Positions 1 through 64,000 of a DNA stretch of 64,000 nucleotides are shown piece after piece (positions within the stretch are counted from its first letter, which is position 1; each line of letters begins with the position of its first letter). The stretch covers positions 24,559-88,558 of the forward strand of contig DAOULX010000024.1 of assembly GCA_034414775.1 (NCBI GenBank). The letters run 5' to 3'. Position numbers and translations under genes: made by a program. This DNA comes from Dehalococcoidales bacterium. Lineage in GTDB: Bacteria; Chloroflexota; Dehalococcoidia; Dehalococcoidales; RBG-16-60-22. Under the pieces are notes generated by a model. The model did no database searches, was not told the DNA's origin, and saw only the letters and a list, made by a program, of their open reading frames with translations.

Positions 1-2
1 CA

Positions 3-182
3 GGCGCGGTGGTCACGGCCCTGGCTGCAAAAGGTATCAAATCATCCGTCGTCGGCGAGCTGACCGAGCCGGAAAAGGGCATGGTCCTGGTGGAAAAGGA
101 CGGCGAGAAAAAGCTTGAGCACCCTGTCGTCGATCCGTTCTGGAGGGCTTTTTATGATGCCCTCGGGAAGTACCGTTCCTAG
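3..182 (+). CDS. C-terminal end of a gene entering the window; probably AIR synthase-related (HypE/PurM-like) family
   Basis: Open frame ending ...GELTEPEKGMVLVEKDGEKKLEHPVVDPFWRAFYDALGKYRS* (TAG 180-182); the HPxxDPFW tail resembles AIR-synthase-family proteins; partial. Confidence 0.5.
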   Translation, partial: GAVVTALAAKGIKSSVVGELTEPEKGMVLVEKDGEKKLEHPVVDPFWRAFYDALGKYRS

Positions 183-309
183 TCTCGGTCGTTTTCGAAA
201 CGATGAGATATAAGTCCTTTCAGACCTGCCTTGGGGATGATATATTTTTCAATAGTGATGTGCTATGATGCAACGTGTTGAGGTTGCGTCCTGAAACAAG
301 GAGGCCAAT

Positions 310-1497
310 ATGAGGCAGGTATATCTGGACAACGCCGCCAGCACGCCCCTCCTTCCCGAGGTGCGTGAAGCTATGATGCCTTTCCTGGGAGAGGTCTTCG
401 GGAACCCGTCCTCGCTGCACGATTGGGGAGATGGAGCGAGGGAGGCCGTCGAGACCGCCCGGGAACAGGTGGCCGGTCTCATTGGCGCCAACCCGGAAGA
501 GATAATTTTCACAAGCTGTGGCACGGAAAGCAACAACTTCGCCGTCAAGGGGCTGGCGCTGGCCCAGCAGGCCAAGGGCAAGCATGTCATTGTCTCCGCT
601 ATCGAGCACTTCTCTGTCTTGCATTCGGCCAAGACGCTGGAGAAATGGGGCTTCGAGGTTACCGAGGTGCCCGTGAATAAATACGGTCTCGTCAACCCTG
701 AAAAAGTGCGCCAGGCCATCCGTAAGGATACGGTTTTGGTCTCTATAATGCATGCCAACGGTGAGATCGGCACCCTCGAGCCGATCAAGGAGATCGCCAA
801 GATTGCCCGGGAACACAAAATTAGTTTCCATACCGATGCTGTCGCCACCGCCGGAACGATACCCGTCGATGTCAACGAACTGGGGGTGGACGCTCTGAGC
901 CTGGCCGGCAGTGCTTTTTACGGCCCGAAAGGCAGCGGCGCCCTCTGGCTCCGCAAAGGAGTGAGGATTATGCCTCTTCTCGATGGGGGTGTCCAGGAGG
1001 GTGGCCGGCGGGGCGGCACCGAGAACGTGCCGACCATCGTCGGGCTGGGCAAGGCGGCCGAAATCGCCAAGGCTAAAATGGCCGACCGGGCCGCGCAGCT
1101 TTCACCGTTGCGCGACCGGCTTCTCAAGGAACTGCCGGAAAGGCTGGAACACGTCATCGTCACCGGCCACCCCACTGATCGTTTGCCGGGACACGCCAGC
1201 TTCTGTGTCCGGTTCGTCGAGGGAGAAGGCATGCTGATGCTGCTCAGTAGCAAGGGCATCGCTGTTTCCAGCGGCTCGGCCTGCACGTCTCGGGCGCTCA
1301 AGGCATCACACGTGCTTATCGCCATCGGCCTGTCCCACGAAATCGCCCAGGGCTCGCTGCTCTGCACCCTGGGACTTGATACCACCGACGAAGACATCGA
1401 TTACGTACTGGAGACTTTACCGCCGATTGTGGAACGGCTGCGGCAGATGTCCCCGGTCTATGACAAATTCGTCAAAAGCGGCAAAGGAGGGCAGTAG
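310..1497 (+). CDS. iscS: Cysteine desulfurase (IscS/NifS)
   Basis: [21 protein letters not shown] (PLP Lys), SSGSACTS catalytic Cys; AGGAGG RBS. Confidence 0.97.
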
Positions 1498-1884
1498 ATG
1501 CCGGTATATAATGAGACAGTAATGGACCACTTCATGAATCCCCGTAATGTGGGTGAGATAGAAAATGCCGACGGTATTGGTGAGGAAGGGAATCCGGTCT
1601 GCGGAGATATGATGACCTTCTACATCAAGGTCAAGGACGATCGCCTCGAAGACGTTAAGTTCAAGACCTTCGGATGCGGAGCGGCCATCGCCGTTTCCAG
1701 CATGGTCAGTGAGATGGCCAAAGGCATGACTCTCGACGAGGCGATGAAGATTACTCCGGAGTCCGTAGCGGACAAACTCGAGGGTCTGCCCAAGAACAAG
1801 TTCCATTGCTCCAACCTGGGGGCTCAGGCCTTGCACAAAGCCATCGAGGCCTACCGGGGCGAACAGAAAAAGGGAGGCAAGTAG
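1498..1884 (+). CDS. iscU: Fe-S cluster scaffold IscU/NifU-N
   Basis: NPVCGD, FGCGAAIA, KFHCSNL: three conserved Cys; directly follows iscS. Confidence 0.96.
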   Translation: MPVYNETVMDHFMNPRNVGEIENADGIGEEGNPVCGDMMTFYIKVKDDRLEDVKFKTFGCGAAIAVSSMVSEMAKGMTLDEAMKITPESVADKLEGLPKNKFHCSNLGAQALHKAIEAYRGEQKKGGK

Positions 1885-1886
1885 TT

Positions 1887-2087
1887 ATGGTGGAAAAGAC
1901 GGATATGACAAAACCACCTCACACCTGTCCGTATTGTGATGCCGAAATAGCTGAGGCAGCATTTCCTTACTGCGATGCCTGCGGCTTTAGGACCGTTCCC
2001 TGTCCCGGCTGCGGGCTGCCCGTAGCAGCCACGCGGGAAGACTGCCCGCACTGCGGGTGTACCCTGGAGGCAAAGGAAACCAAGTAA
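1887..2087 (+). CDS. Small double zinc-ribbon protein (66 aa)
   Basis: Four CxxC pairs (CPYC, CDAC, CPGC, CPHC); ATG 2 nt after the iscU stop; stop overlaps the next ATG. Confidence 0.8.
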   Translation: MVEKTDMTKPPHTCPYCDAEIAEAAFPYCDACGFRTVPCPGCGLPVAATREDCPHCGCTLEAKETK

Positions 2088-2575
2088 TGGCAGAACCGGA
2101 AAAGGAGAAGATGACGATAGTCGTCTTCAGTGGCGAGCTGGACAAGGCGTTGGCGGCCTTCATCATCGCCACTACCGGCGCCAGTATGGGCATGGATGTC
2201 ACCATGTTCTTTACCTTCTGGGGTCTGAACATCATCAAGAGCGGTAAGGGTGGTGTGAGGGGGAAGGGATTCAAGCAGAAAATGTTCAGCCTGCTGAACA
2301 AGGGCGGCACCAGGGGGCTAAAGCTTTCCAAGTTCCACATGTTCGGACTGGGCACGTGGATGATGAAGCTGGTCATGAAGGAAAGCAAGTACCCATCTAT
2401 TGAGGAATTCATCACCATCGCTAAAGATATGGGAGTTAAGATGATACCCTGCTCCACGACCTGCGGGATGTTCGGCCTGACGGAAAGCTCATTCCAGGAT
2501 GGCGTGGAAAGTATCGCCGGCGCGGCCTATTTTCTGGGCGAAGCCCGCCAGTCGAAGGTAACCCTGTTCATCTAA
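2087..2575 (+). CDS. DsrE/DsrF/DrsH-like (DsrE2-type) sulfur carrier
   Basis: IVVFSGELDKALAAFIIA, MFFTFWGL, KMIPCSTTCGM. Confidence 0.9.
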   Translation: MAEPEKEKMTIVVFSGELDKALAAFIIATTGASMGMDVTMFFTFWGLNIIKSGKGGVRGKGFKQKMFSLLNKGGTRGLKLSKFHMFGLGTWMMKLVMKESKYPSIEEFITIAKDMGVKMIPCSTTCGMFGLTESSFQDGVESIAGAAYFLGEARQSKVTLFI

Positions 2576-2584
2576 ATCCTTTAG

Positions 2585-2658
2585 GTCATTCTGAGCGTAG
2601 CGAAGAATCTCGGAAGGGTGTGCCCCACCCTGATATCCTTCACTTCGTTCAGGATGAC
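2585..2658. repeat. REP-like palindromic repeat, family A (GTCAT(T/C)CTGAGCG.AGCGAAG.ATCT...AGA.TC.TTC...CAG.ATGAC)
   Basis: Terminal inverted arms; similar copies at 14911, 39218, 46292 and 60377. Confidence 0.85.
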
Positions 2659-2676
2659 AGAAACGAGGGATAAAGA

Positions 2677-2913
2677 ATGATGAAAGCCGATAGAAGCTTG
2701 GACTGTATAGGACTTTACTGCCCGATGCCTATCGTCAAGACGGCGCAGGAGATGAAAGAGCTCAAGAAGGGTGAAGTACTGGAAGTGGTGGCCGATGACA
2801 AGGGCATCAAACAGGACATGCCGGCCTGGGCGCAGACTACCGGAAACGAGTTCTTGGGTGTTGAGGAGGAGGGTGGCGAAATCAAGGTCTATGTTCGGAA
2901 AACACAAGAATGA
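2677..2913 (+). CDS. tusA: Sulfurtransferase TusA/SirA family
   Basis: LDCIGLYCPMP motif, 78 aa. Confidence 0.92.
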   Translation: MMKADRSLDCIGLYCPMPIVKTAQEMKELKKGEVLEVVADDKGIKQDMPAWAQTTGNEFLGVEEEGGEIKVYVRKTQE

Positions 2914-2924
2914 GGGGGGCGACC

Positions 2925-3419
2925 ATGGCTGATCTTAAGGATACCATCGATAAAACCCTCGATGAACATCATGTCATCCGCGACACAGTAGAGCTTAACG
3001 GGGGCCCGGTATCGGATTTCGAAGCACTGTTTGCGCTCCGGCAGGCCTACGCCGGCTGGAGCCAGTGCACGCCGGAGGACCTCGCTGCCAAGCACGAGCA
3101 GCTATTGAAAACCCTGGAACTGGTCGACCGTGGGTTAAAGCAGCACTGGGGCTACGAAGAAAGGGCTATGCAGGATATCCTGGGTGGTCCGCTGATGAAC
3201 GGATTTCTCTACGAGCACCACAATATCGCCAAAAAAATCGAGGATGCCTTGGGACACATCGGAGCGGAGAAACTGGAAGGGCTGGAGCCGGAGGAGCTAC
3301 TCTCGAAGAAAACGGCCATCCAGGATATTGTCAATCACATCATGCAGGCCATCGAAGAGCATTCCACCCACGAGGACATCATATTCAATATGATCAAGAA
3401 GGGCATTAAAACCGATTAG
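2925..3419 (+). CDS. Hemerythrin-like domain protein
   Basis: EHH, QHWGYEE, EHH, EHSTHED His/Glu pattern in a helical protein; start set at ATG 2925. Confidence 0.75.
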   Translation: MADLKDTIDKTLDEHHVIRDTVELNGGPVSDFEALFALRQAYAGWSQCTPEDLAAKHEQLLKTLELVDRGLKQHWGYEERAMQDILGGPLMNGFLYEHHNIAKKIEDALGHIGAEKLEGLEPEELLSKKTAIQDIVNHIMQAIEEHSTHEDIIFNMIKKGIKTD

Positions 3420-3487
3420 TTAATCAAATCCACGGCTTAGCTAATAATCGTGGGCTTGTCGCTTACTGATTACTTGCTACTCGGTAT

Positions 3488-4489
3488 TTACCCGGTGAGC
3501 TCCCAGAAGCTCCGCAGGCTGCTGAAATCCACCATGCCGCTCTCGGCGACGTTTTCTACCTGGATTCCCGCCTCGACGGCGGCCGCCACGGGATTCAATC
3601 CCCCTAGCTGAATGAGCCCGACACGGTTCAGGGCTACCGGTACCTGGCAGAGTGGCTCGCTGGTCTGGCCGATGGCATAAAGACCCTTGATACCCGCCTC
3701 CCTCATCATGGCCGCCTTTTTCTCGACGACCTCACGGGCGGGGGCCGGGATGGTGCGGAAGGCGCCGAGGATTTTCCCGGTGCCGGTTCGCGCCGCCTGC
3801 CCGACGCTGGTCATCTTGGCCTGGATGAACTGCTCCGATGGGTCCGTAGAAGTACCGGCATACTCGGTGATAGCCACAAAGCGCTTTGGGATTGAGTCCT
3901 TAATTTCCAGCACACCGCCGAAACGGAACTCCGTGGGCACCCCGGCCTTGAGCAGGACCCCGTTGATGGTAGCGCCGCAGACCGTGGCGAATCCGACCTT
4001 GCCAGCGGGGACGACGACCGCGCCGAGTTTCTCTCCTTCGGCCGCCGTCGCCACTAGATCGCTGACACAGATGCCCGCTTTAAAGACTTCACCCATGGCG
4101 GTAATAGCCTTCTTAAAATCACCCAGGTCGAAGAGCGAGGTGTTGATGGCAAGCTGGCCGGTACGTCTCTCGGGTTTGAAGGTGGTCAGATAGGCCAGTA
4201 GCTCAAGCTTGTCCCGGACGAAGCCCAGCTGCTGCGGGGCCAGAGCTTCCTTGACCTCCTGCCTTCCTTTGGGGGTAATCATACGGCCGTCGCGGCCGCC
4301 CGGCTGGGTGAAGCCGCGCTCGTCGGCGATTTTAAGGTGGTACCTGACCGCCCGCTGCCCGAGGAACACGCCATCCTCTTCGAGCTTGCGGGCGATGGTG
4401 ATGGAGCCCAGCGGCTCGGAGGACTCACTCAACACTTTGAGAATGGCGATCAGCTTGTTTTCGGCGTCGGTGCCGACGGGTTGGTCCAT
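3488..4489 (-). CDS. nrpR: NrpR-family nitrogen repressor (winged HTH plus NrpR regulatory domain)
   Basis: N-terminal AILKVL..EPLGS..IARKL..RAVRYHLK..DERGFT wHTH; TVCGATINGVLL and GGLNPVAA in the regulatory domain; last gene of the nitrogen cluster. Confidence 0.88.
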   Translation of the reverse strand: MDQPVGTDAENKLIAILKVLSESSEPLGSITIARKLEEDGVFLGQRAVRYHLKIADERGFTQPGGRDGRMITPKGRQEVKEALAPQQLGFVRDKLELLAYLTTFKPERRTGQLAINTSLFDLGDFKKAITAMGEVFKAGICVSDLVATAAEGEKLGAVVVPAGKVGFATVCGATINGVLLKAGVPTEFRFGGVLEIKDSIPKRFVAITEYAGTSTDPSEQFIQAKMTSVGQAARTGTGKILGAFRTIPAPAREVVEKKAAMMREAGIKGLYAIGQTSEPLCQVPVALNRVGLIQLGGLNPVAAAVEAGIQVENVAESGMVDFSSLRSFWELTG

Positions 4490-4494
4490 CTTTT

Positions 4495-6252
4495 TCAGTC
4501 CCGGTTAAAACGGTTGGTGATCGGCAGCCGCCTATCCCGCCCGAAGGCCCGGGGGGTAATCTTGATACCGGGGGGCGCCTGACGCCGCTTATATTCACTG
4601 GTATCCACCAGCCTAGCCGCCCGGTGGGCCGCTTTTTCATCCATTCCCAGGGCTATAATCTGGGCGATGCTTTTGTCTTCTTCAACGTAGGCGGTAAGAA
4701 TGGGATCAAGGACTTCGTAGGGTGGCAGGGTATCGCTGTCCTTTTGGTCCGGCCTGAGCTCAGCCGAAGGCGGCTTGGCCATAACCGAAGCCGGGATAAC
4801 ATCTTTGCCGGTCCGGTCATTGCAGCAGGCCGCCAGCTTATAGGCCATTGTCTTGGGGACATCCTTAATCACGGCGAAGCCCCCCGCCATATCCCCGTAG
4901 AGAGTGGTATAGCCGGTGGCGTACTCGCTCTTGTTGCCGGTGGTGAGCACCAGCCAGCCGAACTTGTTGGAAAGGGCCATCAGGAGGTTCCCCCGGATGC
5001 GGGCCTGGAGGTTCTCTTCGGCTACACCGGTCTCCGTTCCCTTGAACGGCTCCTCAAGTGTGTCCAGGTAGGCCTGGAAGACCTTTTCGATGGGAACAGT
5101 GAGAAACTCGATGCCCAGATTTTTGGCGACGAGCCCGGCATCTGAGAGACTGCCTTTTGAAGAGTAGCGGGACGGCATGGCCACACCGATAACGTTCGAT
5201 TTGCCCAGGGCGTCGACGGCAATGGCCGCTACCAGGCTGGAGTCCAGCCCGCCGGAAAGCCCGATGAGTACTTTTTTAAAGCCGTTCTTCCGGACGTAGT
5301 CCCGTGTACCCAGCACCAGGGCTTCGTATATCTCGGTGATGAGATCGCAGGTATCCAGGTTGCAGGCGGAGAGGGGAGGTTTGTCCGTGCTGAAAGGAGT
5401 TTCCGACACGATAATGCTGTCCGGCAGGCGCCATCCCTGCTCCTGCCGCTGCGCCAGCCCCTGCCGGAACCTGGGATCGTGCAGTCTGGTCCGGAAGACG
5501 TTTTCGACATCCAGGTCGGCCAGTATCAGGTCTTCCTCGAACCGCTTGCCCCGGGTAATCAGTTGTCCCTTCTCGTTGATGATAAGTCCGTTGCCGTCGA
5601 AGACCAGCTCGTCCTGCCCGCCGATCAGGTTATTGAAGGCGAAGATGGCCACGTTGTCCGCGGCGCGGGTGGCGATCATCCTTTCCCGGAAGCCCGTTTT
5701 GCCAAAGTTGTACGGCGAGGAGCTGATGTTGACGATGACCTCCGCCCCGGAATACGCCTGGTCGGTGGCCGGCCCGGACTCGTACCATATGTCCTCGCAG
5801 ATGTTGACGCCGACCTTGATACCGGCGATTACGTAAACAGGGCATTGGCCGCCCGCCCGGAAATAGCGGTTCTCGTCGAAGACGCCATAGTTGGGGAGGA
5901 ACACCTTGTGGTAGGTGCCGACGTGTTTCCCATCGTGGATAATGGCGGCAGCATTGTAGATGTCTTCGTTCGCGTCCACGAAGCCCACCACCAGGGTAAT
6001 ACCCTTCGAGGCCTGGACTATTTTGTCTAACGACCTCAGGTTCTCGGCGATGAACTGTGGCTTGAAAAGGAGGTCTTCGGGCGGGTAGCCGCAGACGGCT
6101 AGCTCCGGGAATGTCAGAAGGTCCACACCCGAAGACCTGGCTTCCTCGATTGATTTGATTATCCGGCGCTGGTTACCGGCAAAGTCACCCACCGTGGCAT
6201 TGATCTGCGCCATGCCGATGCGCAGCCGGCGGGTGTCCAGCCATTTTACCAT
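4495..6252 (-). CDS. nadE: Glutamine-dependent NAD+ synthetase
   Basis: Nitrilase domain (FPEL, YHK, ICED) plus synthetase domain (GLSGGLDS, ENLQARIRG, TGNKSE, PPSAEL). Confidence 0.97.
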   Translation of the reverse strand: MVKWLDTRRLRIGMAQINATVGDFAGNQRRIIKSIEEARSSGVDLLTFPELAVCGYPPEDLLFKPQFIAENLRSLDKIVQASKGITLVVGFVDANEDIYNAAAIIHDGKHVGTYHKVFLPNYGVFDENRYFRAGGQCPVYVIAGIKVGVNICEDIWYESGPATDQAYSGAEVIVNISSSPYNFGKTGFRERMIATRAADNVAIFAFNNLIGGQDELVFDGNGLIINEKGQLITRGKRFEEDLILADLDVENVFRTRLHDPRFRQGLAQRQEQGWRLPDSIIVSETPFSTDKPPLSACNLDTCDLITEIYEALVLGTRDYVRKNGFKKVLIGLSGGLDSSLVAAIAVDALGKSNVIGVAMPSRYSSKGSLSDAGLVAKNLGIEFLTVPIEKVFQAYLDTLEEPFKGTETGVAEENLQARIRGNLLMALSNKFGWLVLTTGNKSEYATGYTTLYGDMAGGFAVIKDVPKTMAYKLAACCNDRTGKDVIPASVMAKPPSAELRPDQKDSDTLPPYEVLDPILTAYVEEDKSIAQIIALGMDEKAAHRAARLVDTSEYKRRQAPPGIKITPRAFGRDRRLPITNRFNRD

Positions 6253-6270
6253 CGCGTTCCCGACCTCCAG

Positions 6271-7632
6271 TTAGAGTATCGGCAAATATCTCGAAAGTTC
6301 GTATTCGGTTACCTGCGTTCTGTAGTTGTCCCACTCGATCTTTTTATTTTGAATGAAGGCTTCGAAGACGTGGTCACCGAGTGCGTTACGCACAAGTTCG
6401 CTTTTCTCGGTGAGCTGGATGGCTTCGAGCAGGCTGGCGGGTAGCATGTCGATGCCCCGCTCCTTCCGCTCTTCGGCGGTCATCTCGTAGATGTTCTCCT
6501 CGATGGGATCCGGGACCTGGTAGCCTTTTTCGATTCCTTCCAGACCAGCGGCCAGCATGACGCTGAAGGCCAGGTACGGGTTACAGGCCGGATCCGGCGA
6601 GCGGAACTCGATGCGGGTGGCCTTTTCCCGGCCGGGCCGGTACTCGGGAACACGTACGAGGTCGGACCGGTTGCGCCTGGCCCAGGAAAGGTAGACCGGG
6701 GCCTCATAACCGGGTACCAGCCGTTTGTAGGAGTTGACCCACTGGTTGCAGACGCCGGTAATCTCCTGGGCGTGCTTGAGCAGACCGGCGATATAGCCCT
6801 TGGCCTCTTTGGAAAGGTTATAAGAATCGCTGGCGTCAAAGAAGGCGTTGTGTTCCCCTTTGAAGAGGGACTGGTGCACGTGCATCCCGCTGCCGTTGAT
6901 ACCGAAGACCGGTTTGGGCATGAAGGTGGCATAAACACCGTTTTTAAGCGCGACTTCTTTGACGACGAGGCGGTAGGTCATGACGCTATCGGCCATGGTC
7001 AGGGCGTCCGTATACCGCATGTCAATCTCGTGCTGGCTTTCGGCGACCTCGTGGTGGGCGTATTCAACGCCGATGCCCATCTTCTCCAGATGGATGACGG
7101 TATCACGCCGTAGCTCGATGGCAGCGTCCCGGGTCGTCAGATCGAAATAGCCGCCCCGGTCCAGTATCTCGGTGGTGTAGTTATTCGGGTGCTCCGGGTC
7201 AGACTTGAAATAGAAGTATTCCAGCTCCGGTCCGACGTAAAAGGTATAGCCCATATCGGCGGCCCTTTTCAGGTTGTTCTTGAGGACGTATCTCGGGTCA
7301 CCCTCGAAAGGCTGGCCGCCCGGTCTCAGGACATCGCAGAACATGCGGGCCGTGGCGCGGTGTTCCGGCGGGGTCCATGGCAGCAGACACCATGTGTCCG
7401 GGTCCGGCATGGCCACCATATCGCTCTCGTCGATGCGGGCGAACCCCTGGATGGAAGAGCCGTCAAATCCCATCCCTTCTTCCATGGCGCCTTCAAGCTC
7501 CTCCACGGTAATCGCAAAGCTCTTGAGGATACCGAGGATGTCCGTAAACCACAGCCAGATGAATTTAACATCATGCTCTTTAGCCATCTTGAGGACATAC
7601 TCTTTGCCTTCTTCTCTGCTCATCGTTGACAT
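6271..7632 (-). CDS. glnA: Glutamine synthetase type I
   Basis: FDGSSIQG, GPELEYF, HHEVA, PKP..GINGSGMHVH, RIEFRSPDPACNPY. Confidence 0.98.
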   Translation of the reverse strand: MSTMSREEGKEYVLKMAKEHDVKFIWLWFTDILGILKSFAITVEELEGAMEEGMGFDGSSIQGFARIDESDMVAMPDPDTWCLLPWTPPEHRATARMFCDVLRPGGQPFEGDPRYVLKNNLKRAADMGYTFYVGPELEYFYFKSDPEHPNNYTTEILDRGGYFDLTTRDAAIELRRDTVIHLEKMGIGVEYAHHEVAESQHEIDMRYTDALTMADSVMTYRLVVKEVALKNGVYATFMPKPVFGINGSGMHVHQSLFKGEHNAFFDASDSYNLSKEAKGYIAGLLKHAQEITGVCNQWVNSYKRLVPGYEAPVYLSWARRNRSDLVRVPEYRPGREKATRIEFRSPDPACNPYLAFSVMLAAGLEGIEKGYQVPDPIEENIYEMTAEERKERGIDMLPASLLEAIQLTEKSELVRNALGDHVFEAFIQNKKIEWDNYRTQVTEYELSRYLPIL

Positions 7633-7652
7633 TCAATTACCTCCTGTGCTTT

Positions 7653-7681
7653 ATTTTAACCTTTCTGCGGTCGTTTGTCAT
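7653..7681 (-). promoter_or_regulatory. Candidate sigma70 promoter for glnA-nadE-nrpR
   Basis: Minus strand ATGACA-17 nt-TAAAAT, followed by AGGAGG RBS. Confidence 0.55.
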
Positions 7682-7713
7682 CACTGTTTTACATCAAATC
7701 TCCCCTTACTGCT

Positions 7714-8052
7714 TTATATTGCGCTTTCATTTCGGTCACCGGTACGGACGCGCACCACACCTTCGACGGGGAGGATAAATATCTTGCCATCGCCCGCTTC
7801 GCCGGTGCGGGCGGTCCTGACGATGGCATCCACGGCCCCGGCCACGTCCTCATCGAGCAGGACCAGCTCTACCTTTATCTTGGGGAGCAGGTCAACCCGG
7901 TATTCACCTACCCGCCACTGGAGGAGTATGCCCTTCTGTTTCCCCCGGCCGCTCACTTCGCTGACGGTCATCCCGTAGTAGCTGTGCTCCTCCAGAGCCT
8001 TTTTAACAGCATCCAGTCTCTCTTCCCTTATAATCGCTTCTATCTTTTTCAT
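7714..8052 (-). CDS. glnK: P-II nitrogen regulatory protein (GlnK-type by linkage to amt)
   Basis: MKKIEAIIR, VSGRGKQKG, T-loop GEY (Tyr51), GDGKIF, VRVRTG. Confidence 0.95.
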   Translation of the reverse strand: MKKIEAIIREERLDAVKKALEEHSYYGMTVSEVSGRGKQKGILLQWRVGEYRVDLLPKIKVELVLLDEDVAGAVDAIVRTARTGEAGDGKIFILPVEGVVRVRTGDRNESAI

Positions 8053-9278
8053 CGTAACAGGCCTCCGTAAGCCCTTTCTCCATGCTGTGAGAGATCAAGT
8101 CCGACCGATTCTTCGGACGGAGTGACCCGCAGTCCAATAGTAATGTCAATTAGTTTGCCGAGCACCCAGGTAACGCCGAAGGCAAAGGCGGCCACGGTAA
8201 CGATGCCGATGAGCTGTGTCAGCACCTGGTTGAAGTTGCCCTCGAACAAACCCGCCGTTCCGCCGACGGCCGAGCTGGCGAAAATACCCGTGGCTAGGGC
8301 CCCCCAGATGCCTCCCATGCCGTGAACAGCGAACACGTCCAGGGAATCATCGAAGTGCAGCTTGTTTTTCATCAGGATGATACTATAGTAGCAGACCACG
8401 GCGACGATAATTCCGATGGGGATCGCGGCGATGGGGTGAACAAAACCGGCCGCCGGGGTAATGGCTACCAGGCCGGCGACCGCCCCGGTCACCGTCCCCA
8501 ACAGGCTGGGGCGGCGGGTTATCCAGCCGAGCATCATCCAGGTGAAGCCGGCGGAGGCGGCGGAAAGATTGGTGGCGACGAAAGCGTTGGCTGCCAGCCC
8601 GTCGGAGGTCAGGGCGCTGCCGGCATTAAAGCCGAACCATCCGAACCAGAGCAGACCGGCCCCCAGGGCCACCAGGGGGATATTGTTGGGCTCCATGATG
8701 TCCCCATCGAAACCGCGGCGCCTGCCCAGCACCAGGACGAGCGCCAGTGCCGAAACTCCGGCGTTAATATGGACAACGGCGCCGCCGGCGAAATCAAGGG
8801 CGCCAAGCCCGCCGAGCCAGCCGCCGCTTCCCCACACCCAGTGGCATATCGGGGAGTAAACAACGGTCATCCAGAGTGTGGAGAAAATCATCAGGGCGCT
8901 GAATTTGATGCGTTCCACCACAGCGCCGGTAATCAGGGCGACGGTAATAATAGCGAACATACCCTGGAAAGTCATGAAGGCCAGGTGAGGCACGGTGGAG
9001 GCGTAAGTATCCGAGGGCGCCATGCCGACACTGGCCAGGCCGATGAAATTGAGTCCGCCGATAAATCCGCCCTTGTCCGTACCGAAAGCCAGGCTGTAGC
9101 CCCAGAGCGCCCAGAGAGCGCCAATAAAGCCCATAACCGCGAAGCTCATCATCAGAGTGGATAGCAGGTTTTTACGCCGTACCATGCCACCGTAGAAAAG
9201 GGCTAGGCCGGGTGTCATCAGCAGCACCAGTGCCGAAGACATCAACAGCCAGGCAGTATCACCTGAATTTACGGGCAT
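8049..9278 (-). CDS. amtB: Ammonium transporter (copy 1)
   Basis: MTPGLALFYGG, FQGMFA, DFAGG..VHINAG, WFGWFGFNAGS, VFAVHG, GLDLSQHGE. Confidence 0.97.
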   Translation of the reverse strand: MPVNSGDTAWLLMSSALVLLMTPGLALFYGGMVRRKNLLSTLMMSFAVMGFIGALWALWGYSLAFGTDKGGFIGGLNFIGLASVGMAPSDTYASTVPHLAFMTFQGMFAIITVALITGAVVERIKFSALMIFSTLWMTVVYSPICHWVWGSGGWLGGLGALDFAGGAVVHINAGVSALALVLVLGRRRGFDGDIMEPNNIPLVALGAGLLWFGWFGFNAGSALTSDGLAANAFVATNLSAASAGFTWMMLGWITRRPSLLGTVTGAVAGLVAITPAAGFVHPIAAIPIGIIVAVVCYYSIILMKNKLHFDDSLDVFAVHGMGGIWGALATGIFASSAVGGTAGLFEGNFNQVLTQLIGIVTVAAFAFGVTWVLGKLIDITIGLRVTPSEESVGLDLSQHGERAYGGLLR

Positions 9279-9326
9279 TTCTCTTTCCTCCCGACTATTA
9301 CTTCATTGATATAATAGCCGGTTATT

Positions 9327-9364
9327 GTTTCCGGTAGATTACAGATGTGTTACAAACGTGTTAC
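9327..9364 (-). promoter_or_regulatory. Four-part direct-repeat operator (GlnR-box-like) upstream of amt copy 1
   Basis: Minus strand GTAAC-N6-GTAAC-N6-GTAAT-N6-GAAAC with exact 11-bp period, just upstream of a TATTAT -10 (9316-9311). Confidence 0.75.
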
Positions 9365-9382
9365 GTACGGGTGGAATCTTTG

Positions 9383-10615
9383 TTAACGGAGCAGGCCTCC
9401 GTAAGCCCTTTCTCCGTGCTGGGAAAGGTCCAGGCCGACCATTTCCTCGGACTGGCTGACCCGCAGGCCTAACGTCAACGCCACCAGCTTGCCCAGGACC
9501 AGCGTAATGACGAAGGCGTAAGCGCCTACAGCCGCCAGGCCAAGGGCCTGTCTGACGAGCTGCATCCCGCTCCCTGAGACAAGACCGGCGGCCCCGGCAG
9601 GGTTCACCGCTAAGCTGGCGAAGATGCCGACAAAAACCATCCCCAGGATGCCCCCAACCCCGTGCACGGCGAACACGTCCAGCGAGTCGTCAAAACCGAG
9701 CCGGGTCTTTAAGAACAGCATGGCATAATAGCAGACGCACGCCGCAACGACGCCGACGGGAATAGCGGCCAGCGGAGTAATATAGCCGGCGGCGGGGGTC
9801 ACCGTTGCCAGCCCGGCCACGGCCCCGGTGACCATACCGAGGATAGTGGGGCGCCGTTGCCGCCAGTTTAGCATCATCCAGGTAAAGGCGGCGGCCGCGG
9901 CGGCGGTATTGGTGGTGACGAAGGCGCTGGCCGCCAGGCCACCGGCGGTCAGGGCGCTGCCGGCGTTGAAGCCGAACCACCCGAACCAGAGCAGCCCCGC
10001 CCCGAGCACTACCAGCGGTATGTTGTTGGGCTCCATGGAATCCTGGGGAAAGCCGCGGCGCCTTCCCAGCAGTAATACCAGCGCCAGGGCCGAGACGCCG
10101 GCATTAATGTGAACCACTGCACCGCCAGCGAAGTCGAGGACACCCAGATTGGCCAGCCAGCCGCCGCCCCAGACCCAGTGGGCTATCGGGCTGTACACGA
10201 GGGTCAGCCATAATGCTGAAAAAACCAGCAAGGCACTGAACTTGACTCTTTCCACTATAGCGCCGGTGAAAAGGGCAACGGTAATGATAGCGAACATTGC
10301 CTGGAAAATCATGAAGGCCAGGTGCGGAACCGTGGAGGCATACAGCGGTGAGGGATCCTGGCCGACGTTCGTGAGGCCGATGAAGTTCAGTCCGCCGATG
10401 AAGCCGCCGTAGTCGGTGCCGAAAGCTAGGCTGTAACCGTAAATTACCCAGAGCAGGCCAACCAAACCCAGGCAGACGAAGCTCATCATCAGGGTTGACA
10501 GGAGGTTCTTGCGCCGCACCATACCCCCGTAGAAAAGCGCCACACCCGGCGTCATTAGCATCACCAGCGCCGATGATACGAGAATCCAGGCGGTATCCGC
10601 TGGGCTTATGGCCAT
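9383..10615 (-). CDS. amtB: Ammonium transporter (copy 2)
   Basis: Same Amt motifs as copy 1; tandem paralogue. Confidence 0.97.
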   Translation of the reverse strand: MAISPADTAWILVSSALVMLMTPGVALFYGGMVRRKNLLSTLMMSFVCLGLVGLLWVIYGYSLAFGTDYGGFIGGLNFIGLTNVGQDPSPLYASTVPHLAFMIFQAMFAIITVALFTGAIVERVKFSALLVFSALWLTLVYSPIAHWVWGGGWLANLGVLDFAGGAVVHINAGVSALALVLLLGRRRGFPQDSMEPNNIPLVVLGAGLLWFGWFGFNAGSALTAGGLAASAFVTTNTAAAAAAFTWMMLNWRQRRPTILGMVTGAVAGLATVTPAAGYITPLAAIPVGVVAACVCYYAMLFLKTRLGFDDSLDVFAVHGVGGILGMVFVGIFASLAVNPAGAAGLVSGSGMQLVRQALGLAAVGAYAFVITLVLGKLVALTLGLRVSQSEEMVGLDLSQHGERAYGGLLR

Positions 10616-10662
10616 AAATGACCTCCCGCAATGTGAGTTATGGGTACACTTTAGCGGACTTA

Positions 10663-10709
10663 TGTTACAAACGTGTTACAAAAACGGGGAAATGTTAAGA
10701 ACATGTTTC
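10663..10709 (-). promoter_or_regulatory. GlnR-box-like direct repeats upstream of amt copy 2
   Basis: TGTTACAAACGTGTTAC (10663-10679) is identical to 9348-9364; a second pair GAAAC-N6-TTAAC lies at 10709-10694 on the minus strand. Confidence 0.7.
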
Positions 10710-10748
10710 ATGAAGGCAGGATTGATTTATTGTCAGCCGGGGCGACCG

Positions 10749-11423
10749 CTAGCTGTCTTTAACGAAGCGGTAGCCTATATTGCGGACCGTTTCAATATAG
10801 GTATGGCCAGCATCTTCAATCTTGCTGCGGAGCCGGCGCACATGGACATCCACGGTGCGGTCACCGCCGAAGTAATCATAGCCCCAGATACTGTTGAGCA
10901 GGGTCTGGCGGGTAAAAACGCGTCCCTTGTTGCTGGCCAGCAGCTTGAGAAGCTCGTACTCTTTGAAGGTGAGTTCGACGACGGCCCCGTTGACTACCAC
11001 CTCACAGGTAGCCAGGTCGATGAGGAGGCCCTTGCCTTTTATCTGCTCGGCGCTATCGGCTTCGCCGTTCTTCTTCAGGAGACGCTCTATCCTCAGGTTA
11101 AGCTCCCGAGGGTTGTAGGGAGTAACGACAAAGTCATCCACGTCAAGCCGGCTATCGATTCTGTTTACAATGTCGGACGGTATCAGCGCGATTACCGGCA
11201 GAGTCCGCCCCTTTCGGGCCTTACTGACGAGATCCCATATCTCCTCATCCGGCGCATCTTTGCCCAATTCAAGTATAAAGACATCCGGGCGGGTGTCAGC
11301 GATAGCTTCCCGGACACCATTGCTGTAAGAGGTGAAAGAGCAGGCCACGTTGTAGCGGGCCAGTCCTTCGCGGAGTACGGCCTTTGTTTCGCTGTCCTGA
11401 ACTACTGCCAGTGCGCGTACCAT
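10749..11423 (-). CDS. glnR: OmpR-family regulator with atypical receiver, GlnR-like
   Basis: C-terminus LTFKEYELL..GRVFTR..WGYDYFGGDRTVDVHVRRLR..ETVRNIGYRF closely resembles actinobacterial GlnR; receiver has Glu at the phospho-Asp site (PDVFILEL) and lacks the conserved Lys (VVTPY). Confidence 0.75.
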   Translation of the reverse strand: MVRALAVVQDSETKAVLREGLARYNVACSFTSYSNGVREAIADTRPDVFILELGKDAPDEEIWDLVSKARKGRTLPVIALIPSDIVNRIDSRLDVDDFVVTPYNPRELNLRIERLLKKNGEADSAEQIKGKGLLIDLATCEVVVNGAVVELTFKEYELLKLLASNKGRVFTRQTLLNSIWGYDYFGGDRTVDVHVRRLRSKIEDAGHTYIETVRNIGYRFVKDS

Positions 11424-11442
11424 ATGCTCTACTGCATGGCTT

Positions 11443-12222
11443 TCAATAGGCGTAAAGTCGGCCGTAGGGGCGTAGGAAGCGGGGGTATAGTTTCAGGAAC
11501 TCCTGGTCCAGTATCTCATGAGCGTTATAGTTGAAAAGGGTAGCAAACTCACCGACCAGGTCCCTCAGGACGGTAAAGTCCTTTTCGTCCAGCTCTGCGA
11601 CGCCTACCTCTTTTCCCAGCTGGTAATCCGCAAAGCTGCCCCTCAGGTAGATAATGCCGCCGTGCATGCCCGTCCCGATGAACCGGGCACGGTGCTTTGG
11701 GTCTTTCCCAAGGGTGAGTCCCAGGAGCACCAGGATACCCCCGGCCATGTACTCCCCGACGAAGTCCTGGGCGGTCCCGCCGACGACGACCACCGGCTTC
11801 TTGCTACGGTACTCTTTCATGTGGATGCCGGCCCGGTAGCCGACGTCCTCGCGGATGAGGATGCGGCCGCCGCGCGCCGACAGGCCGACCGTGTCCCCGG
11901 CGTGGCCGTGGACAACAATCTCTCCCTCGTTCATGGTGTTACCGCAACCGTCCTGGGCATTACCGTGGACGATAATCCTCGGACCGTTCATGAAGGCGCC
12001 GAGGTCATTGCCGGGCGTACCGAAAATATCAATCTCTACCGGTCTATCCAGGTCCGTGCCGATGTAGCGCTGGCCGTGGACGTTGCGTATCTCGATGCGG
12101 GGTGCCCCATCGGCGACGATCTCCCGGAGGCAGGTATTAAGGTCGCGATAATATACACCCGAGGCATCAATATTGACTGTCGCGCCCTGGTCTGTCCCGG
12201 TTTTTGTGGTGTTGGTGGCCAT
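11443..12222 (-). CDS. Glutamate synthase subunit, C-terminal GXGXG beta-helix domain (GltB domain 3)
   Basis: GQRYIG, GTPGNDLGAFM, GNAQDGCGNTM, GEYMAGG repeats; start at ATG 12222. Confidence 0.9.
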   Translation of the reverse strand: MATNTTKTGTDQGATVNIDASGVYYRDLNTCLREIVADGAPRIEIRNVHGQRYIGTDLDRPVEIDIFGTPGNDLGAFMNGPRIIVHGNAQDGCGNTMNEGEIVVHGHAGDTVGLSARGGRILIREDVGYRAGIHMKEYRSKKPVVVVGGTAQDFVGEYMAGGILVLLGLTLGKDPKHRARFIGTGMHGGIIYLRGSFADYQLGKEVGVAELDEKDFTVLRDLVGEFATLFNYNAHEILDQEFLKLYPRFLRPYGRLYAY

Positions 12223-12224
12223 CT

Positions 12225-13730
12225 TTATCTCCCTGCCATGCGTACACCGAGAGTATCCAGCTCGGTATCGGAAAGTCCGACGCCCCTGAGGTGCAGCCGG
12301 TTGCCGCGCAGGCTCTCCAGGGCGTTGACCCCCAGCCCGCCCAGGATATCTTTCAGCTCTATGCTCCAGCCGCGGAGCAGGTTGGCTGCCCGGCGTGACC
12401 CGATATCCGGGTTGATGCGCTTGGTGAGGCGCAGGTCCGAGGTGCAGATGCCCCAGGCGCACTTGCCGGTGTGGCACTGCTGGCAGACGTGGCAGCCGAG
12501 TGAAATAAGAGCAGCCGTGCCTATATACACGGCGTCGGCGCCGAGGGCCATCGCCTTGGCCACGTCGCCGGCGCTGCGGATCCCGCCGGAAACGACGACG
12601 GACGCCTGATTGCGGATACCTTCCTCTCTGAGGCGGGTATCAACTGAGGCCAGCGCCATCTCAATGGGAATGCCGACATTATCGCGGATGACCTTGGGTG
12701 CGGCGCCGGTGGCCCCGCGCAGGCCGTCCAGCACGACCATATCGGCCCCGCCCCGCACGATGCCACTGGCGATGGCGGCGGCGTTATGCACGGCGGCAAT
12801 CTTGACCGATATCGGCTTGGTGTAGTTGGTCGCCTCCTTGAGGGCATAGATGAGCTGGGCCAGGTCTTCGATGGAGTAGATATCATGTTGCGGCGCCGGG
12901 GAAAGGGCGTCCGTCCCTTCGGGGATCATGCGCGTGAGGGATACCTCGGCGCTGACCTTCTCGCCAGGGAGGTGCCCACCGATGCCCGGCTTGGCCCCCT
13001 GGCCGATTTTTATCTCGACAATGCGGCCGGCGTCCAGGTACTCGGCGTGGACGCCGAAACGCCCCGAGGCCACCTGGACGATAGTGTTGTTACCGTACTT
13101 ATAAAGGCTGGGGTGCAGCCCGCCCTCACCGGTGTTCCACAGGGTGCCCATCTCCGTGGCCGCCCGCGCCAGGGACTCCTGGACGTTGCGGCTTACCGCC
13201 CCGTAGGACATGGCGGCGAACATTATAGGCACGTTCAGCTTGACCAGCGGGGTCATTTTGGTCTTCAGCTTGCCGGTGGCGGGGTCGATTTCTATCTTGT
13301 CCGGCCGGCGACCCAGGTAAGTGGTCAGCTCCATCGGCTCCCGGAGGGGGTCGATGGATGGATTGGTCACCTGGCTGGCGTTAAGGAGAAGGTGGTCCCA
13401 GTAGATGCGCTGCGTTTTATCATCGCCCATGCTGGTCAGCAGCACGCCGCCGGTCTCCGCCTGCTTGGTGATGTCCTCGATGACGTCCGGGCGCCAGTTG
13501 AAGTTGCCCCTGACGTCCGGCGGATTGTAGGAAACCGTCAGGGCGTGCGTCGGGCAGAAGACGACGCACCGCTGGCAACCGACACAGTTTTCTTCGTGGC
13601 TTTTAATGACGTCTTCTTCGGCGTCGTATTCCTGGGCCCCGAAGCTGCACTGGTTGACACAGACCTGGCACCGGATGCAGCGATCTTCGTCCCTGTTTAT
13701 CTTAAATTTTGGTGCGATATACGTTTTCAT
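12225..13730 (-). CDS. Glutamate synthase FMN-binding subunit with N-terminal ferredoxin domain (archaeal-type GltB domain 2)
   Basis: CIRCQVC/CVGCQRC, AMSYGA, NTGEGG, QVASGRFG, EIKIGQGAKPG.GG.LPG.KV, CHVCQQCHTGKC. Confidence 0.95.
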   Translation of the reverse strand: MKTYIAPKFKINRDEDRCIRCQVCVNQCSFGAQEYDAEEDVIKSHEENCVGCQRCVVFCPTHALTVSYNPPDVRGNFNWRPDVIEDITKQAETGGVLLTSMGDDKTQRIYWDHLLLNASQVTNPSIDPLREPMELTTYLGRRPDKIEIDPATGKLKTKMTPLVKLNVPIMFAAMSYGAVSRNVQESLARAATEMGTLWNTGEGGLHPSLYKYGNNTIVQVASGRFGVHAEYLDAGRIVEIKIGQGAKPGIGGHLPGEKVSAEVSLTRMIPEGTDALSPAPQHDIYSIEDLAQLIYALKEATNYTKPISVKIAAVHNAAAIASGIVRGGADMVVLDGLRGATGAAPKVIRDNVGIPIEMALASVDTRLREEGIRNQASVVVSGGIRSAGDVAKAMALGADAVYIGTAALISLGCHVCQQCHTGKCAWGICTSDLRLTKRINPDIGSRRAANLLRGWSIELKDILGGLGVNALESLRGNRLHLRGVGLSDTELDTLGVRMAGR

Positions 13731-13758
13731 GGTTCCCTCAGTTTTCCCGGCACGGCAG

Positions 13759-14889
13759 CTATCCCGCCGCGGCTTTCTCTCCGGCGGGTACCTTGGTTTT
13801 TAGCCGGCCTATGACCGGCTCGCCGCCGGTAGGTATCCAGGCCTTGTCAAGATCGGGGGATATGAGACGAATGGCGGCCTCCTCCGAGGACAGGTATAGC
13901 ATGTCCCCCTTCTCCCCGACGGTCAGCGGGCGCAGGCGGATGCGGTCCGTCAGGCCGATCATCTCCCCGGTGTGGGCGATGACAACGGCGAACGGCCCGT
14001 TGAGGAGCAGGCTGCCGTAGACCTGACGCAGCGCCATGGCAAGCTGCTTCTCGTCCTCCGGCATGCGCTCGATATCGTCCCAGAAAGGAGCGGCCAGCAC
14101 TTTGGCGGCGATCTCCAGTGGAAGTTCATGCCGGCGCATCAGCAGGTCGATGGCGTAAGCGATGACCTCGGTATCCGTCTGCATGGTGCACAGGTAGCCG
14201 AACTGCTCCAGGTAGCGCCGGTTGATGCCGTAGGACGATATCTCGCCGTTGTGAACGACCGTCCAGTCGAGGATGGAGAACGGGTGCGCCCCGCCCCACC
14301 AGGCCACGGTGTTGGTCGGGAAGCGGCCGTGGGCCGTCCACAGGTAGCCCTGGTACTGCTCCAGGCGGAAGTATTCGGCAAGCTCCTCGGGATAGCCGAC
14401 GCCTTTAAAAACGGCCATGTCCTTACCGCTGGAAAAGACGAAGCTGTCGTCCGGGCTGGTATTGATTTCCATAACCCTGGCCATCACGTAGTCGTCCGCG
14501 GTCTGGGTTTCCGGCAGGCCTTCCGGTACGTCGACGAAGTAGCGCCATACCAGCGGCGGATTCTTGATGACTGCCGTAGGCCGCGTGGGTACCTCTTCCT
14601 GCCAGACGACGCTGAAGGACCGGCGCAGGAATTCTTCGGTGTCCCGCTTGTCGTCATCGTCCAGGAACATAAGGTGTATGGCATAATGTTCGGCGTGCTC
14701 CGGGTAGAGGCCGTAGACGGCGAAACCCCCGCCGAGGCCGTTGCCGCGGTCGTGCATATTGGCGATGGCCTTGATGACACTCTCGCCGGAGAACCTCCGG
14801 CCGGAGGTGTCCATGGCCCCGAAAATGGAGCACGCGTCGATTACCTTATCGTCGTTCCAGGTATTATTTATCTTTTCGAGGTTTTTCAT
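13759..14889 (-). CDS. Glutamate synthase glutamine amidotransferase subunit (class II GATase, GltB domain 1)
   Basis: DACSIFG (catalytic Cys after a 19-aa leader), HDRGNGLGGG, HGRFPTN, VHNGEI, DRIRLRP. Confidence 0.92.
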   Translation of the reverse strand: MKNLEKINNTWNDDKVIDACSIFGAMDTSGRRFSGESVIKAIANMHDRGNGLGGGFAVYGLYPEHAEHYAIHLMFLDDDDKRDTEEFLRRSFSVVWQEEVPTRPTAVIKNPPLVWRYFVDVPEGLPETQTADDYVMARVMEINTSPDDSFVFSSGKDMAVFKGVGYPEELAEYFRLEQYQGYLWTAHGRFPTNTVAWWGGAHPFSILDWTVVHNGEISSYGINRRYLEQFGYLCTMQTDTEVIAYAIDLLMRRHELPLEIAAKVLAAPFWDDIERMPEDEKQLAMALRQVYGSLLLNGPFAVVIAHTGEMIGLTDRIRLRPLTVGEKGDMLYLSSEEAAIRLISPDLDKAWIPTGGEPVIGRLKTKVPAGEKAAAG

Positions 14890-14910
14890 TTTTCTTCCAT
14901 CGCGTAATTA

Positions 14911-15002
14911 TCATCCTGAGCGAAGCGAAGGATCTCGGGGTGGTGGGGCTTATTACCGCCCCTCTCCGAGATTCTTCAGTCGCTGTGCTCCTTCAGAATG
15001 AC
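14911..15002. repeat. REP-like palindromic repeat, family A
   Basis: tcatcctgagcgaagcgaaggatct...gagattcttcagtcgctgtgctccttcagaatgac. Confidence 0.85.
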
Positions 15003-15012
15003 ATTATTGTAA

Positions 15013-16362
15013 TTAGTCTGCCCCCAACTCCTCCTCCGGTTCTTCCGGGGCGCCGACGGCCACAGGGACGATATTGCCATCATGACCGGCCAGCCGGTGC
15101 CGCCAGGTTGATTCCGGTACGGAGGCCAGGCCGAAATCGGCGGCGACCAGGGACTCCTTGAATCCGCTGACGTCCACGCCATCCTTCATCAGATTATAGA
15201 TGATGCCTGATTTCTCAATGTCCCCGGCGAAGACCAGTCCCGCCAGCTTCCCGTCCCTGACGAGTACCTTGCGGTAGTTACCATCGGACCTGTTGACCAG
15301 GGTCTCGTAGGAGCTATCCGGAGGTACGGTCAGGCCGGCCGAGACAATGTGCACCCCGAAGTATTTCATGGCGTTCATGGCCGTTCCGCCGGCGTACTCT
15401 TCTTTCCCGCCGGCCATATTCAGTCCGGCGGTCCTTCCCCCTTCGCAGGCGTTGGGCCAGATGGGAGTGAGCCGGTTCTCCCCGATCACGAAGTCGTAGG
15501 CCTCGGAAACGTCACCACAGGCGTAGACATCTCGCACGGAGGTCTCCATGCTCCGGTTGACCAGGATTCCCCGGTTGACCTTGAGGCCGCTCCCTTCGAT
15601 AGCGTCAAGCCGCGACCTCACGCCGATGGCCACGATGACCATCTCGGCGGGTAAGATGCGCCCGTCATCGAGAGTGACGCCGCTGACCTCGCCGGGCAGA
15701 TAGCTGTTAATCTTCGAGGACGTATGGTCGGTGATGATTTTGATTCCAGCCTCTATTAGCGCTTCGGCTTCCAGGTTTGAGGTCTCTTCGTCGAGGATAG
15801 TGTTCAGGATGCGGTCTTTCATCTCGACGATAGTGACCTCGACGCCGCGTCTGACCAGGGCCTCGGTGACACTGACGCCGATGAGGCCGCCGCCGATGAC
15901 CACCGCCCGCACCCCCCGGTGGAGTCCTTTGAGAAACTCATTGATAGCCTTGGCGTCGTCGAGCTTGTTGAAAGTAAAGACTCCCTTTTGAGTGACTCCT
16001 TCCAGCTCGGGGACAATGGGTGTGCCGCCGGTGGCCAGCAGGAGCTTTTCATAGGCCGGCACACTGCCTCCGGCCAGCTTGACGGTATGCCCGGCGGTAT
16101 CAATTTGGGTAACCGGCTCCCCGAGGGCGGTTTGAATCCCGTTCGTTTCGTAGAAATCAAGCTGGCGGTAGACCATCTTCTCGATCGGTCCGGGATTGGC
16201 CAGATATTCGGAGATAAGCGGCCGTGAATAAGCCGGATAAGGCTCATCCGAGACGATGGTAATCGAGCCTTCCCGGTCGATTTCACGGATGGCCTCGGCC
16301 GCGCCGATACCGCCCGCCGAGTTTCCGATGATGAGATATTTAATTTTCTTAGTAGCCGCCAT
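15013..16362 (-). CDS. NAD(P)/FAD-dependent oxidoreductase (NADH oxidase/NirB-N-like)
   Basis: IIGNSAGG, YSRPLI, LLLATG, VIGGGLIG, VYACGD; start at ATG 16362. Confidence 0.9.
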   Translation of the reverse strand: MAATKKIKYLIIGNSAGGIGAAEAIREIDREGSITIVSDEPYPAYSRPLISEYLANPGPIEKMVYRQLDFYETNGIQTALGEPVTQIDTAGHTVKLAGGSVPAYEKLLLATGGTPIVPELEGVTQKGVFTFNKLDDAKAINEFLKGLHRGVRAVVIGGGLIGVSVTEALVRRGVEVTIVEMKDRILNTILDEETSNLEAEALIEAGIKIITDHTSSKINSYLPGEVSGVTLDDGRILPAEMVIVAIGVRSRLDAIEGSGLKVNRGILVNRSMETSVRDVYACGDVSEAYDFVIGENRLTPIWPNACEGGRTAGLNMAGGKEEYAGGTAMNAMKYFGVHIVSAGLTVPPDSSYETLVNRSDGNYRKVLVRDGKLAGLVFAGDIEKSGIIYNLMKDGVDVSGFKESLVAADFGLASVPESTWRHRLAGHDGNIVPVAVGAPEEPEEELGAD

Positions 16363-16456
16363 GATATTACCGCCTGGTGTGGTTCGCGTTTCTGACAAGA
16401 GCAAGTACAATTAACGATTCGTTCCCGGTTTGGCCGGACCGGGTGTTTTATATTAT

Positions 16457-16825
16457 TTAGTTATCCACCGTCACTTCGACGATGTTCTCCCGGGCGATGG
16501 CCGTTTCCCCACCGTTTTTCCTGACGAACACGTGCATCAGCCCCAGTATCTCGTACTGGCCGTTCTTCAGGATGGTGGTATCCCACCTGACCGGAAAGTT
16601 CTGGGATTTATCTTCCGACTCCCCAATCAAAATCCAGGTATCCTCGCCCTTGGCCCGGAAGTACCACGGATTAACAATCCTGACTATCGGACCATCCAGT
16701 TTTAATTCCGCCAGTTCCTGGCGTAGCAGGCCTTCATCCAGTTCCTCACGGAGTTGGATGGCCCCGGAGTAGGTCTTGGTGACGTTGGAAGGTACCAGGT
16801 AATGTGGCCCCCAGTTATGTGACAT
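16457..16825 (-). CDS. Hypothetical protein (122 aa) inside the glutamate synthase operon
   Basis: GGAGG RBS, co-oriented with neighbours, no recognised motif. Confidence 0.75.
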   Translation of the reverse strand: MSHNWGPHYLVPSNVTKTYSGAIQLREELDEGLLRQELAELKLDGPIVRIVNPWYFRAKGEDTWILIGESEDKSQNFPVRWDTTILKNGQYEILGLMHVFVRKNGGETAIARENIVEVTVDN

Positions 16826-16861
16826 TTTTTAACCTCCTTGATGGATAATTCAAGGAATGAT

Positions 16862-17347
16862 TTACCGGGTCGGGACGGCGGTGCGATCTTCAGGATTCTT
16901 GCTTTCATCCGGTACTTCGGCGTAGATTAGTGCCTCGTTGGGGCAGTTGGCGACGCATACCGGTATCTCCTCATCCTGGCAAAGGTCACATTTGACCATC
17001 TTCTTCTGGGCCGGGTCGAGCTTCGGGACGCCCAGCGGGCAGGCGAGGGAACAGGTGCCACATCCGATGCAGCGGTCTTCGTCTACATTTACCAGGGAAG
17101 TGACGGGATCACGGGAGAGGGCGCCGGTCAGGCAGGCCCGGATGCACGCGGCATCGGCACAGTGCTGGCAACGCACCGAAAGGGAAACGACACCGTTTTC
17201 ATCGACCCTCAGCCTGGAGATGGGGCGGGGGGTCTCTTTTTTATGGGCCTTGACCAGGTCTTTGGACCGGGAGTGTTTCAGCCGGCAATAGACCTCGCAG
17301 AGGCGGCAGCCGATACATACCTGGTCGTTAACGATAACCTGTTTCAT
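16862..17347 (-). CDS. 4x[4Fe-4S] ferredoxin-like protein (CooF/HydN-like)
   Basis: CIGCRLC, CQHCADAAC..C, CIGCGTC..CP, CDLC..C..CP; start at ATG 17347. Confidence 0.92.
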   Translation of the reverse strand: MKQVIVNDQVCIGCRLCEVYCRLKHSRSKDLVKAHKKETPRPISRLRVDENGVVSLSVRCQHCADAACIRACLTGALSRDPVTSLVNVDEDRCIGCGTCSLACPLGVPKLDPAQKKMVKCDLCQDEEIPVCVANCPNEALIYAEVPDESKNPEDRTAVPTR

Positions 17348-17372
17348 AGTATAGCCATTTCTCAGTATTAAT

Positions 17373-17396
17373 AATGCGGCAAACGTTTGCCGCATT
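17373..17396. promoter_or_regulatory. Perfect 24-bp palindrome, candidate repressor operator
   Basis: AATGCGGCAAAC|GTTTGCCGCATT, overlapping the predicted transcription start of the glutamate synthase operon. Confidence 0.7.
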
Positions 17397-17400
17397 TATC

Positions 17401-17429
17401 ATAATAACATGACAGAAGGATTTTGTCAA
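17401..17429 (-). promoter_or_regulatory. sigma70 promoter of the glutamate synthase operon
   Basis: TTGACA (17429-17424), 17 nt, then TG-T-TATTAT extended -10 (17409-17401). Confidence 0.75.
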
Positions 17430-17818
17430 TAACGCGGATTTTGAGGGTTTTTTCACATGGTGCCGCCTATCTCTTTTCAACCGCATTATAGGCAGGAGGA
17501 CATTATTAATGCAAATGGTCCCCATAAGGGATTTTATTACATTTTTCAGGTAAAATCGTCTACCTCCATGGATTAGGGGATTCCTCAATCAACTCTGCGG
17601 GTAAATAATGCGGAGGGATTTATATCTTGATTTACAGGTAGGCGAAGTTTCCAATATTAACGAAATATTTAGACGCTTCAAGGTTACATTTATGATTTGT
17701 TTACCGGTGTGGAGATAAGATTCACTTTGGATACGACCATCAGCCGGTGGGTTTAAACGGCTGAAATGATCCTGAAGAGAGCAGGAAACCGGAAAATATA
17801 TACACGGGGCTTGATGCT

Positions 17819-18622
17819 GTGAAAAGAGTAGTCGTCAGGCGGGTTACCCGGCCGGGGGCAATCTCCCGGTACCGGCAACCCGATGGTGGAATGCCGGAAG
17901 GGATTTCTATCAAACAATTTGATCCCACTATGCTTGAACTCGGTGATCTTAGTGCCCCCTGCCAGGAAAAAGAGGCCATTACCGCTGTCTTTGACCTGAC
18001 CGGCTTTACGATGTTCTGCAATCAGGTGGATGCTTACCTGGGGATTCCCCGCTTCCTTTCCGATTTCCTGGACTGGATCTTTACCAGTATTAAGATACGG
18101 ATGACGGCTAAAGAAGCCGGCGGCCGTAATGCATTGTGGGCGGAGATTCCCTTGATGGTGAAGTTCCTGGGTGATGGTATCCTTATCCTCTGGAACGCCC
18201 GTCGCATGTCCGAAGACCAAATTTGCCGTATCGTGACCAGCCTTTACGATATTACCCGTGCTTACCAGCGTGACTTTTATCCCCGCATAAGTATGGTTGT
18301 CAACAAACCTCCTGGTATTCTCCGGTGCGGTATGGCCCGCGGCAAGGTCTTCAGTGTAGGTGGGGGCAGAGATTACGTCGGCCACTGTGTTAATCACGCT
18401 ACCCGGCTTTCCCATCTTGGCCTGTCGTTCTGTTTCCCACACCGCGGTTTTCAGGTACGAGAATATATGCCACCGAAATACCGCCCTATATTTGTGCCCA
18501 AGGCGGTCTCCATTCGCGGAGTCGGTGATAACGAGCTGGTGTGGGTAGTAAGGGAGGAGTTCGACCACATGCCACTTGAAAATAAAGCTATGTTTCGAAA
18601 TCCAGCTAATATAGGAGTATAG
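17819..18622 (+). CDS. Stand-alone class III nucleotide (adenylate-type) cyclase
   Basis: VFDLTGFT, VKFLGDG, DYVGHCVNHATRL (metal Asp x2, Lys/Asp specificity pair, N-x3-R); start uncertain (GTG 17819 or a later ATG). Confidence 0.75.
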   Translation: MKRVVVRRVTRPGAISRYRQPDGGMPEGISIKQFDPTMLELGDLSAPCQEKEAITAVFDLTGFTMFCNQVDAYLGIPRFLSDFLDWIFTSIKIRMTAKEAGGRNALWAEIPLMVKFLGDGILILWNARRMSEDQICRIVTSLYDITRAYQRDFYPRISMVVNKPPGILRCGMARGKVFSVGGGRDYVGHCVNHATRLSHLGLSFCFPHRGFQVREYMPPKYRPIFVPKAVSIRGVGDNELVWVVREEFDHMPLENKAMFRNPANIGV

Positions 18623-18671
18623 AACGCACCGACGAACAAGTGGAAATGGTTTGAGAAATGAGGAAAAGCCT

Positions 18672-19814
18672 ATGATGACAGTTGAAGAGAAATCTCCCAA
18701 GGCTCCAGCGATTGCCGGGCGTATCGAGAGGGAAAACAGGACAAGACTGGAGCTAGTCTATGAAGTCAGCAAAAAGATAGGTTCGGTGCCGCGGGTGACC
18801 CAGATGCTGGAGCATGTCATCAAAATGACCCAGCAAACTTTGGGGGCCTCGGCGGCCTCTATTCTCCTGTTCCGTAACAACGACCAAGAATTATATTTCG
18901 AAGTGGCTTCCGGCCCGGTAAGTAAAGCTCTACGGCAGGTTAAGCTGAATACCCAGTATGGTATCGCCGGTCAGGTGGCGCGGACCGGCAAGCCTATCAT
19001 CGTCAATGATGCCTGCCGCAGTCCTAATTTCCACAAGATGATTGATGACACCACCGGCTTTGACACTAAGTCACTGATATGCGCCCCCCTTGCCACTCCG
19101 CACAAGATTCTGGGCGTCATCGAGGTGCTTAATAAACGGGACGGGACCGAGTTCGGCGATCAGGACCTGGAGGCTGTGATTTCGGTGGCGAATACCGCGG
19201 CGATGGCCATTGAAAACACCCGCCTGCACCAATCTGTTTCCGAGGCGTACACCGGGACGATAAAAGCACTCGCGGCGGCCATTGATGCTAAAGATCCCTA
19301 TACCCGCGGCCATTCCCAGCGGGTCATGGAATACTCGATGCTTACCGGTGGCTATCTTTCTATGGATCGCGATGATATGGAAACCCTGGAGTTTGCGGCC
19401 ATTCTTCACGATGTGGGTAAAATCGCCGTTGATTCTGAGATCCTGAACAAGCCGGCGGCTTTAAACGAAGCAGAATGGGAGAGGATACATGAGCATCCCG
19501 TCATCGGGGCCAACATCCTGAGGAGCGTACCCTTCCTCGAGCGGGCCAGCGAACTGGTGCTTTGTCATCACGAGAGATTTAATGGTCAGGGATACCCCAA
19601 CGGATTGAAGGGCGAAGACATTCCCCTCGGTGCCAGGATCATCGCCGTGGCTGACGCCTTCGATACCATGACCACAGACCGTTCTTACCGGCCAGCTATG
19701 CCTGTCGAACAGGCTGTCAAGGAGCTCAATAGCTGCTCGGGTGGCCAGTTCTGCCCTGAAGCCGTTAAGGGATTCGTGTCCGGCTTACGCCTGCATACCA
19801 ATAAATACCAATAA
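18672..19814 (+). CDS. GAF plus HD-GYP domain phosphodiesterase
   Basis: GAF (GIAGQVARTG, SLICAPL, GVIEVLNK); KDPYTRGHSQRV, LHDVGK, HHERFNGQGYP, ADAFDTMT. Confidence 0.92.
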   Translation: MMTVEEKSPKAPAIAGRIERENRTRLELVYEVSKKIGSVPRVTQMLEHVIKMTQQTLGASAASILLFRNNDQELYFEVASGPVSKALRQVKLNTQYGIAGQVARTGKPIIVNDACRSPNFHKMIDDTTGFDTKSLICAPLATPHKILGVIEVLNKRDGTEFGDQDLEAVISVANTAAMAIENTRLHQSVSEAYTGTIKALAAAIDAKDPYTRGHSQRVMEYSMLTGGYLSMDRDDMETLEFAAILHDVGKIAVDSEILNKPAALNEAEWERIHEHPVIGANILRSVPFLERASELVLCHHERFNGQGYPNGLKGEDIPLGARIIAVADAFDTMTTDRSYRPAMPVEQAVKELNSCSGGQFCPEAVKGFVSGLRLHTNKYQ

Positions 19815-19856
19815 ACAATACTATACTATAGCCTCCGGACGGGGAGGTATTAGAAA

Positions 19857-20627
19857 ATGAAAATTCGCATTCTAGGCGCCCATAACTGCGAATCACGGGT
19901 GACCAGCTGCATCTCCTTCCTGATCGACGGCACCCTGGCAGTCGAGGCTGGAAGTCTTACTTCGCATCTCTCCTTAGAAGAACAACAGCAACTTAATGCG
20001 GTCGTACTCACTCACGAACACCTCGACCATATCCGGGATATCCCGGGTATTGCCCTGAATCTCTACCGCTACCGCCGCGGCATCGATATATATACTACGG
20101 CCAGGGTTTGCGATACCATTACCACGCATCTGCTTAACGGCCGGGTATACCCGGAGTTCCAGAAGATTCCCGCCCGGAAGCCCACGGTGAGATTTGGTCT
20201 CGTCGAGCCGCTGGTTTCGCAAAGGGTTGACGGGCATAGCATCCTACCGGTGCCCGTTAACCACAGCAGCGCGACCGTCGGCTATCAGATCACCGATAAC
20301 GAAGGTAGCTCTGCCTTTTATACCGCGGATACCGGCCCGGGCTTACTTGAATGCTGGCGGCATATTGCGCCAAAACTCCTGCTGGTTGATGTTACCCTCC
20401 CGGACGATTGCATAAACTATGCGCTAAAGACCGGTCACCTGACCCCTGGCTTGCTCGAAAAGGAGCTACTCGACTTCCAAGACTGTCACGGTTATCTGCC
20501 CCGGGTTATCGTTGTCCATATGGACTTCAGCCGCGAGGATAAGCTGAAAGAAGAGCTCGACGCTTTAGCCGAAAGGCTCGATATCCCGATTACCATGGCC
20601 CGCGAAGGCATGCAGATCACCATCTAG
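19857..20627 (+). CDS. Metallo-beta-lactamase-fold 3',5'-cyclic nucleotide phosphodiesterase (class II-like)
   Basis: MKIRILGAH, THEHLDHI, VNHS..TVGY, YTADTG, GHLTP, VVHM. Confidence 0.8.
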   Translation: MKIRILGAHNCESRVTSCISFLIDGTLAVEAGSLTSHLSLEEQQQLNAVVLTHEHLDHIRDIPGIALNLYRYRRGIDIYTTARVCDTITTHLLNGRVYPEFQKIPARKPTVRFGLVEPLVSQRVDGHSILPVPVNHSSATVGYQITDNEGSSAFYTADTGPGLLECWRHIAPKLLLVDVTLPDDCINYALKTGHLTPGLLEKELLDFQDCHGYLPRVIVVHMDFSREDKLKEELDALAERLDIPITMAREGMQITI

Positions 20628-20889
20628 AGCCTTAGTTTTAGTGTCATTCCTGCATCCCGCCTGAGACCGGTGCGTTGTAATTCCGCTGTCGCCTCCCGCA
20701 TCTGGTTTCAGTTTTTCGGTTTGAGGTCCCTTTATTTTTTTGGCGTTCGCTGTATGCCCGCTTTGTTTTCTCGTAAAGCTGAAATGTGGTAAAGTATAGA
20801 CGGTCGCGCACAGCACCGGACATATCAATCAAGAAAAAATTACGGTAATCACGAGTGTCCTGTTATCGAAGGTTTTGGAGGCAAGCTGA

Positions 20890-23715
20890 ATGACGACAGG
20901 TCCTACTGTGGCCGAAGCAAAGAAGCTGGGGACGGTTACCCTGACCATTAACGGCACTCAGGTCGAGGTAAAAGAGGGGGCGACGGTACTCGAAGCAGCC
21001 CGCCAGGCCGGTATCTATATACCCACCCTGTGCTATTTCCCGGACCTGGAGAACTACGGAGGCTGCCGGCTGTGCATCGTGGAGATAGACAAGATGCGCG
21101 GATTGCCTACCGCCTGCACCACGCCGGCTATCGATGGAATGAACGTGACCACGGAATCGCCCAGGATTAACGAGGTGCGACGGTCGACTCTCGAATTGAT
21201 CCTTTCCGCCCACCCCTGCGATTGTCTGGAATGCCACCGGCGCCAGCGTTGCGGGCCTTATGATGTCTGCCTGCGCCATGTCAGCGTAACCGACCGCTGC
21301 GTCACCTGCCCCGCCAACGGGGACTGCGAGCTCCAGCAGGTAGTCGATTACCTCGGTGTCCATACGCTGAGTATACCGAGGGATACCACGCCGCGGGTCA
21401 TCGATGACAGCAATCCGTTCTTTGAACTCGACCGCAATCGATGTATTCTCTGCTCCCGCTGTACCCGCGCCTGCCAGGAGATTACGTGCGTCGGCGCCAT
21501 CGAGATGGCCTACCGCGGTTATGAAATGAAAGTAGCTACCTTCGGCGATGGTACCCTGATGGATTCCATCTGCCGCTCCTGCGGCGAGTGCATGGTGCGT
21601 TGCCCGGTAGGGGCGATGATCCCCAGGGATACCGTTCGTCCGGAGTACGAAGTCAAGACGGTCTGCCCGTATTGTGGCGTCGGCTGCTCGATGTACCTGG
21701 GTGTTAAAGACGGCCGGATAACCGGCGTCCGCGGTGATCCCGAGGGCGAAGCCAACCACGGCAAGCTCTGCGTCAAGGGTCGCTTCGGTATCGCTGAGTT
21801 TGTCAATCATAAGGACCGCCTGACCACACCCCTTATCAGGAGAAATGGCCGATTGGAAGAGGCTTCCTGGGACGAGGCGCTTGACCTGGTCGCCCGTGAA
21901 CTGGGTAAGTACCGCGGTGACGAAGTGGGTGTGATAACATCGGCCAAGGCCACCAACGAAGATAATTACGTCATGCAGAAATTCGCCCGGGCGGTTCTGG
22001 GCACGAATAACGTCGACCACTGTGCCCGTCTCTGACATTCCCCCACTGTGGCCGGTCTGGTCACATCGTTCGGCAGCGGGGCCATGACGAACTCCATCGA
22101 TGACTTCAGCGAGGCCAGGTGCATCCTGGCCATCGGCACCAACACCTCGGAGGCCCATCCGATAATCGGGATGAATATCCGCCAGGCTATGCGCCAGGGA
22201 AAGACGGAGCTCATCATCGCCAATCCCCTGGAAATCCCCCTGGTGAGAGACGGCGGTCTCTGGCTCCAGCATCGCGCCGGGACGGACGTCGTCCTGCTGA
22301 TGGGGATGATGAAGGTAGTCGTCGAGGAAGGGCTGGAAGATACCGATTTTATTCAAAAGCGCTGTGAGAACTTCGATTCGTTCCGCAAATCCCTCGATGA
22401 CTATCCTATCGAGATGGTCGAAAAGATTACCGGTGTTCCGGCCGAGAAGATAGCCCAGGCTGCCCGTACGTACGCCACCACTAAGCCGGCGGCTATCCTT
22501 TATACCATGGGCATCACCCAGCACACGCACGGTACCGATAATGTGATGGCCTTAGCCAACCTGGCCATGCTTACCGGAAATATCGGCAAGCCCGGTTCCG
22601 GAGTCAATCCGTTGCGGGGCCAGAATAACGTCCAGGGCGCCTGCGATATGGGAGCGCTGCCCAATGTCTATCCGGGTTATCAATCTGTAGCCGATGAAAA
22701 AATTAAGGAGAAGTTCGAGGCGGCATGGGGTGCGACGCTGAATCCCACGCCTGGAAAGACCCTGACCGAGATTATGCCCCTGGCCCACGAAGGAAAAATA
22801 AAAGCCATGTACCTAATAGGCGAAAATCCATCGCTTAGCGATCCGGACTCGAAGCATATCCGTGAGGCCATGGAGCGGCTCGAGTTCTTCGTCGTTCAGG
22901 ATATTTTCCTCTCCGAGACGGCGCAATACGCCGATGTCGTCCTGCCGGCTACCAGCTTCGCCGAAAAGGAAGGGACTTTCAGCAATACCGAGCGCCGCGT
23001 GCAGCGGGTAAGGAAGGCCATCGAGCCGGTTGGCGATAGCCGGCCGGACTGGTGGATTACCTGCGAGATTGCCCGGCGCATGGGAGCGAAGGGATTCGAC
23101 TTTGCTGGTCCTTCGGAGATAATGGACGAGATAGCCCGCGTTACTCCGAGCTATGGCGGTATCAGCTTCGAACGCCTTGAAGAGGGGGGCCTGCAGTGGC
23201 CCTGCCCCACCCCGGAGCATCCCGGTACGGCTATCCTTCATACCGAGATTTTCAGCCGGGGAAAAGGGCATTTCGTGCCCTTGGTCTACCGGCCGCCGGC
23301 GGAGGTTCCTGACGCCGAGTACCCGCTGGTGCTGACCACCAACCGCAGTCTCTTTCATTTTCATACCGGTACAATGACCCGGAGGGTCAATGGGCTCAAT
23401 ATCTTCCGTGGCGAAGAGCTTGTGGCCATCAATCCTGCTGATGCCGATGAACTTGGCATCGCCGATGGTCAGATGGTCGAGGTGACCTCACGTCGTGGTG
23501 CCGTAACAGCCAAGGCCCTGGTCACCGAAGCCTCGCCGAAGGGGACTATCGCCATGACCTTCCATTTCGCAGAGAGCCCTACCAATGAACTGACCAATCC
23601 TGCTTTTGATCCTGTGGCCAAGATACCGGAGTTCAAGGTCGCCGCGGTTAGAGTCAGTCCCATTAAATCTCAGCGGGAAGACAAAGCAAAGGCTCCGGCG
23701 CCGGTCGGTAAATAA
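20890..23715 (+). CDS. fdhF: Selenocysteine-containing formate dehydrogenase alpha subunit (Mo/W-bisPGD), 941 aa
   Basis: ORFs 20890-22035 and 22048-23715 are in one frame joined by TGA 22033-22035 in VDHCARL-U-HSPTVAGL; N-terminal 2Fe-2S/4Fe-4S domains, CPYCGVGC, LRGQNNVQG, PATSFAEKEGTFSN. Confidence 0.95.
22047..22065 (+). promoter_or_regulatory. Bacterial SECIS hairpin
   Basis: Stem TGTGGCC/GGTCACA with GGTCT loop, beginning after an 11-nt spacer from the UGA, as in E. coli fdhF. Confidence 0.85.
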
Positions 23716-23848
23716 TAAGCTTCGATGACCCTGAGAACGTAAACGCCCCATTATGCTGCCGGAATCTCTTTGTACCCTCAGACAGGCGCGGAACCCTGGT
23801 GGTCTTTCCCGTGTAAAATGTACCGGGTCGAAGACTGAGCCGTTGCGG

Positions 23849-24838
23849 CTACACCCGGATGCAGGCTACTTCGTGATCGTCGCCGATGTCCCGTAGCGGC
23901 GGTACCGCCTGGCTGCACTCCGGAATGGCCATGAAGCAGCGCGGGTGGAAGCTACAGCCCGGGGGCGGATTCAACGGGCTGGGTACCTCGCCCTTGAGGA
24001 TGATACGCTCTCGAGTTTCTTCGGTGACCGGATCGGCGATAGGCACGGCTGACAGCAGGGCCCTGGTGTAGGGGTGGAGTGGATTCTCGTAGAGGACACG
24101 TGCTTTACAGATTTCCACAATACGTCCCAGGTACATCACGGCCACGCGATCACTGATGTGCCGTACCACAGACAGGTCGTGGGCGATGAATAGGTAGCTG
24201 AGTTCCTTGGCGCTGTCCTGGAGCTGCTCCAGCAGGTTGATGATCTGTGCCTGGATGGACACATCCAGGGCGGAAATGGGTTCGTCGCAGACGATGAGCG
24301 AGGGATTACAGGCCAGGGCGCGTGCCACACCGATACGTTGCCTCTGGCCTCCGGAGAACTCGTGAGGAAACCGGTCGGACATGCTCGGGTCCAGACCGAC
24401 GACACGGAACAGTTGCTCGACGCGGTCGTTGTACTCCCCCTTTGAGGCGACCATCTGGTGGATGACGAGTGGCTCGCCGACGATGCTGCCGGCGCTCTGG
24501 CGTGGGTCGAGTGAGCTGTAAGGGTCCTGGAAAATGAGAGCCATCTGGCTGCGAATCTCGCGGAGCTTCTTCTCCGGATATCTAACGATGTCCTCCCCGT
24601 TAAAGATAATCTTTCCTTCCGTCGCCCGGTAGAGACCGAGGACGCAGCGACCGATAGTGGTCTTACCGCAGCCGCTTTCCCCGACCAAACCCAGGGTCTC
24701 GTCCTTCTTTAATTTGAAATTAACGCCATCGACCGCTTTAACATCGGCCACCTTCCGGCGTAACAGGCCGCGTGTGACGGGGAAGTACATTTTCAGCTCC
24801 TGGACGTCCAGGATGTTGCCATTTGATTTTTGGCTCAC
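23849..24838 (-). CDS. oppF: Oligopeptide/dipeptide ABC transporter ATPase (OppF/AppF)
   Basis: [31 protein letters not shown]-terminal CSFHPRC. Confidence 0.93.
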
Positions 24839-25830
24839 TTCTTGTTTACCCCCTTGGTGTCAGCATAGCACCGGATGAAGTGGTTATCGCCGTCCACTGG
24901 GGCGAGCTCCGGCCAGGGATCCCTCATACATTGCTCGATCTTGAGAGGGCACCTGGGCAGGAAAGCGCAAGTCCGGGGCATGTTAATCAGGTTGGGAGGA
25001 AGCCCCTCGATGGGGACCAGTTTCCTGCCTTCCTCCTCATCGAGCCGGGGTATGCAACGGAGAAGGCCCATGGTATAGGGATGGCGGGGCTCGGCAAAGA
25101 TGTCTTTGGTGGTACCGGACTCGACGATGCGGCCGGCGTACATGATATAAATCCTCTTGGCGTAACGCGCCACGACGCCCAGGTTATGGGTAACGATGAC
25201 CAGAGAAGCGCGAAAACGCTGCACCATGTCCCGCATCATCTCGAGGAGCTGGGCCTGGGTAGTAACATCCAAAGCGGTGGTCGGCTCGTCGGCGATGAGG
25301 ATCTTGGGATTGCATGACAGCCCCATGGCAATCATCACCCTCTGCCGCATACCGCCGGAGAAGTGGTGAGGGTAATCATCGATTCGGCTCTCCGCGCTGG
25401 GTATGCCGACCAGCGACATGAGTTCGATGGCCCTTTTCCGGGCGGCTTCATCGTTCATCTTCATGTGCAGCGAGAGCATTTCGGTTAGCTGCTGGCCGAT
25501 AGTAAGCACCGGGTTGAGCGATGTCATAGGTTCCTGGAAGATCATGGCTATCTTGGCGCCGCGGATGGAGCGCATCTGGGGGCCATTGGCTTCATACTTG
25601 AGGAGGTCTTGTCCTTCGAAATTAACCGCACCGCTGACTATCTCGCCGGGGGCACTGATAAGCTGCATGATGGAAAGCTGACTAACGGACTTGCCGCAGC
25701 CGCTCTCCCCCACCAGGCCGATGATTTCCTGCTCGTTAATATAATAGGAAACGCCATCGACAGCTTTTACCAGGCCGCTCTCGGTCTTGAACTGTGTCTG
25801 GAGGTTTTCTACTTTAAGAAGTTCTGCCAT
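24835..25830 (-). CDS. oppD: Oligopeptide/dipeptide ABC transporter ATPase (OppD/AppD)
   Basis: [36 protein letters not shown]. Confidence 0.93.
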
Positions 25831-25844
25831 ATTGCCCTCTACCA

Positions 25845-26019
25845 TTATAATAATCCCCTTAGCCTGGGGTCAAGAGCGTCTCGGAGACCATCTCCCACCG
25901 TATTAATTGCGAAGACGACGCACATAGTGGCGAGGCTGGGAGCGAAGGGAAGCCATGGATTGCTCAGTAGGTACCTGTAACCGTCGAAGACCATGGCGCC
26001 CCAGGCCGCCCCCGGCGAG
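25845..26019 (-). pseudogene. oppC: 3' remnant of an OppC/DppC permease gene
   Basis: SPGAAWGAMVFDGYRYLLSNPWL...VFAINTVGDGLRDALDPRLRG matches the OppC C-terminus; resemblance stops at about 26020. Confidence 0.8.
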
Positions 26020-26033
26020 TGAGCACGGCGACT

Positions 26034-26063
26034 ATTATATATTCCTGTAATTCGAAATGTCAA
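26034..26063 (-). promoter_or_regulatory. Consensus sigma70 promoter reading into the oppC remnant and oppDF
   Basis: TTGACA (26063-26058), 18 nt, TATAAT (26039-26034). Confidence 0.65.
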
Positions 26064-26231
26064 GATTTTCCACAATTGGGCCGTTTTCTGCCCCGTCCAA
26101 GGCAACACCACGACTTTTTGACTTGTACAAAGATTTTTCAATGAAGTCAAATATTCGGAACAAATATACTCGGGGGAACTTGCCAGCCACGCTCACAAAT
26201 TGTATCATTAAAATTGCTGGAGCCTCAAAAT

Positions 26232-27254
26232 ATGGCTGCGGTTTTTCAAATGCGCAAAGAACTGGTTCCTCCCGGTCTGACATATCTCGCCGATAACATC
26301 GTCACCCGGCAGAATATCCTTGGCGTTACCAAGGAGCAGAGCGCCCGTTGGGCGCGCGGTCTGGGACTGCCGCGTCAGGGCGAGACCGTTTTTTTTGCCG
26401 GTTGCGGCTACCAGTTCTCTTCCCAGCTCGAAGTGTTGACCACGCTGAGCCGCCGCGTCGATAAGAGCGTCATCGGCGCGGAACTCCCGATGCGGTTCGC
26501 CCGGTTTCAGAAGAAATTGGGCCTTAACCTGCCGGGAATATATAGCAATGTTATTTCTCAGGGTGCAAATGGCACGGCGCCACCGCTGGAGGCTGCCATC
26601 AGGGTGCTGCGTTTCCTGGGAATACAGCCGGCCTACCTGGCCGAGGAAGAGCCATGCTGCGGGGCACCTCTCAACCAAGCCGGGCTTCAGAAACAGTTCG
26701 CGGAGAACGCGCGCCAGGCCTATCGGAAGCTCAATTCCGCCGGAGTCAAACGGATTATCGGCATCGTGCCTTACTGTACCCACGCTATCTCTCGCCTGTT
26801 TCCCAAATATGTGGGGGGCTATGACCTGGAGGTCAGGCATTTCATCGAGGTCGTCGCCGAAAAAATATCGGCACATCGGTTCAAGTACCCGCGCAGGGTC
26901 AGGGTCACGTATCATGATCCATGCCAGTTGGTACGCTTCTTGAGCCTGATCGAAGAGCCGCGTCGGATATTGAAATCCATCGAGAATATCGAGCTGGTCG
27001 AACCGGAGTGGACCCGGGCGGAGTGGGCGACCTGCTGCGGCGGTGGGGGTGGCTTTGAGGCGGTCTTCCCGGAGTTAAGCCAGACGCTTGGCGTGAACCG
27101 GGTCAGGGAGCTGCTGGAGACCAGCGCCGAAATAATCGTAACGCACTGCCCCGGTTGTGTTCTACAGCTGAAAGAAGGACTGAAGGAGTTAAAGGTAAAA
27201 GACGTCGAGGTACTGGACCTGGCCCAGGTGATTGCCGCGGCGATAGAGACATGA
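26232..27254 (+). CDS. CCG-domain Fe-S protein (LutA/HdrB/GlpC-like)
   Basis: FFAGC, EPCCG, PYC, YHDPC, TCCGGGG, THCPGC; start uncertain. Confidence 0.85.
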   Translation: MAAVFQMRKELVPPGLTYLADNIVTRQNILGVTKEQSARWARGLGLPRQGETVFFAGCGYQFSSQLEVLTTLSRRVDKSVIGAELPMRFARFQKKLGLNLPGIYSNVISQGANGTAPPLEAAIRVLRFLGIQPAYLAEEEPCCGAPLNQAGLQKQFAENARQAYRKLNSAGVKRIIGIVPYCTHAISRLFPKYVGGYDLEVRHFIEVVAEKISAHRFKYPRRVRVTYHDPCQLVRFLSLIEEPRRILKSIENIELVEPEWTRAEWATCCGGGGGFEAVFPELSQTLGVNRVRELLETSAEIIVTHCPGCVLQLKEGLKELKVKDVEVLDLAQVIAAAIET

Positions 27255-28462
27255 AAAAGACCTCCGATTTCAGCAGCTATAAAAAGGAGATTATGGACGC
27301 GGCCCACGATGACCGGCTGCGGCTGGCGTTGACACGCGCCATTAAGAGTTTCCGTTCCAATGTCGATATGGCCTTGAAGAAGTTTCCTCATACCGTGGCC
27401 CTCGCTGATGAAGTCCTGGCTATCAAGGAAGCCTCTATCCCCCGTATGGAAGAGCTGGCCAGGCAAGCCATCACCGCCATCGAGGAGAACAACGGCAAAG
27501 GCTACCTTGCAAGCACGGTCGATGAAGCTTTGGAGATTATTTCCGGCCTTGTCGGCAGTGGGAAGTTGATCGTCAAGGGTAAGACAATGACCGGCGAAGA
27601 AATCGGCCTGAGGGAGCACCTCGAAGCCGTGGGTAACGAGGTCTATGAGACTGACCTGGGTGAATTCATCCTCCAGAAACTGGGTTCGCGGCCGATGCAT
27701 ATCCTCTCACCCTCAATCCACGTGCCCCGCGAGGATGTGGCCCGCCTCTTTTCCAGTGTGATCGGGCAGGGAATAACCGAGGACTCAGATATCGCCGAGA
27801 TGGTGACCGCCGCCCGGGAGTACTTACGCGACAAGTTCTTTCATGCTGATATCGGCATCAGCGGGGCAAACGTGGTCGCCGCTGAGACAGGCACACTATT
27901 CGTCATCGAAAACGAAGGTAATATCCGCCTGGCTACCGGTGCCCCCCCGATGCACATCGCACTAGTGGGTCTGGAAAAACTCGTCCCTACCATCAGCGAC
28001 GCCTATAAGGTTAGCGAGGTGGCCTGGCGTTACGCTAACTACACAGTCCCTTCTTACGTCAGTCTGATATCCGGTCCCAGCAAGACCGGTGACATTGAAA
28101 AGGTCACGACTTACGGGGTTCACGGACCCAGCCAGTTCCACGTCGTCTTCATCGATGGCGGCCGGACCCGCCTGGCCGGCTATGAACAGCTACGTCAGGC
28201 CCTTTATTGTCTGCGCTGTGGCGCCTGCCTCTACGAGTGCCCTGTGTTTGCCGTGACAGCGGGGCATTTCGGGGACAAGTATTTTACCGGTATCGGGGCC
28301 GTCTGGGCGGCCATCGTCAACGAGGATCCGGAAAAGGCGGCTTCTATCGCCTATACCTGCCTGACCTGCGGGCGTTGCCGGCAGCGTTGTCCGGTGAAAA
28401 TCGATGTGCCCGAGATGATCATCGAGCTCAGGAAGTTGTTAGCCGAAAGCGATTCAGCCTGA
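27251..28462 (+). CDS. LUD-domain lactate utilisation protein B-like (LutB/LldF)
   Basis: KGKTMTGEEI, ETDLGE..Q..P.HI..P..H, ENEGN, ISGPSKTGDIE, CLRCGACLYECP, CLTCGRC..CP. Confidence 0.88.
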   Translation: MKKTSDFSSYKKEIMDAAHDDRLRLALTRAIKSFRSNVDMALKKFPHTVALADEVLAIKEASIPRMEELARQAITAIEENNGKGYLASTVDEALEIISGLVGSGKLIVKGKTMTGEEIGLREHLEAVGNEVYETDLGEFILQKLGSRPMHILSPSIHVPREDVARLFSSVIGQGITEDSDIAEMVTAAREYLRDKFFHADIGISGANVVAAETGTLFVIENEGNIRLATGAPPMHIALVGLEKLVPTISDAYKVSEVAWRYANYTVPSYVSLISGPSKTGDIEKVTTYGVHGPSQFHVVFIDGGRTRLAGYEQLRQALYCLRCGACLYECPVFAVTAGHFGDKYFTGIGAVWAAIVNEDPEKAASIAYTCLTCGRCRQRCPVKIDVPEMIIELRKLLAESDSA

Positions 28463-29307
28463 TGCGAGAGATAAAAGCCGGCGAAGTTACCACGGCGGTA
28501 GCCGAGCTCTTTCAACGGGCGAACTACGAGCTCAACGAAGATGTCCTGGAGGCGCTAAAGAAGGCCAGACAGGAAGAGCCGTCGGAGCCGGGGAGGGGGG
28601 TCCTGGATACCATCATAGAAAACGCCGCCGTGGCTACTAGGGAAAAGATCCCCCTTTGCCAGGACTGCGGCACGGCCGTCGTCTTTCTTGAAATCGGCCA
28701 GGACGTGCATATTACCGGAGGCAACCTTTATGACGCCGTTAACGAAGGCGTACGACACGCCTATGATGCAGGCTACCTGCGCAAGTCCATGGTAGCCAGC
28801 CCCGTTTCTAAACGTACCAATACCAGTGATAACACTCCGGCGGTCATTCATGTCGATATCGTCCCCGGGGACAGGTTGAAGATAGTCGTCTTGCCCAAGG
28901 GCGGCGGCGCCGAGAACATGAGCCGTCTCGGCATGCTACTACCGGCGGCCGGACGTGCCGGCGTGGCGGACTTCGTCGTCGAGGTGGTGGAGGCGGCCGG
29001 AAGCCAGCCGTGCCCGCCGGTTATTGTTGGAGTGGGGATTGGTGGGACAGGCGAAAAGGCAATGCTGCTGGCCAAGAAAGCCCTGCTGCGGCGAGTCGGC
29101 GAGCCCAGTCCCGATGTCGAGACCGGTGACCTCGAACAGGAAATACTAAAGAGGGTGAATAGCCTTGGCATCGGGCCGGCCGGCTTCGGGGGGAGAGTCA
29201 CCGCCCTGGCGGTCCACGTGGAGACATTTCCGACCCATCTCACCTCCCTGCCGGTAGCCGTGAATATTCAATGCCACAGCCATAGACATCATGAAATGGT
29301 GCTATAG
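28462..29307 (+). CDS. Class I fumarate hydratase / tartrate dehydratase alpha subunit
   Basis: PLCQDCG, KGGGAEN, QPCPP..VGVGIGG, THLTSLPVAVNIQCH..RH. Confidence 0.93.
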   Translation: MREIKAGEVTTAVAELFQRANYELNEDVLEALKKARQEEPSEPGRGVLDTIIENAAVATREKIPLCQDCGTAVVFLEIGQDVHITGGNLYDAVNEGVRHAYDAGYLRKSMVASPVSKRTNTSDNTPAVIHVDIVPGDRLKIVVLPKGGGAENMSRLGMLLPAAGRAGVADFVVEVVEAAGSQPCPPVIVGVGIGGTGEKAMLLAKKALLRRVGEPSPDVETGDLEQEILKRVNSLGIGPAGFGGRVTALAVHVETFPTHLTSLPVAVNIQCHSHRHHEMVL

Positions 29308-29337
29308 AGGCTATATTATCATACACTGGAAGGGGAG

Positions 29338-29874
29338 ATGGCTAAAAGCGTAACACTACCTCTGGCCGATGAAGTCATCGCCGGCCTGAAAGCCGGGGAC
29401 AGCCTGCTGCTTTCGGGCGTCCTCTACACGGCGCGGGACGCCGCCCACCGGCGGATGGTCGAGGCAATGGACAAGGGTGATCCGCTTCCTTTCGAGATCA
29501 AAGGACAGACTATTTACTACATGGGGCCTTCACCGGCGCCCCCGGGACGTCCTATCGGGGCGGCGGGCCCGACCACCAGCGCCCGGCTGGACGGCTATAC
29601 CCCACGCCTCCTCTCCGCCGGCCTGAGGGCGATGATCGGCAAGGGGGCGCGCTCGGTTGAGGTGAAAGAGGCTATGAGGCAACATGGGGCGGTCTACCTG
29701 GCGGCCGTCGGCGGCGCCGGGGCCTTGTTATCAAAATGCATCGTCAAGGCGGAGGTTGTTGCCTATCAGGACCTGGGGCCGGAGGCCGTTCTCCGTCTGG
29801 AGGTGGTTGATTTTCCCGTCACCGTGATCAATGATGTCCACGGCGGAGACCTTTATATTGAAAACCGCGGCTAG
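29338..29874 (+). CDS. Class I fumarate hydratase / tartrate dehydratase beta subunit
   Basis: TARDAAH, GPTTSAR, MIGKG, DLGPEA; C-terminus looks a few residues short. Confidence 0.92.
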   Translation: MAKSVTLPLADEVIAGLKAGDSLLLSGVLYTARDAAHRRMVEAMDKGDPLPFEIKGQTIYYMGPSPAPPGRPIGAAGPTTSARLDGYTPRLLSAGLRAMIGKGARSVEVKEAMRQHGAVYLAAVGGAGALLSKCIVKAEVVAYQDLGPEAVLRLEVVDFPVTVINDVHGGDLYIENRG

Positions 29875-30152
29875 TCGGCCTTGACTATATAACCATCGGC
29901 GAATACGGTGACCAGTCGAACATCTCCGAGACGCACGAAACATTGCTGAAGGCCGGTGTATACATACTGGAGATGATCGACCTCTCCGGCGTTGAGCCCG
30001 GCGACTACGAGCTGGTCTGCCTGACTTTCCGTATGGAGCACGGCGACGCCGGCCCCTGCCGGGCCATTTTATGGCCGCTGAGATGGGCCGGGTATACCTT
30101 GAACACCACACTCTACTACGCTAAAGTAGTAGTGGGATACTATGATCCATAA
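29868..30152 (+). pseudogene. 3' fragment of a cyclase-family (kynurenine formamidase-like) gene
   Basis: RLVGLDYITI..THETLLKAGVYILEMIDLSGVEPGDYELVCLTFRMEHGDAGPCRAIL; no start codon or N-terminal part, fused to the end of the fumarase beta gene. Confidence 0.75.
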
Positions 30153-31536
30153 AAGCCACATCGAAAGCCTGCGCCGTATCGTCGGTAAAGAGAACCTGCT
30201 GACCTCGAAGGAAGAGCTACTCTCCTACTCTTATGATGGCACCGCCACCTGGCAGCACGCGCCGGACGCAGTTGCCCTTCCCGAGAACACCACGCAAATA
30301 TCCGAAATCCTGAAGCTGGCTAACCAGGAGCGTATTCCGGTAACGCCGCGGGGCGGCGGCACCAATGTGAGTGGCGGCTCGATTCCCATCAATGGAGGCA
30401 TCGTCCTCAGCACCACCCGGATGAACAGGATAATCGAAATTAACCGGGACAATCTCAACGCCATAGTGGAGCCGGGCGTCGTCCTCCAGGACTTCCAGGA
30501 CGCTCTAGCCAGGGATGGGCTGTTTTTCCCCCCTGATCCCCAGAGCTTCGCCGGGTGCACCATGGGCGGCGTCGTGGCGGAGAACTCCGGCGGGCCATCC
30601 TGCCTCAAGTACGGGGTCGCCAAACAATACGTACTCGGCCTCGAGGTGGTGCTGGCGGACGGGAGGATTATTAAGCTGGGGGGCGTGACCCCCAAGAACC
30701 GCACCGGCTACGAACTGGCGATGCTCTTCACCGGCTCGGAGGGCACGTTGGGCGTCATCAGCCGGATTATCCTGCGGCTGTTGCCGGTGCCGCGGGCCAA
30801 CCGGACCATCGTGGCCCTTTTCAGCGATGTAGCCACGGCCGGAGAGACCGTCTCGGAGATTATTTCCAGCAGCGTGCTCCCCTCCAAAGTAGAGTTCATC
30901 GATAGCTGGACTTTCGAGAAGTTCCGCGGGCTTCTATCAGACGCTATTCTTGACGCCTCCCAGGTTATCCTGTTGATACAGGTGGACGGACTGCCGGAGA
31001 CGGTGGCCGCCGAAGCGCAACAGGTCCTGAACATCTGCCGGGGAAGCGCCGCCGAAGTCAGAGAGGCCGGGAGCAAAGAGGAATCCGACCGCTACTGGGC
31101 GGCCCGGGCCGCTCATTTTTCCGATATTTCCAGTCGTTGTCATACCCTGGTGAACGAGGACGTGTCCGTGCCGCGCGATCGCATCGCCGAGTTTATCCGG
31201 AAAAGCCAGGAAACCGCCCGGCGCTATGATATTAACGTCAGCTTCGCCGGGCATGTCGGGGACGGTAATTTTCACCCCAATGTGCTCACGGACGACCGCG
31301 ACCAGGAGCACTATCAGCGCGCCCTGGCCTTCGTTGATGAGATCATCGAGATAGCCCTTTCACTTGGCGGCGTGCTTTCCGGCGAGCATGGCATCGGCTT
31401 GGAAAAGAAGCGTTTTTTAAAGAAGGCCATGGACCCCGTGGCCATTGAAATCATGAAGAAGATAAAGGACGTCCTGGACCCGAACCACATTCTGAATCCG
31501 GGCAAAATATGGGAAGAAGAAGACCGGGGCGTTTAA
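30142..31536 (+). CDS. glcD: FAD-linked 2-hydroxyacid oxidase (GlcD-like)
   Basis: PRGGGT.VSGG, PDPQS, GSEGTLGVI, GHVGDGNFH, GEHGIG.EK, ILNPGK. Confidence 0.9.
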   Translation: MIHKSHIESLRRIVGKENLLTSKEELLSYSYDGTATWQHAPDAVALPENTTQISEILKLANQERIPVTPRGGGTNVSGGSIPINGGIVLSTTRMNRIIEINRDNLNAIVEPGVVLQDFQDALARDGLFFPPDPQSFAGCTMGGVVAENSGGPSCLKYGVAKQYVLGLEVVLADGRIIKLGGVTPKNRTGYELAMLFTGSEGTLGVISRIILRLLPVPRANRTIVALFSDVATAGETVSEIISSSVLPSKVEFIDSWTFEKFRGLLSDAILDASQVILLIQVDGLPETVAAEAQQVLNICRGSAAEVREAGSKEESDRYWAARAAHFSDISSRCHTLVNEDVSVPRDRIAEFIRKSQETARRYDINVSFAGHVGDGNFHPNVLTDDRDQEHYQRALAFVDEIIEIALSLGGVLSGEHGIGLEKKRFLKKAMDPVAIEIMKKIKDVLDPNHILNPGKIWEEEDRGV

Positions 31537-31608
31537 GAGGGGTGCAGACCCCTCTTTAAAAAAAGTTTCCCCTTCCCCTTCAGGGGAAGGGGATCAAGGG
31601 GATAGGGC
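31535..31608. repeat. Purine/pyrimidine-tract palindromic repeat (family B), possible terminator
   Basis: AAGAGGGGT-gcag-ACCCCTCTT, then CCCCTTCCCCT-tca-GGGGAAGGGG hairpins. Confidence 0.65.
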
Positions 31609-31648
31609 AGCCGAATTAATATAGTACATAAATTAAAAAGGGTGGTCA

Positions 31649-31675
31649 CTGGATTCCAGCTTTCGCAGGAATGAC
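31649..31675. repeat. REP-like short repeat, family D (CTGGATTCC.GC.TTCGC.GGAATGAC)
   Basis: Related copies at 39174-39200 (reverse) and 45694-45720. Confidence 0.7.
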
Positions 31676-31686
31676 AAATCTGGTTC

Positions 31687-32970
31687 GTGAGCACAACATA
31701 TCAATACGAGAACATCGAAAAATTCCGGGACGAGCTCGAAAAGTGCACCAAGTGCGGTTTCTGCATGGCCTCCTGCCCGGTCTACCGTGAAGAACGCATC
31801 GAGTCCTCGGTGGCCCGCGGGAAAATCATGCTCATCAGGGCGCTCGTTAAAGGCGAACTGACCGCCAATGATGCAATGGGCTGGCAGCTTAACCAGTGCA
31901 CTTTATGCATGACCTGTTCCGCCAATTGCCCGGCGGGAACACGGGTCCCCGCGGTCATCACCGCCGCCCGGGCAGACAAAGTCATTAAGACGGGTCTTCC
32001 CCTGAGCTACCGCCTTATCTACCGGTGGCTGCTGCCGCGGCGGAGGCTCTTCGGGTACGTCTTGCGGCTGGCTTCCTGGTTCCAGGGGATATTCCTGCCC
32101 AAAACCGAGGGCAGCATCCGTCACCTTTCATTTTTCCTGTCGGCGCTGGGAAAGGGACGCCACATCCCTCAGATAGCCCCCCGCTTCCTGCGCCAGTCCG
32201 TTCCGGAGATCAACCGCCCGCCGGATGGCGTGCCTGCTCAACTTGCGGTGGGATACTTCACCGGCTGTATGACGGATTTTGTTTTCCCCGAGCTCGGCGA
32301 GAAGATAGTCCGGTTCCTTACCAGAAATGGGGTGGAAGTGGTGGTGCCGCGGGGCCAGGGGTGCTGCGGGGCGCCGGTCTTTCTCGGGGCGGGTGACTTC
32401 GCTACGGGACGACGCATGGCGGATACCAATGTCAGGGCCTTCAAGGGACTGGAATATATCGTGACGGACTGCGCCACCTGTGCTTCGGCAATGAAGGACT
32501 ACGTCAGATTCCTGGCGGACACCGAGGAGCGAAAACGATCGTACGCTGAATATGCCGATAAAATAAAAGATATCACCGAGTTCCTGGTGGATATCCTCAA
32601 ACTGCCGCCTTCGGCTTACCGAGCCGCTGCTGACGTACGCGGTAAAACCGTCACCTGGCACGAGCCCTGCCACCTGGGCCGCTACCTCGGCGTTAAGGAA
32701 CAACCGCGGCAGATACTGAAATCCATACCCGATATTGAGTACGTTGAAATGCCCGAGGCCGACCGCTGTTGTGGTATGGCCGGGACTTTCTCGGTCAACT
32801 TCTATGAACTATCGAAGAAGATAGCTGATAAAAAGACGGAAAATATCGCCGTTACCGGCGCGGATATCGTCGTGACGGACTGCCCGGGATGTCAGATTCA
32901 GCTAATCGACAGCGCCAGGCGGCGGGGCATGCTGCAGCGGGTCATGCACATTATGGAGCTGCTGGAATAA
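31687..32970 (+). CDS. glcF: Fe-S subunit GlcF-like (2x[4Fe-4S] plus 2 CCG domains)
   Basis: CTKCGFCMASCP, CTLCMTC..CP, GCCG, DCATC, HEPCHL, RCCG, DCPGC. Confidence 0.88.
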   Translation: MSTTYQYENIEKFRDELEKCTKCGFCMASCPVYREERIESSVARGKIMLIRALVKGELTANDAMGWQLNQCTLCMTCSANCPAGTRVPAVITAARADKVIKTGLPLSYRLIYRWLLPRRRLFGYVLRLASWFQGIFLPKTEGSIRHLSFFLSALGKGRHIPQIAPRFLRQSVPEINRPPDGVPAQLAVGYFTGCMTDFVFPELGEKIVRFLTRNGVEVVVPRGQGCCGAPVFLGAGDFATGRRMADTNVRAFKGLEYIVTDCATCASAMKDYVRFLADTEERKRSYAEYADKIKDITEFLVDILKLPPSAYRAAADVRGKTVTWHEPCHLGRYLGVKEQPRQILKSIPDIEYVEMPEADRCCGMAGTFSVNFYELSKKIADKKTENIAVTGADIVVTDCPGCQIQLIDSARRRGMLQRVMHIMELLE

Positions 32971-32986
32971 AGCTTATTCGGGGATT

Positions 32987-33457
32987 CTAGCCGCCGTCCA
33001 GTTGAGGAAAGGCGACCTCGTTGTAGAGGTATTCCACACGGTGCTTGTGTTCTAACTCCTGAGATGCCAGGTCTTCGAATAGCTCCCTGACTTTGCCCGG
33101 TTCATGTTCGGCCGCCAGGCCAAGGTAAAGCTCGTGGGAAGCCATTTCGCGCCCCGAGGCCAGTAAAAGGACTTCGTCCAGCTTCATATCAGGATCGATG
33201 GGGGGGTGTTCGAAATGTTCGGCTATCTTATAGTCGACAACCTGCCCGGCTTTCAGGGTTCCCTCGCCCAATTCACCACGCAGGTACTGACGTAACAGCT
33301 CTTCGTGCTTCTTCTCGACACGGGAGAGCTCGGTAAGCATTTCCCGGGCGGTATCGTTGGCCGAGGCGGTACTCAATCGGGTGTATAGTTCCTGGGCCTC
33401 GATTTCCTTTTCTATTGCCTTTTCCATTACGTCTTGTATCGTATAGGATTCTGCCAT
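32987..33457 (-). CDS. Ferritin-like / rubrerythrin-family protein
   Basis: Two E..E..Y / E..H diiron half-sites (EKEIEAQELY..EKKH; GREMASHELY..ELEH). Confidence 0.85.
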   Translation of the reverse strand: MAESYTIQDVMEKAIEKEIEAQELYTRLSTASANDTAREMLTELSRVEKKHEELLRQYLRGELGEGTLKAGQVVDYKIAEHFEHPPIDPDMKLDEVLLLASGREMASHELYLGLAAEHEPGKVRELFEDLASQELEHKHRVEYLYNEVAFPQLDGG

Positions 33458-33527
33458 ATGTACCTCGCGGTTTTATCTCGGTTTTCAAGCGGAGGAGGTG
33501 ACTTTAACAGGAATATTGACAACGGAG

Positions 33528-33773
33528 CTATTTTATCTGCCGGAGGAACTCCTTAGCCTGGTAGTCCCATTCGTGGGACTCCACCTCTACTGTGGAGCCC
33601 TTTTCTTCAGGCCTGATGTTAACAACGATACCGCCGCCGCCGCCTTCAAAGGCGGCCCCATCGTCCGAAGATTCCCGCACCTTCAGTCCGTAGCCACCCG
33701 GTCCGAAGAACTTAATGGCACGGGCTACCACTTCCTGGGAGCCCAGCTTTGTTTTTGCCTCGATTCTCAGCAA
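33528..33773 (-). CDS. Hypothetical protein (81 aa)
   Basis: TTG start at 33773 with AGGAGG RBS; co-oriented between fprA and the ferritin-like gene. Confidence 0.7.
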   Translation of the reverse strand: MLRIEAKTKLGSQEVVARAIKFFGPGGYGLKVRESSDDGAAFEGGGGGIVVNIRPEEKGSTVEVESHEWDYQAKEFLRQIK

Positions 33774-33786
33774 TTTTGGCCTCCTT

Positions 33787-34971
33787 TTAAGAGAACCCGG
33801 CTTCCTTATGTTTCTGGGCAATGGTTTCAGCCAGGTTATCGAGTGCCTGAAAATCCGCCTCCCGGGGGAAACCTTTAACCATCACCGGGGTCAGGACTTC
33901 CGCCTTCAGATTGGGAATCATGGCGCTGATCTGCTCGACGGCCTTGCTTCCCCAGCCGTAGGATCCGACAATCGAAGCGAAGCGGACTTTGGGTCTCAGG
34001 GCATTGGCCAGGAAGACAGCGTAGGCAGCCTGGGGATGCGGACCGACCAGGACGGTCGGAGTGCCGACGACAATGGTACCGGCGTCCACCAGGGCCATAG
34101 CCAGTTTGCCGATATCGGTTACGGCCAGGTCGAACAGCTTTACCGTAACTCCCCTGCCAGTAAGGGCATCGACGAGGCGCAAAACCATCGTGCGGGTGAT
34201 GCCGTGCATCGAAACATAGGGGATCACCACGATGTTCGCCGGCTCATCGTAAGCCCAGCTATGGTATGCATCCAGAATAAACTTTGGATTATTATACATC
34301 GGGCCGTGGCTCGGCGCTACAATATCAATGGCGTAGTCTTTGATTTTCTCAAGGTTGTTTTGAATGCTAGAGCGGAAGGGCATCATGATCTCGGCGTAGT
34401 ACCGCTTGGCCGCTTCGTGGACCTGACCCTCGTCGGTAACGTACATGTCGGAAGTGGCGACGTGCGAGCCGAAGAAGTCGCAGGGAAAGAGTATCTTCTC
34501 TTCCTTGAGATAGGTCAGCATAGTCTCCGGCCAGTGCACCCAGGGGGCATAGATAAACTCCAGGGTGCGGTCGCCCAGGGAGATCGTTTCCCTGTCCGCG
34601 ACCGTCTTGAATCTTTCCTCGGGCACCATGAAACGGTCGATGAGCATACCGCGGCAGAGAGGCGTGCAAACAGCCTGGGCCTCGGGGTATTTCTCCAGGA
34701 TGGCGACGATACTGCCGGAGTGGTCGGGTTCGGCGTGGTTGAAAACCACGTAATCAATGCGCTTGATGCCCAATCCGTCGAGGTTATCTATAAGCACCTG
34801 GCGCATTGTCGGGTCCACGGTATCGATCAGGGCGGTCTTCTCACTGCCCTTCACCAGGTACGAATTGTAGCTCGTTCCATCCGGCAGAGGTATCAAGGAA
34901 TCGAACAAACGCCGGTTCCAATCAACAGCGCCAACACAATATACGTCTTCTTTCAGTTTTCTCGGCCTCAT
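33787..34971 (-). CDS. fprA: Flavodiiron protein (FprA / A-type flavoprotein)
   Basis: GTSYNSYL, NHAEPDHSG, HWPETM, CDFFGSH, APSHG; C-terminal flavodoxin domain (GSYGWG). Confidence 0.95.
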   Translation of the reverse strand: MRPRKLKEDVYCVGAVDWNRRLFDSLIPLPDGTSYNSYLVKGSEKTALIDTVDPTMRQVLIDNLDGLGIKRIDYVVFNHAEPDHSGSIVAILEKYPEAQAVCTPLCRGMLIDRFMVPEERFKTVADRETISLGDRTLEFIYAPWVHWPETMLTYLKEEKILFPCDFFGSHVATSDMYVTDEGQVHEAAKRYYAEIMMPFRSSIQNNLEKIKDYAIDIVAPSHGPMYNNPKFILDAYHSWAYDEPANIVVIPYVSMHGITRTMVLRLVDALTGRGVTVKLFDLAVTDIGKLAMALVDAGTIVVGTPTVLVGPHPQAAYAVFLANALRPKVRFASIVGSYGWGSKAVEQISAMIPNLKAEVLTPVMVKGFPREADFQALDNLAETIAQKHKEAGFS

Positions 34972-35209
34972 AAATACCTCCTGGATTTTAAACTAATAAA
35001 AACCATCCTCCCAATAAATAGTATAAGATATAAGGTTTAGGACTTTTATCTCAACTATATTATATTCCAATACGCATTGAATATTGATAACGGTTTCGTA
35101 AAATACCAGAGGAAAAAGTTACAAAGTTATTTCATTCCTGGCCAAATGTTTTGACATATCGCACGGACAGGTTCTATTATCTTGACGGGGGAAGCTGCCG
35201 GAGAGGTTT

Positions 35210-35914
35210 ATGAGGCGATTCCGCGTACTGGTAGTCGATGACGAGACAAGGATATTGAACTTCCTTGTCTCCAAACTGAAAGCTTCTGGATATGAAGTTA
35301 TCACGGCCATCAACGGCCTGGAGGGCCTGGAACAGACGAAAGCGCAGGAACCGGACCTTATCGTCCTGGACTTACTGATGCCCAAGATGAACGGGCTAGA
35401 GATGCTCAAGGAGCTACGCGAGTTCTCGACGGCCCCGGTCATCGTCTTGACCGCCAAAGGCGCCGACGCGGACAGGATCCGCGGTTTGCAACTCGGTGCG
35501 GACGACTATCTGCCCAAGCCGTTCAATCCCGACGAGCTGGTGGCCAGGATCGAGGCCATCAGGCGGCGGCTCGGTCCGGAAAAGCGACGGGACATGCTAG
35601 GGGTGTTCACCCTGGGGAATATAGTGGTGGATTTCAAGAACCATAATATAATGGTCCGTGGCGAAGTCAAGTACCTTACCCGTATCGAATGGCTTTTGCT
35701 GAGCCAGCTCATCAACAATTCCGGGCGCCTGATGATGTACGAAGAGCTCCTTACCAGCGTCTGGGGCCCCGAATACCGCAATGATGTCCAGATTCTACGC
35801 ACCTGGGTCAGCCGTTTGAGGAACAAACTGGAGACCGACCCGCGCCGGCCGAGCATCATCCGGACCATCCCCAAGACCGGCTATATCATCGACAACCCGG
35901 CACAACCGCGCTGA
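35210..35914 (+). CDS. Orphan OmpR/KdpE-like response regulator
   Basis: VVDDE, DLIVLDL, DDYLPKPF, winged helix (LTRIE, VWG, RLRNKLE, GY); no adjacent kinase. Confidence 0.93.
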   Translation: MRRFRVLVVDDETRILNFLVSKLKASGYEVITAINGLEGLEQTKAQEPDLIVLDLLMPKMNGLEMLKELREFSTAPVIVLTAKGADADRIRGLQLGADDYLPKPFNPDELVARIEAIRRRLGPEKRRDMLGVFTLGNIVVDFKNHNIMVRGEVKYLTRIEWLLLSQLINNSGRLMMYEELLTSVWGPEYRNDVQILRTWVSRLRNKLETDPRRPSIIRTIPKTGYIIDNPAQPR

Positions 35915-36084
35915 GATGGCCAGAAATACCGCTACCGTCTTCCGTGTCTTTCCATAATGTGATAGTTTTGTAACTTTTTCCAGCCCGATTTTATAACTTC
36001 GTTATCGCTTAAACGTTATCATCAAGTATACCCTATTGCATTTCAGCAGAACTTTTATAAGGCGGTACCCGGCGGAAGAGATAT

Positions 36085-36789
36085 ATGGTTACTCAAATTT
36101 GTGAACCTAATATCCCGGAGGAGGTAAGCGCGGAGTTCCTCCGCCAGAGCCCCTATTTTCAAGGGCTCGATGAGGAGTGCCTTGATAAAATCAGCCGCCT
36201 GATGGTAACCCGGTCGGTGGAGAAGCGCGAGATAATCTGGCTGGAACAGGAGCCGGCCAAAACGATTTATTTCGTGGGGGCCGGGCTGATCAAGCTTTTC
36301 AAGACCTCACCGGCCGGTAAGGAGCAGATCCTGCGGCTGGTCCAGCCGTGCCAGGCTTTCGGGCACGCCGGCGCCCTGAACGGCGGCAGCAATCCCGAGA
36401 GTGCCCAGGCGCTGGTGCCCTCGGTAATCTACGGGCTCGCCAGCAGTGACCTCAGGGTGTTGCTGGGGAAGAACCAGCAACTGGCGCAGAACACCATCAA
36501 GGTACTGGCGACGGAGATGCACCACTACATGTCGCTCGTGGAGGACCTCTCGCTGAGATGCGTCAGTGGAAGGCTCGCCAAGATGCTGCTGGCCGACGAT
36601 GATAACAAAGATGGTGATACCTCTCCAGCACTCACCCGGGCCGATATGGCGGCCATGGCCGGGACAGTCAGGGAGGTCATTGGCAAGACCCTCAAGGCCC
36701 TGGAAGACAAGGGCATCATCCGTTATAACCGCCGTGAAATAGTCATTCGTAACCGCGAAGCCCTGCAGACAATAGTACAGTCGATGTAA
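36085..36789 (+). CDS. Crp/Fnr-family transcriptional regulator
   Basis: cNMP-binding fold (IKLFKTSPAGKEQIL) and HTH TRADMAAMAGTVREVIGKTL. Confidence 0.92.
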   Translation: MVTQICEPNIPEEVSAEFLRQSPYFQGLDEECLDKISRLMVTRSVEKREIIWLEQEPAKTIYFVGAGLIKLFKTSPAGKEQILRLVQPCQAFGHAGALNGGSNPESAQALVPSVIYGLASSDLRVLLGKNQQLAQNTIKVLATEMHHYMSLVEDLSLRCVSGRLAKMLLADDDNKDGDTSPALTRADMAAMAGTVREVIGKTLKALEDKGIIRYNRREIVIRNREALQTIVQSM

Positions 36790-36889
36790 GCCACAGTTCT
36801 CGCATTCTTTTCTTTTCCATCTCTCTGGTTGCCCGTTAAAACCGCCTTATGTTATCATTTACCCGAATCTACGTGTGAGGTGACTACGC

Positions 36890-38434
36890 TTGAAAGAAGA
36901 GCTGGAAAAACTGGCCAAACTTGAGGCCGAGGTCAAGGCTGGGGGTGGTGAAAAGAGCATCCAAAAACAGCACGATTCGGGGAAGCTGACGGCCCGGGAG
37001 AGGCTCGACATGTTCTTCGATAAGGGCACTTTTCAGGAGATCGACCTCTTCGTCCAGCACCGGTCGACCAACTTCGGCATGGACAAGGTATCTATTCCGG
37101 CGGATGGAGTGGTCACTGGCTACGGCAAGGTCGGCGAGCGTACCGTCTGCGCCTACGCCCAGGACTTCACCTCCCGCGGCGGTACTCTGGGTGAGATGCA
37201 CGCCAAGAAAATCTGCCGGATTATGGACCTGGCTATGAAGATGAGAGCCCCGATGGTCGGCTTCATCGATAGCGGCGGCGCCCGCATCCAGGAAGGCATC
37301 AACGCCCTGGACGGCTATGCTAATATCTTCTACCGCAACTCGGCGGCCTCCGGGGTCATCCCGCAGATATCGGCCATCATGGGCCCGGCAGCGGGAGGCG
37401 CCGTCTACTCCCCGGCCATGACGGACTTCGTTTTCATGGTCAAGAAGACGAGCTATATGTTCATCACCGGCCCGGCCGTGGTGAAATCGGTCACCGGTGA
37501 GGAGATCGCCAACGATGAGCTCGGCGGTGCCCTGACGCACAGTACCAAGAGCGGTGTTGCCCAGTTCGCCTGTGACAGCGATGAGCAGGCTATCGAAGAA
37601 ATCAAAAAGCTGCTGTCTTATATCCCCTCGAACAATGAGGAAGCGCCACCCGATGCCGCACCTGCCAACCCGCCTGAAGATGCCGCGGCCGCCCTCGATG
37701 ACCTGCTGCCGGAAAACGCCAACAAGGGATATAACATGAAGGACGTCATCCGGGGCATCGTCGACCGTGGCGAATTTATGGAACCATCCCGCCAGTACGC
37801 CCAGAACATGATTACAGCCTTCGCCCGGATAGGCGGCCGCGCCGTTGGCATCATCGCCAATCAGCCGATGTATCTGGCCGGCTGTCTCGATATTAACGCC
37901 TCAGACAAGGCGACGCGTTTCATCCGCTTCTGTGACGCTTTCAACATCCCGCTGCTGACCATCGCCGACGTGCCTGGCTTCCTGCCCGGCTCCCACCAGG
38001 AGTGGGGAGGCATCATCCGGCACGGCGCCAAGCTGCTCTGGTGCTACGCCGAGGCCACCGTGCCCAAGATAACGCTGATAACGCGTAAAGCCTATGGCGG
38101 GGCTTACATCGCCATGTGCAGCCAGGGGCTGGGGGCGGACTATACCCTGGCCTGGCCGCAGGCCGAGATTGCGGTCATGGGCGCCGAGGCGGCCACGGCC
38201 ATCATCCACCGTAGCGAGATCGAACAGGCCGAAGACAAAGAGGCCAAGGAGCAGGAGAAAATAGCCGAGTACCGCGAGCTGCTTTATAATCCCTATGTGG
38301 CTGCCAGAATTGGCTATGTTAACGCGGTCTGCCTGCCGCATGACACCCGGGCGAAAATCATCGCGGCGCTGGAGGCGCTGGAGGACAAGGCAGAGACACG
38401 CCCCTGGAAGAAGCACGGCAACATCCCGATGTAG
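36890..38434 (+). CDS. Acyl-CoA carboxylase carboxyltransferase / methylmalonyl-CoA decarboxylase alpha subunit
   Basis: GKLTARER, DSGGARIQEG, GGAVYSPA, DVPGFLPG, RKAYGGAY, KKHGNIP. Confidence 0.93.
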   Translation: MKEELEKLAKLEAEVKAGGGEKSIQKQHDSGKLTARERLDMFFDKGTFQEIDLFVQHRSTNFGMDKVSIPADGVVTGYGKVGERTVCAYAQDFTSRGGTLGEMHAKKICRIMDLAMKMRAPMVGFIDSGGARIQEGINALDGYANIFYRNSAASGVIPQISAIMGPAAGGAVYSPAMTDFVFMVKKTSYMFITGPAVVKSVTGEEIANDELGGALTHSTKSGVAQFACDSDEQAIEEIKKLLSYIPSNNEEAPPDAAPANPPEDAAAALDDLLPENANKGYNMKDVIRGIVDRGEFMEPSRQYAQNMITAFARIGGRAVGIIANQPMYLAGCLDINASDKATRFIRFCDAFNIPLLTIADVPGFLPGSHQEWGGIIRHGAKLLWCYAEATVPKITLITRKAYGGAYIAMCSQGLGADYTLAWPQAEIAVMGAEAATAIIHRSEIEQAEDKEAKEQEKIAEYRELLYNPYVAARIGYVNAVCLPHDTRAKIIAALEALEDKAETRPWKKHGNIPM

Positions 38435-38440
38435 GGGGTG

Positions 38441-38558
38441 AAAATCCCCCTTAATCCCCTCCTTCGGCTACGCTCAGGACATGCTTTACAAGGGGGAGAC
38501 TGGAAAGGGAGTGTGTACCTGTCGTCTCCCTTTGTAAAGGGAGAGTGAGAGGGATTTT
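38441..38558. repeat. Palindromic repeat (family B) with nested CCTTCGGCTACGCTCAGG unit
   Basis: Termini AAAATCCC...GGGATTTT, internal CCCTTTGTAAAGGG; insert at 38461-38484. Confidence 0.7.
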
Positions 38559-38566
38559 AGACTGAC

Positions 38567-39166
38567 ATGCGCGAACCTTTCACCAAATACATCGAATCGA
38601 ACCTAAAGCCAGGTTTTCTGCTCATAGCCTGCGGGCTGCCCGGCACCTGGAAAACGGAGACCACCGAGGAAGTTGCCAAAATCAAGGACTGTAAGCTGCT
38701 GCGCACGGACATCATCCGGCTGGAGGTTCACAAGAACCAGGACATTTTCGATTCCAAAGTGGCCGGGGACATGAGCAAACGCACCCAGGTTTACGACGAG
38801 ATGTTCCGCCAGGCGGACGAAGCGTTGGATGGCGGTTGCGTCATCCTGGACGCCACCTTCGTTACCCAGGAGTTGCGACGGCGGGCGGCGGCCATCGCGG
38901 CGGCGCATGGTAAAACGTTCATTATTCTTCAGACAGACTGCCCGCAGGAGGTCTCCATCCGGCGCATCCTGGCCCGGGATAAGGAGAACTATGTCTCCAA
39001 CGCCCTAACTGAGGAAGCCTACCTCAACAATAAAAAGAAATTCGAGCCAGTCGATGTTGATAGCCTGAAGAAAGAAAATCCCTGCCTTGATATCGTTCAC
39101 CTGATTGTCGATACCGCTGAGGATGAGCCGGAGGGGTGGTACATAGCCAGTGTGGTTAAGGCTTAA
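38567..39166 (+). CDS. P-loop kinase-like protein (AAA_33/gluconokinase-like)
   Basis: CGLPGTWKT deviant P-loop, LRTDIIR, VILDATF. Confidence 0.75.
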   Translation: MREPFTKYIESNLKPGFLLIACGLPGTWKTETTEEVAKIKDCKLLRTDIIRLEVHKNQDIFDSKVAGDMSKRTQVYDEMFRQADEALDGGCVILDATFVTQELRRRAAAIAAAHGKTFIILQTDCPQEVSIRRILARDKENYVSNALTEEAYLNNKKKFEPVDVDSLKKENPCLDIVHLIVDTAEDEPEGWYIASVVKA

Positions 39167-39173
39167 TCCTAAC

Positions 39174-39200
39174 GCCATTCCAGCGAAATCTGGAATCTAG
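39174..39200. repeat. REP-like short repeat, family D (reverse orientation)
   Basis: gccattccagcgaaatctggaatctag. Confidence 0.6.
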
Positions 39201-39217
39201 TGGTAGGGAGGAGGGGT

Positions 39218-39297
39218 GTCATCCTGAACGAAGTGAAGGATCTTGTCCCTTTCCCGGATAACGAGATTCTTCAGTCGCTACGCTCCTTCAGAATGAC
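39218..39297. repeat. REP-like palindromic repeat, family A
   Basis: gtcatcctgaacgaagtgaaggatct...gagattcttcagtcgctacgctccttcagaatgac. Confidence 0.85.
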
Positions 39298-39300
39298 AAA

Positions 39301-40167
39301 GTGATGAAAATCGACCTGCATATCCACACCGCTACCGGATCGGACGGCGCCATGACCCTCGCTGAGGTCTTCGATGAAGCCGCCCGGCGGGGCATTGGTC
39401 TCATCTCCATTACCGACCACGATAACATCGATTGCCAGGAGGAGGCCATCGCCTTAGCGGCAGTTAAAGGTATTCGATATGTCACAGGTGTTGAGCTCAA
39501 TGTGACCTTCGCGTATTCGGGAAAAACGGTTTCCCTCGATTTCCTTGGCTACGGGTTCGACTACCGGGACGCGTCGCTCGGCGAAAAGCTGCACCTCATC
39601 CGGGAACACCGCGCTGTCCGCGCCCGGAAAATCATCGATAACCTCAACACCGAGTTCCGGCGGGAAGCGCTCCCCCTGTTCACCGACGATGACCTGGTAG
39701 AAATGCAGGAAGGCGTGGATGGTATCCTCAGCCGGCCGCATATCGCTGATTACCTTATTAAAAGGGGCGTCGTCACTGACCGGCAGGAAGCCTTCGACAG
39801 GTACCTGGTCAAGTGCGACGTGCCTAAATACCCGCTGTCTTTGGAAGAGGCCTCGCTCCTGGTGCGACGGGCCGGAGGCCGGTTGGTATTGGCCCACCCC
39901 AACGATCCCCAGGGTACCTCGCTGGTCTCGCTGACGACCGACCTGGCCGGGCAGACGGAAATCATCGCCCGGGAGATGCTGGACCATATCGACGGTATCG
40001 AGTGCTGGCACTCCCGGGCGGATGCCGGTACCACTGCCCACTATGTGGATTTTTGCCGGCAGCGAAACTTACTGATGACCGGCGGCAGCGATTGCCACCA
40101 GAAGCCCGTTATTATGGGGACGGTGGGCGTGCCGGACTTTGTGGCGGAGCAGTTCAAGACGATCTAG
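39301..40167 (+). CDS. PHP-domain phosphoesterase (TrpH/YciV-like)
   Basis: DLHIHT..SDG, ITDHD, GVEL, LAHP, TGGSDCH. Confidence 0.92.
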   Translation: MMKIDLHIHTATGSDGAMTLAEVFDEAARRGIGLISITDHDNIDCQEEAIALAAVKGIRYVTGVELNVTFAYSGKTVSLDFLGYGFDYRDASLGEKLHLIREHRAVRARKIIDNLNTEFRREALPLFTDDDLVEMQEGVDGILSRPHIADYLIKRGVVTDRQEAFDRYLVKCDVPKYPLSLEEASLLVRRAGGRLVLAHPNDPQGTSLVSLTTDLAGQTEIIAREMLDHIDGIECWHSRADAGTTAHYVDFCRQRNLLMTGGSDCHQKPVIMGTVGVPDFVAEQFKTI

Positions 40168-40673
40168 ATATTTTCTCCCTGGTAGGTACCCCTATAGCCC
40201 TCCGATTCCCCGGCAAGCTCGAAGAAGACGAGCTGGGTAATGCGGGCGTTCCGCTGCACCCGGAAGCCTTGCGGATTATAGACCATCAGCAGGGATTGCG
40301 ACCGCCCGGAATAGCCGGCGTCCCAGACGGCCGTGCCCACGCCGACGCCGCAGCGCAGCAGGCTGGAGCGAGGCCGTCCCAGGGCCATGATGTTCTTCGG
40401 CAGGTGCACTATCTCATTATAGGTGACCATGTAGATACCGGTAGCCAATTCGATGTCGCCTTCATCGCTAAAGGGAAGCGACGTCAGGCCCGATACGTGA
40501 CGATCTTGGTTGTCTACCGTGATATTCCCGGCCGATGTTACTTCCGCCACATCACGCAGGGTCAGGTCGAAGCCGTTGGGCTGCACCTGGGCGTCTAGGT
40601 CTAGCCACCCCTCGATGAGCGGGAGTTGCCGCTCGATAAGGCGCTGTATCTCTTTCCCGGAAAGGACGGGCAT
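40164..40673 (-). CDS. dut: Trimeric dUTPase / dCTP deaminase family (archaeal-type dUTPase)
   Basis: QPNGFDLT, PRSSLLR, VWDAGYSG, ARITQLVF. Confidence 0.85.
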   Translation of the reverse strand: MPVLSGKEIQRLIERQLPLIEGWLDLDAQVQPNGFDLTLRDVAEVTSAGNITVDNQDRHVSGLTSLPFSDEGDIELATGIYMVTYNEIVHLPKNIMALGRPRSSLLRCGVGVGTAVWDAGYSGRSQSLLMVYNPQGFRVQRNARITQLVFFELAGESEGYRGTYQGENI

Positions 40674-40736
40674 CTGCCTTTTCCTTTCTTCTTATTTCGT
40701 CAGCCGCCGCCGCATCGTCACTTAGGATAAAATCAT

Positions 40737-41582
40737 TTAGAGATCTTCGAAGCCTGGAATTCCTTCGATGAACTCCGAGGGCAAACCCAGTTTCCTGAAA
40801 TATTCGCACATGGTCTGGCAGGCCGGTTTCTCGGTAGTATAATGGGTTCCACCTAAGATATTGATGCCCTTTTCTTTCGCAAATTCATGGGCTTTCAGGG
40901 TAAATGGATTATTAACCGTAATTCCCGTAACTAATAGATTAGCACCCTCACGGGCTATTTCTTCGTGTACTTCGATCATGTTTCCACCGCCGGCGGCTAC
41001 GGCTACAATACCGTTCTTTATCCTTTCCAGGCCATATCGATAGATACTTGTTCGGTGGCCGAGAACGTTGGCGAATCTCTCCCGCATTTCCTTGACCGTT
41101 GTTAATTCAGTATTACCGAAGACAGCGGCTAAACTACCGTAATATTCGAGGAACGGTCGCAAAGCAGTTAGTCCCAAGGCTCTGGCTAGAGTTACGCTGG
41201 TTGAATGGTCCCCGAAGTTGTCCAGGGGGACGTGGAGGTTGTAAATGGAAATTCTATGTTCTCTGAATTTTTCCAGCAAGCTTCTATCCATTTGGTGAAA
41301 GCCGCCTTTGGTTATATCCCAGATAGAAGGGTGGTGGACAAACAACATGATGTCGTACTCATTTTTGTCAAGGATGGACTGCATTACGTTGTTTGAAGGA
41401 AAGACCGCGGTATAGACCTTACTTATTTCCGGGGTGTTATCGCAGACCAATCCCATCGAGCGTTTTTTGAAATTCTCGCTGATAAAATCGGTTATCGAGG
41501 ACATATATTTTGCCCATTCATCGCTGAGCGCCGGCGTGATAAAGTCCTTTTCCAGGTAGGAGTACAGTTCATCGGCTTTCAT
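40737..41582 (-). CDS. Nif3-like dinuclear metal centre protein
   Basis: LFVHHP, YNLHVPLD, AAGGG, ITG, GGTHYTTE; lower GC than neighbours. Confidence 0.85.
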   Translation of the reverse strand: MKADELYSYLEKDFITPALSDEWAKYMSSITDFISENFKKRSMGLVCDNTPEISKVYTAVFPSNNVMQSILDKNEYDIMLFVHHPSIWDITKGGFHQMDRSLLEKFREHRISIYNLHVPLDNFGDHSTSVTLARALGLTALRPFLEYYGSLAAVFGNTELTTVKEMRERFANVLGHRTSIYRYGLERIKNGIVAVAAGGGNMIEVHEEIAREGANLLVTGITVNNPFTLKAHEFAKEKGINILGGTHYTTEKPACQTMCEYFRKLGLPSEFIEGIPGFEDL

Positions 41583-42402
41583 TTTGGATTCCCAGCCGTC
41601 TCTTAATCTCCGGTACGGCCTGTTGCGCGGCGCGACGGCCCTGGTTGATGAGCTCGCGCACCTTGCGGAAGTCCCCCGCCCCGATGTTATCCAGGTCCGG
41701 CTCGATGACGATATCGGCGTCCGCCAGCGCCCCGTGCGCCAGGGCATAGCTGGAAATGTAGACGGACTGGAGCATCACCTGGAATATATTGGGCTCCTTC
41801 CGAGAGGCGACCCGCCGCCGGCTGGCCTGGCTCATGCGGTTGGAGACGTCCGGATTGACGTTCACGGCGATGACGAAGTCCGCCCCCATCTCCCGCACCA
41901 CGTGCACCGGCACCGGCGTCGTCAGGCCGCCGTCGACCAGGTACCGGCCTTCGTGCCTGACGACGCGGAAAATCCCCGGAATGGAGATGGTGGCGCGAAG
42001 GGCTTCCGCCACCGAGCCACTATCGATGACCACCTCTTCGCCGGTATCGATGTCCGTGGCCACGCAGGTGAAAGGTATCTTAAGGTCACTGAACTTGATA
42101 TTGCCGCCGACGTAGCGGACGATCAGGTCCTTGATTTTTTTGCCTTTGATGAACCCGCTCCTTGGGAAAGAGACGTCAAGGAGGGGGGTGGTCTTCCTCC
42201 AGGTGGGGTCGAGGACCTCCCGGGTCATGTAGGCTGTGTCCAGGCTCCATGCGTAAGCGGCCCCGGCTACCGCCCCGGCGCTGGTCCCGGCGATCATATC
42301 GATGGGGATACCCTCTTTCTGGAGGACGCGCAGCACCCCGACGTGCGCCAGCCCCCGCGCCGCCCCGCCGCTCAGCGCCAAGCCAACCTTTTTCTTAGTC
42401 AT
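41569..42402 (-). CDS. Patatin-like phospholipase
   Basis: LSGGAARG, GTSAG, VDGG. Confidence 0.93.
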   Translation of the reverse strand: MTKKKVGLALSGGAARGLAHVGVLRVLQKEGIPIDMIAGTSAGAVAGAAYAWSLDTAYMTREVLDPTWRKTTPLLDVSFPRSGFIKGKKIKDLIVRYVGGNIKFSDLKIPFTCVATDIDTGEEVVIDSGSVAEALRATISIPGIFRVVRHEGRYLVDGGLTTPVPVHVVREMGADFVIAVNVNPDVSNRMSQASRRRVASRKEPNIFQVMLQSVYISSYALAHGALADADIVIEPDLDNIGAGDFRKVRELINQGRRAAQQAVPEIKRRLGIQNESR

Positions 42403-42890
42403 GTATCCCTCTTTGTCAGAAACCAGGGACGTGTCTTGAGAAAGTGGCCTGGAGTGCCGATGATCACCACCAAGCCCAGGACCAGCATGGCGATATCTAT
42501 ATACAGCGATTGTGTAGTCGATACTTTGATTCCCACGATCCTGTCCCAGAAGCCGAAGCAGCTGCACGGTTCGAAGCCCAGTCCCTGGCCGAGCACCCAG
42601 GCGTTATTGGTGATGAATCCGGCGACCAGTACTATCGAAATAACGCCCGCCAGCCTGGGTACAACGCCGATGATCAGCAGCAGCCCGATTAAGATTTCCA
42701 GGTACGGCAGCCAGATAAATATGCTATCCGTCAGGGCCGGCGTTAAAAACCCCGGGAACGGATTGAATATCCTCCTCAGGCCTTCGGAGCCGGTGAATAT
42801 TTTGCCAAAGCCGGCCACCACGAAGATAAGCCCCAGGATTACGCCCGCGCCGGTGACCAGCCATTTTTTAAGGAATTTTTTCACTCCCAC
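42399..42890 (-). CDS. DoxX/MauE-family membrane protein
   Basis: Hydrophobic segments, LPYLEILIG, PCSCFG. Confidence 0.75.
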   Translation of the reverse strand: MGVKKFLKKWLVTGAGVILGLIFVVAGFGKIFTGSEGLRRIFNPFPGFLTPALTDSIFIWLPYLEILIGLLLIIGVVPRLAGVISIVLVAGFITNNAWVLGQGLGFEPCSCFGFWDRIVGIKVSTTQSLYIDIAMLVLGLVVIIGTPGHFLKTRPWFLTKRDT

Positions 42891-44488
42891 AGCTCCTCGA
42901 TGTCTTTCTGTACCTTTTCCGGCGTGGCCACTTCGCCGGCGGCGAAGTCCTGGTAAGATTGCGCCGAGCCGTACTCGCGGGGTTGGAAGGCCACCGGCAT
43001 GGGCACGGCGTGCCCGAAGATAAGGGCCTGCTGCCGCGGGGCCAGCCGGGCCAGCACGGACTTGAGCTCGTTCTTGCCGGAGACACCCGCCAGGACGCTA
43101 TCGATGTCCCGCTCGTTGTCTAGGAGGCAGGTTATCTTGGTGCCCATCTGGGACATGACCTCGGCGTCGATGCCGCTGGGACGCTGGTCGATGACCAGCA
43201 GGCTGACGTTGTACTTGCGCATCTCCCGGGCGATGGTGCCGAAGATGGTCTGGTTGCTGACCTCTGGATTGAGGAACTTATGCGCCTCCTCGATGGTGAT
43301 CACCAACGGTTTAGGCCCAGCGGTGCCTTCCGCCATTGATTTTTCCGTCCGCGCCTGGTACTGGGCGTAGATGCGCCTTGCCAGCATGTTGGCGACGAGC
43401 ACGTAGGCGGTGATATCACGGTAGCGGCCGAACTCCAGCACGACGTTGACGCCGCGGTCGAGGTGTTCCAGGATAATTCTGGTAGCGTCGAGCGTGGCAT
43501 GCGCCTCGATAAAGGGCAATCGCCGGACGATGGCCAGTCCTCGCTTGAGGTTCGAAAAGGTGCTTTCGTGAATGCTCAGCTCATCGATGAGGGCTCTGGT
43601 GTCCTCGGCATTCTCGGTCTCCAGCGTCGTCTCCAGCCAGTCCCGACCGAAGCGGCGCCGGAGCTGATAAACGGCCTCGACGGCCTGGTCGGTAAGGTTG
43701 AGCGTCTGGCGCAGCAGCACAATGTCCTCCGGCTCGATTTCGTCATAGCCGATCTTGACCACGAAATCCGTACTAACACCGCGCCGCCGCGAGTTCTCTT
43801 CGTCAAGGGTAAAGACGGCCACCCTGGACTGGGCGAACTGCTTGAGGCCCTTGACCGGCGGGCCCTTTTCACTGGTGCCCTGCCAGCCGTACTCATTGTG
43901 CATATCGAAAATGAGGTTAACGGCCCGGCTTTTCTGAAGCATACCGATGAGCAGGATGCGGGTGAGGAAGGTCTTGCCGGTGCCGCTCTTGCCGAAGATG
44001 CCGTTGGAGCGTTTGACGAACTCCTCCAGGTCGAGACAGAGCTTGGTTTCCATGTCCAGCGGATTGCCGATGAAGAAACGCTGCGGGTCTTCTTTGCCGA
44101 AGACAAGCTCCATGTCCCGCTCGGAGGCCAGGTTGACGGGTGAGAAGTGGGCGGGGATAGTCTTGACGGGCTGGGGGCCTTCGAGGAGGTTTCCGGCCCC
44201 GCTGCCAATGGTCAGCATGGGGGTGACGTGGATCTGCCCGAAGGTGCTGGTTCCGGCGATGACCTCGGCGATCAAGGGGTCGGCGACGTCGGGCGGGGAG
44301 ATGGCCAGGTGGGGGTCGGTTACGCCCAGGCTGACGTCCGTTATCATGCCGAAAAAACGGCGGCTCTGTCCCTCGACAGTCACGTAGCGGCCGACGACCA
44401 TGTCCTCGACGGAGACACCGGCGTCCAGGCGGACATCCGTCCCCTTTTCCAGCGACGCCGTGGTAACGATGCCGAGATGATCGGTCCC
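42881..44488 (-). CDS. herA: HerA-family DNA helicase/translocase (HAS barrel plus RecA-like ATPase)
   Basis: FGKSGTGKT, FDMHNEYG, TIEEAHKF, AREMRKY, DQRPSGID; frame open upstream of ATG 44401 to a GGG at 44488 placed 5 nt after GGAGG, so the start is uncertain. Confidence 0.88.
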   Translation of the reverse strand, partial: GTDHLGIVTTASLEKGTDVRLDAGVSVEDMVVGRYVTVEGQSRRFFGMITDVSLGVTDPHLAISPPDVADPLIAEVIAGTSTFGQIHVTPMLTIGSGAGNLLEGPQPVKTIPAHFSPVNLASERDMELVFGKEDPQRFFIGNPLDMETKLCLDLEEFVKRSNGIFGKSGTGKTFLTRILLIGMLQKSRAVNLIFDMHNEYGWQGTSEKGPPVKGLKQFAQSRVAVFTLDEENSRRRGVSTDFVVKIGYDEIEPEDIVLLRQTLNLTDQAVEAVYQLRRRFGRDWLETTLETENAEDTRALIDELSIHESTFSNLKRGLAIVRRLPFIEAHATLDATRIILEHLDRGVNVVLEFGRYRDITAYVLVANMLARRIYAQYQARTEKSMAEGTAGPKPLVITIEEAHKFLNPEVSNQTIFGTIAREMRKYNVSLLVIDQRPSGIDAEVMSQMGTKITCLLDNERDIDSVLAGVSGKNELKSVLARLAPRQQALIFGHAVPMPVAFQPREYGSAQSYQDFAAGEVATPEKVQKDIEELWE

Positions 44489-45066
44489 TGGCGCCTCCCT
44501 AGGATATTTTTCAATCTCACAAAATCCCCGCTGAGCAGGGTGGCGAGTTCCTTGCCGGCAGCCACCAGGAAAACGTGGCTGTCCTCCTGGGCCAGACTCA
44601 TCTGCCGCAGTGCCGCGGCGATGATCTCTTCTGATGGAGTGGGTCCGGCTGCGTTGAGCAAGATGCTGAGGAAGCTGTACTGGCGGCTGAACTCCCTGAC
44701 CTCATCGGGTTGACATAAATAGACGAAGCCGTGGATGCGGGCGGGTTGTGGGGGCAGGTACTGGCGGACATGTTCGCCGTCACGGTAGCCGACAACAATC
44801 ACCTCGAACTCGCTACGCATGAGCTTGAGCAATTGAGGGCTGGACTGATAAACGGCTTCCTCCGAGGCTTCGTCCCGACCTCTGGCGATGGGGCGGCGGT
44901 TCGGCTCCAGACTGGCGGTGGAAGCACCGGCAACGATACCATAGATATCCCCGGTCCTTACCAGGCTGCCGAGGGGCGGTATCTCGTAAAGTTCGTAGCA
45001 CTGGGCGACGAAACGGGCCGTGCCGGCCTCGATGACCTCGGCGATTTTGGTTGGCAGGTCGTTCAT
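44380..45066 (-). CDS. Stand-alone HAS-barrel domain protein
   Basis: AEVIEAGTARFVAQCY..PPLGSLVR, PPQPARIHGFVY; resembles HAS-barrel proteins of nurA-herA loci; last ~36 codons look like read-through into herA. Confidence 0.7.
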   Translation of the reverse strand: MNDLPTKIAEVIEAGTARFVAQCYELYEIPPLGSLVRTGDIYGIVAGASTASLEPNRRPIARGRDEASEEAVYQSSPQLLKLMRSEFEVIVVGYRDGEHVRQYLPPQPARIHGFVYLCQPDEVREFSRQYSFLSILLNAAGPTPSEEIIAAALRQMSLAQEDSHVFLVAAGKELATLLSGDFVRLKNILGRRQGPIISASLPRRRWKRGRMSAWTPVSPSRTWSSAAT

Positions 45067-45111
45067 AATGTTATAGCTGTTTCCTATGACATTATAATAC
45101 TCCCCGGCCCT

Positions 45112-45192
45112 TTATTTCTTCTTCCCGGGTTCCGCCTTCTTAGCCTTGTTCTGCTTGGGTTTCTTGACGTTCTTTCTGCCCTTGCTGCCCAT
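45112..45192 (-). CDS. Small Lys-rich peptide MGSKGRKNVKKPKQNKAKKAEPGKKK (26 aa)
   Basis: AGGAGG RBS just upstream of ATG 45192, TAA at 45114-45112; below the ORF-track cutoff. Confidence 0.6.
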   Translation of the reverse strand: MGSKGRKNVKKPKQNKAKKAEPGKKK

Positions 45193-45235
45193 GAGTGGCC
45201 TCCTGAATTGTTATTGTATATGTACTAGTATCGAT

Positions 45236-45676
45236 TTAACTCTTATGAGCTAAACCGATTTTCATAAAAACAATAATCATCGCTGGCAATACGATTGCGA
45301 ATGTAAAAATACCAGCTAAAGCTAACCAAACAATACCTGTTTGAACCAAACCAAGTGAAAATATTATGATGACAATCAACCAACTGATGAGCTTAATAAT
45401 ACCTATGGTTCTTGTTCGATGTAAATATACTAAAACTTGTTTCTGCTTCAAATCCCAACATATCATTAGGTAAAGGCTAAGCAACCCTGATACAACACCG
45501 AATATGATAAACGCTATTGTTATGGGTGAAGTACTTGAGTAATATTTGGTCCAATTACTATTAGATATAGAATATATATAACCTATAAGTGCTATCGACC
45601 ACCAACCTATCGCTAGACTGGCGCAGGATTCCGTATATGAATTTCTTAATTCCTTTTCTTCTTCTGTCCATTCCAT
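45236..45676 (-). CDS. Hypothetical membrane protein, AT-rich
   Basis: About four hydrophobic segments; GC visibly far below the window average. Confidence 0.7.
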   Translation of the reverse strand: MEWTEEEKELRNSYTESCASLAIGWWSIALIGYIYSISNSNWTKYYSSTSPITIAFIIFGVVSGLLSLYLMICWDLKQKQVLVYLHRTRTIGIIKLISWLIVIIIFSLGLVQTGIVWLALAGIFTFAIVLPAMIIVFMKIGLAHKS

Positions 45677-45693
45677 TTGTTATTTCCTTCCCC

Positions 45694-45720
45694 CTGGATT
45701 CCCGCTTCCGCGGGAATGAC
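45694..45720. repeat. REP-like short repeat, family D
   Basis: ctggattcccgcttccgcgggaatgac. Confidence 0.7.
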
Positions 45721-45728
45721 AGCGTGCA

Positions 45729-46256
45729 CTAATACTTCTGCCAGCCCTTCCCTTGCAATAATCCTCTTACGTAGGCCGCCTGGCCGGCGTGCTCCAGGCA
45801 GTCCGCCAGGATGCTGACCAGCCGCACGCCCACGGTCGGGACGGGCGTCCACCAGGGCTCGTCCAGTTTCCGGTCAAGCTCTTTGTGATCGAGTGATTTC
45901 AGGTATTCCTGTGTCCGGGTGACGACGGCGCGGTTATAGTCCAGGATTACCTTGATTTCCGGCGAACGGAAAGCCGCGACATCATCCGGTCCGTGCCCGA
46001 AGCCGGAGTCCTTGGGGTCCGCCGGGCGGTTGAATTTATGGCACCAGCCGTCATTTGTCCAGAGCTGCTCTTCTCCCATGAGGTCGGCCACCTGGGCGTC
46101 ATGAACACGAATAAGGTGCCAGGCCAGCCAGCCGATACTGTTACAGTCCGCCTTGGGGAGCTTGTCCAAAAGGTCGGGCGGGAGCCCGTCTAGGGCATGC
46201 TCCAGCGCCTCCTGGATACGCCCGAAAACGTCCAGCATTAAATTCTGCCACGACAT
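45729..46256 (-). CDS. DinB-family protein
   Basis: NSIGWLAWHL, QLW..GW..F, DCLEHAGQAAY. Confidence 0.88.
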   Translation of the reverse strand: MSWQNLMLDVFGRIQEALEHALDGLPPDLLDKLPKADCNSIGWLAWHLIRVHDAQVADLMGEEQLWTNDGWCHKFNRPADPKDSGFGHGPDDVAAFRSPEIKVILDYNRAVVTRTQEYLKSLDHKELDRKLDEPWWTPVPTVGVRLVSILADCLEHAGQAAYVRGLLQGKGWQKY

Positions 46257-46291
46257 TTTAGTCCTCCTTATCAAAAACTCTAAGTCCGGTT

Positions 46292-46385
46292 GTCATCCTG
46301 AGCGAAGCGAAGGATCTCGGCCGGGGGATGGGTGTCTCTATCCCCTCCCCGAGATTCTTCAGTCGCTACGCTCCTTCAGAATGAC
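46292..46385. repeat. REP-like palindromic repeat, family A
   Basis: gtcatcctgagcgaagcgaaggatct...gagattcttcagtcgctacgctccttcagaatgac. Confidence 0.85.
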
Positions 46386-46414
46386 ACCTCATCAAGATTA
46401 GAGTTTAAATTTTT

Positions 46415-47611
46415 CTATACCCACCGCGTTCTTTTGCTGAGGCTCTTGGCGGAAGCGGCGCTGGCCAAGTGTGCCTCAATGAGAGAGGACTCCACCAGCT
46501 CCCAGAAATTCTCCCGGTCGGTACCGGTGACCACCGCCAGCTCGTGGGCTTCGCTGAGGGCGACCGGGTAGCCGTGGCCGCGGCGGCACTGGTCAAGAAC
46601 CAGGGCATGGGTCAGACCGACCAGCTCTTCGTTTTCCGCTATCCACTGCGGTACCTCGATACGGGCAATCTCGTCCCCGGTGTGGAGATAGAAGAAATGG
46701 ACCCGGTGCCCGCCGTAATGGTCGGCGACGACTTTTGAAGGGCTGATAAACAGCGCCGACCTTTCCCCCTCCCCCAGCAGGTCGATAAACAGGTCACGGT
46801 CCCGAACGCCGGCCACAGCCTCGCAATCCCTTTCCTTGCCCGGTGGACAATCGCGGTCACAGTCCGGGATGTCGTTGGGGCATATGGCCACCCGGAGTAC
46901 ATTGACGACATCGGTGCTGCGCGGCAGGCTGATGTAGCTGGCCACGGCCAGGCGGCGATTTTCATTGAGTTTCTTCAGGGCATCGAGGTATTTCAGCAGG
47001 CCGTCATGAAGCAGGGTATCGGTGACGAAGTCCGGGTAAGCTTCCAGCCCCCAGAGGATAAGCGTGCCATCGAGCAGTGCCAGGGCGTCGCGGCCGGGCG
47101 GCATGTCGGCGGCCATTTCGACGAGGCGGTGGCACTCTTCGACGGAGCGCTTGATGCCCAGGATATTACCCTCTATCACCTGTTCGCGTCCGCTATCCGG
47201 TGCGGTGATGACAAGGTCTCTATCGTCCGAGTAGAGGCGCGAGTAGCTGGCCAGCCTGGCGTCCGGTTGGCGGCCGTAGTCGATGGCCGCCGCCCCGATA
47301 TTGATTAGAAAGCAGCGCGTGGCGCGATGACGGTCGACTTCGATGTGGGAGCCGTCGCTGGCCATGACGGTGAATTCCAGCGGGACGGTCGGCGGGGGGA
47401 AATGCCCGGATAATCCATCGATGAGGCCGGCCACCAGCCAGGTTGTCCTGGCGACCTCTATTTTCTTTTTCAAGACCGCAAGGTTAATAGGGGGATCAGT
47501 CAACGTGGCCAGGGCGGTTCTCAAGCGTTTTTCTCGCTCGGCGCGACCATCCCGGATGGAGGCTACCATAGCACTCACCTGTGTGGCTACTTCGGTAAGG
47601 TCAAGAGACAT
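46415..47611 (-). CDS. nurA: NurA-family 5'-3' nuclease
   Basis: MASDGSHI, LLDGTL, GYPVALSEAHELAVV. Confidence 0.88.
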   Translation of the reverse strand: MSLDLTEVATQVSAMVASIRDGRAEREKRLRTALATLTDPPINLAVLKKKIEVARTTWLVAGLIDGLSGHFPPPTVPLEFTVMASDGSHIEVDRHRATRCFLINIGAAAIDYGRQPDARLASYSRLYSDDRDLVITAPDSGREQVIEGNILGIKRSVEECHRLVEMAADMPPGRDALALLDGTLILWGLEAYPDFVTDTLLHDGLLKYLDALKKLNENRRLAVASYISLPRSTDVVNVLRVAICPNDIPDCDRDCPPGKERDCEAVAGVRDRDLFIDLLGEGERSALFISPSKVVADHYGGHRVHFFYLHTGDEIARIEVPQWIAENEELVGLTHALVLDQCRRGHGYPVALSEAHELAVVTGTDRENFWELVESSLIEAHLASAASAKSLSKRTRWV

Positions 47612-47745
47612 TCCAGCTCCCTTTTTCCCAAGTATAGTCCAACAAAATGTTGAACTCAAGCGAAGCCAATCCAAAACAGGATAAACGCCAGTTGGGGATG
47701 TTATAATAGAGTTAGATAGGTCCCAATTCAACCAAAGGAGTTTTT

Positions 47746-48366
47746 ATGCTCGCAGCGCTGGGAACGGTAATAGTGACTTCGCTTTCCGGGGTCATGATGC
47801 CGGGTCCGATGTTCACAGTTACCCTGGCCAAGAGCCTGAAATCACAGTGGGCCGGCGTATGGGTGTCCCTGGGCCACGCCGTCATCGAGGTGCCGCTGAT
47901 ACTGCTGGTGTATTTCGGGCTGGCGCGGTTCTTCCAGAACGACATAGTGCAGGTGGCCCTTTCCGTGGCCGGGGGCGGGATGATCATCTGGATGGGCGTC
48001 GGACTGTTACGTGCCCGCCGTGAGCTTGCCCGGGAAGGGAAAGACACCAGCTATAACGCCTTTACCGCCGGTATCCTGATGAGCGGCCTCAATCCGTTCT
48101 TTCTGGTGTGGTGGGTAACGGTGGGCAGCCTGCTGCTGATTACATTTCTGGACTCCGTGGGCGCCTGGGGCCTGCCGCTCTTCGTCGTCGTGCACTGGCT
48201 CTGCGACCTCGTCTGGCTTTCCCTGGTCTCTTTCTCGGTTTACCGGACGCACACCTTCTGGGGGCCGCGGGTACAGGAGTGGGTCTTCATCGTGCTGAGC
48301 CTGGCGCTGCTCTATTTCGGGGGGCAGTTCATCGTCAAAGGATTGATAGGGTATTTCGGTAGCTAG
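47746..48366 (+). CDS. LysE-family translocator
   Basis: SGVMMPGPMF, GHAVIE, NPFFLVWW, VHWLCD. Confidence 0.88.
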   Translation: MLAALGTVIVTSLSGVMMPGPMFTVTLAKSLKSQWAGVWVSLGHAVIEVPLILLVYFGLARFFQNDIVQVALSVAGGGMIIWMGVGLLRARRELAREGKDTSYNAFTAGILMSGLNPFFLVWWVTVGSLLLITFLDSVGAWGLPLFVVVHWLCDLVWLSLVSFSVYRTHTFWGPRVQEWVFIVLSLALLYFGGQFIVKGLIGYFGS

Positions 48367-48369
48367 CTG

Positions 48370-49278
48370 TCAGTCCTTCTTCTCCTCACACACTATCTGG
48401 CATTCCGGACAATTGCCGTCACAGGGCTCTACGTGTATCGTTACATCAGTATCGCCCAGGCGCTGCTTGATGTCCTCCTCGAGATGGTCGGCCATATCAT
48501 GCGCTTCCCGTACGCTGATGTGCCGCGGCATGACCAGGTGCAGGTCGATATAGCGCTGCTTTCCGGCCTTACGGGTACGCAGCTTGTGGAAGCTGACCAC
48601 CTCGCCGCCGAAATGCTCGGTAATGGCATCACTGATGGCAGCTTCCTCCTCCTCCGGTAGCTTGACATCCACCAGCCCTCCCAGGGAGTACCGCAGCACG
48701 TCGATGGCGATTTTCAGGATGAACAGGGCGACAATCCCCGCCAGGACAGCATCGATGATGGCCAGGTTGGTGAAACGTACCACCAATAGTCCGATCAGGA
48801 CCGCCGCCGCCGAATAGACATCGGCGGCGATATTGCGGGCATTGGCCTCCAGCGCCGGGGAGTCTTCCCGTTTAGCGACCCGCCGTAGATAGCGCGAGAG
48901 GAAAACGCTGACGATGATAGAGACTACCATAACGGCGATACCGGCCTCGGTCATTTCCAGTAGGGCATCGGCCTGGATGCGGCGTATCGCCGAATAGATG
49001 ATGGAACCACCGGCGATGAAAATCAGCCCGGCCTGGATGATGGCGGCGATGTTCTCCGCCTTGCCGTGACCGAAGGGATGTTCGACGTCAGCCGGTTGGG
49101 CGGCGAACCGGATAGCTAAAAAAGTAACACTGACGGCAAAAAGGTCGAGGAAGCTATCGATCGCCTGCGCCAGCACGCTAAGGCTGCCGGTAACAACGCC
49201 GACGGCAACTTTCAGGATAACCAGGCCAATAACAGCTATCAGGGATAATCGAGTCGCGCCGCTCGGGCCGGAAAACAT
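48370..49278 (-). CDS. Cation diffusion facilitator (FieF-like)
   Basis: AIDSFLD, HPFGHGKAE, NIAADVYS, KLRTRKAG..IDLH, TIHVEP. Confidence 0.93.
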   Translation of the reverse strand: MFSGPSGATRLSLIAVIGLVILKVAVGVVTGSLSVLAQAIDSFLDLFAVSVTFLAIRFAAQPADVEHPFGHGKAENIAAIIQAGLIFIAGGSIIYSAIRRIQADALLEMTEAGIAVMVVSIIVSVFLSRYLRRVAKREDSPALEANARNIAADVYSAAAVLIGLLVVRFTNLAIIDAVLAGIVALFILKIAIDVLRYSLGGLVDVKLPEEEEAAISDAITEHFGGEVVSFHKLRTRKAGKQRYIDLHLVMPRHISVREAHDMADHLEEDIKQRLGDTDVTIHVEPCDGNCPECQIVCEEKKD

Positions 49279-49294
49279 AGGGGCATCACCCCCT

Positions 49295-50212
49295 CTAGGC
49301 TTTCTGCAGGGAAGGACGGCGGAAAGGAATGAACCTGCCCCACTCGCGTTTGTCCCAGACCACCAGCAGTGATGGCGCCACGAAAACGGAGTCAAACGTT
49401 CCGGCGATAATGCCGATAAGGAGAACGATGGCGAAGTTCTGTATGGAAGAGCCGACGAATAGCAGGATAGCCAGAACTGTAATCAGCGTCGTGAGGCTGG
49501 TGTTCATGGACCGGGCCATGGTCTCCACCTGGCTGTTGTTGACCACGACTTCGAAGCTGGGGCTGACGCCCCGGATCAGGTTCTCCCGTATCCGGTCGAA
49601 AACCACGATAGTATTGTTAATGCTATAGCCGATGATGGCCAGCATCCCGGTGATGAACATCAGGTTGATCTCCCAACCCATTATGGCGCTGAGTATCGAG
49701 AAGACGCCCAGGGCCACCAGGGCATCGTGGATGAGGGCGATAACAGCGCAGGTGCCGTAGCGGAACGGCCGCGGCATGCGGCGAAAGGCCCAAGTAACGT
49801 AAAGCAGAATGCCTATGGAGGCCACGGCCACGGCGATGATGGCGTTATTAACCGTCTCCGCGGCTGCCTGTGGGGAGACGGAGCTGAAACTGGCCTCGGT
49901 AAACGCTCCGAACCTTTCCCGGAGGCCGGCCTCAATGGCCGCCTTTTCTTCATCGGAAAGCTCCTGGGTACGGATCAGGAAATCACCCGAGCCCGTTTCC
50001 TGGACGATAGCGTCTGGGTAGCCAAGGGAAGCTATCTCCTCAGTGAAATCGTTATATTCAACCGGCTGCTCGAAGGCCACCGTCAGTATCGAGCCGCTGC
50101 TGAACTCGATTCCCGGTTTCAAACCCGCCGTCGCCAGGGCGATGATGCTGATCAGGATCAGCAGACCGGAGATGAGAAAATACCAGCTTCTTTTTCCGAT
50201 GATGTTGTACAT
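49295..50212 (-). CDS. secF: Protein translocase subunit SecF
   Basis: GIEFSSG, IHD, GYSINNTIVVFDRIRE, RSMNTS. Confidence 0.95.
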   Translation of the reverse strand: MYNIIGKRSWYFLISGLLILISIIALATAGLKPGIEFSSGSILTVAFEQPVEYNDFTEEIASLGYPDAIVQETGSGDFLIRTQELSDEEKAAIEAGLRERFGAFTEASFSSVSPQAAAETVNNAIIAVAVASIGILLYVTWAFRRMPRPFRYGTCAVIALIHDALVALGVFSILSAIMGWEINLMFITGMLAIIGYSINNTIVVFDRIRENLIRGVSPSFEVVVNNSQVETMARSMNTSLTTLITVLAILLFVGSSIQNFAIVLLIGIIAGTFDSVFVAPSLLVVWDKREWGRFIPFRRPSLQKA

Positions 50213-50213
50213 A

Positions 50214-51770
50214 TTATTTTTTACCCCTGTCCGCGGCGAAAAGCTCCAGCCGTTTACCCAGGGAGGTATGGACAAACACGCGGAGCAGTGTCCTGGTGAA
50301 GATAATGGCGGTAAACATGCTCATGATGACGCCGATAAGCAGTACCACGGCAAAGCCCATGACCTGGGCGCTGGCGATGATGCTGCTGGCCAGCCAGATG
50401 AGGATGACGCAAGCAATGATGGTAGTCACATTGCTATCTAATATAGCTTTCCAGGCGCGGGTGAAACCGGCCTCGGCGGCCGCCCCCAGCGTCCGACCCG
50501 CCCGCATTTCCTCTTTCAGCCTTTCGAAGATAAGCACGTTGGCGTCCACGGCCATGCCGATAGATACGACGAAGCCTCCCACTCCGGCCAGGGATAACGT
50601 AACCGGCCAGAGCTTGAATATGGCCAGTATCACCACCCCATAGAATACCAGCGCCAGGCTTGAAATAAAGCCGGGCAGGCGGTAGTAGAATATCATGAAC
50701 AGCATCACCAGGATGATGCCGATAATGCCGGCTATCCAGGCCAGGCGGATGAAGTTGGCGCCCAGCGTGGCCGAGACCTTCTCCTGGTAAAGAGGTGGTC
50801 TTTTGAGTGGCATTGGCAGCGAGCCGGAGTTAAGCAAATTGGCCAGTTCATCAGCTTCGTCAACGGTAAATCGCCCGGTGATGACGCCGCTACCGTTGAA
50901 TTGCGCGGAGTTAATCCGCGGCGCCGAGAGCAGGCTGTTGTCCAGGAAGATTCCCAGCAGGTACTGGGGGAGATATTCTCCGGTCTCACTGTAGAGGCGC
51001 CGGGCGATATCGTCAAAGATGACGCTGCCCTCGCTGTTCCACTGGATGGCGACCTCGGGCTGCCGCGCCGTATCCTGGCTCAACTGGGGCGCCGCGCTTT
51101 CCAGCAAATCGCCGGTCAGCGCCATGCCAGTATCGCCCCTTGCCGGGATCCAGGAAAGGGCACCGCCGAACTCTTGGAGAGTGGCGTTATCAACCGGATT
51201 GCCGGTGGCGTCCGTGAACTGCAGGACGCCTTCCGTACGGGAAAGAAAGGCGACGGTTTCGTTTTTCGGCTCACCCTCCGGGCTGGTGGTCATCAACACA
51301 AAAATGCGGGTTTCCCCCTCCGCAGCGTCGATGAATTCCAGATTGGCCTGAGTCAGGTAGTCTTTGAGATAGACCGGCTGTCCCTGCTCGTCAAGCTCGG
51401 CTTCCCGGAATTCAAGGAAACCGGTCTGTTCGACCAGGCTCTTAGCAGAGTCGATATCGGTAAATCCCGGGAGCTGGACCATGATACGGTCGTCCCCGAC
51501 CTGCTGGATAACGGGTTCGGCAACACCGTACCGGTCAATACGTTTCTGGATGGTAACCACGGCCCGCTTCATATCGGCGCTTCTCTCCGAGGCCGTTGCG
51601 TTTGCCGTAAAGTCTGCCTCGTAGACCAAATTGACACCACCGACCAGGTCGAGGCCGAGGTGCAATCCCTCCCGGCCCAGCCTTTCACTATCTATCGGTA
51701 GTATGGCCCACAGACCGAAACCGAAGATTATCAAAATAATAACTACGGCGATAGAGGTGTTTCTGGTCAT
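50214..51770 (-). CDS. secD: Protein translocase subunit SecD
   Basis: LGLDLVGG, RIDRYGVAEP, LNSGSLP, GMAVDANVLIFER. Confidence 0.95.
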   Translation of the reverse strand: MTRNTSIAVVIILIIFGFGLWAILPIDSERLGREGLHLGLDLVGGVNLVYEADFTANATASERSADMKRAVVTIQKRIDRYGVAEPVIQQVGDDRIMVQLPGFTDIDSAKSLVEQTGFLEFREAELDEQGQPVYLKDYLTQANLEFIDAAEGETRIFVLMTTSPEGEPKNETVAFLSRTEGVLQFTDATGNPVDNATLQEFGGALSWIPARGDTGMALTGDLLESAAPQLSQDTARQPEVAIQWNSEGSVIFDDIARRLYSETGEYLPQYLLGIFLDNSLLSAPRINSAQFNGSGVITGRFTVDEADELANLLNSGSLPMPLKRPPLYQEKVSATLGANFIRLAWIAGIIGIILVMLFMIFYYRLPGFISSLALVFYGVVILAIFKLWPVTLSLAGVGGFVVSIGMAVDANVLIFERLKEEMRAGRTLGAAAEAGFTRAWKAILDSNVTTIIACVILIWLASSIIASAQVMGFAVVLLIGVIMSMFTAIIFTRTLLRVFVHTSLGKRLELFAADRGKK

Positions 51771-53302
51771 TTGCCTCCCTGAGTCGTCCGGTTACGGGTG
51801 ATCGATGCCGTATTATCCAGGATTTCTTTAACGAGGGCCAAAGCCTGCTGACGTCCGGTGATTTCTCCGGCCGCCCGGGCTTCATTGACGGCCTCCAGGA
51901 GCTCACCGATTTTCGGGCCGGGTTCCAGTCCGAAAGTTTTTATAATATCATTACCATCGACGAGACGGGGTGGAGCTGCCGGTGCTTCAAGGGTAAAGCG
52001 GTTTTCCAATACATAGGCGGCCAGGGCGGTATGCTGCCGCCACTGCTCCGCGTCCAGGGATTTGCCCCGGGTCGCCAGGTGGTCCGCCATGGAGAGGTAA
52101 AGGAGGTCGATCCCGGCGTCACCGAGATCGCGGAAGTAGCGGTAAATCGCGCGGCGGGTGGGGACGCCTTCCTGGCTCATCTGGGTGGGGCGAAGGTGGT
52201 ACCTCACCAGGAGCTCCACGAGCTGTATCTCCCGGTTGCTGAACCGGAGCCTTTCCATGATGGTGGCGGCAATGGTGGAGCCCTCCTGGGGATGGCCGAG
52301 AAACCGCGTCCGGCCTTCGGTGTCGGTCGCCTTGGTCTGTGGCTTGGCGATATCATGAAGGAGAGCTGCCAGCTTGAGAAGTGCTTTTCGCGTGCTACCG
52401 TGGCTGACTTCCCGGTCGAAGTGATGTCGGAGCCGGTCCGACCATGGCACCGAGGCCAGCACATCGGGAGGGGCGTGGTCCCAGTCCTCCTCCCGAAGGA
52501 CGAACTCCAGCGCCGCCACGGTCTCAATGGAGTGCTGGTAAACATCCCAGACATGCACCACGGGCTGGTCGACACCCCTGGTGGGCGCAAGTTCCGGGAT
52601 GATGGAGGTCAACAGCCCCAGCTTGCCGAGACGGCCCAGGCGGGACCCGCGGCCTGGTAGGGCCAGCAGTCGCAGTAGCTCCTCCCGGGTCCTTTCCCCG
52701 GCCACGTTGGCAATGAGGGCAGCATCACGGCGTATCAGGTCTTCGGTGGCGGTGTCGATATCGAAACCCAGCTCGCCGGCGATGCGCAACGCCCGGACGA
52801 GGCGGATGGGATCATCCTGGAATACCGTATCCCGCACGGCCTGCAAGGCCTTGCGGCACAGGTCATCACGGCCGTGAAAAGGGTCGATCAGGTTGTCTAT
52901 GTCGAAGGCCGTGTCGATAGCGTTATCCAGCTTGAGCGCCATACTGTTGATGGTGAAATCGCGCCGGGCGAGGTCATCTTCGATGTCGCACTGTAGGGTG
53001 GTAAAGTCGATGTGATAAGCGCTATCGGTGAAGATGACCCGGCCAATGCGGTCCTTTTCATCGAGCTTGACATACCGGCCTCCGAGGGCGCTGGCAGCCC
53101 GTGAGGCCGTCGTCAGTCCATCCGCGGCAATGGCAATGTCGATGTCCGCCGTATCGCGCCCCAACAGCATGTCGCGAACAAAGCCACCGACCAGATAGGC
53201 GGGAATTCCTTCATCAATAAGGAACCGGTTAATCCTGGAGAGTATCTTCAAAGCGTCGGGGTTGACGGCTGGTTTCAAATCACTCACCGTGTGAAGAGGC
53301 AT
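51767..53302 (-). CDS. CCA-adding enzyme / poly(A) polymerase family nucleotidyltransferase with HD domain
   Basis: VGGFVRD..DIDI, RRDFTIN, DDPIRLVRA, LLHDIAK; start uncertain. Confidence 0.92.
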   Translation of the reverse strand: MPLHTVSDLKPAVNPDALKILSRINRFLIDEGIPAYLVGGFVRDMLLGRDTADIDIAIAADGLTTASRAASALGGRYVKLDEKDRIGRVIFTDSAYHIDFTTLQCDIEDDLARRDFTINSMALKLDNAIDTAFDIDNLIDPFHGRDDLCRKALQAVRDTVFQDDPIRLVRALRIAGELGFDIDTATEDLIRRDAALIANVAGERTREELLRLLALPGRGSRLGRLGKLGLLTSIIPELAPTRGVDQPVVHVWDVYQHSIETVAALEFVLREEDWDHAPPDVLASVPWSDRLRHHFDREVSHGSTRKALLKLAALLHDIAKPQTKATDTEGRTRFLGHPQEGSTIAATIMERLRFSNREIQLVELLVRYHLRPTQMSQEGVPTRRAIYRYFRDLGDAGIDLLYLSMADHLATRGKSLDAEQWRQHTALAAYVLENRFTLEAPAAPPRLVDGNDIIKTFGLEPGPKIGELLEAVNEARAAGEITGRQQALALVKEILDNTASITRNRTTQGGK

Positions 53303-53445
53303 TTGTTTAACTATACTATCCAGCGGGAAATTTATCAAGTGGCCGCACTCGTAAATCAGGTACAAGCAACCCCTAATGGCGTCCTGGTTTTTCAGTGAGT
53401 CACACCTTGACGCTGGTGCGAGACACGGTTTAAGATTACCTTGAA

Positions 53446-54189
53446 ATGGACGATAAGAACATCGTTTACGCCAAGCGCGGCCACGTTGGTGCAATCACGC
53501 TTGACCAGCCGGAGGCGGGTAATGCTCTCGATGTGGGTATGGCGGCGGAGATCGGAGAAGTCTGTGCCCTTATCAACCAGGACAACGACGTATATGCTGT
53601 GACGTTGACCGGGGCCGGTAGTACATTTTGTATCGGCGGGGAGGACACCGCCGAAGCTGGAAGGTACCACCCGGCCGCTGCCATCGCCGGCATTGACCGG
53701 CCGGTTATCGCCGTTATCAACGGCGATGCCTTGGGCCAGGGTCTGGAGCTGGCGTTGAGCTGTGATATCCGCATCGCCGCGACAGGGGCACGCCTGGGCT
53801 TACCGCAGGTAGGCGCCGGACGCATTCCCATCGATGGCGGCACCCAGCGGCTCCCTCGTATCGTGGGGCGGGGCAAGGCTTTGGAGCTCCTCATGACCGG
53901 CGAGGCGGTTACGGCCGAAGAAGCCCTGGAGATCGGGCTGGTGAGCCGGGTCGTGCCATCGGGAGAGCTGGCGGGGGAGGCGGATAAACTGGCGGAGACC
54001 ATCGCCGCCAAGGGACCGATCGCCCTGCGCTACCTCAAGGAGGCGGTGACTAAAGGGCTGGACATGACCCTGGAACAGGGACTGCGGTTGGAAGCCGATC
54101 TCTACTTTCTGCTGCATACCACCGCCGACCGCGCCGAGGGTATCAAGGCCTTCCGGCAGAAGCGGGAGCCGGAGTTTAAGGGAGAATAA
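53446..54189 (+). CDS. Enoyl-CoA hydratase/isomerase family protein 1
   Basis: AVINGDALGQGLELAL.CDIR, GGTQRLPR; Gln at the second catalytic Glu position (GLPQV). Confidence 0.9.
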   Translation: MDDKNIVYAKRGHVGAITLDQPEAGNALDVGMAAEIGEVCALINQDNDVYAVTLTGAGSTFCIGGEDTAEAGRYHPAAAIAGIDRPVIAVINGDALGQGLELALSCDIRIAATGARLGLPQVGAGRIPIDGGTQRLPRIVGRGKALELLMTGEAVTAEEALEIGLVSRVVPSGELAGEADKLAETIAAKGPIALRYLKEAVTKGLDMTLEQGLRLEADLYFLLHTTADRAEGIKAFRQKREPEFKGE

Positions 54190-54206
54190 ATAGGGAGGCA
54201 GACTAA

Positions 54207-54401
54207 ATGAGGAACCATGTACCTGAGATTTTAGCCGTAATAGCTCTAGTACTCGCTTTGGTCGGGCTGCTACACCAGATTTTTACTTCCGAAGAGGCAT
54301 GGTTCAGCTGGCAGCAGTTCTGGCACCACGAACCCTTGATAATAGTCTGCGTCGTAGCCGCCGTAGCTTTGGTGGCAGGTAAATATCTCGGGAGACTTTG
54401 A
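54207..54401 (+). CDS. Small two-helix membrane protein (64 aa)
   Basis: GGAGG RBS, two hydrophobic segments, operonic spacing. Confidence 0.65.
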   Translation: MRNHVPEILAVIALVLALVGLLHQIFTSEEAWFSWQQFWHHEPLIIVCVVAAVALVAGKYLGRL

Positions 54402-54418
54402 CCGTACCCCGGTGGCTA

Positions 54419-55153
54419 ATGGCTGATTTTGAGACCATCATCTACGAAAAAAAGGACGGCACCGCCCATATAACCTTGAACCGCCCGCAGGCACTCAATG
54501 CCTATAACATCAGGATGCGGGACGAGCTGTATGAAGTGCTCGGCGCCATCCGGGACGACCCGGAGGTCCTGGTGGTGGTTCTGAAAGGAGCCGGGGAAAA
54601 GGCCTTCTGCGCCGGTGCCGACCTCAGCGAGTTTCTCACGGCGCCCGCGCCGGTCTTCGCCCGGCAGGCCCGCTTCGAGAGAGACGTCTGGGGGCGTTTA
54701 CTGGCCCTGGAAAAGCCGGTCATCGCCGCCCTGCACGGCTACGTCCTCGGCTCCGGCATCGAGATGGCCCTCTGCTGTGATATCCGCCTGGCCTCCGATG
54801 ATGCCAGGTTCGGCCTGCCGGAGCCGGGACTGGGCATTATCCCGGCGGCGGGGGGTAGCCAGACCCTCCCGCGGATTATCGGCCCGGCGGCCGCGCTGGA
54901 GATGCTGCTGAGCGGGCGATGGATTACGGCGGCAGAAGCGCTCAAGCTCAAGTTGGTTAACCGCGTCTTGCCTCGCCCGGATCTATATTCCGAGGCCGAA
55001 AAGATGGCGGGGAAGATAAAGTCCCATCCTGCTGCGACGGTGCGCTCTATCAAGCGGGCGGTCACCCAGGGACTTGATCGGCCTCTTTCGCACGGACTGG
55101 AGCTGGAGGGGAGGGTGGGGCAGAGATTGAGGGTTACACTACCTCAGGTTTGA
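54419..55153 (+). CDS. Enoyl-CoA hydratase/isomerase family protein 2
   Basis: LNRP..LNA, FCAGADL, GSGIEMAL, GLPE..LGIIP. Confidence 0.92.
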   Translation: MADFETIIYEKKDGTAHITLNRPQALNAYNIRMRDELYEVLGAIRDDPEVLVVVLKGAGEKAFCAGADLSEFLTAPAPVFARQARFERDVWGRLLALEKPVIAALHGYVLGSGIEMALCCDIRLASDDARFGLPEPGLGIIPAAGGSQTLPRIIGPAAALEMLLSGRWITAAEALKLKLVNRVLPRPDLYSEAEKMAGKIKSHPAATVRSIKRAVTQGLDRPLSHGLELEGRVGQRLRVTLPQV

Positions 55154-55220
55154 TTTTTTTCTCCTTTCCGGGCTAGAATATCACGTCAGCCCCAAAATTA
55201 ATCATCCAGGGAGGTAAACG

Positions 55221-56777
55221 GTGAACACTACGGAGTTCCTCAGCATCGCTTCGGCCATCTGCCCCGACAAAACGTCAATCGTTTTCGAGGGGAAACGGTA
55301 TACTTTCAGCCAGCTCAACGAGAGGGTCAACCGCCTGGCCAACGGCCTCATGAAGCTGGGCGCAAAAAAGGATGCCGTCATTGCTTTTCTCCAGGTCAAC
55401 TGCAACCAGTGTGTCGAGACGTATTTTGCCGTGGCCAAAACGGGGGCCATATACCTGCCGCTGAACTTCCGGGCCAAGGAGAAAGAGCTTACCTATATGC
55501 TCAATACCGCCGAGGCCTCCGTGCTGATCGCCGGCGAGCGCTATATACCCCTGATACAGTCCATCCAGCCCGGACTCAAATACCTCGAGCATCTCGTCTC
55601 GCTGGAGAGCAAGCATGACGACATGCTCTATTACGAGGACATTATCAGTGAGTCGCCGGATGATGAACCGGTGGCTGAAATAATCGATGATGAGACCACT
55701 ATCCTGATGTACACCGCCGGCACGACCGGTTTCCCCAAGGGCGTGATGCTCTCACACAACAGCTTCAGCACCTATGTCCTGGAGAACGTTTCCCCGCCCG
55801 ACCCCGACCTTTCCGAGGTCAACATCTTGACCGTACCGCTTTACCATGTCGCCGGTATCCAGGCGATGATGGCGGCCATCTACGGCGGCCGAACGCTGGT
55901 AATGGAACGCCAGTTCGAGCCGGAGGAGTGGATGACCCTGGTCGAGAACGAGAAGGCCAACCGGGCCATGATGGTGCCTACCATGCTCAAACAGCTCCTC
56001 GACCATCCCGATTTCAAGAAGCACGACCTGACTAGCCTGAAGGTGATCACCTATGGCGCTGCCCCGATGCCGCTGCCGGTCATCAGGAAGGCATTGGAAG
56101 AGTTCCCCGGCGTCAGCTTTATCAACGCCTTCGGGCAGACGGAAACGGCCTCGACGATTACCGCCCTAGGGCCGGAGGACCACGTCCTTACCGGCACGCC
56201 GGAGGAGAGGGAGAAGAAGCTTAAAAGACTGGCGTCCATCGGCAAACCGATGGCCGACGTCGAAATGAAGGTCGTCGACGATGACGGCAAAACGCTCGGC
56301 CCCAACGAGGTCGGCGAGATCCTGGCCCGGGGCCCGCGCGCCATGAGCGGCTACGGGAAGGACGAGGAAAAGCCCGCCAAGACACTCGACAAGGACGGCT
56401 GGGGGCATACCGGGGACGTTGGCTATGTGGACGAGGACGGCTACTATTTCCTGGCCGGGCGCTCCAGCGATATTATCATCCGGGCGGGGGAGAACATCTC
56501 CCCCGAGGAGCTGGAAAACGTCATCCGCGAGCACCCCGATGTCGATGACGTCGCCGTCATCGGCCTGCCGGACGAGACCTGGGGCGAGGAGCCGCGGGCG
56601 GTGGTCATTCCCAAGAAGGGTGAAAAGGTAGCCGAAGCCGATATAATGGAGTGGTGCCGCGAGCGCCTGGCCAGCTTCAAACGGCCACGCTCGGTGGTCT
56701 TCGTGGACGACCTTCCCCGCAATCCCATGGGAAAGCTCGTCAAGAAAGATATAAGAGAAATGTACGGAAAGCCGTAG
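55221..56777 (+). CDS. fadD: Long-chain fatty-acid--CoA ligase (adenylate-forming enzyme)
   Basis: YTAGTTGFPKG, FGQTE, TGD, GRSSDII, PRNPMGK. Confidence 0.92.
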   Translation: MNTTEFLSIASAICPDKTSIVFEGKRYTFSQLNERVNRLANGLMKLGAKKDAVIAFLQVNCNQCVETYFAVAKTGAIYLPLNFRAKEKELTYMLNTAEASVLIAGERYIPLIQSIQPGLKYLEHLVSLESKHDDMLYYEDIISESPDDEPVAEIIDDETTILMYTAGTTGFPKGVMLSHNSFSTYVLENVSPPDPDLSEVNILTVPLYHVAGIQAMMAAIYGGRTLVMERQFEPEEWMTLVENEKANRAMMVPTMLKQLLDHPDFKKHDLTSLKVITYGAAPMPLPVIRKALEEFPGVSFINAFGQTETASTITALGPEDHVLTGTPEEREKKLKRLASIGKPMADVEMKVVDDDGKTLGPNEVGEILARGPRAMSGYGKDEEKPAKTLDKDGWGHTGDVGYVDEDGYYFLAGRSSDIIIRAGENISPEELENVIREHPDVDDVAVIGLPDETWGEEPRAVVIPKKGEKVAEADIMEWCRERLASFKRPRSVVFVDDLPRNPMGKLVKKDIREMYGKP

Positions 56778-56828
56778 GACCTGGTACAACCGATATTCTT
56801 GCCTGAAGCGGTAAAAGGAAAGAGTGAA

Positions 56829-57317
56829 ATGTATCAGAAAATCCTGGTCCCGCTTGATGGCTCGGAACTGGCCGAATGTGTTTTTCCTCATGTTGAATCG
56901 ATTGTCAAGGGGTGCCAGGTACCCGAAGTCGTTTTCATCAGAGTTGTCGAGCCGGTGAGTTTGCCTCAAGGAACCATCACCGACGGAGGCACCATATACA
57001 CCGAGGCGGATGCGGCCAAGGCACGAGAAAGCTCGGATGCCATGAACAAGGCCGATGCAGAGAACTATCTTAGCGATATTGCCAGCCGCTTTCAGTACGG
57101 TAACGCCAGGAATCAGACGGTCGTCCTTACCGGCAAGGCCGCCGAGACCATTGCTGATTATGCGGAAAAGAACGACATTGACCTTATTATCATCGCCACC
57201 CACGGCCGGTCGGGGATCAGTCGCTGGGTTTGGGGCGGCTCGGCGGACAAAATCCTTCGCTCCGCCTGCGTGCCGTTGCTCATGATTCGCGCCCCCGGCT
57301 GCGTGCCGGGTATATAG
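56829..57317 (+). CDS. Universal stress protein
   Basis: YQKILVPLDGS, IATHGRSG, GGSADKILR. Confidence 0.92.
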   Translation: MYQKILVPLDGSELAECVFPHVESIVKGCQVPEVVFIRVVEPVSLPQGTITDGGTIYTEADAAKARESSDAMNKADAENYLSDIASRFQYGNARNQTVVLTGKAAETIADYAEKNDIDLIIIATHGRSGISRWVWGGSADKILRSACVPLLMIRAPGCVPGI

Positions 57318-57327
57318 CCATGCCCCC

Positions 57328-58359
57328 ATGCAAACCTCCCCCTTATCTGCTATACTTCTACTCGAAATGCAGCGCCAGGTAAATACAAGCCTTGCCGAAA
57401 AGGTCCTCAAGGGCGATATCCAGGCCGCCGCCCGGCTTATCAGTCTCATTGAGGAAGGGTCTCCCAAGACCTATGACGAACTCAACAAGTTATACCCGCA
57501 TAGCGGCAAGGCTTATGTTGTCGGCTTTACCGGTGCGCCCGGCGTCGGTAAAAGTACTCTCATCGATGCACTCATCACGCATTTCCGCAGCCAGAACAAG
57601 ACCATCGGCGTAATAGCGGTCGACCCCACCAGCGCCCGTACCGGCGGGGCGTTGCTCGGGGACCGGGTGCGCATGCAGCGGCACGGCGCCGATCCGCATA
57701 TTTTTATCCGCAGCCTGGCCACGCGGGGATGGGAGGGGGGTCTCGCCAGGGCGGCTATCGGCACTGTTCGTGTCATGGACGCCCTGGGACGGGATATCAT
57801 CCTGGTGGAAACGGTCGGCTCGGGGCAGGTCGATGTGGATATCGTCCGGGCGGCGGATACGACCGTCCTCGTAATGGCCCCCGGTGCCGGTGACGAAATC
57901 CAGGCCATGAAGGCCGGCATCCTCGAGGCCGCCGATATCATCGTTGTCAATAAGGCGGACCTGTAGGGAACCATCGGCCTGAAAAACGACCTGGAAGCTA
58001 TGCTGGGAATGGCCCGGGATTCGGGGCAGGGGACACCGATTGTTGTTACAGAAGCTGTGCATGAGAAGGGTATCGCCGAGCTGGCCGGGACAATCCAGCG
58101 ACATCGTGAAGAACTGGTCTCTGATGGAAAAATAACCCAACGCCGCCGGGAAAGGGTTCGGCTGGAACTGCTGGTGGCGGTGGAAGGATTCATCCGGGAC
58201 GGTCTTAGCGGAATTGAGGCCGGCGGTGATCTAGACAGGCTGGTGGACGGTCTGGTTGAAGGAAAGACATCGCCATACAGGGCTGCCCTGGAGATTGTGG
58301 GGATGCTAGGCAGGCATCTGGATACACTAGTCCGGGACAGGGGAAAAGATGGACTTTGA
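57328..58359 (+). pseudogene. meaB: MeaB/ArgK G-protein chaperone split by an in-frame TAG (57964-57966)
   Basis: TGAPGVGKS, DPTS..GGALLGDR.RM, ETVG.GQ, GDEIQ.MKAG, VNKAD; the downstream ORF 58000-58359 continues in the same frame. Confidence 0.85.
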
Positions 58360-59494
58360 CCTGACCGAGGAACAGAAAATACTACAGGCAATGGTTCGGG
58401 AATTCGCCGACCGGGAGCTGGTACCGGCGGCCGGACGCATCGACGAGAACGGGGAGTTCCCGGAGGTGGAGCTGAAAAAGATGGCCGGGCTGGGGCTGTT
58501 CGGCCTGACAATACCGAAGAAATATGGCGGGGGCGGGCGGGGAAAGGTGGAACTTTGTCTGACGATAGAAGAACTGGCGCGGGCCTCCGCCGCCGTGGAC
58601 GACTACCTGCGGGTCAGCCTGTCCCTGGCTGTCGTTCCTATTATCGAGTTCGGTAGCGAGGTCCAGAAAAAGAAATACCTGCCGCCACACGCCAGCGGCG
58701 AAAAAATGGCCTGTTTCGCTCTCACTGAAGCCGGTGCCGGTAGCGACCCCGCCGGAATGGAGACCACCGCGACACGCCGCGGAGAAGGCTATGTTATTAA
58801 CGGCAACAAGCTCTTTATCAGTATTGGCGACCGGGCCGATATCGTAGTGGTCTTCGCTTCGACGGACCGGTCCCAACGGCAGCGCGGCATTTCCGCTTTC
58901 ATCGTTGACAGGGACAATCCGGGACTTACCGTAGGTAAAGCCGAGAAGAAGATGGGGCTGCACGGCTTCAACTCCATCGAGCTAATCTTTGAGGATTGCT
59001 TTGTACCACTGGAGGGACGTATCGGGGAGGAGGGACAGGGGCTCCACATTGCCCTCGACGCTCTAGACGTATCCCGGGTGACCGTCGGCGCCGAGGCCGT
59101 CGGGATTTCCCGGGCGGCCTACGAAGCGGCCCTGAGCTATGCCAAAGAGCGGCGGCAGTTCGGCCAGCCCATCGCCGGTTTTCAGGCCATCCAGTGGATG
59201 CTGGCGGACATGGCCACACGCATCGATGCCGCCCGTTTGCTTACCTACCGGGCGGCTTTTCTGGCCGACCAGGGCCGGCCGTTTATCAAGGAAGCGGCCA
59301 TGGCCAAGGTCTACGGCTCTGAGGTCGCCGGCTCCGTAACCAGCCAGGCCCTGCAAATACACGGAGGTTATGGTTATACCCGCGACTACCCCGTGGAGCG
59401 CTACTTCCGCGACGCTAAGATAACGGAGATTTACGAAGGCACCTCGGAGATTATGCGGCTGACCATCGCCCGAAGTCTTTTAAGGGAGGATTAA
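58349..59494 (+). CDS. Acyl-CoA dehydrogenase (short-chain/butyryl-CoA type)
   Basis: [39 protein letters not shown]. Confidence 0.95.
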
Positions 59495-59502
59495 TCTCAA
59501 TT

Positions 59503-59946
59503 GTGAAAGCTCTGGTAGTTTATGACACTCTTTATGGTAATACAGAACAAATCGCCCGGGCTATCGCCGGGGCTGTGGCTCCCGATACAAAGATATTGCG
59601 CATGGCGGAAGCTGGCCCGGCGGATCTGGAGGGTATCGAGGCACTGTTGGTGGGTTCACCGACCCAGGGCGGACGGGCGACCAAGGCCACACAGGAGTTC
59701 CTCGATAGAATTCCGGCTGGTTCTCTGAAAAATGTGCGGGTAGCCCCGTTCGATACCAGGTTGAAGACCAAGCTGGTGAAGATCTTTGGCTACGCGGCCG
59801 GGCGCATCGAGAAGGCTTTGATAGACAAGGGAGGCATACTGGCGGGACCCGCCGGATTATTCTTTGTCAAGGGCACCAAGGGTCCCCTCGAGGAAGGTGA
59901 GGAGGAGCGGGCGGCTGCCTGGGCCAAAGGGATTGTGGGGGATTAG
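59503..59946 (+). CDS. Flavodoxin-family protein
   Basis: YDTLYGNTE, GSPTQG, FDTR. Confidence 0.9.
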   Translation: MKALVVYDTLYGNTEQIARAIAGAVAPDTKILRMAEAGPADLEGIEALLVGSPTQGGRATKATQEFLDRIPAGSLKNVRVAPFDTRLKTKLVKIFGYAAGRIEKALIDKGGILAGPAGLFFVKGTKGPLEEGEEERAAAWAKGIVGD

Positions 59947-60353
59947 TCCGCCAGGCTGAAAACCGGCCGGGCGCCTTCACCGGCGGAGTACTTGTCCCCG
60001 GGGAAGACCTTGCTGCCCATATTGACCTTTTTACCGACCAGCTCCATAGAGGCCTCTTTGGGGTCGGTGCCTTCCAGGTTACCCATGATCCAGGGGCCAT
60101 CGTCCAGTGCCACCATTACGATGACGTAGGGCACTTCGTCTTCGCGTCCCTCGGAGGCAACGAAGACGGTTGTAAAGGTGCGAATCTTGCCAGTGCCCTT
60201 CAGTTGAATGACTTCCAGTTCCGGGCTGGAGCATTTATAGCAGACCATTTTCGGGGGCACCGTGATGGCCCCACAGGCCCGGCACTTCAGGCCGAGCAGA
60301 CGGTTCTCCTTGAGGGCCTCGTTATATTCCTTGAACTTGAGTTTATATTCCAT
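59943..60353 (-). CDS. Zn-ribbon/OB-fold protein (DUF35 family), thiolase partner
   Basis: CRACG..PP..CYKC, PY..V.LDDG; follows the thiolase gene. Confidence 0.9.
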   Translation of the reverse strand: MEYKLKFKEYNEALKENRLLGLKCRACGAITVPPKMVCYKCSSPELEVIQLKGTGKIRTFTTVFVASEGREDEVPYVIVMVALDDGPWIMGNLEGTDPKEASMELVGKKVNMGSKVFPGDKYSAGEGARPVFSLAD

Positions 60354-60376
60354 AAGTAGCCTCCACCTTTATTCAT

Positions 60377-60491
60377 GTCATTCTGAGGGAGCCCTTCGGC
60401 TTCGCTCAGGGTAAACTAGGCGACCGAAGAATCTCGGGGCGGTAGTATTGTTCCACTCCCAACCGATATCCTTCGCTTCGCTCAGGATGAC
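60377..60491. repeat. REP-like palindromic repeat, family A, with nested CCCTTCGGCTTCGCTCAGGG unit
   Basis: Left arm interrupted by the insert; right arm gatatccttcgcttcgctcaggatgac. Confidence 0.8.
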
Positions 60492-60499
60492 ATAATAGT

Positions 60500-61687
60500 C
60501 TACCAGCCCCGCTGGAAGACCATGTTCACCAGTGTGCCGCCGTCCCCACCGAGTGTATCCGTCAGGCCAATCTTGGCGTCCGGCACCTGGCGTTCCGGCT
60601 CCACCTCGCCTCTCAACTGCTTGACTACCTCGTAGACCTGCCCCGCCCCGGTCGCCCCGATGGGGTGCCCCTTGCTCTTCAATCCGCCGGAGGGATTAAT
60701 GGCCACCTTGCCGCCGATATCCGCCTCCCCCTTTTCCCAGGCCTCACCGGCCTTGCCGTAGTCGAAGAAGCCCAGGCTCTCGGCGGCAATCAGGCTGGCG
60801 ATGCTGAAACAGTCGTGAAGTTCGCAGACGTCGATATCCTCCGGTGTTATACCGGCCATGTCATAGGCACGCTTCGAGGATATCTCGCGGGCGTAGATCC
60901 GCGGCAGGTAGTCCTCCTGGTTGCAGAGCGGGCCGCTGGAGGACTGACCGGTGCCGGTGATATAGACGGGTTTGTTAGTTAGCTTTTTCGCTATCTCTTC
61001 TGAGGCCAGCACCACCGCGGCGGCGCCGTCCGAGAACGGGCAGCAATCGTGCAGGGTCAGCGGCGTGGCCACGACGAAGCTGCCCAACACTTTCTCGACG
61101 CTCATTTCAGCGTTTTTGCCGAAGAACTGCGCCTTGGGGTTAATGGAACCGTGCTTATAGGACTGTATGGAGACCCGGGCCATTTGCTCGCGCAGTTTCT
61201 GGAGAGGAACGTCGTATTTGTCCGCGTAAAGGTGGGTTAGCAAGGCGAAAACGGCCGGGAAGGTGATGCCGGCCGGGTACTCGTAGCGGGCGTCGCTGAA
61301 CATTGCGAAGGTACGCGTCGCCAGGCCGGTGCCCATGGTGGCCGCCCTCTCGACGCCGCCGGCCAGCACGATATCGTAGTATCCCGAGGCCACCCACATG
61401 AAGGCGTCCCGGACGGCCATGCTGGCCGAGGCGCAGGCTCCTTCGTAGCGGTTGGCGGGAACGCCCTGGCAGCCGATATTTTCACCGGCGAAGGACTGTA
61501 CCATGCCCTGGCCCTCGGAGAAATCGCCCAGCACGTTGCCGACGTAGAGCGCCTGGATGTCCTTGGGCTTAATATTGGACTCCGTAATGGCCTCCATTGC
61601 AGCTTCGGCGAAGAGCTCGACCTCTGTACTGTTCTGCGGGCCGCTGAAACGCGTCTCGCCCACGCCGACCACAGCTACTTTTCTCAT
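60500..61687 (-). CDS. Thiolase, SCP-x/archaeal type
   Basis: EGACASA, ELHDCF, NPSGGLKSKGHPIGATG. Confidence 0.93.
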   Translation of the reverse strand: MRKVAVVGVGETRFSGPQNSTEVELFAEAAMEAITESNIKPKDIQALYVGNVLGDFSEGQGMVQSFAGENIGCQGVPANRYEGACASASMAVRDAFMWVASGYYDIVLAGGVERAATMGTGLATRTFAMFSDARYEYPAGITFPAVFALLTHLYADKYDVPLQKLREQMARVSIQSYKHGSINPKAQFFGKNAEMSVEKVLGSFVVATPLTLHDCCPFSDGAAAVVLASEEIAKKLTNKPVYITGTGQSSSGPLCNQEDYLPRIYAREISSKRAYDMAGITPEDIDVCELHDCFSIASLIAAESLGFFDYGKAGEAWEKGEADIGGKVAINPSGGLKSKGHPIGATGAGQVYEVVKQLRGEVEPERQVPDAKIGLTDTLGGDGGTLVNMVFQRGW

Positions 61688-61802
61688 GAATGACCTCCAG
61701 TTTGGATGAGTGTTTACCGTACTATACCGGTTTCAGATTAGCTTGTTTTTGAGTCGGCTGTCAACTTGACTTAAGTTTTCAAAAAAAGGGTCGCCAGACC
61801 TC

Positions 61803-61830
61803 TTGACAAAAAGGAAAAAGGTTGTATAAT
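61803..61830 (+). promoter_or_regulatory. sigma70 promoter of the padR-methyltransferase operon
   Basis: TTGACA-16 nt-TATAAT. Confidence 0.75.
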
Positions 61831-61835
61831 AATAA

Positions 61836-61849
61836 CTAGATATATCTAG
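61836..61849. promoter_or_regulatory. Palindromic operator candidate for PadR
   Basis: Perfect CTAGATA|TATCTAG just after the -10 box. Confidence 0.6.
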
Positions 61850-61890
61850 ATGTTATTAGATATGTTTAAAAATGAATTCAGGAGACAGAT

Positions 61891-62403
61891 ATGTTTAGAG
61901 ATCATGGATTCAAGAGAGAGCGGTTCTTCCGGGGTCCCCGGCGGGGAAGCTCCTTTCAAAAGGGGGACCTGAAATACATTCTGTTGGACCTCATCAAAGA
62001 TAGACCGAGGCACGGATACGATGTTATTCTCGAGCTCGATGAGCAATCACACGGGTTGTACAAGCCAAGCCCCGGCGTTATCTACCCTACCCTTCAGATG
62101 CTGGAGGAAATGGGTTATACCACCTCCACCGAGCAGGAAGGGAAGCGGGTATATGCAATTACCGATGCGGGGCTTAAATTCCTTTCCGAGAAGAAAGACA
62201 TCGCCGATGGCGTGCGGCGCCAGGTGAAACACCGGTGGAGTTTCAAGAACATCGGCAGGATGGCCCTGGTGATGAAGGAGTACCACGCTCTGGAAAACCT
62301 GCTTGGTAGGGGCTTTCGTAGCCTGGATGCCGAAAAGACGGAGAAGATTCGTGACATTCTCTACCGGGCCTATCGGGACATCGAGTCCGTTCTTCAGGAA
62401 TAG
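61891..62403 (+). CDS. PadR-family transcriptional regulator
   Basis: GDLKYILL..RHGYDVI, PSPGVIYPTL..LEE.G, KRVYAITDAG. Confidence 0.93.
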   Translation: MFRDHGFKRERFFRGPRRGSSFQKGDLKYILLDLIKDRPRHGYDVILELDEQSHGLYKPSPGVIYPTLQMLEEMGYTTSTEQEGKRVYAITDAGLKFLSEKKDIADGVRRQVKHRWSFKNIGRMALVMKEYHALENLLGRGFRSLDAEKTEKIRDILYRAYRDIESVLQE

Positions 62404-62448
62404 CCATCCGGGAAACCGGATTAGATCAACCGGGCAAGGAGGTAAGAA

Positions 62449-63099
62449 ATGGCCAAGGCACGTGTTGCGGAAACGGACAATGGTATCACTGGCGAATTTG
62501 ACACACTCGCCTATGATAAAATGATGCGCCGCTTGAGAGATAGAGGCTGGCTGGAAACAGAGCTGCTCATCAAGAACGGTATTACCTCCGGGCAAGCTTT
62601 GGAAGTGGGTCCCGGCCCCGGCTACCTCGGGCTGGAGTGGCTGAAAAGGACATCAGGCACCCGCCTGAAGGGGCTTGACATCAGCGAGGACATGCTGGTT
62701 ATTGCCAGGAAAAACGCCGCGGAGTACGGCGTTCCCGGCAGGTTCAAGTATATTGCCGGGGACGCCCGGCAGATGCCCTTTGAGGACGGTCACTTCGATG
62801 CTGTTTTTACCAACGGTTCCCTGCACGAGTGGGCACACCCTGAAGGAGTACTGAACGAGATAGCCCGCGTACTCAAGCCCGGCGGCAAATACATTATCAG
62901 TGACTTGCGGCGGGACTGTTTAGTCCCGTTAAAGTGGTTTCTCTGGGTGATGGCGGGTCCCAAGGCGATGCGCCAGGGGCTGATTACCTCCTTCAATGCC
63001 GCCTATACCGTACCCGAAATAGAAGCGTTGCTGAAGCTAACGGCGCTCCGGGGGTGGCAAGTGAGTCAGAATTTCCTGGGTTTGTTAGTCTCCGGATAA
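62449..63099 (+). CDS. Class I SAM-dependent methyltransferase
   Basis: LEVGPGPG, GLDISEDML, GDARQMPF, RVLKPGG. Confidence 0.92.
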   Translation: MAKARVAETDNGITGEFDTLAYDKMMRRLRDRGWLETELLIKNGITSGQALEVGPGPGYLGLEWLKRTSGTRLKGLDISEDMLVIARKNAAEYGVPGRFKYIAGDARQMPFEDGHFDAVFTNGSLHEWAHPEGVLNEIARVLKPGGKYIISDLRRDCLVPLKWFLWVMAGPKAMRQGLITSFNAAYTVPEIEALLKLTALRGWQVSQNFLGLLVSG

Positions 63100-63160
63100 A
63101 AACCTCAGAGCTAGCGTTCATTCGGCGGTGTTTTTCGATCGGCCCAAAGGCTCCAGTATC

Positions 63161-63676
63161 CTAACGCAGCCGCATGACGGCCATCCAGACCCCCACCCCC
63201 ACGCTTACCAGGCCGAGTACGATGGGCCAGAAGTCGAAGGAGATGCTCCCGAAGGTGAAGATGTTGACCAGGTAGGCTATGGCTACTCCCACCCCACCGA
63301 TCACCGCCAGCCAGCGGCCCCGCTTGTGGTTGACCGACAGGCCGACAACCTCCCCGATGGCGTAGCCAACCCCCGCCGCCAGAGCCAAGCTCAACAAGAA
63401 GAAGCCAAAAAAAGCGCTGACAAAAGCGCCGAGGATACCCCAGACGATACCGGTTACCACCGCCATGCCCAGCGCTGCCCCGATGGCCCGCAGATAATAG
63501 ACGCCGGAGACCTGGAAGGTCGGCAGCTTGTAGAGTCCGGCGCATTTGGGGCACCTGGCCCCAACCGGCGTCTGCACCATACACCTGGGGCATATCGGTG
63601 TGCCGCAGCGCCCGCAGCGGAGCGCCGTCTCGACATCCGGGTGCCGGGCGCATCTCACCACTTCCGATTGGCTCAT
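63161..63676 (-). CDS. B-box-type zinc-finger membrane protein
   Basis: CARHP..LRCGRC..ICPRC..CPKC, then hydrophobic helices. Confidence 0.8.
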   Translation of the reverse strand: MSQSEVVRCARHPDVETALRCGRCGTPICPRCMVQTPVGARCPKCAGLYKLPTFQVSGVYYLRAIGAALGMAVVTGIVWGILGAFVSAFFGFFLLSLALAAGVGYAIGEVVGLSVNHKRGRWLAVIGGVGVAIAYLVNIFTFGSISFDFWPIVLGLVSVGVGVWMAVMRLR

Positions 63677-64000
63677 GGTATCGGTTCTTTCTTTTTAATA
63701 TGTTTTCGCTGCATCCAGGCCTTTTTATCGGCGATATCACGGTCTAAAAGCAGGCGGTTCAGCAGGAGCCGGCCCATGCCGATTTCCCGTTTTTCGGGGG
63801 ACTTTTGGGCGGTGAGTCGCTTGACAACGACGATCAGAAATATGGCGAAGTAGGTCAAGGCAACCGCGTTCTCTTCGCCGAATAGCCAGCTTGTCAGCGG
63901 CAGGGAGGCGGCCCCTAAGAGAACCGGTACGGCCGACGCGAGAAAAATGATGGTTACCAGCACGGCGAATCCCACGGCGATGACCGACGGCCAAGGAGAT
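63673..64000 (-). CDS. C-terminal part of a membrane protein, possibly glycerol-3-phosphate acyltransferase PlsY
   Basis: Hydrophobic helices ending KRLTA..LLNRLLLDRDI; partial at the window edge. Confidence 0.45.
   Translation of the reverse strand, partial: SPWPSVIAVGFAVLVTIIFLASAVPVLLGAASLPLTSWLFGEENAVALTYFAIFLIVVVKRLTAQKSPEKREIGMGRLLLNRLLLDRDIADKKAWMQRKHIKKKEPIP

Follow-up and report, generated by a model that had tools for sequence, protein, structure and literature searches.

A predicted two-tier nitrogen circuit linking NrpR-type and GlnR-type regulators in an uncultured Dehalococcoidales bacterium

In the archaea Methanococcus maripaludis, Methanosarcina mazei and M. acetivorans, nitrogen genes are under the control of NrpR or NrpRI, in which a winged helix is joined to NRD sensing domains. 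The archaeal NrpR operator is GGAAN6TTCC (PMC2723118), and NrpR homologues have been on record in Dehalococcoides since 2007 (PMC1852104). In Actinobacteria, GlnR (PDB 8HIH, 8HML, 4O1H) is an orphan OmpR/PhoB-type activator of amtB and glnA; the MerR-type GlnR of Bacillus is unrelated to the regulator described below. GlnR sites follow the consensus GTAAC (gTnAc/GaAAC) with 6-nt spacers, four protomers bind at amtB, and the protein is regulated in part at the protein level (PMC10235972). In Streptomyces coelicolor, one report describes PhoP as controlling glnR transcription and as also touching GlnR targets (PMC2691820).

Here we describe a locus in which members of both families lie together, within a window (the whole stretch of DNA analysed) of 64,000 nucleotides. 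The host is an uncultured Dehalococcoidales bacterium in which ammonium-assimilation genes are gathered in a single cluster. The original prediction had named thirteen co-oriented genes over 17347..3488; all are on the minus strand, their identities were borne out by Pfam and NCBIfam, and the span is exact, running from the Fe-S ATG to the nrpR stop. The regulatory region reaches slightly past the Fe-S ATG, to 17429. The genes are:

16862..17347, minus strand: 4Fe-4S dicluster protein that opens the operon (Fer4_11 and other Fer4 families; DmsB/HydN-like)
16457..16825, minus strand: conserved 122-aa protein, without Pfam or NCBIfam match
15013..16362, minus strand: FAD/NAD(P) oxidoreductase (Pyr_redox_2 and Rubredoxin_C; nearest PadH, 305 bits)
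13759..14889, minus strand: glutamate synthase (gltB) amidotransferase piece (GATase_2)
12225..13730, minus strand: glutamate synthase (gltB) FMN piece (Glu_synthase, E 8e-136; N-terminal 2x[4Fe-4S] domain, Fer4)
11443..12222, minus strand: glutamate synthase (gltB) GXGXG piece (GXGXG; ATG read at 12222)
10749..11423, minus strand: GlnR-type OmpR-family regulator with degenerate receiver (Pfam Trans_reg_C only, without Response_reg match)
9383..10615, minus strand: amt1, ammonium transporter (Ammonium_transp, E 4e-132)
8049..9278, minus strand: amt2, ammonium transporter (Ammonium_transp; 70% identity to amt1)
7714..8052, minus strand: P-II, GlnK-like (P-II, E 3e-29; start overlaps the end of amt2)
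6271..7632, minus strand: glnA, type I glutamine synthetase (TIGR00653, 539 bits)
4495..6252, minus strand: nadE, glutamine-dependent NAD+ synthetase (CN_hydrolase and NAD_synthase)
3488..4489, minus strand: nrpR, last gene, 5 bp past nadE (HTH_12 and NRD1_2, E 8e-74)

The FAD/NAD(P) oxidoreductase is likely the electron input to glutamate synthase, and homologues of the 122-aa protein are found in many related clusters. The gene order is repeated in independent Dehalococcoidales contigs (L081, L082, L086 and L088), and nrpR and the glnR-like gene share one cluster in 11 fetched loci; the arrangement is hence conserved rather than a chance juxtaposition. The divergent genes adjoining the cluster, encoding a 267-aa protein and a GAF-HD neighbour, are also conserved in relatives.

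The NrpR encoded here has an N-terminal winged helix (HTH_12, residues 14-78, E 2e-18) followed by a sensor domain (NRD1_2, residues 88-326, E 8e-74), and residues 102-330 align with MJ0159 (PDB 3NEK; E 1e-19). It carries a single NRD domain, which is the architecture of Methanosarcina NrpRI. Dehalococcoidales hold at least 120 clusters of NrpR homologues at an identity of at least 75%.

The second regulator had been proposed to be GlnR-like, and this typing stands for its DNA-binding domain and does not extend to its receiver. The best PDB matches of the protein are the GlnR entries 8HML, 8HIG and 8HIH; with the DNA-binding domain by itself as query, GlnR structures reach 105, 104 and 99 bits and the next OmpR-family protein 81 bits. 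Moreover, the family profile recovers bona fide actinobacterial GlnR, among it L070, with 260 bits to the GlnR of M. tuberculosis, and R189, V193, R196 and R197 are identical to the base-contacting R186, V190, R193 and R194 of S. erythraea GlnR. The same R, V, R and R (RTVDVHVRRLR helix) occur in E. coli PhoB, so these residues are necessary rather than specific and do not prove GTAAC specificity. The receiver-like domain keeps its length and fold (alignment and AF2 model) but is degenerate, with Glu52 at the phospho-site and without the conserved Thr and Lys. Used as a query, this half did not retrieve GlnR receiver structures, and a fold search was non-discriminating. No partner kinase gene is encoded in the cluster or nearby. 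The closest relatives of the protein come from Dehalococcoidales and Chloroflexota MAGs, and relatives adjoining glnA, nadE or gltB occur also in records titled Omnitrophota, Armatimonadota and Planctomycetia; the family is not confined to Actinobacteria. It bears the IMG label 'PhoP', and the window holds a second OmpR-type gene at 35210..35914.

Upstream of the Fe-S gene lie a promoter, P1, and a palindrome that we infer to be the site of NrpR:

17401..17429, minus strand: promoter P1 (-35 TTGACA 17429..17424; 17-nt spacer with extended TG; -10 TATTAT 17406..17401)
17374..17395, no strand assigned: predicted NrpR operator, perfect palindrome ATGCGGCAAACGTTTGCCGCAT, 22-24 bp, core GGCA-N6-TGCC

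P1 is the top promoter-like site between 3000 and 19000 (11/12 matches), and its TTGACA and TAnnAT elements are kept across a 7-locus alignment. The palindrome begins 5 nt past the -10 box, ends 26 nt ahead of the Fe-S ATG and occurs once in the window, where 0 occurrences are expected. Its core has the spacing of the archaeal GGAA-N6-TTCC and shares 3/4 half-site letters with it. The strict archaeal pattern is absent from the cluster and is carried exactly by relative L006, the bacterial variant being GGYA-N6-TRCC. Footprinting in relatives placed the motif 38-51 bp 5' of the Fe-S ATG in 8/8 related loci. A 22-bp consensus, ATRCGGYAAWCGKTTRCCGYAT, was built from 15 sites, 13 of which have both a TTGAC-type -35 box and a -10-like element ahead of them. 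With this consensus, an unbiased scan of metagenomes yielded 120 loci, in which the nearest downstream gene was tallied: it was Fe-S in 65, glnR-like in 9, nrpR in 6, gltB in 2 and amt in 1, and adjacent ORFs sampled from the remaining loci include glutamine amidotransferase and glutamate-synthase-domain genes. Sites ahead of nrpR suggest autoregulation and thereby link the motif to NrpR.

The glnR-like gene begins 19 bp past the preceding gene and is, given so short a gap, probably co-transcribed from P1. Alternatively, NrpR might act on glutamate synthase only, with the GlnR-like protein always present and set post-translationally, either by a ligand or partner on its pseudo-receiver or by modification as in actinobacterial GlnR, and with its adjacency to gltB accidental. 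We consider such parallel control unlikely. The protein-level regulation of actinobacterial GlnR is a precedent for it (PMC10235972), the preserved length and fold of the receiver-like domain suggest a remaining role, and a P-II gene lies inside the cluster. However, no credible promoter was found in the 19-bp gap of the window, and the operator follows the glnR-like gene out of the gltB operon: where detached from gltB the gene keeps the motif, in L001, L002, L006 and 9 metagenome loci.

We give little credence to the view that the palindrome belongs to something other than NrpR, whether as a 5'-UTR RNA hairpin acting in stability or attenuation or as the operator of another factor, with the products of the conserved divergent genes, the 267-aa protein or the GAF-HD protein, as candidates. 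The palindrome does begin close to +1 of the P1 transcript and, as RNA, would fold into a 5' hairpin; T stands opposite G in asymmetric sites, as fits G-U wobble, and the divergent genes stay beside the cluster. Yet ten core positions are invariant in their letters, beyond what pairing would need, in a set of loci where NrpR shows 42-79% identity to that of the window, and the half-site geometry is that of the archaeal NrpR operator. Furthermore, L001 and L002 have a copy that abuts the GlnR boxes of an amt promoter on their upstream side and is therefore outside the transcript of that promoter, and in 6 loci the motif stands immediately 5' of nrpR without other nitrogen genes close by.

The second motif, which we infer to be recognized by the GlnR-type regulator, precedes both transporter genes:

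10664..10709, minus strand: predicted GlnR boxes at the amt1 promoter (GAAAC 10709..10705; TTAAC 10698..10694; GTAAC 10679..10675; GTAAC 10668..10664)
9311..9364, minus strand: amt2 promoter (GTAAC 9364..9360; GTAAC 9353..9349; GTAAT 9342..9338; GAAAC 9331..9327; -10 TATTAT 9316..9311)

At amt1 the boxes are followed by a -10-like TAAAGT (10653..10648), at amt2 the last phased box is 10 nt from the -10 TATTAT, and neither promoter has a -35 box. Exact GTAAC-n6-GTAAC occurs twice in the window against 0.1 expected, both times ahead of amt genes. Boxes lie upstream of amt in 14/14 related loci with an amt gene, and at 13 of 16 amt genes in loci found via the operator, independently of GlnR. Over 15 loci (the window and 14 related ones), 33 of 45 box matches are on the coding strand and no more than 250 bp ahead of nitrogen genes (binomial P ~4e-39). 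Chloroflexota of other lineages, without NrpR, have such boxes too.

In B. subtilis, PhoP boxes are TT(A/T/C)ACA repeats, likewise with an 11-bp period. That a different OmpR/PhoB-family regulator, of phosphate for instance, binds the boxes here while the neighbouring regulator has other targets is hardly credible: the IMG family name, the recognition helix common to PhoB and the second OmpR-type gene would fit it, but the boxes adjoin the regulator gene in every locus, ahead of amt or glnA and including the Chloroflexota without NrpR, the DNA-binding domain is clearly nearest GlnR, and the neighbouring regulator has no phospho-acceptor Asp, which a PhoR partner would require.

The remainder of the cluster has a promoter-like site of its own:

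7653..7681, minus strand: promoter-like site ahead of glnA (ATGACA-17-TAAAAT), with neither operator nor GTAAC boxes

This site is kept in L082, L084, L088 and L001. As glnA thus has a separate promoter bearing neither motif, the proposed circuit covers only part of the cluster. No terminator is visible between the glnR-like gene and amt1, so read-through between them is possible.

A hybrid cascade of NrpR and GlnR had been predicted for this cluster, and each half now has sequence evidence, the operator at P1 and the GTAAC boxes at amt. We regard as fairly probable a two-tier circuit in which NrpR represses P1 and the GlnR-like protein then activates the amt promoters. In the first tier, NrpR would sit as a symmetric oligomer on the 22-bp palindrome past the P1 -10 box and block initiation for the Fe-S gene, the 122-aa gene, the FAD oxidoreductase gene, the three gltB pieces and the glnR-like gene; by analogy with archaeal NrpR, it would be released when 2-oxoglutarate is high, in nitrogen shortage. 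In the second tier, derepression would yield glutamate synthase and the GlnR-type activator, which may occupy, in head-to-tail order, the three or four GTAAC-like boxes phased at an 11-bp period. The boxes come as near as 10 nt to the -10 elements of amt1 and amt2, and RNA polymerase could be recruited as it is by actinobacterial GlnR at amtB. Given the pseudo-receiver (Glu, without the conserved Thr and Lys, and with no partner kinase), the activator is probably active as made and mainly set by abundance; a pseudo-receiver could nonetheless respond to a ligand or to a partner, P-II for example, which makes control by amount alone a guess. Expression of glnA, nadE and nrpR would come from their own promoter and from read-through out of amt2 and P-II, an arrangement that would feed NrpR back onto the system.

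More tentatively, at somewhat less than even chances, an archaeal nitrogen module (NrpR, possibly plus the split archaeal-type glutamate synthase operon) may have been gained by a Dehalococcoidales ancestor and set atop an older GlnR-type regulon, with NrpR as the sole metabolite sensor and the GlnR-type protein as a constitutive amplifier. If so, the amplifier would be phosphorylation-independent (Asp to Glu), output would depend only on NrpR release, and the circuit would amount to a repressor-to-activator relay across domains of life in which NrpR also controls its own gene.

As judged from these sequences, the predicted cascade wires two known regulator families together in a new way. The NrpR half resembles archaeal NrpR in its winged helix and NRD domain and in a predicted palindromic operator with equal half-site spacing, sited at nitrogen-gene promoters. 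In contrast to the archaeal systems, this bacterial host uses sigma-70 promoters, and the predicted operator lies just past the -10 box, where archaea have it behind a TATA box; its half-sites read GGYA in place of GGAA, and it is lengthened to 22 bp around a conserved central CG. As targets here we predict mainly the glutamate synthase operon, the gene for a second regulator and nrpR; those in the window exclude nif, glnA and amt. The other half resembles actinobacterial GlnR in its DNA-binding domain, in being an orphan regulator with an atypical receiver without the conserved Lys, and in its predicted GTAAC/GAAAC sites, three or four in phase with 6-nt spacers, at an ammonium transporter promoter without a -35 box. 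It differs in belonging to Chloroflexota rather than Actinobacteria, in having Glu where actinobacterial GlnR keeps the phospho-site Asp for dimer contacts, and in sitting under a predicted NrpR operator. The last feature recalls PhoP and glnR in S. coelicolor, where likewise a second regulator acts at the glnR promoter, as predicted here, and the likeness extends to L001 and L002, where the predicted site of the upstream regulator abuts the GlnR boxes of an amt promoter. PhoP, however, is a phosphate response regulator, whereas the upstream regulator here is an archaeal-type repressor of nitrogen status, and the proposed logic is serial, with derepression followed by activation in response to a single nutrient signal.

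The 13 ORFs of the nitrogen cluster form one head-to-tail series on the minus strand from 17347 to 3488, and their Pfam and NCBIfam identities bear out the original prediction of a nitrogen cluster of 13 co-oriented genes. In cluster order, they are:

first ORF, minus strand: 4Fe-4S protein (Pfam/NCBIfam)
16457-16825, minus strand: 122-aa protein without a family match, inside the glutamate synthase operon
minus strand: PadH-like FAD oxidoreductase (Pfam/NCBIfam)
minus strand: split glutamate synthase in three pieces, GATase_2; Fer4 + Glu_synthase; GXGXG (ATG at 12222) (Pfam)
11423..10749, minus strand: OmpR-type regulator (the glnR-like gene), sole Pfam match Trans_reg_C
minus strand: two ammonium transporters (amt1, amt2), then P-II (Pfam/NCBIfam)
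minus strand: type I glutamine synthetase (glnA) and glutamine-dependent NAD synthetase (nadE) (Pfam/NCBIfam)
last ORF, minus strand: NrpR, 333 aa, HTH_12 and one NrpR regulatory domain (E 8e-74)

Intergenic gaps are short except before amt1 (133 bp), amt2 (104 bp), glnA (81 bp) and gltB (123 bp). The two amt products are 70% identical, and NrpR can be aligned with MJ0159, an NrpR-like domain of known structure. No NCBIfam model matched NrpR, and the regulator received sub-threshold generic OmpR models only. The glutamate synthase (11443-17347, minus strand) comprises three genes plus the Fe-S protein and the PadH-like flavoprotein in place of a GltD small subunit. A three-gene glutamate synthase without GltD is an archaeal-type layout, and it may have travelled together with nrpR. 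Homologues of the 122-aa protein recur in many related clusters, sometimes at another cluster position (L004; L001-L089 are fetched related genome loci, and higher numbers are metagenome loci).

Ahead of the Fe-S gene lies P1, the region's best match to a sigma-70 promoter, followed by a perfect palindrome, the predicted NrpR operator:

17429..17401, minus strand: P1, TTGACA, 17-nt spacer with extended TG, TATTAT
17395..17374: palindrome ATGCGGCAAACGTTTGCCGCAT, starting five bases past the P1 -10 box

A predicted operator directly past the -10 box implies repression. The palindrome occurs once in the window, against zero matches expected, and its core, GGCA-N6-TGCC, has the archaeal operator spacing and three of four half-site letters in common with the archaeal NrpR consensus, GGAAN6TTCC (PMC2723118). 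The strict archaeal pattern GGAANNNNNNTTCC occurs three times in the window, as often as chance would give, and nowhere in the cluster. A perfect match to the operator core at 33331..33346 was taken as chance because it falls within an ORF and has no flanking palindrome. Searches of the window for Rfam families, glutamine riboswitch included, and for tRNAs found none.

Sites of another kind precede the amt genes. GlnR recognizes GTAAC (a-site gTnAc, b-site GaAAC) at sites 6 nt apart, with four protomers on the amtB promoter (PMC10235972), and in the window the predicted boxes are:

10709..10648, minus strand: amt1 boxes, GAAAC-n6-TTAAC, 14 nt, GTAAC-acgttt-GTAAC, 10 nt, TAAAGT
9364..9311, minus strand: amt2 boxes, GTAAC-acgttt-GTAAC-acatct-GTAAT-ctaccg-GAAAC, 10 nt, TATTAT

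Exact GTAAC-n6-GTAAC is found twice in the window against 0.1 expected, both times ahead of an amt gene.

Relatives were gathered in two ways, with a regulator-based profile (80 genome loci) and by exact protein look-ups (L081-L089). The closest of them place the window in an uncultured Dehalococcoidales/Chloroflexota genome. The recurring gene order is Fe-S, (unknown), FAD oxidoreductase, gltB x3, regulator, amt (x1-2), P-II, glnA, nadE and nrpR, and nrpR shares a cluster with the regulator in 11 fetched loci (L001, L003, L004, L006-L008, L031, L081, L082, L086, L088). Footprinting, a check proposed with the original prediction, found both kinds of site kept. Upstream of the Fe-S gene, the operator core CGGnAAnnnnTTnCCG lies 38-51 bp ahead of the ATG in 8/8 loci, preceded by -35 (TTGAC-type) and -10 (TAnnAT) boxes. 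Fifteen sites gave the 22-bp operator consensus ATRCGGYAAWCGKTTRCCGYAT; the L006 site matches GGAA-N6-TTCC exactly. GlnR boxes with one mismatch or none are present on the coding strand, mostly 57-92 bp ahead of the amt ATG, in all 14 of the amt-bearing related loci, and in L003 and L031 upstream of glnA as well. The 3.3% of strand-specific sequence that immediately precedes nitrogen genes holds 33 of the 45 box hits (P about 4e-39), and boxes were also found at 13 of 16 amt genes in loci retrieved through the operator, not the regulator.

The position of the operator varies among relatives. In L001, L002 and L006, the regulator gene lies elsewhere than behind gltB. L001 and L002 have the predicted operator at the regulator's own promoter, and in these two loci a predicted operator also adjoins the GlnR boxes at the second amt promoter, so that some relatives would add direct NrpR control there. 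In L006, the predicted operator is at the promoter of an operon of hisH/hisF-like genes, nrpR and the regulator. Such hisH/hisF-like genes join the predicted NrpR-controlled operon in both L086 and L006. In L001, a small ORF of ~50 aa (2918-3070) separates the predicted NrpR-controlled promoter from the glnR-like gene. In other Chloroflexota, without NrpR, boxes are found between the regulator gene and glnA, and the GlnR-type regulon is therefore the wider and probably the older layer.

A metagenome collection was also scanned with the 22-bp consensus alone, and the nearest downstream gene was scored for each locus. Among the at least 120 loci listed, these were:

65 loci: Fe-S gene of the gltB operon
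9 loci: glnR-like gene
6 loci: nrpR itself
5 loci: hisH-like amidotransferase
5 loci: FlpD-like gene
4 loci: glutamate-synthase-domain genes
4 loci: MTHFR-like genes
2 loci: gltB
1 locus: amt
19 loci: short contigs or unknown

The six nrpR loci (L109, L120, L132, L158, L181, L198) represent a second NrpR clade, 40-48% identical to the window NrpR. Among the matches listed, they carry TTGACA, spacer, operator and nrpR ATG in that order, with no further nitrogen gene nearby. This arrangement looks like autoregulation of the second-clade NrpR and is the strongest link at hand between the 22-bp motif and NrpR. In L104, L113, L151 and L190, fully symmetric operator copies precede an MTHFR-like gene (MTHFR + DUF5981), a possible NrpR target beyond nitrogen assimilation.

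The regulator's best solved-structure matches are actinobacterial GlnR entries, namely 8HIG, 8HIH (the transcription activation complex of M. tuberculosis GlnR) and 8HML (the DNA-bound form of the S. erythraea GlnR DNA-binding domain). When the query was restricted to the DNA-binding domain, the GlnR entries scored 105, 104 and 99 bits, compared with 81 for the next OmpR-family protein and 69 for PhoB. The regulator-family profile retrieves Actinomycetota proteins adjoining glnA. One of these, L070, is an unmistakable GlnR: it reaches 260 bits with GlnR of M. tuberculosis and matches GlnR receiver structures too. The four base-reading residues of the S. erythraea complex are identical in the regulator; E. 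coli PhoB has the same recognition helix, so these residues are necessary but not sufficient for GlnR identity. A second, ordinary OmpR-type regulator (35210..35914, plus strand) is 30% identical to the GlnR-like protein.

Aligned to canonical receivers, the N-terminal half of the regulator is a diverged receiver, with Glu52 at the phospho-acceptor position, Ile/Pro for the conserved Thr/Ser and Thr101 for the conserved Lys. Glu52 is nearly invariant across the window's clade, while Asp is kept in deeper Dehalococcoidia and in Microbacteriaceae GlnR. An AF2 model (pLDDT 78) retains a (beta-alpha)5-like fold in which Glu52 ends strand 3; Foldseek with this model returned generic OmpR/PhoB full-length folds only and did not discriminate GlnR. 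No histidine kinase gene was found within the cluster. GlnR-type regulators also adjoin nadE, glnA or an Fe-S/gltB operon in L033, L037, L042, L051 and L065, whose records are titled Omnitrophota, Armatimonadota and Planctomycetia. The GlnR-type family is much wider than Actinobacteria.

The original prediction held that NrpR represses P1, glnR included, and that GlnR then activates the amt promoters. At the sequence level, this cascade is supported by the position of the glnR-like gene behind gltB, by operator conservation and by the metagenome scan. The glnR-like gene starts 19 bp past the last gltB gene, and no credible promoter of its own was found in the window; it is therefore most likely made from P1. 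NrpR would repress P1, derepression would yield glutamate synthase together with the GlnR-type activator, and the activator would switch on amt1 and amt2/P-II. We infer the assignment of motifs to proteins, the signs of regulation and the 2-oxoglutarate signal. Ahead of glnA lies a separate conserved promoter-like site that lacks both operator and GlnR boxes, and nadE and nrpR come closely behind glnA.

Several further elements lie in or beside the cluster:

14895-15005: copy of a ~95-bp REP/MITE-like element, within the cluster between FAD oxidoreductase and gltB
about 2580-2660, 39215-39310, 46290-46390, 60400-60490: further copies
17819-19814, plus strand: 267-aa protein without a Pfam family and GAF + HD (HD_5) protein, divergent from P1
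310-3419, plus strand: IscS-like, NifU-like and DsrE-like genes and a 169-aa ORF, flanking the cluster

The repetitive palindromic element, TGTCATTCTGAAGG...GAAGAATCTCGGGGAGGGG...CCCCGAGATCCTTCGCTTCGCTCAGGATGACA, has at least five copies in the window, and three occur in tandem between P-II and glnA in L081 (12680-13010). Both divergent genes are conserved beside the cluster in L081-L089; a 315-aa minus-strand ORF (17753..18700) was rejected as spurious, the real gene being the plus-strand 267-aa ORF. Conserved AT-rich phased repeats at about 17650-17705, TAAAC-n6-TAAAT-n16-TAAAT-n6-TTAAT, overlap the promoter-like sites of the divergent gene and have the 11-bp period of GlnR boxes with a different pentamer.

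NrpR homologues in Dehalococcoides were noted in 2007 as likely lateral transfers (PMC1852104); save for that note, the papers searched did not link NrpR to regulation in Dehalococcoidia. IMG names window-type NrpR proteins NrpRI or 'repressor of nif and glnA', and the activator's current pipeline annotation is 'PhoP'. In the papers searched, we found no description of a bacterial NrpR operator or regulon, of GTAAC boxes paired with a GlnR-type regulator beyond Actinobacteria, or of any coupling between the two regulators. The similar gene order that the original prediction gave for Dehalococcoides was not confirmed, because L022, the sole D. mccartyi representative, has a differing context with a more distant GlnR-like gene and no nrpR within 10 kb.

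Dehalococcoidia abound in sediments and aquifers and play an important part in dechlorination, and to our knowledge their nitrogen control is essentially undescribed. As far as we know, no concrete operator and regulon had been predicted for a bacterial NrpR before the sites reported here, and the pairing of GlnR with GTAAC boxes appears to reach beyond Actinobacteria. In this cluster, an archaeal repressor gained by horizontal transfer may act on sigma-70 promoters above a resident activator, a clean natural case that bears on the rewiring of regulatory networks that follows gene transfer. Compared with actinobacterial GlnR, the regulator differs in two strict features, the conserved Asp and the taxon, and is therefore termed GlnR-type rather than GlnR. 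The component parts belong to known families; the predicted wiring between them would be a new combination of known kinds.

Follow-up and report, generated by a model that had tools for sequence, protein, structure and literature searches.

A conserved palindrome at the predicted start of a split glutamate synthase operon is a probable NrpR operator in Dehalococcoidia

The window analyzed here, a 64,000-nt stretch of a Dehalococcoidales metagenome bin (2.25 Mb, 76 contigs, 54.6% G+C), contains a cluster of nitrogen genes that runs from a split, archaeal-type glutamate synthase operon to a gene for an NrpR-type protein (Table 1). Behind its first gene, which encodes a ferredoxin-domain protein, the operon comprises a 122-aa ORF without a Pfam match, a pyridine-nucleotide oxidoreductase, a class-II glutamine amidotransferase domain (GATase_2), an FMN glutamate-synthase domain with Fer4, and a GXGXG domain. 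Intergenic gaps measure 0-123 nt within the operon and 0-133 nt across the whole cluster down to nrpR, and no terminator signal above background was detected inside the cluster. The OmpR-family gene, separated by 19 nt from the last glutamate-synthase gene, probably shares the operon promoter and its transcript; that promoter is predicted to be NrpR-controlled. In the following block the nadE product is a glutamine-dependent NAD synthetase, and the matrix scan described below found no operator-like site belonging to the block itself. The nrpR1 product, which ends the cluster, matches PF01995 (8e-74) and PF08461 (2e-18), both above cut-offs; its regulatory domain matches PDB 3NEK (MJ0159) at 1.4e-19, and close relatives of the protein are labelled as Dehalococcoidales/Dehalococcoidia metagenome bins.

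Table 1. Coordinates of the genes and predicted signals around the palindrome, numbered from the first position of the window.
Feature	Coordinates	Strand	Basis or remark
nrpR1, 333 aa, candidate repressor	3488..4489	-	HTH_12 winged helix and one NrpR regulatory domain (NRD)
amtB, amtB, glnK, glnA, nadE	4495..10615	-	Pfam, ORFs; co-directional
OmpR-family regulator, DNA-binding domain alone recognizable	10749..11423	-	Pfam Trans_reg_C only
Remaining split archaeal-type glutamate synthase operon	11443..16825	-	Pfam matches
4Fe-4S dicluster ferredoxin-domain protein, 161 aa, first operon gene	16862..17347	-	Pfam Fer4_11, Fer4_7
Predicted NrpR operator AATGCGGCAAACGTTTGCCGCATT	17373..17396	.	Palindrome; matrix score 33.2 bits; conserved in 30 orthologous promoters
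Extended -10, TGtTATTAT	17401..17408	-	TATTAT at 17406-17401; palindrome 4 nt downstream
-35 hexamer TTGACA	17424..17429	-	17-nt spacer to -10
Extra exact ATAATGCGG copy, status uncertain	17481..17489	-	Exact 9-mer recurrence
Extra exact ATAATGCGG copy, status uncertain	17605..17613	+	Exact 9-mer recurrence

Upstream of the first amtB gene (10615), the minus strand at 10663-10709 carries TGTAACA-N4-TGTAACA direct repeats with 11-bp spacing (10680-10674 and 10669-10663), preceded by GAAAC and TTAAC words that are likewise 11 bp apart. Judged by sequence, the OmpR-family gene and these repeats look like a GlnR-type activator with its boxes. Divergently from the operon promoter, the plus strand at 17819-20627 encodes a conserved 267-aa ORF (no Pfam match; an orthologue lies in the same place in G005), a GAF and HD-GYP-type protein, and a metallo-beta-lactamase/class-II phosphodiesterase-like protein; these three neighbours of the nitrogen cluster may belong together in cyclic-nucleotide signalling. 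A formate-dehydrogenase-like molybdopterin enzyme at 20890-23715 on the same strand is split by an in-frame TGA (22033-22035, context CARL-TGA-HS), probably a selenocysteine codon and not the mark of a broken gene.

The intergenic region before the ferredoxin gene contains AATGCGGCAAACGTTTGCCGCATT, a perfect 24-bp palindrome that is read on the minus strand as 17396-17373 and has the core GGCA-N6-TGCC, in extended form CGGCAA-N4-TTGCCG. The minus-strand order is TTGACA, a 17-nt spacer ending in TG, TATTAT, GATA, AATGCGGCAAACGTTTGCCGCATT, 25 nt, and the ATG at 17347, with the left CGG of the palindrome 8 nt after the -10. This strong sigma-70-type promoter matches the consensus at 11 of 12 positions, has the additional TG, and gave the top score in the 15 kb scanned; the transcription start at the palindrome is a predicted position. 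A preliminary description of the locus had already reported a perfect 24-bp palindrome with the core cGGCA-N6-TGCCg, set 4 nt behind a TTGACA-17-TATTAT promoter; the sequence check bore out the palindrome, the coordinates and letters of the core proved correct, and the minus-strand layout agrees with the promoter and its offset.

Among the perfect palindromes of the genome, AATGCGGCAAACGTTTGCCGCATT ranks second in length, and by simple arithmetic (N/4^12) about 0.13 palindromes of at least 24 bp are expected per genome, or about 0.004 per window. The longest is a 28-bp palindrome, GCCTCGTCGCCTTCGAAGGCGACGAGGC, at contig C38:69461-69488. Shuffling the window left zero matches to the central 20-mer at up to 3 mismatches. 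A repeat element was ruled out, as the palindrome is unique in the genome within 5 mismatches, and so was an intrinsic terminator, as neither arm is followed by a T run and no gene converges on the site; the terminator scan does not flag it either.

The exact core CGGCAA-N4-TTGCCG occurs twice in the genome, compared with 0.18 occurrences expected. The second copy is located at contig C43:29477-29492, with 9 nt between it and the ATG of another nrpR gene (nrpR2), and directly follows a TTGACA-18-TATATT promoter. The nrpR2 product (338 aa, HTH_12 and NRD) is 47% identical to NrpR1, and the gene stands alone behind a histidine-kinase/response-regulator pair, with a candidate operator of its own. 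To avoid circularity, a weight matrix was built from 17 sites, all from other genomes, and scanned over the source genome. The window site scored highest (Table 1), followed by the nrpR2 site with 26.6 bits, whereas the next best match reached 16.9 bits and the maximum of the reversed-genome control was 16.0 bits. Since these two are the only outliers, the genome holds exactly two candidate operators of this kind. Some 50 bp upstream of the nrpR2 promoter, right after the histidine-kinase/OmpR-regulator pair, is a further perfect palindrome of 18 bp, AGTTACAATATTGTAACT (contig C43:29542-29559); the GTAAC words of this region resemble those before amtB. The order kinase, regulator, operator, nrpR recurs in G028 (locus L005).

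Conservation was then assessed at orthologous promoters. Orthologues of the 161-aa ferredoxin protein were identified in 31 of 41 relatives, nearly all with the site upstream; altogether, 30 genomes from many families have the site ahead of the orthologous ferredoxin-led operon, and it is found in other orders of the class as well. These 30 orthologous sites give the consensus AT(G/A)CGGnAA-N4-TTnCCG(C/T)AT, in which CGG and CCG are invariant, AA/TT is conserved at about 93%, and the central four bases are free. The layout of the promoter is fixed: the -35 TTGACA is perfect in 27 of the 30 promoters, the left CGG is situated 29-31 nt downstream of the -35 in 21 of 29, and across the orthologous promoters it sits 6-9 nt after the -10, which is the expected start site. 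The third core base, C in the window's GGCA, is C, T or A across the 30 sites, with no pairing constraint; because A is among the bases accepted there, some orthologous sites are exact instances of the published GGAA-N6-TTCC word, for example CGGAAACCGTTTTCCG. A CCG(C/T)AT word follows many orthologous operators at a distance of 7 bp (loci L023, L025, L033, L011, and L012), as in TTGCCGCATACCGTAT; paired with a CGG of the central spacer, it would form a second, overlapping operator offset by 7 bp. The window site has no such overlapping operator, since its spacer is ACGT.

Among 121 genomes of the order, the relaxed, flank-anchored pattern TRCGGNAANNNNTTNCCGYA retrieved 36 sites, compared with 1 for the reversed control. 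The exact CGGCAA-N4-TTGCCG gave a much less clean result, with a modest excess (18 versus 10 for the control), because most lineages carry T or A at the fourth base. Although the genome contains one perfect palindrome of greater length, the low number expected by chance, the deep conservation of both sequence and position, and the excess of 36 over 1 effectively refute the reading of AATGCGGCAAACGTTTGCCGCATT as a chance palindrome without function, to which we assign a negligible probability.

The upstream regions of 39 nrpR genes of relatives, 19 of the nrpR2 type and 20 of the nrpR1 type, were examined for the site. In eight of the 19 nrpR2-type genes, a site scoring 14 bits or more lies no farther than 50 nt from the start, and several further genes carry GG(A/T)AA-N4-TTTCC variants. 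Counting the source genome and G028 (exact core), at least 10 genomes have the site on an nrpR2-type gene. No such site precedes any of the 20 nrpR1-type genes, located behind nadE or glnA, where the scores peak at 5.3 bits. Two genomes (G002 and G012) encode an nrpR1-type gene only, yet retain the operon site; thus, either NrpR paralog can account for it.

To relate the motif to the presence of nrpR at the class level, a sample of 301 Dehalococcoidia genomes of at least 85% completeness was used, 110 with nrpR and 191 without. The strict motif was detected in 23 of the 110 nrpR-positive genomes versus 0 of the 191 nrpR-negative ones (Fisher p = 1.8e-11, with no correction for phylogeny), whereas the reversed control pattern showed no association (3/110 and 16/191, respectively). 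The motif-bearing genomes span at least 12 families, and 23 of 23 have nrpR, compared with 110 of 301 overall. Persistence of the palindrome in genomes lacking nrpR had been named in the preliminary description as the observation that would tell against an NrpR operator; this comparison was run, and the motif was absent from every nrpR-less genome of the sample. In the first set of relatives, genomes without nrpR also lacked the orthologous operon. The single motif-bearing genome of the order-level sample without an intact nrpR is G067, which keeps the first 33 nt (11 codons) of the gene after glnA, with the break 170 nt from a 100-N scaffold gap. As its nrpR is cut beside this gap, G067 appears nrpR-negative; it was rejected as a counter-example, since faulty assembly or very recent loss of the gene accounts for it, and was counted as uninformative. 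The segment G067:C1:268522-268975 (locus L125) belongs to a nominally single contig containing 100-N scaffold gaps.

Within the order, the site also marks other genes, always just after a -35/-10 pair: glutamate dehydrogenase (gdh) and an operon for a class-I (HisH/SNO-like) glutamine amidotransferase. It further precedes a HisF-like gene, an FlpD/MTHFR_C pair, a PPDK_N-domain protein in two genomes, and an FAD oxidase adjoining amtB-glnK; most of these genes are plausibly nitrogen-linked. In several families (loci L018/L041, L130-L134, L059, L061, and L071), a HisH/SNO-like class-I amidotransferase gene comes directly after the glutamate-synthase operon's ferredoxin gene or, alternatively, heads an operator-bearing operon of its own together with an FlpD-like protein and a GltB-like FMN domain. 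This arrangement hints that the split glutamate synthase may have the amidotransferase as an alternative glutaminase partner.

The 9-mer ATAATGCGG has 30 exact copies genome-wide, three of them within 243 bp at this promoter. The preliminary description had pointed to recurring half-sites near 17480 and 17603; the exact copies are real, but an auxiliary half-site role for them is unsupported. They score below 12 bits with the operator matrix, no partner half-site was found for them, and the corresponding region of eight close relatives lacks them. A TATAAT-like element may be all that the copy at 17481 represents.

The site always lies just downstream of the -10 and so is always transcribed, and the selected feature might accordingly be sought in the mRNA, as a 5' hairpin acting, for example, in mRNA stabilization or translational control, and not in a DNA site. 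The predicted fold is stable, with an energy of -18.4 kcal/mol (z = -4), 86.7% of the cells in the 30 aligned sites pair, and columns 4/21 covary (A..T in 16 sites, G..C in 10). However, any palindrome folds, and the covariation at 4/21 is equally expected if the preference of a homodimer shifts between lineages. The mid-stem pair 8/17 is unpaired in 10 of the 30 sites, and its 12 Watson-Crick pairs, compared with 10.8 expected, show no covariation. The sites on nrpR2-type genes are asymmetric (CGGnAA...TTTCCT), and a scan for riboswitches, leaders, and structured RNAs returned no Rfam match anywhere in the window at gathering thresholds. Conservation of the arms as sequence, with the central four bases free, is the signature of a protein-read DNA palindrome, and the word recurs at unrelated nitrogen genes and follows the distribution of a DNA-binding protein. 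We consider a hairpin highly improbable as the selected feature; a DNA operator and an RNA hairpin are not mutually exclusive.

A rare, conserved palindrome thus lies at the promoter start region, the same word stands on nrpR promoters, and it co-occurs strictly with nrpR. The site differs from the strict core GGAA/TTCC in reading GGCA/TGCC; it shares with NrpR operators the 4-bp cores 6 bp apart, the position at the promoter of nitrogen genes, and an nrpR gene in the same genome. The likeness to the methanogen GGAA-N6-TTCC drawn in the preliminary description, with the same geometry and one difference per half-site, holds, and because the third base is degenerate and the exact word occurs in some orthologues, the window site can be seen as a lineage variant of the canonical word. 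The proposal made there of a bacterial NrpR operator is supported by the site on the nrpR2 promoter, the conservation in 30 genomes, the degenerate third base, and the distribution over nrpR-positive and nrpR-negative genomes (23/110 versus 0/191). From this sequence evidence, the palindrome is very probably an operator for the NrpR-type repressor or repressors of this bacterium, NrpR1 (3488-4489) and/or NrpR2 (contig C43).

The assignment to NrpR is built on co-occurrence, autoregulatory placement, and likeness to the archaeal consensus, and a different dimeric transcription factor, co-inherited with nrpR and the nitrogen genes, might leave a similar record; the cluster does encode another regulator, the OmpR-type gene at 10749-11423. 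This regulator, however, has plausible direct-repeat boxes of its own before amtB, and OmpR-type proteins usually do not read palindromes. Moreover, at least 10 genomes have the site directly on an nrpR promoter, and it grades into the exact GGAA-N6-TTCC word and is absent from 191 of 191 nrpR-less genomes sampled; we regard another factor as an improbable reader of the site.

Taking the palindrome as an NrpR operator, we infer the binding of NrpR, repression rather than activation, a response to 2-oxoglutarate, the exact transcription start, and the extent of the operon. Under nitrogen sufficiency, when 2-oxoglutarate is low, an NrpR dimer or tetramer would occupy the site, as in the archaeal system (PMC4902934, PMC9765008), and would keep RNA polymerase from opening the promoter or escaping from it. 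The split glutamate-synthase operon would thereby be switched off, and with it the OmpR/GlnR-like regulator encoded at its end. Under nitrogen limitation, the rise in 2-oxoglutarate would release NrpR, while the second operator, on the nrpR2 promoter, would render nrpR2 autoregulated. Since the OmpR-type gene lies 19 nt downstream of the operon and GTAAC-type repeats precede amtB, derepression may also raise a second regulator for amtB-glnK-glnA-nadE-nrpR1; this cascade is one that we only infer.

We lean slightly towards a broader model, according to which, in Dehalococcoidia, an archaeal-type, 2-oxoglutarate-sensing NrpR would act as the master nitrogen repressor of sigma-70 promoters, with CGGnAA-N4-TTnCCG as its co-transferred operator. 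The top tier of a two-tier circuit would then be NrpR, which gates the glutamate-synthase operon and a GlnR-like orphan regulator, which in turn switches on amtB-glnK-glnA, with the second paralog autoregulated. If this is true, the repressor-operator pair works unchanged against archaeal and bacterial transcription machineries. An NrpR-type gene and a related operator on the predicted +1 of sigma-70 promoters are found across the class, including cultivated organohalide respirers (G033, G079, G280, and G380, probably Dehalococcoides and Dehalogenimonas); in G033, G280, G380, and G416 the site is present at the orthologous promoters. Confirmation would make this the first nitrogen regulon to be defined in these organisms and a natural example of a transcription factor that crossed between domains of life together with its operator; it would also yield a simple 2-oxoglutarate-responsive switch. 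The motif is also precise enough to serve in annotating nitrogen regulons in Dehalococcoidia metagenome bins.

Within the literature searched, experimental work on NrpR is confined to methanogenic archaea, where it blocks the archaeal transcription machinery, and no bacterial NrpR operator was found described there. The archaeal consensus is GGAAN6TTCC (PMC2723118, PMC4335013); NrpR operators precede nif, glnA, and glnK-amtB in Methanococcus maripaludis, the same motif lies upstream of glnA, nifH, pdxT, and amt in Methanobacterium formicicum (PMC4335013), and 2-oxoglutarate is the inducer of NrpR-controlled genes (PMC2723118, PMC4335013, PMC4902934). Like these operators, the site described here consists of inverted 4-bp cores 6 bp apart at the start region, here a predicted one, of nitrogen-assimilation genes, in a genome that encodes an NrpR with a winged helix and an NRD. 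Both sets include a glutamine amidotransferase gene, pdxT among the M. formicicum targets and a related one among the site-bearing genes here. In contrast to the methanogen systems, the host is a bacterium and the promoter is of the sigma-70 -35/-10 type rather than TATA/BRE, the third core base varies (C here), and conservation extends to an additional C/G and an AT(G/A) flank. The split glutamate-synthase operon is the main predicted target, with no link to nif in the window. Archaeal nrpR expression is not nitrogen-regulated (PMC9765008), whereas one nrpR paralog here appears to be autoregulated.

In domain composition, NrpR1 and NrpR2 (about 335 aa, HTH_12 and one NRD) resemble the single-NRD proteins M. 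jannaschii MJ0159 (PDB 3NEK) and Methanosarcina NrpRI. They differ from both in being bacterial and in their arrangement, one copy ending the nitrogen cluster and the other standing alone with its own candidate operator. The pair recalls the two-paralog NrpR arrangement of M. jannaschii that Lie and colleagues reportedly described in 2007. Classical repressor operators that overlap +1 include LacI O1 and the LexA boxes; as in these, the palindrome is located directly downstream of a sigma-70 -10, and steric blocking would be expected by analogy. Unlike LacI and LexA, NrpR belongs to an unrelated protein family, and its presumed effector logic, based on 2-oxoglutarate, is taken from archaeal NrpR. 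Finally, the OmpR-type regulator in the operon, which has no recognizable receiver domain, and the GTAAC-type repeats with 11-bp spacing before amtB resemble actinobacterial GlnR; this GlnR-like layer would be a second, separate layer of regulation, distinct from the palindrome.
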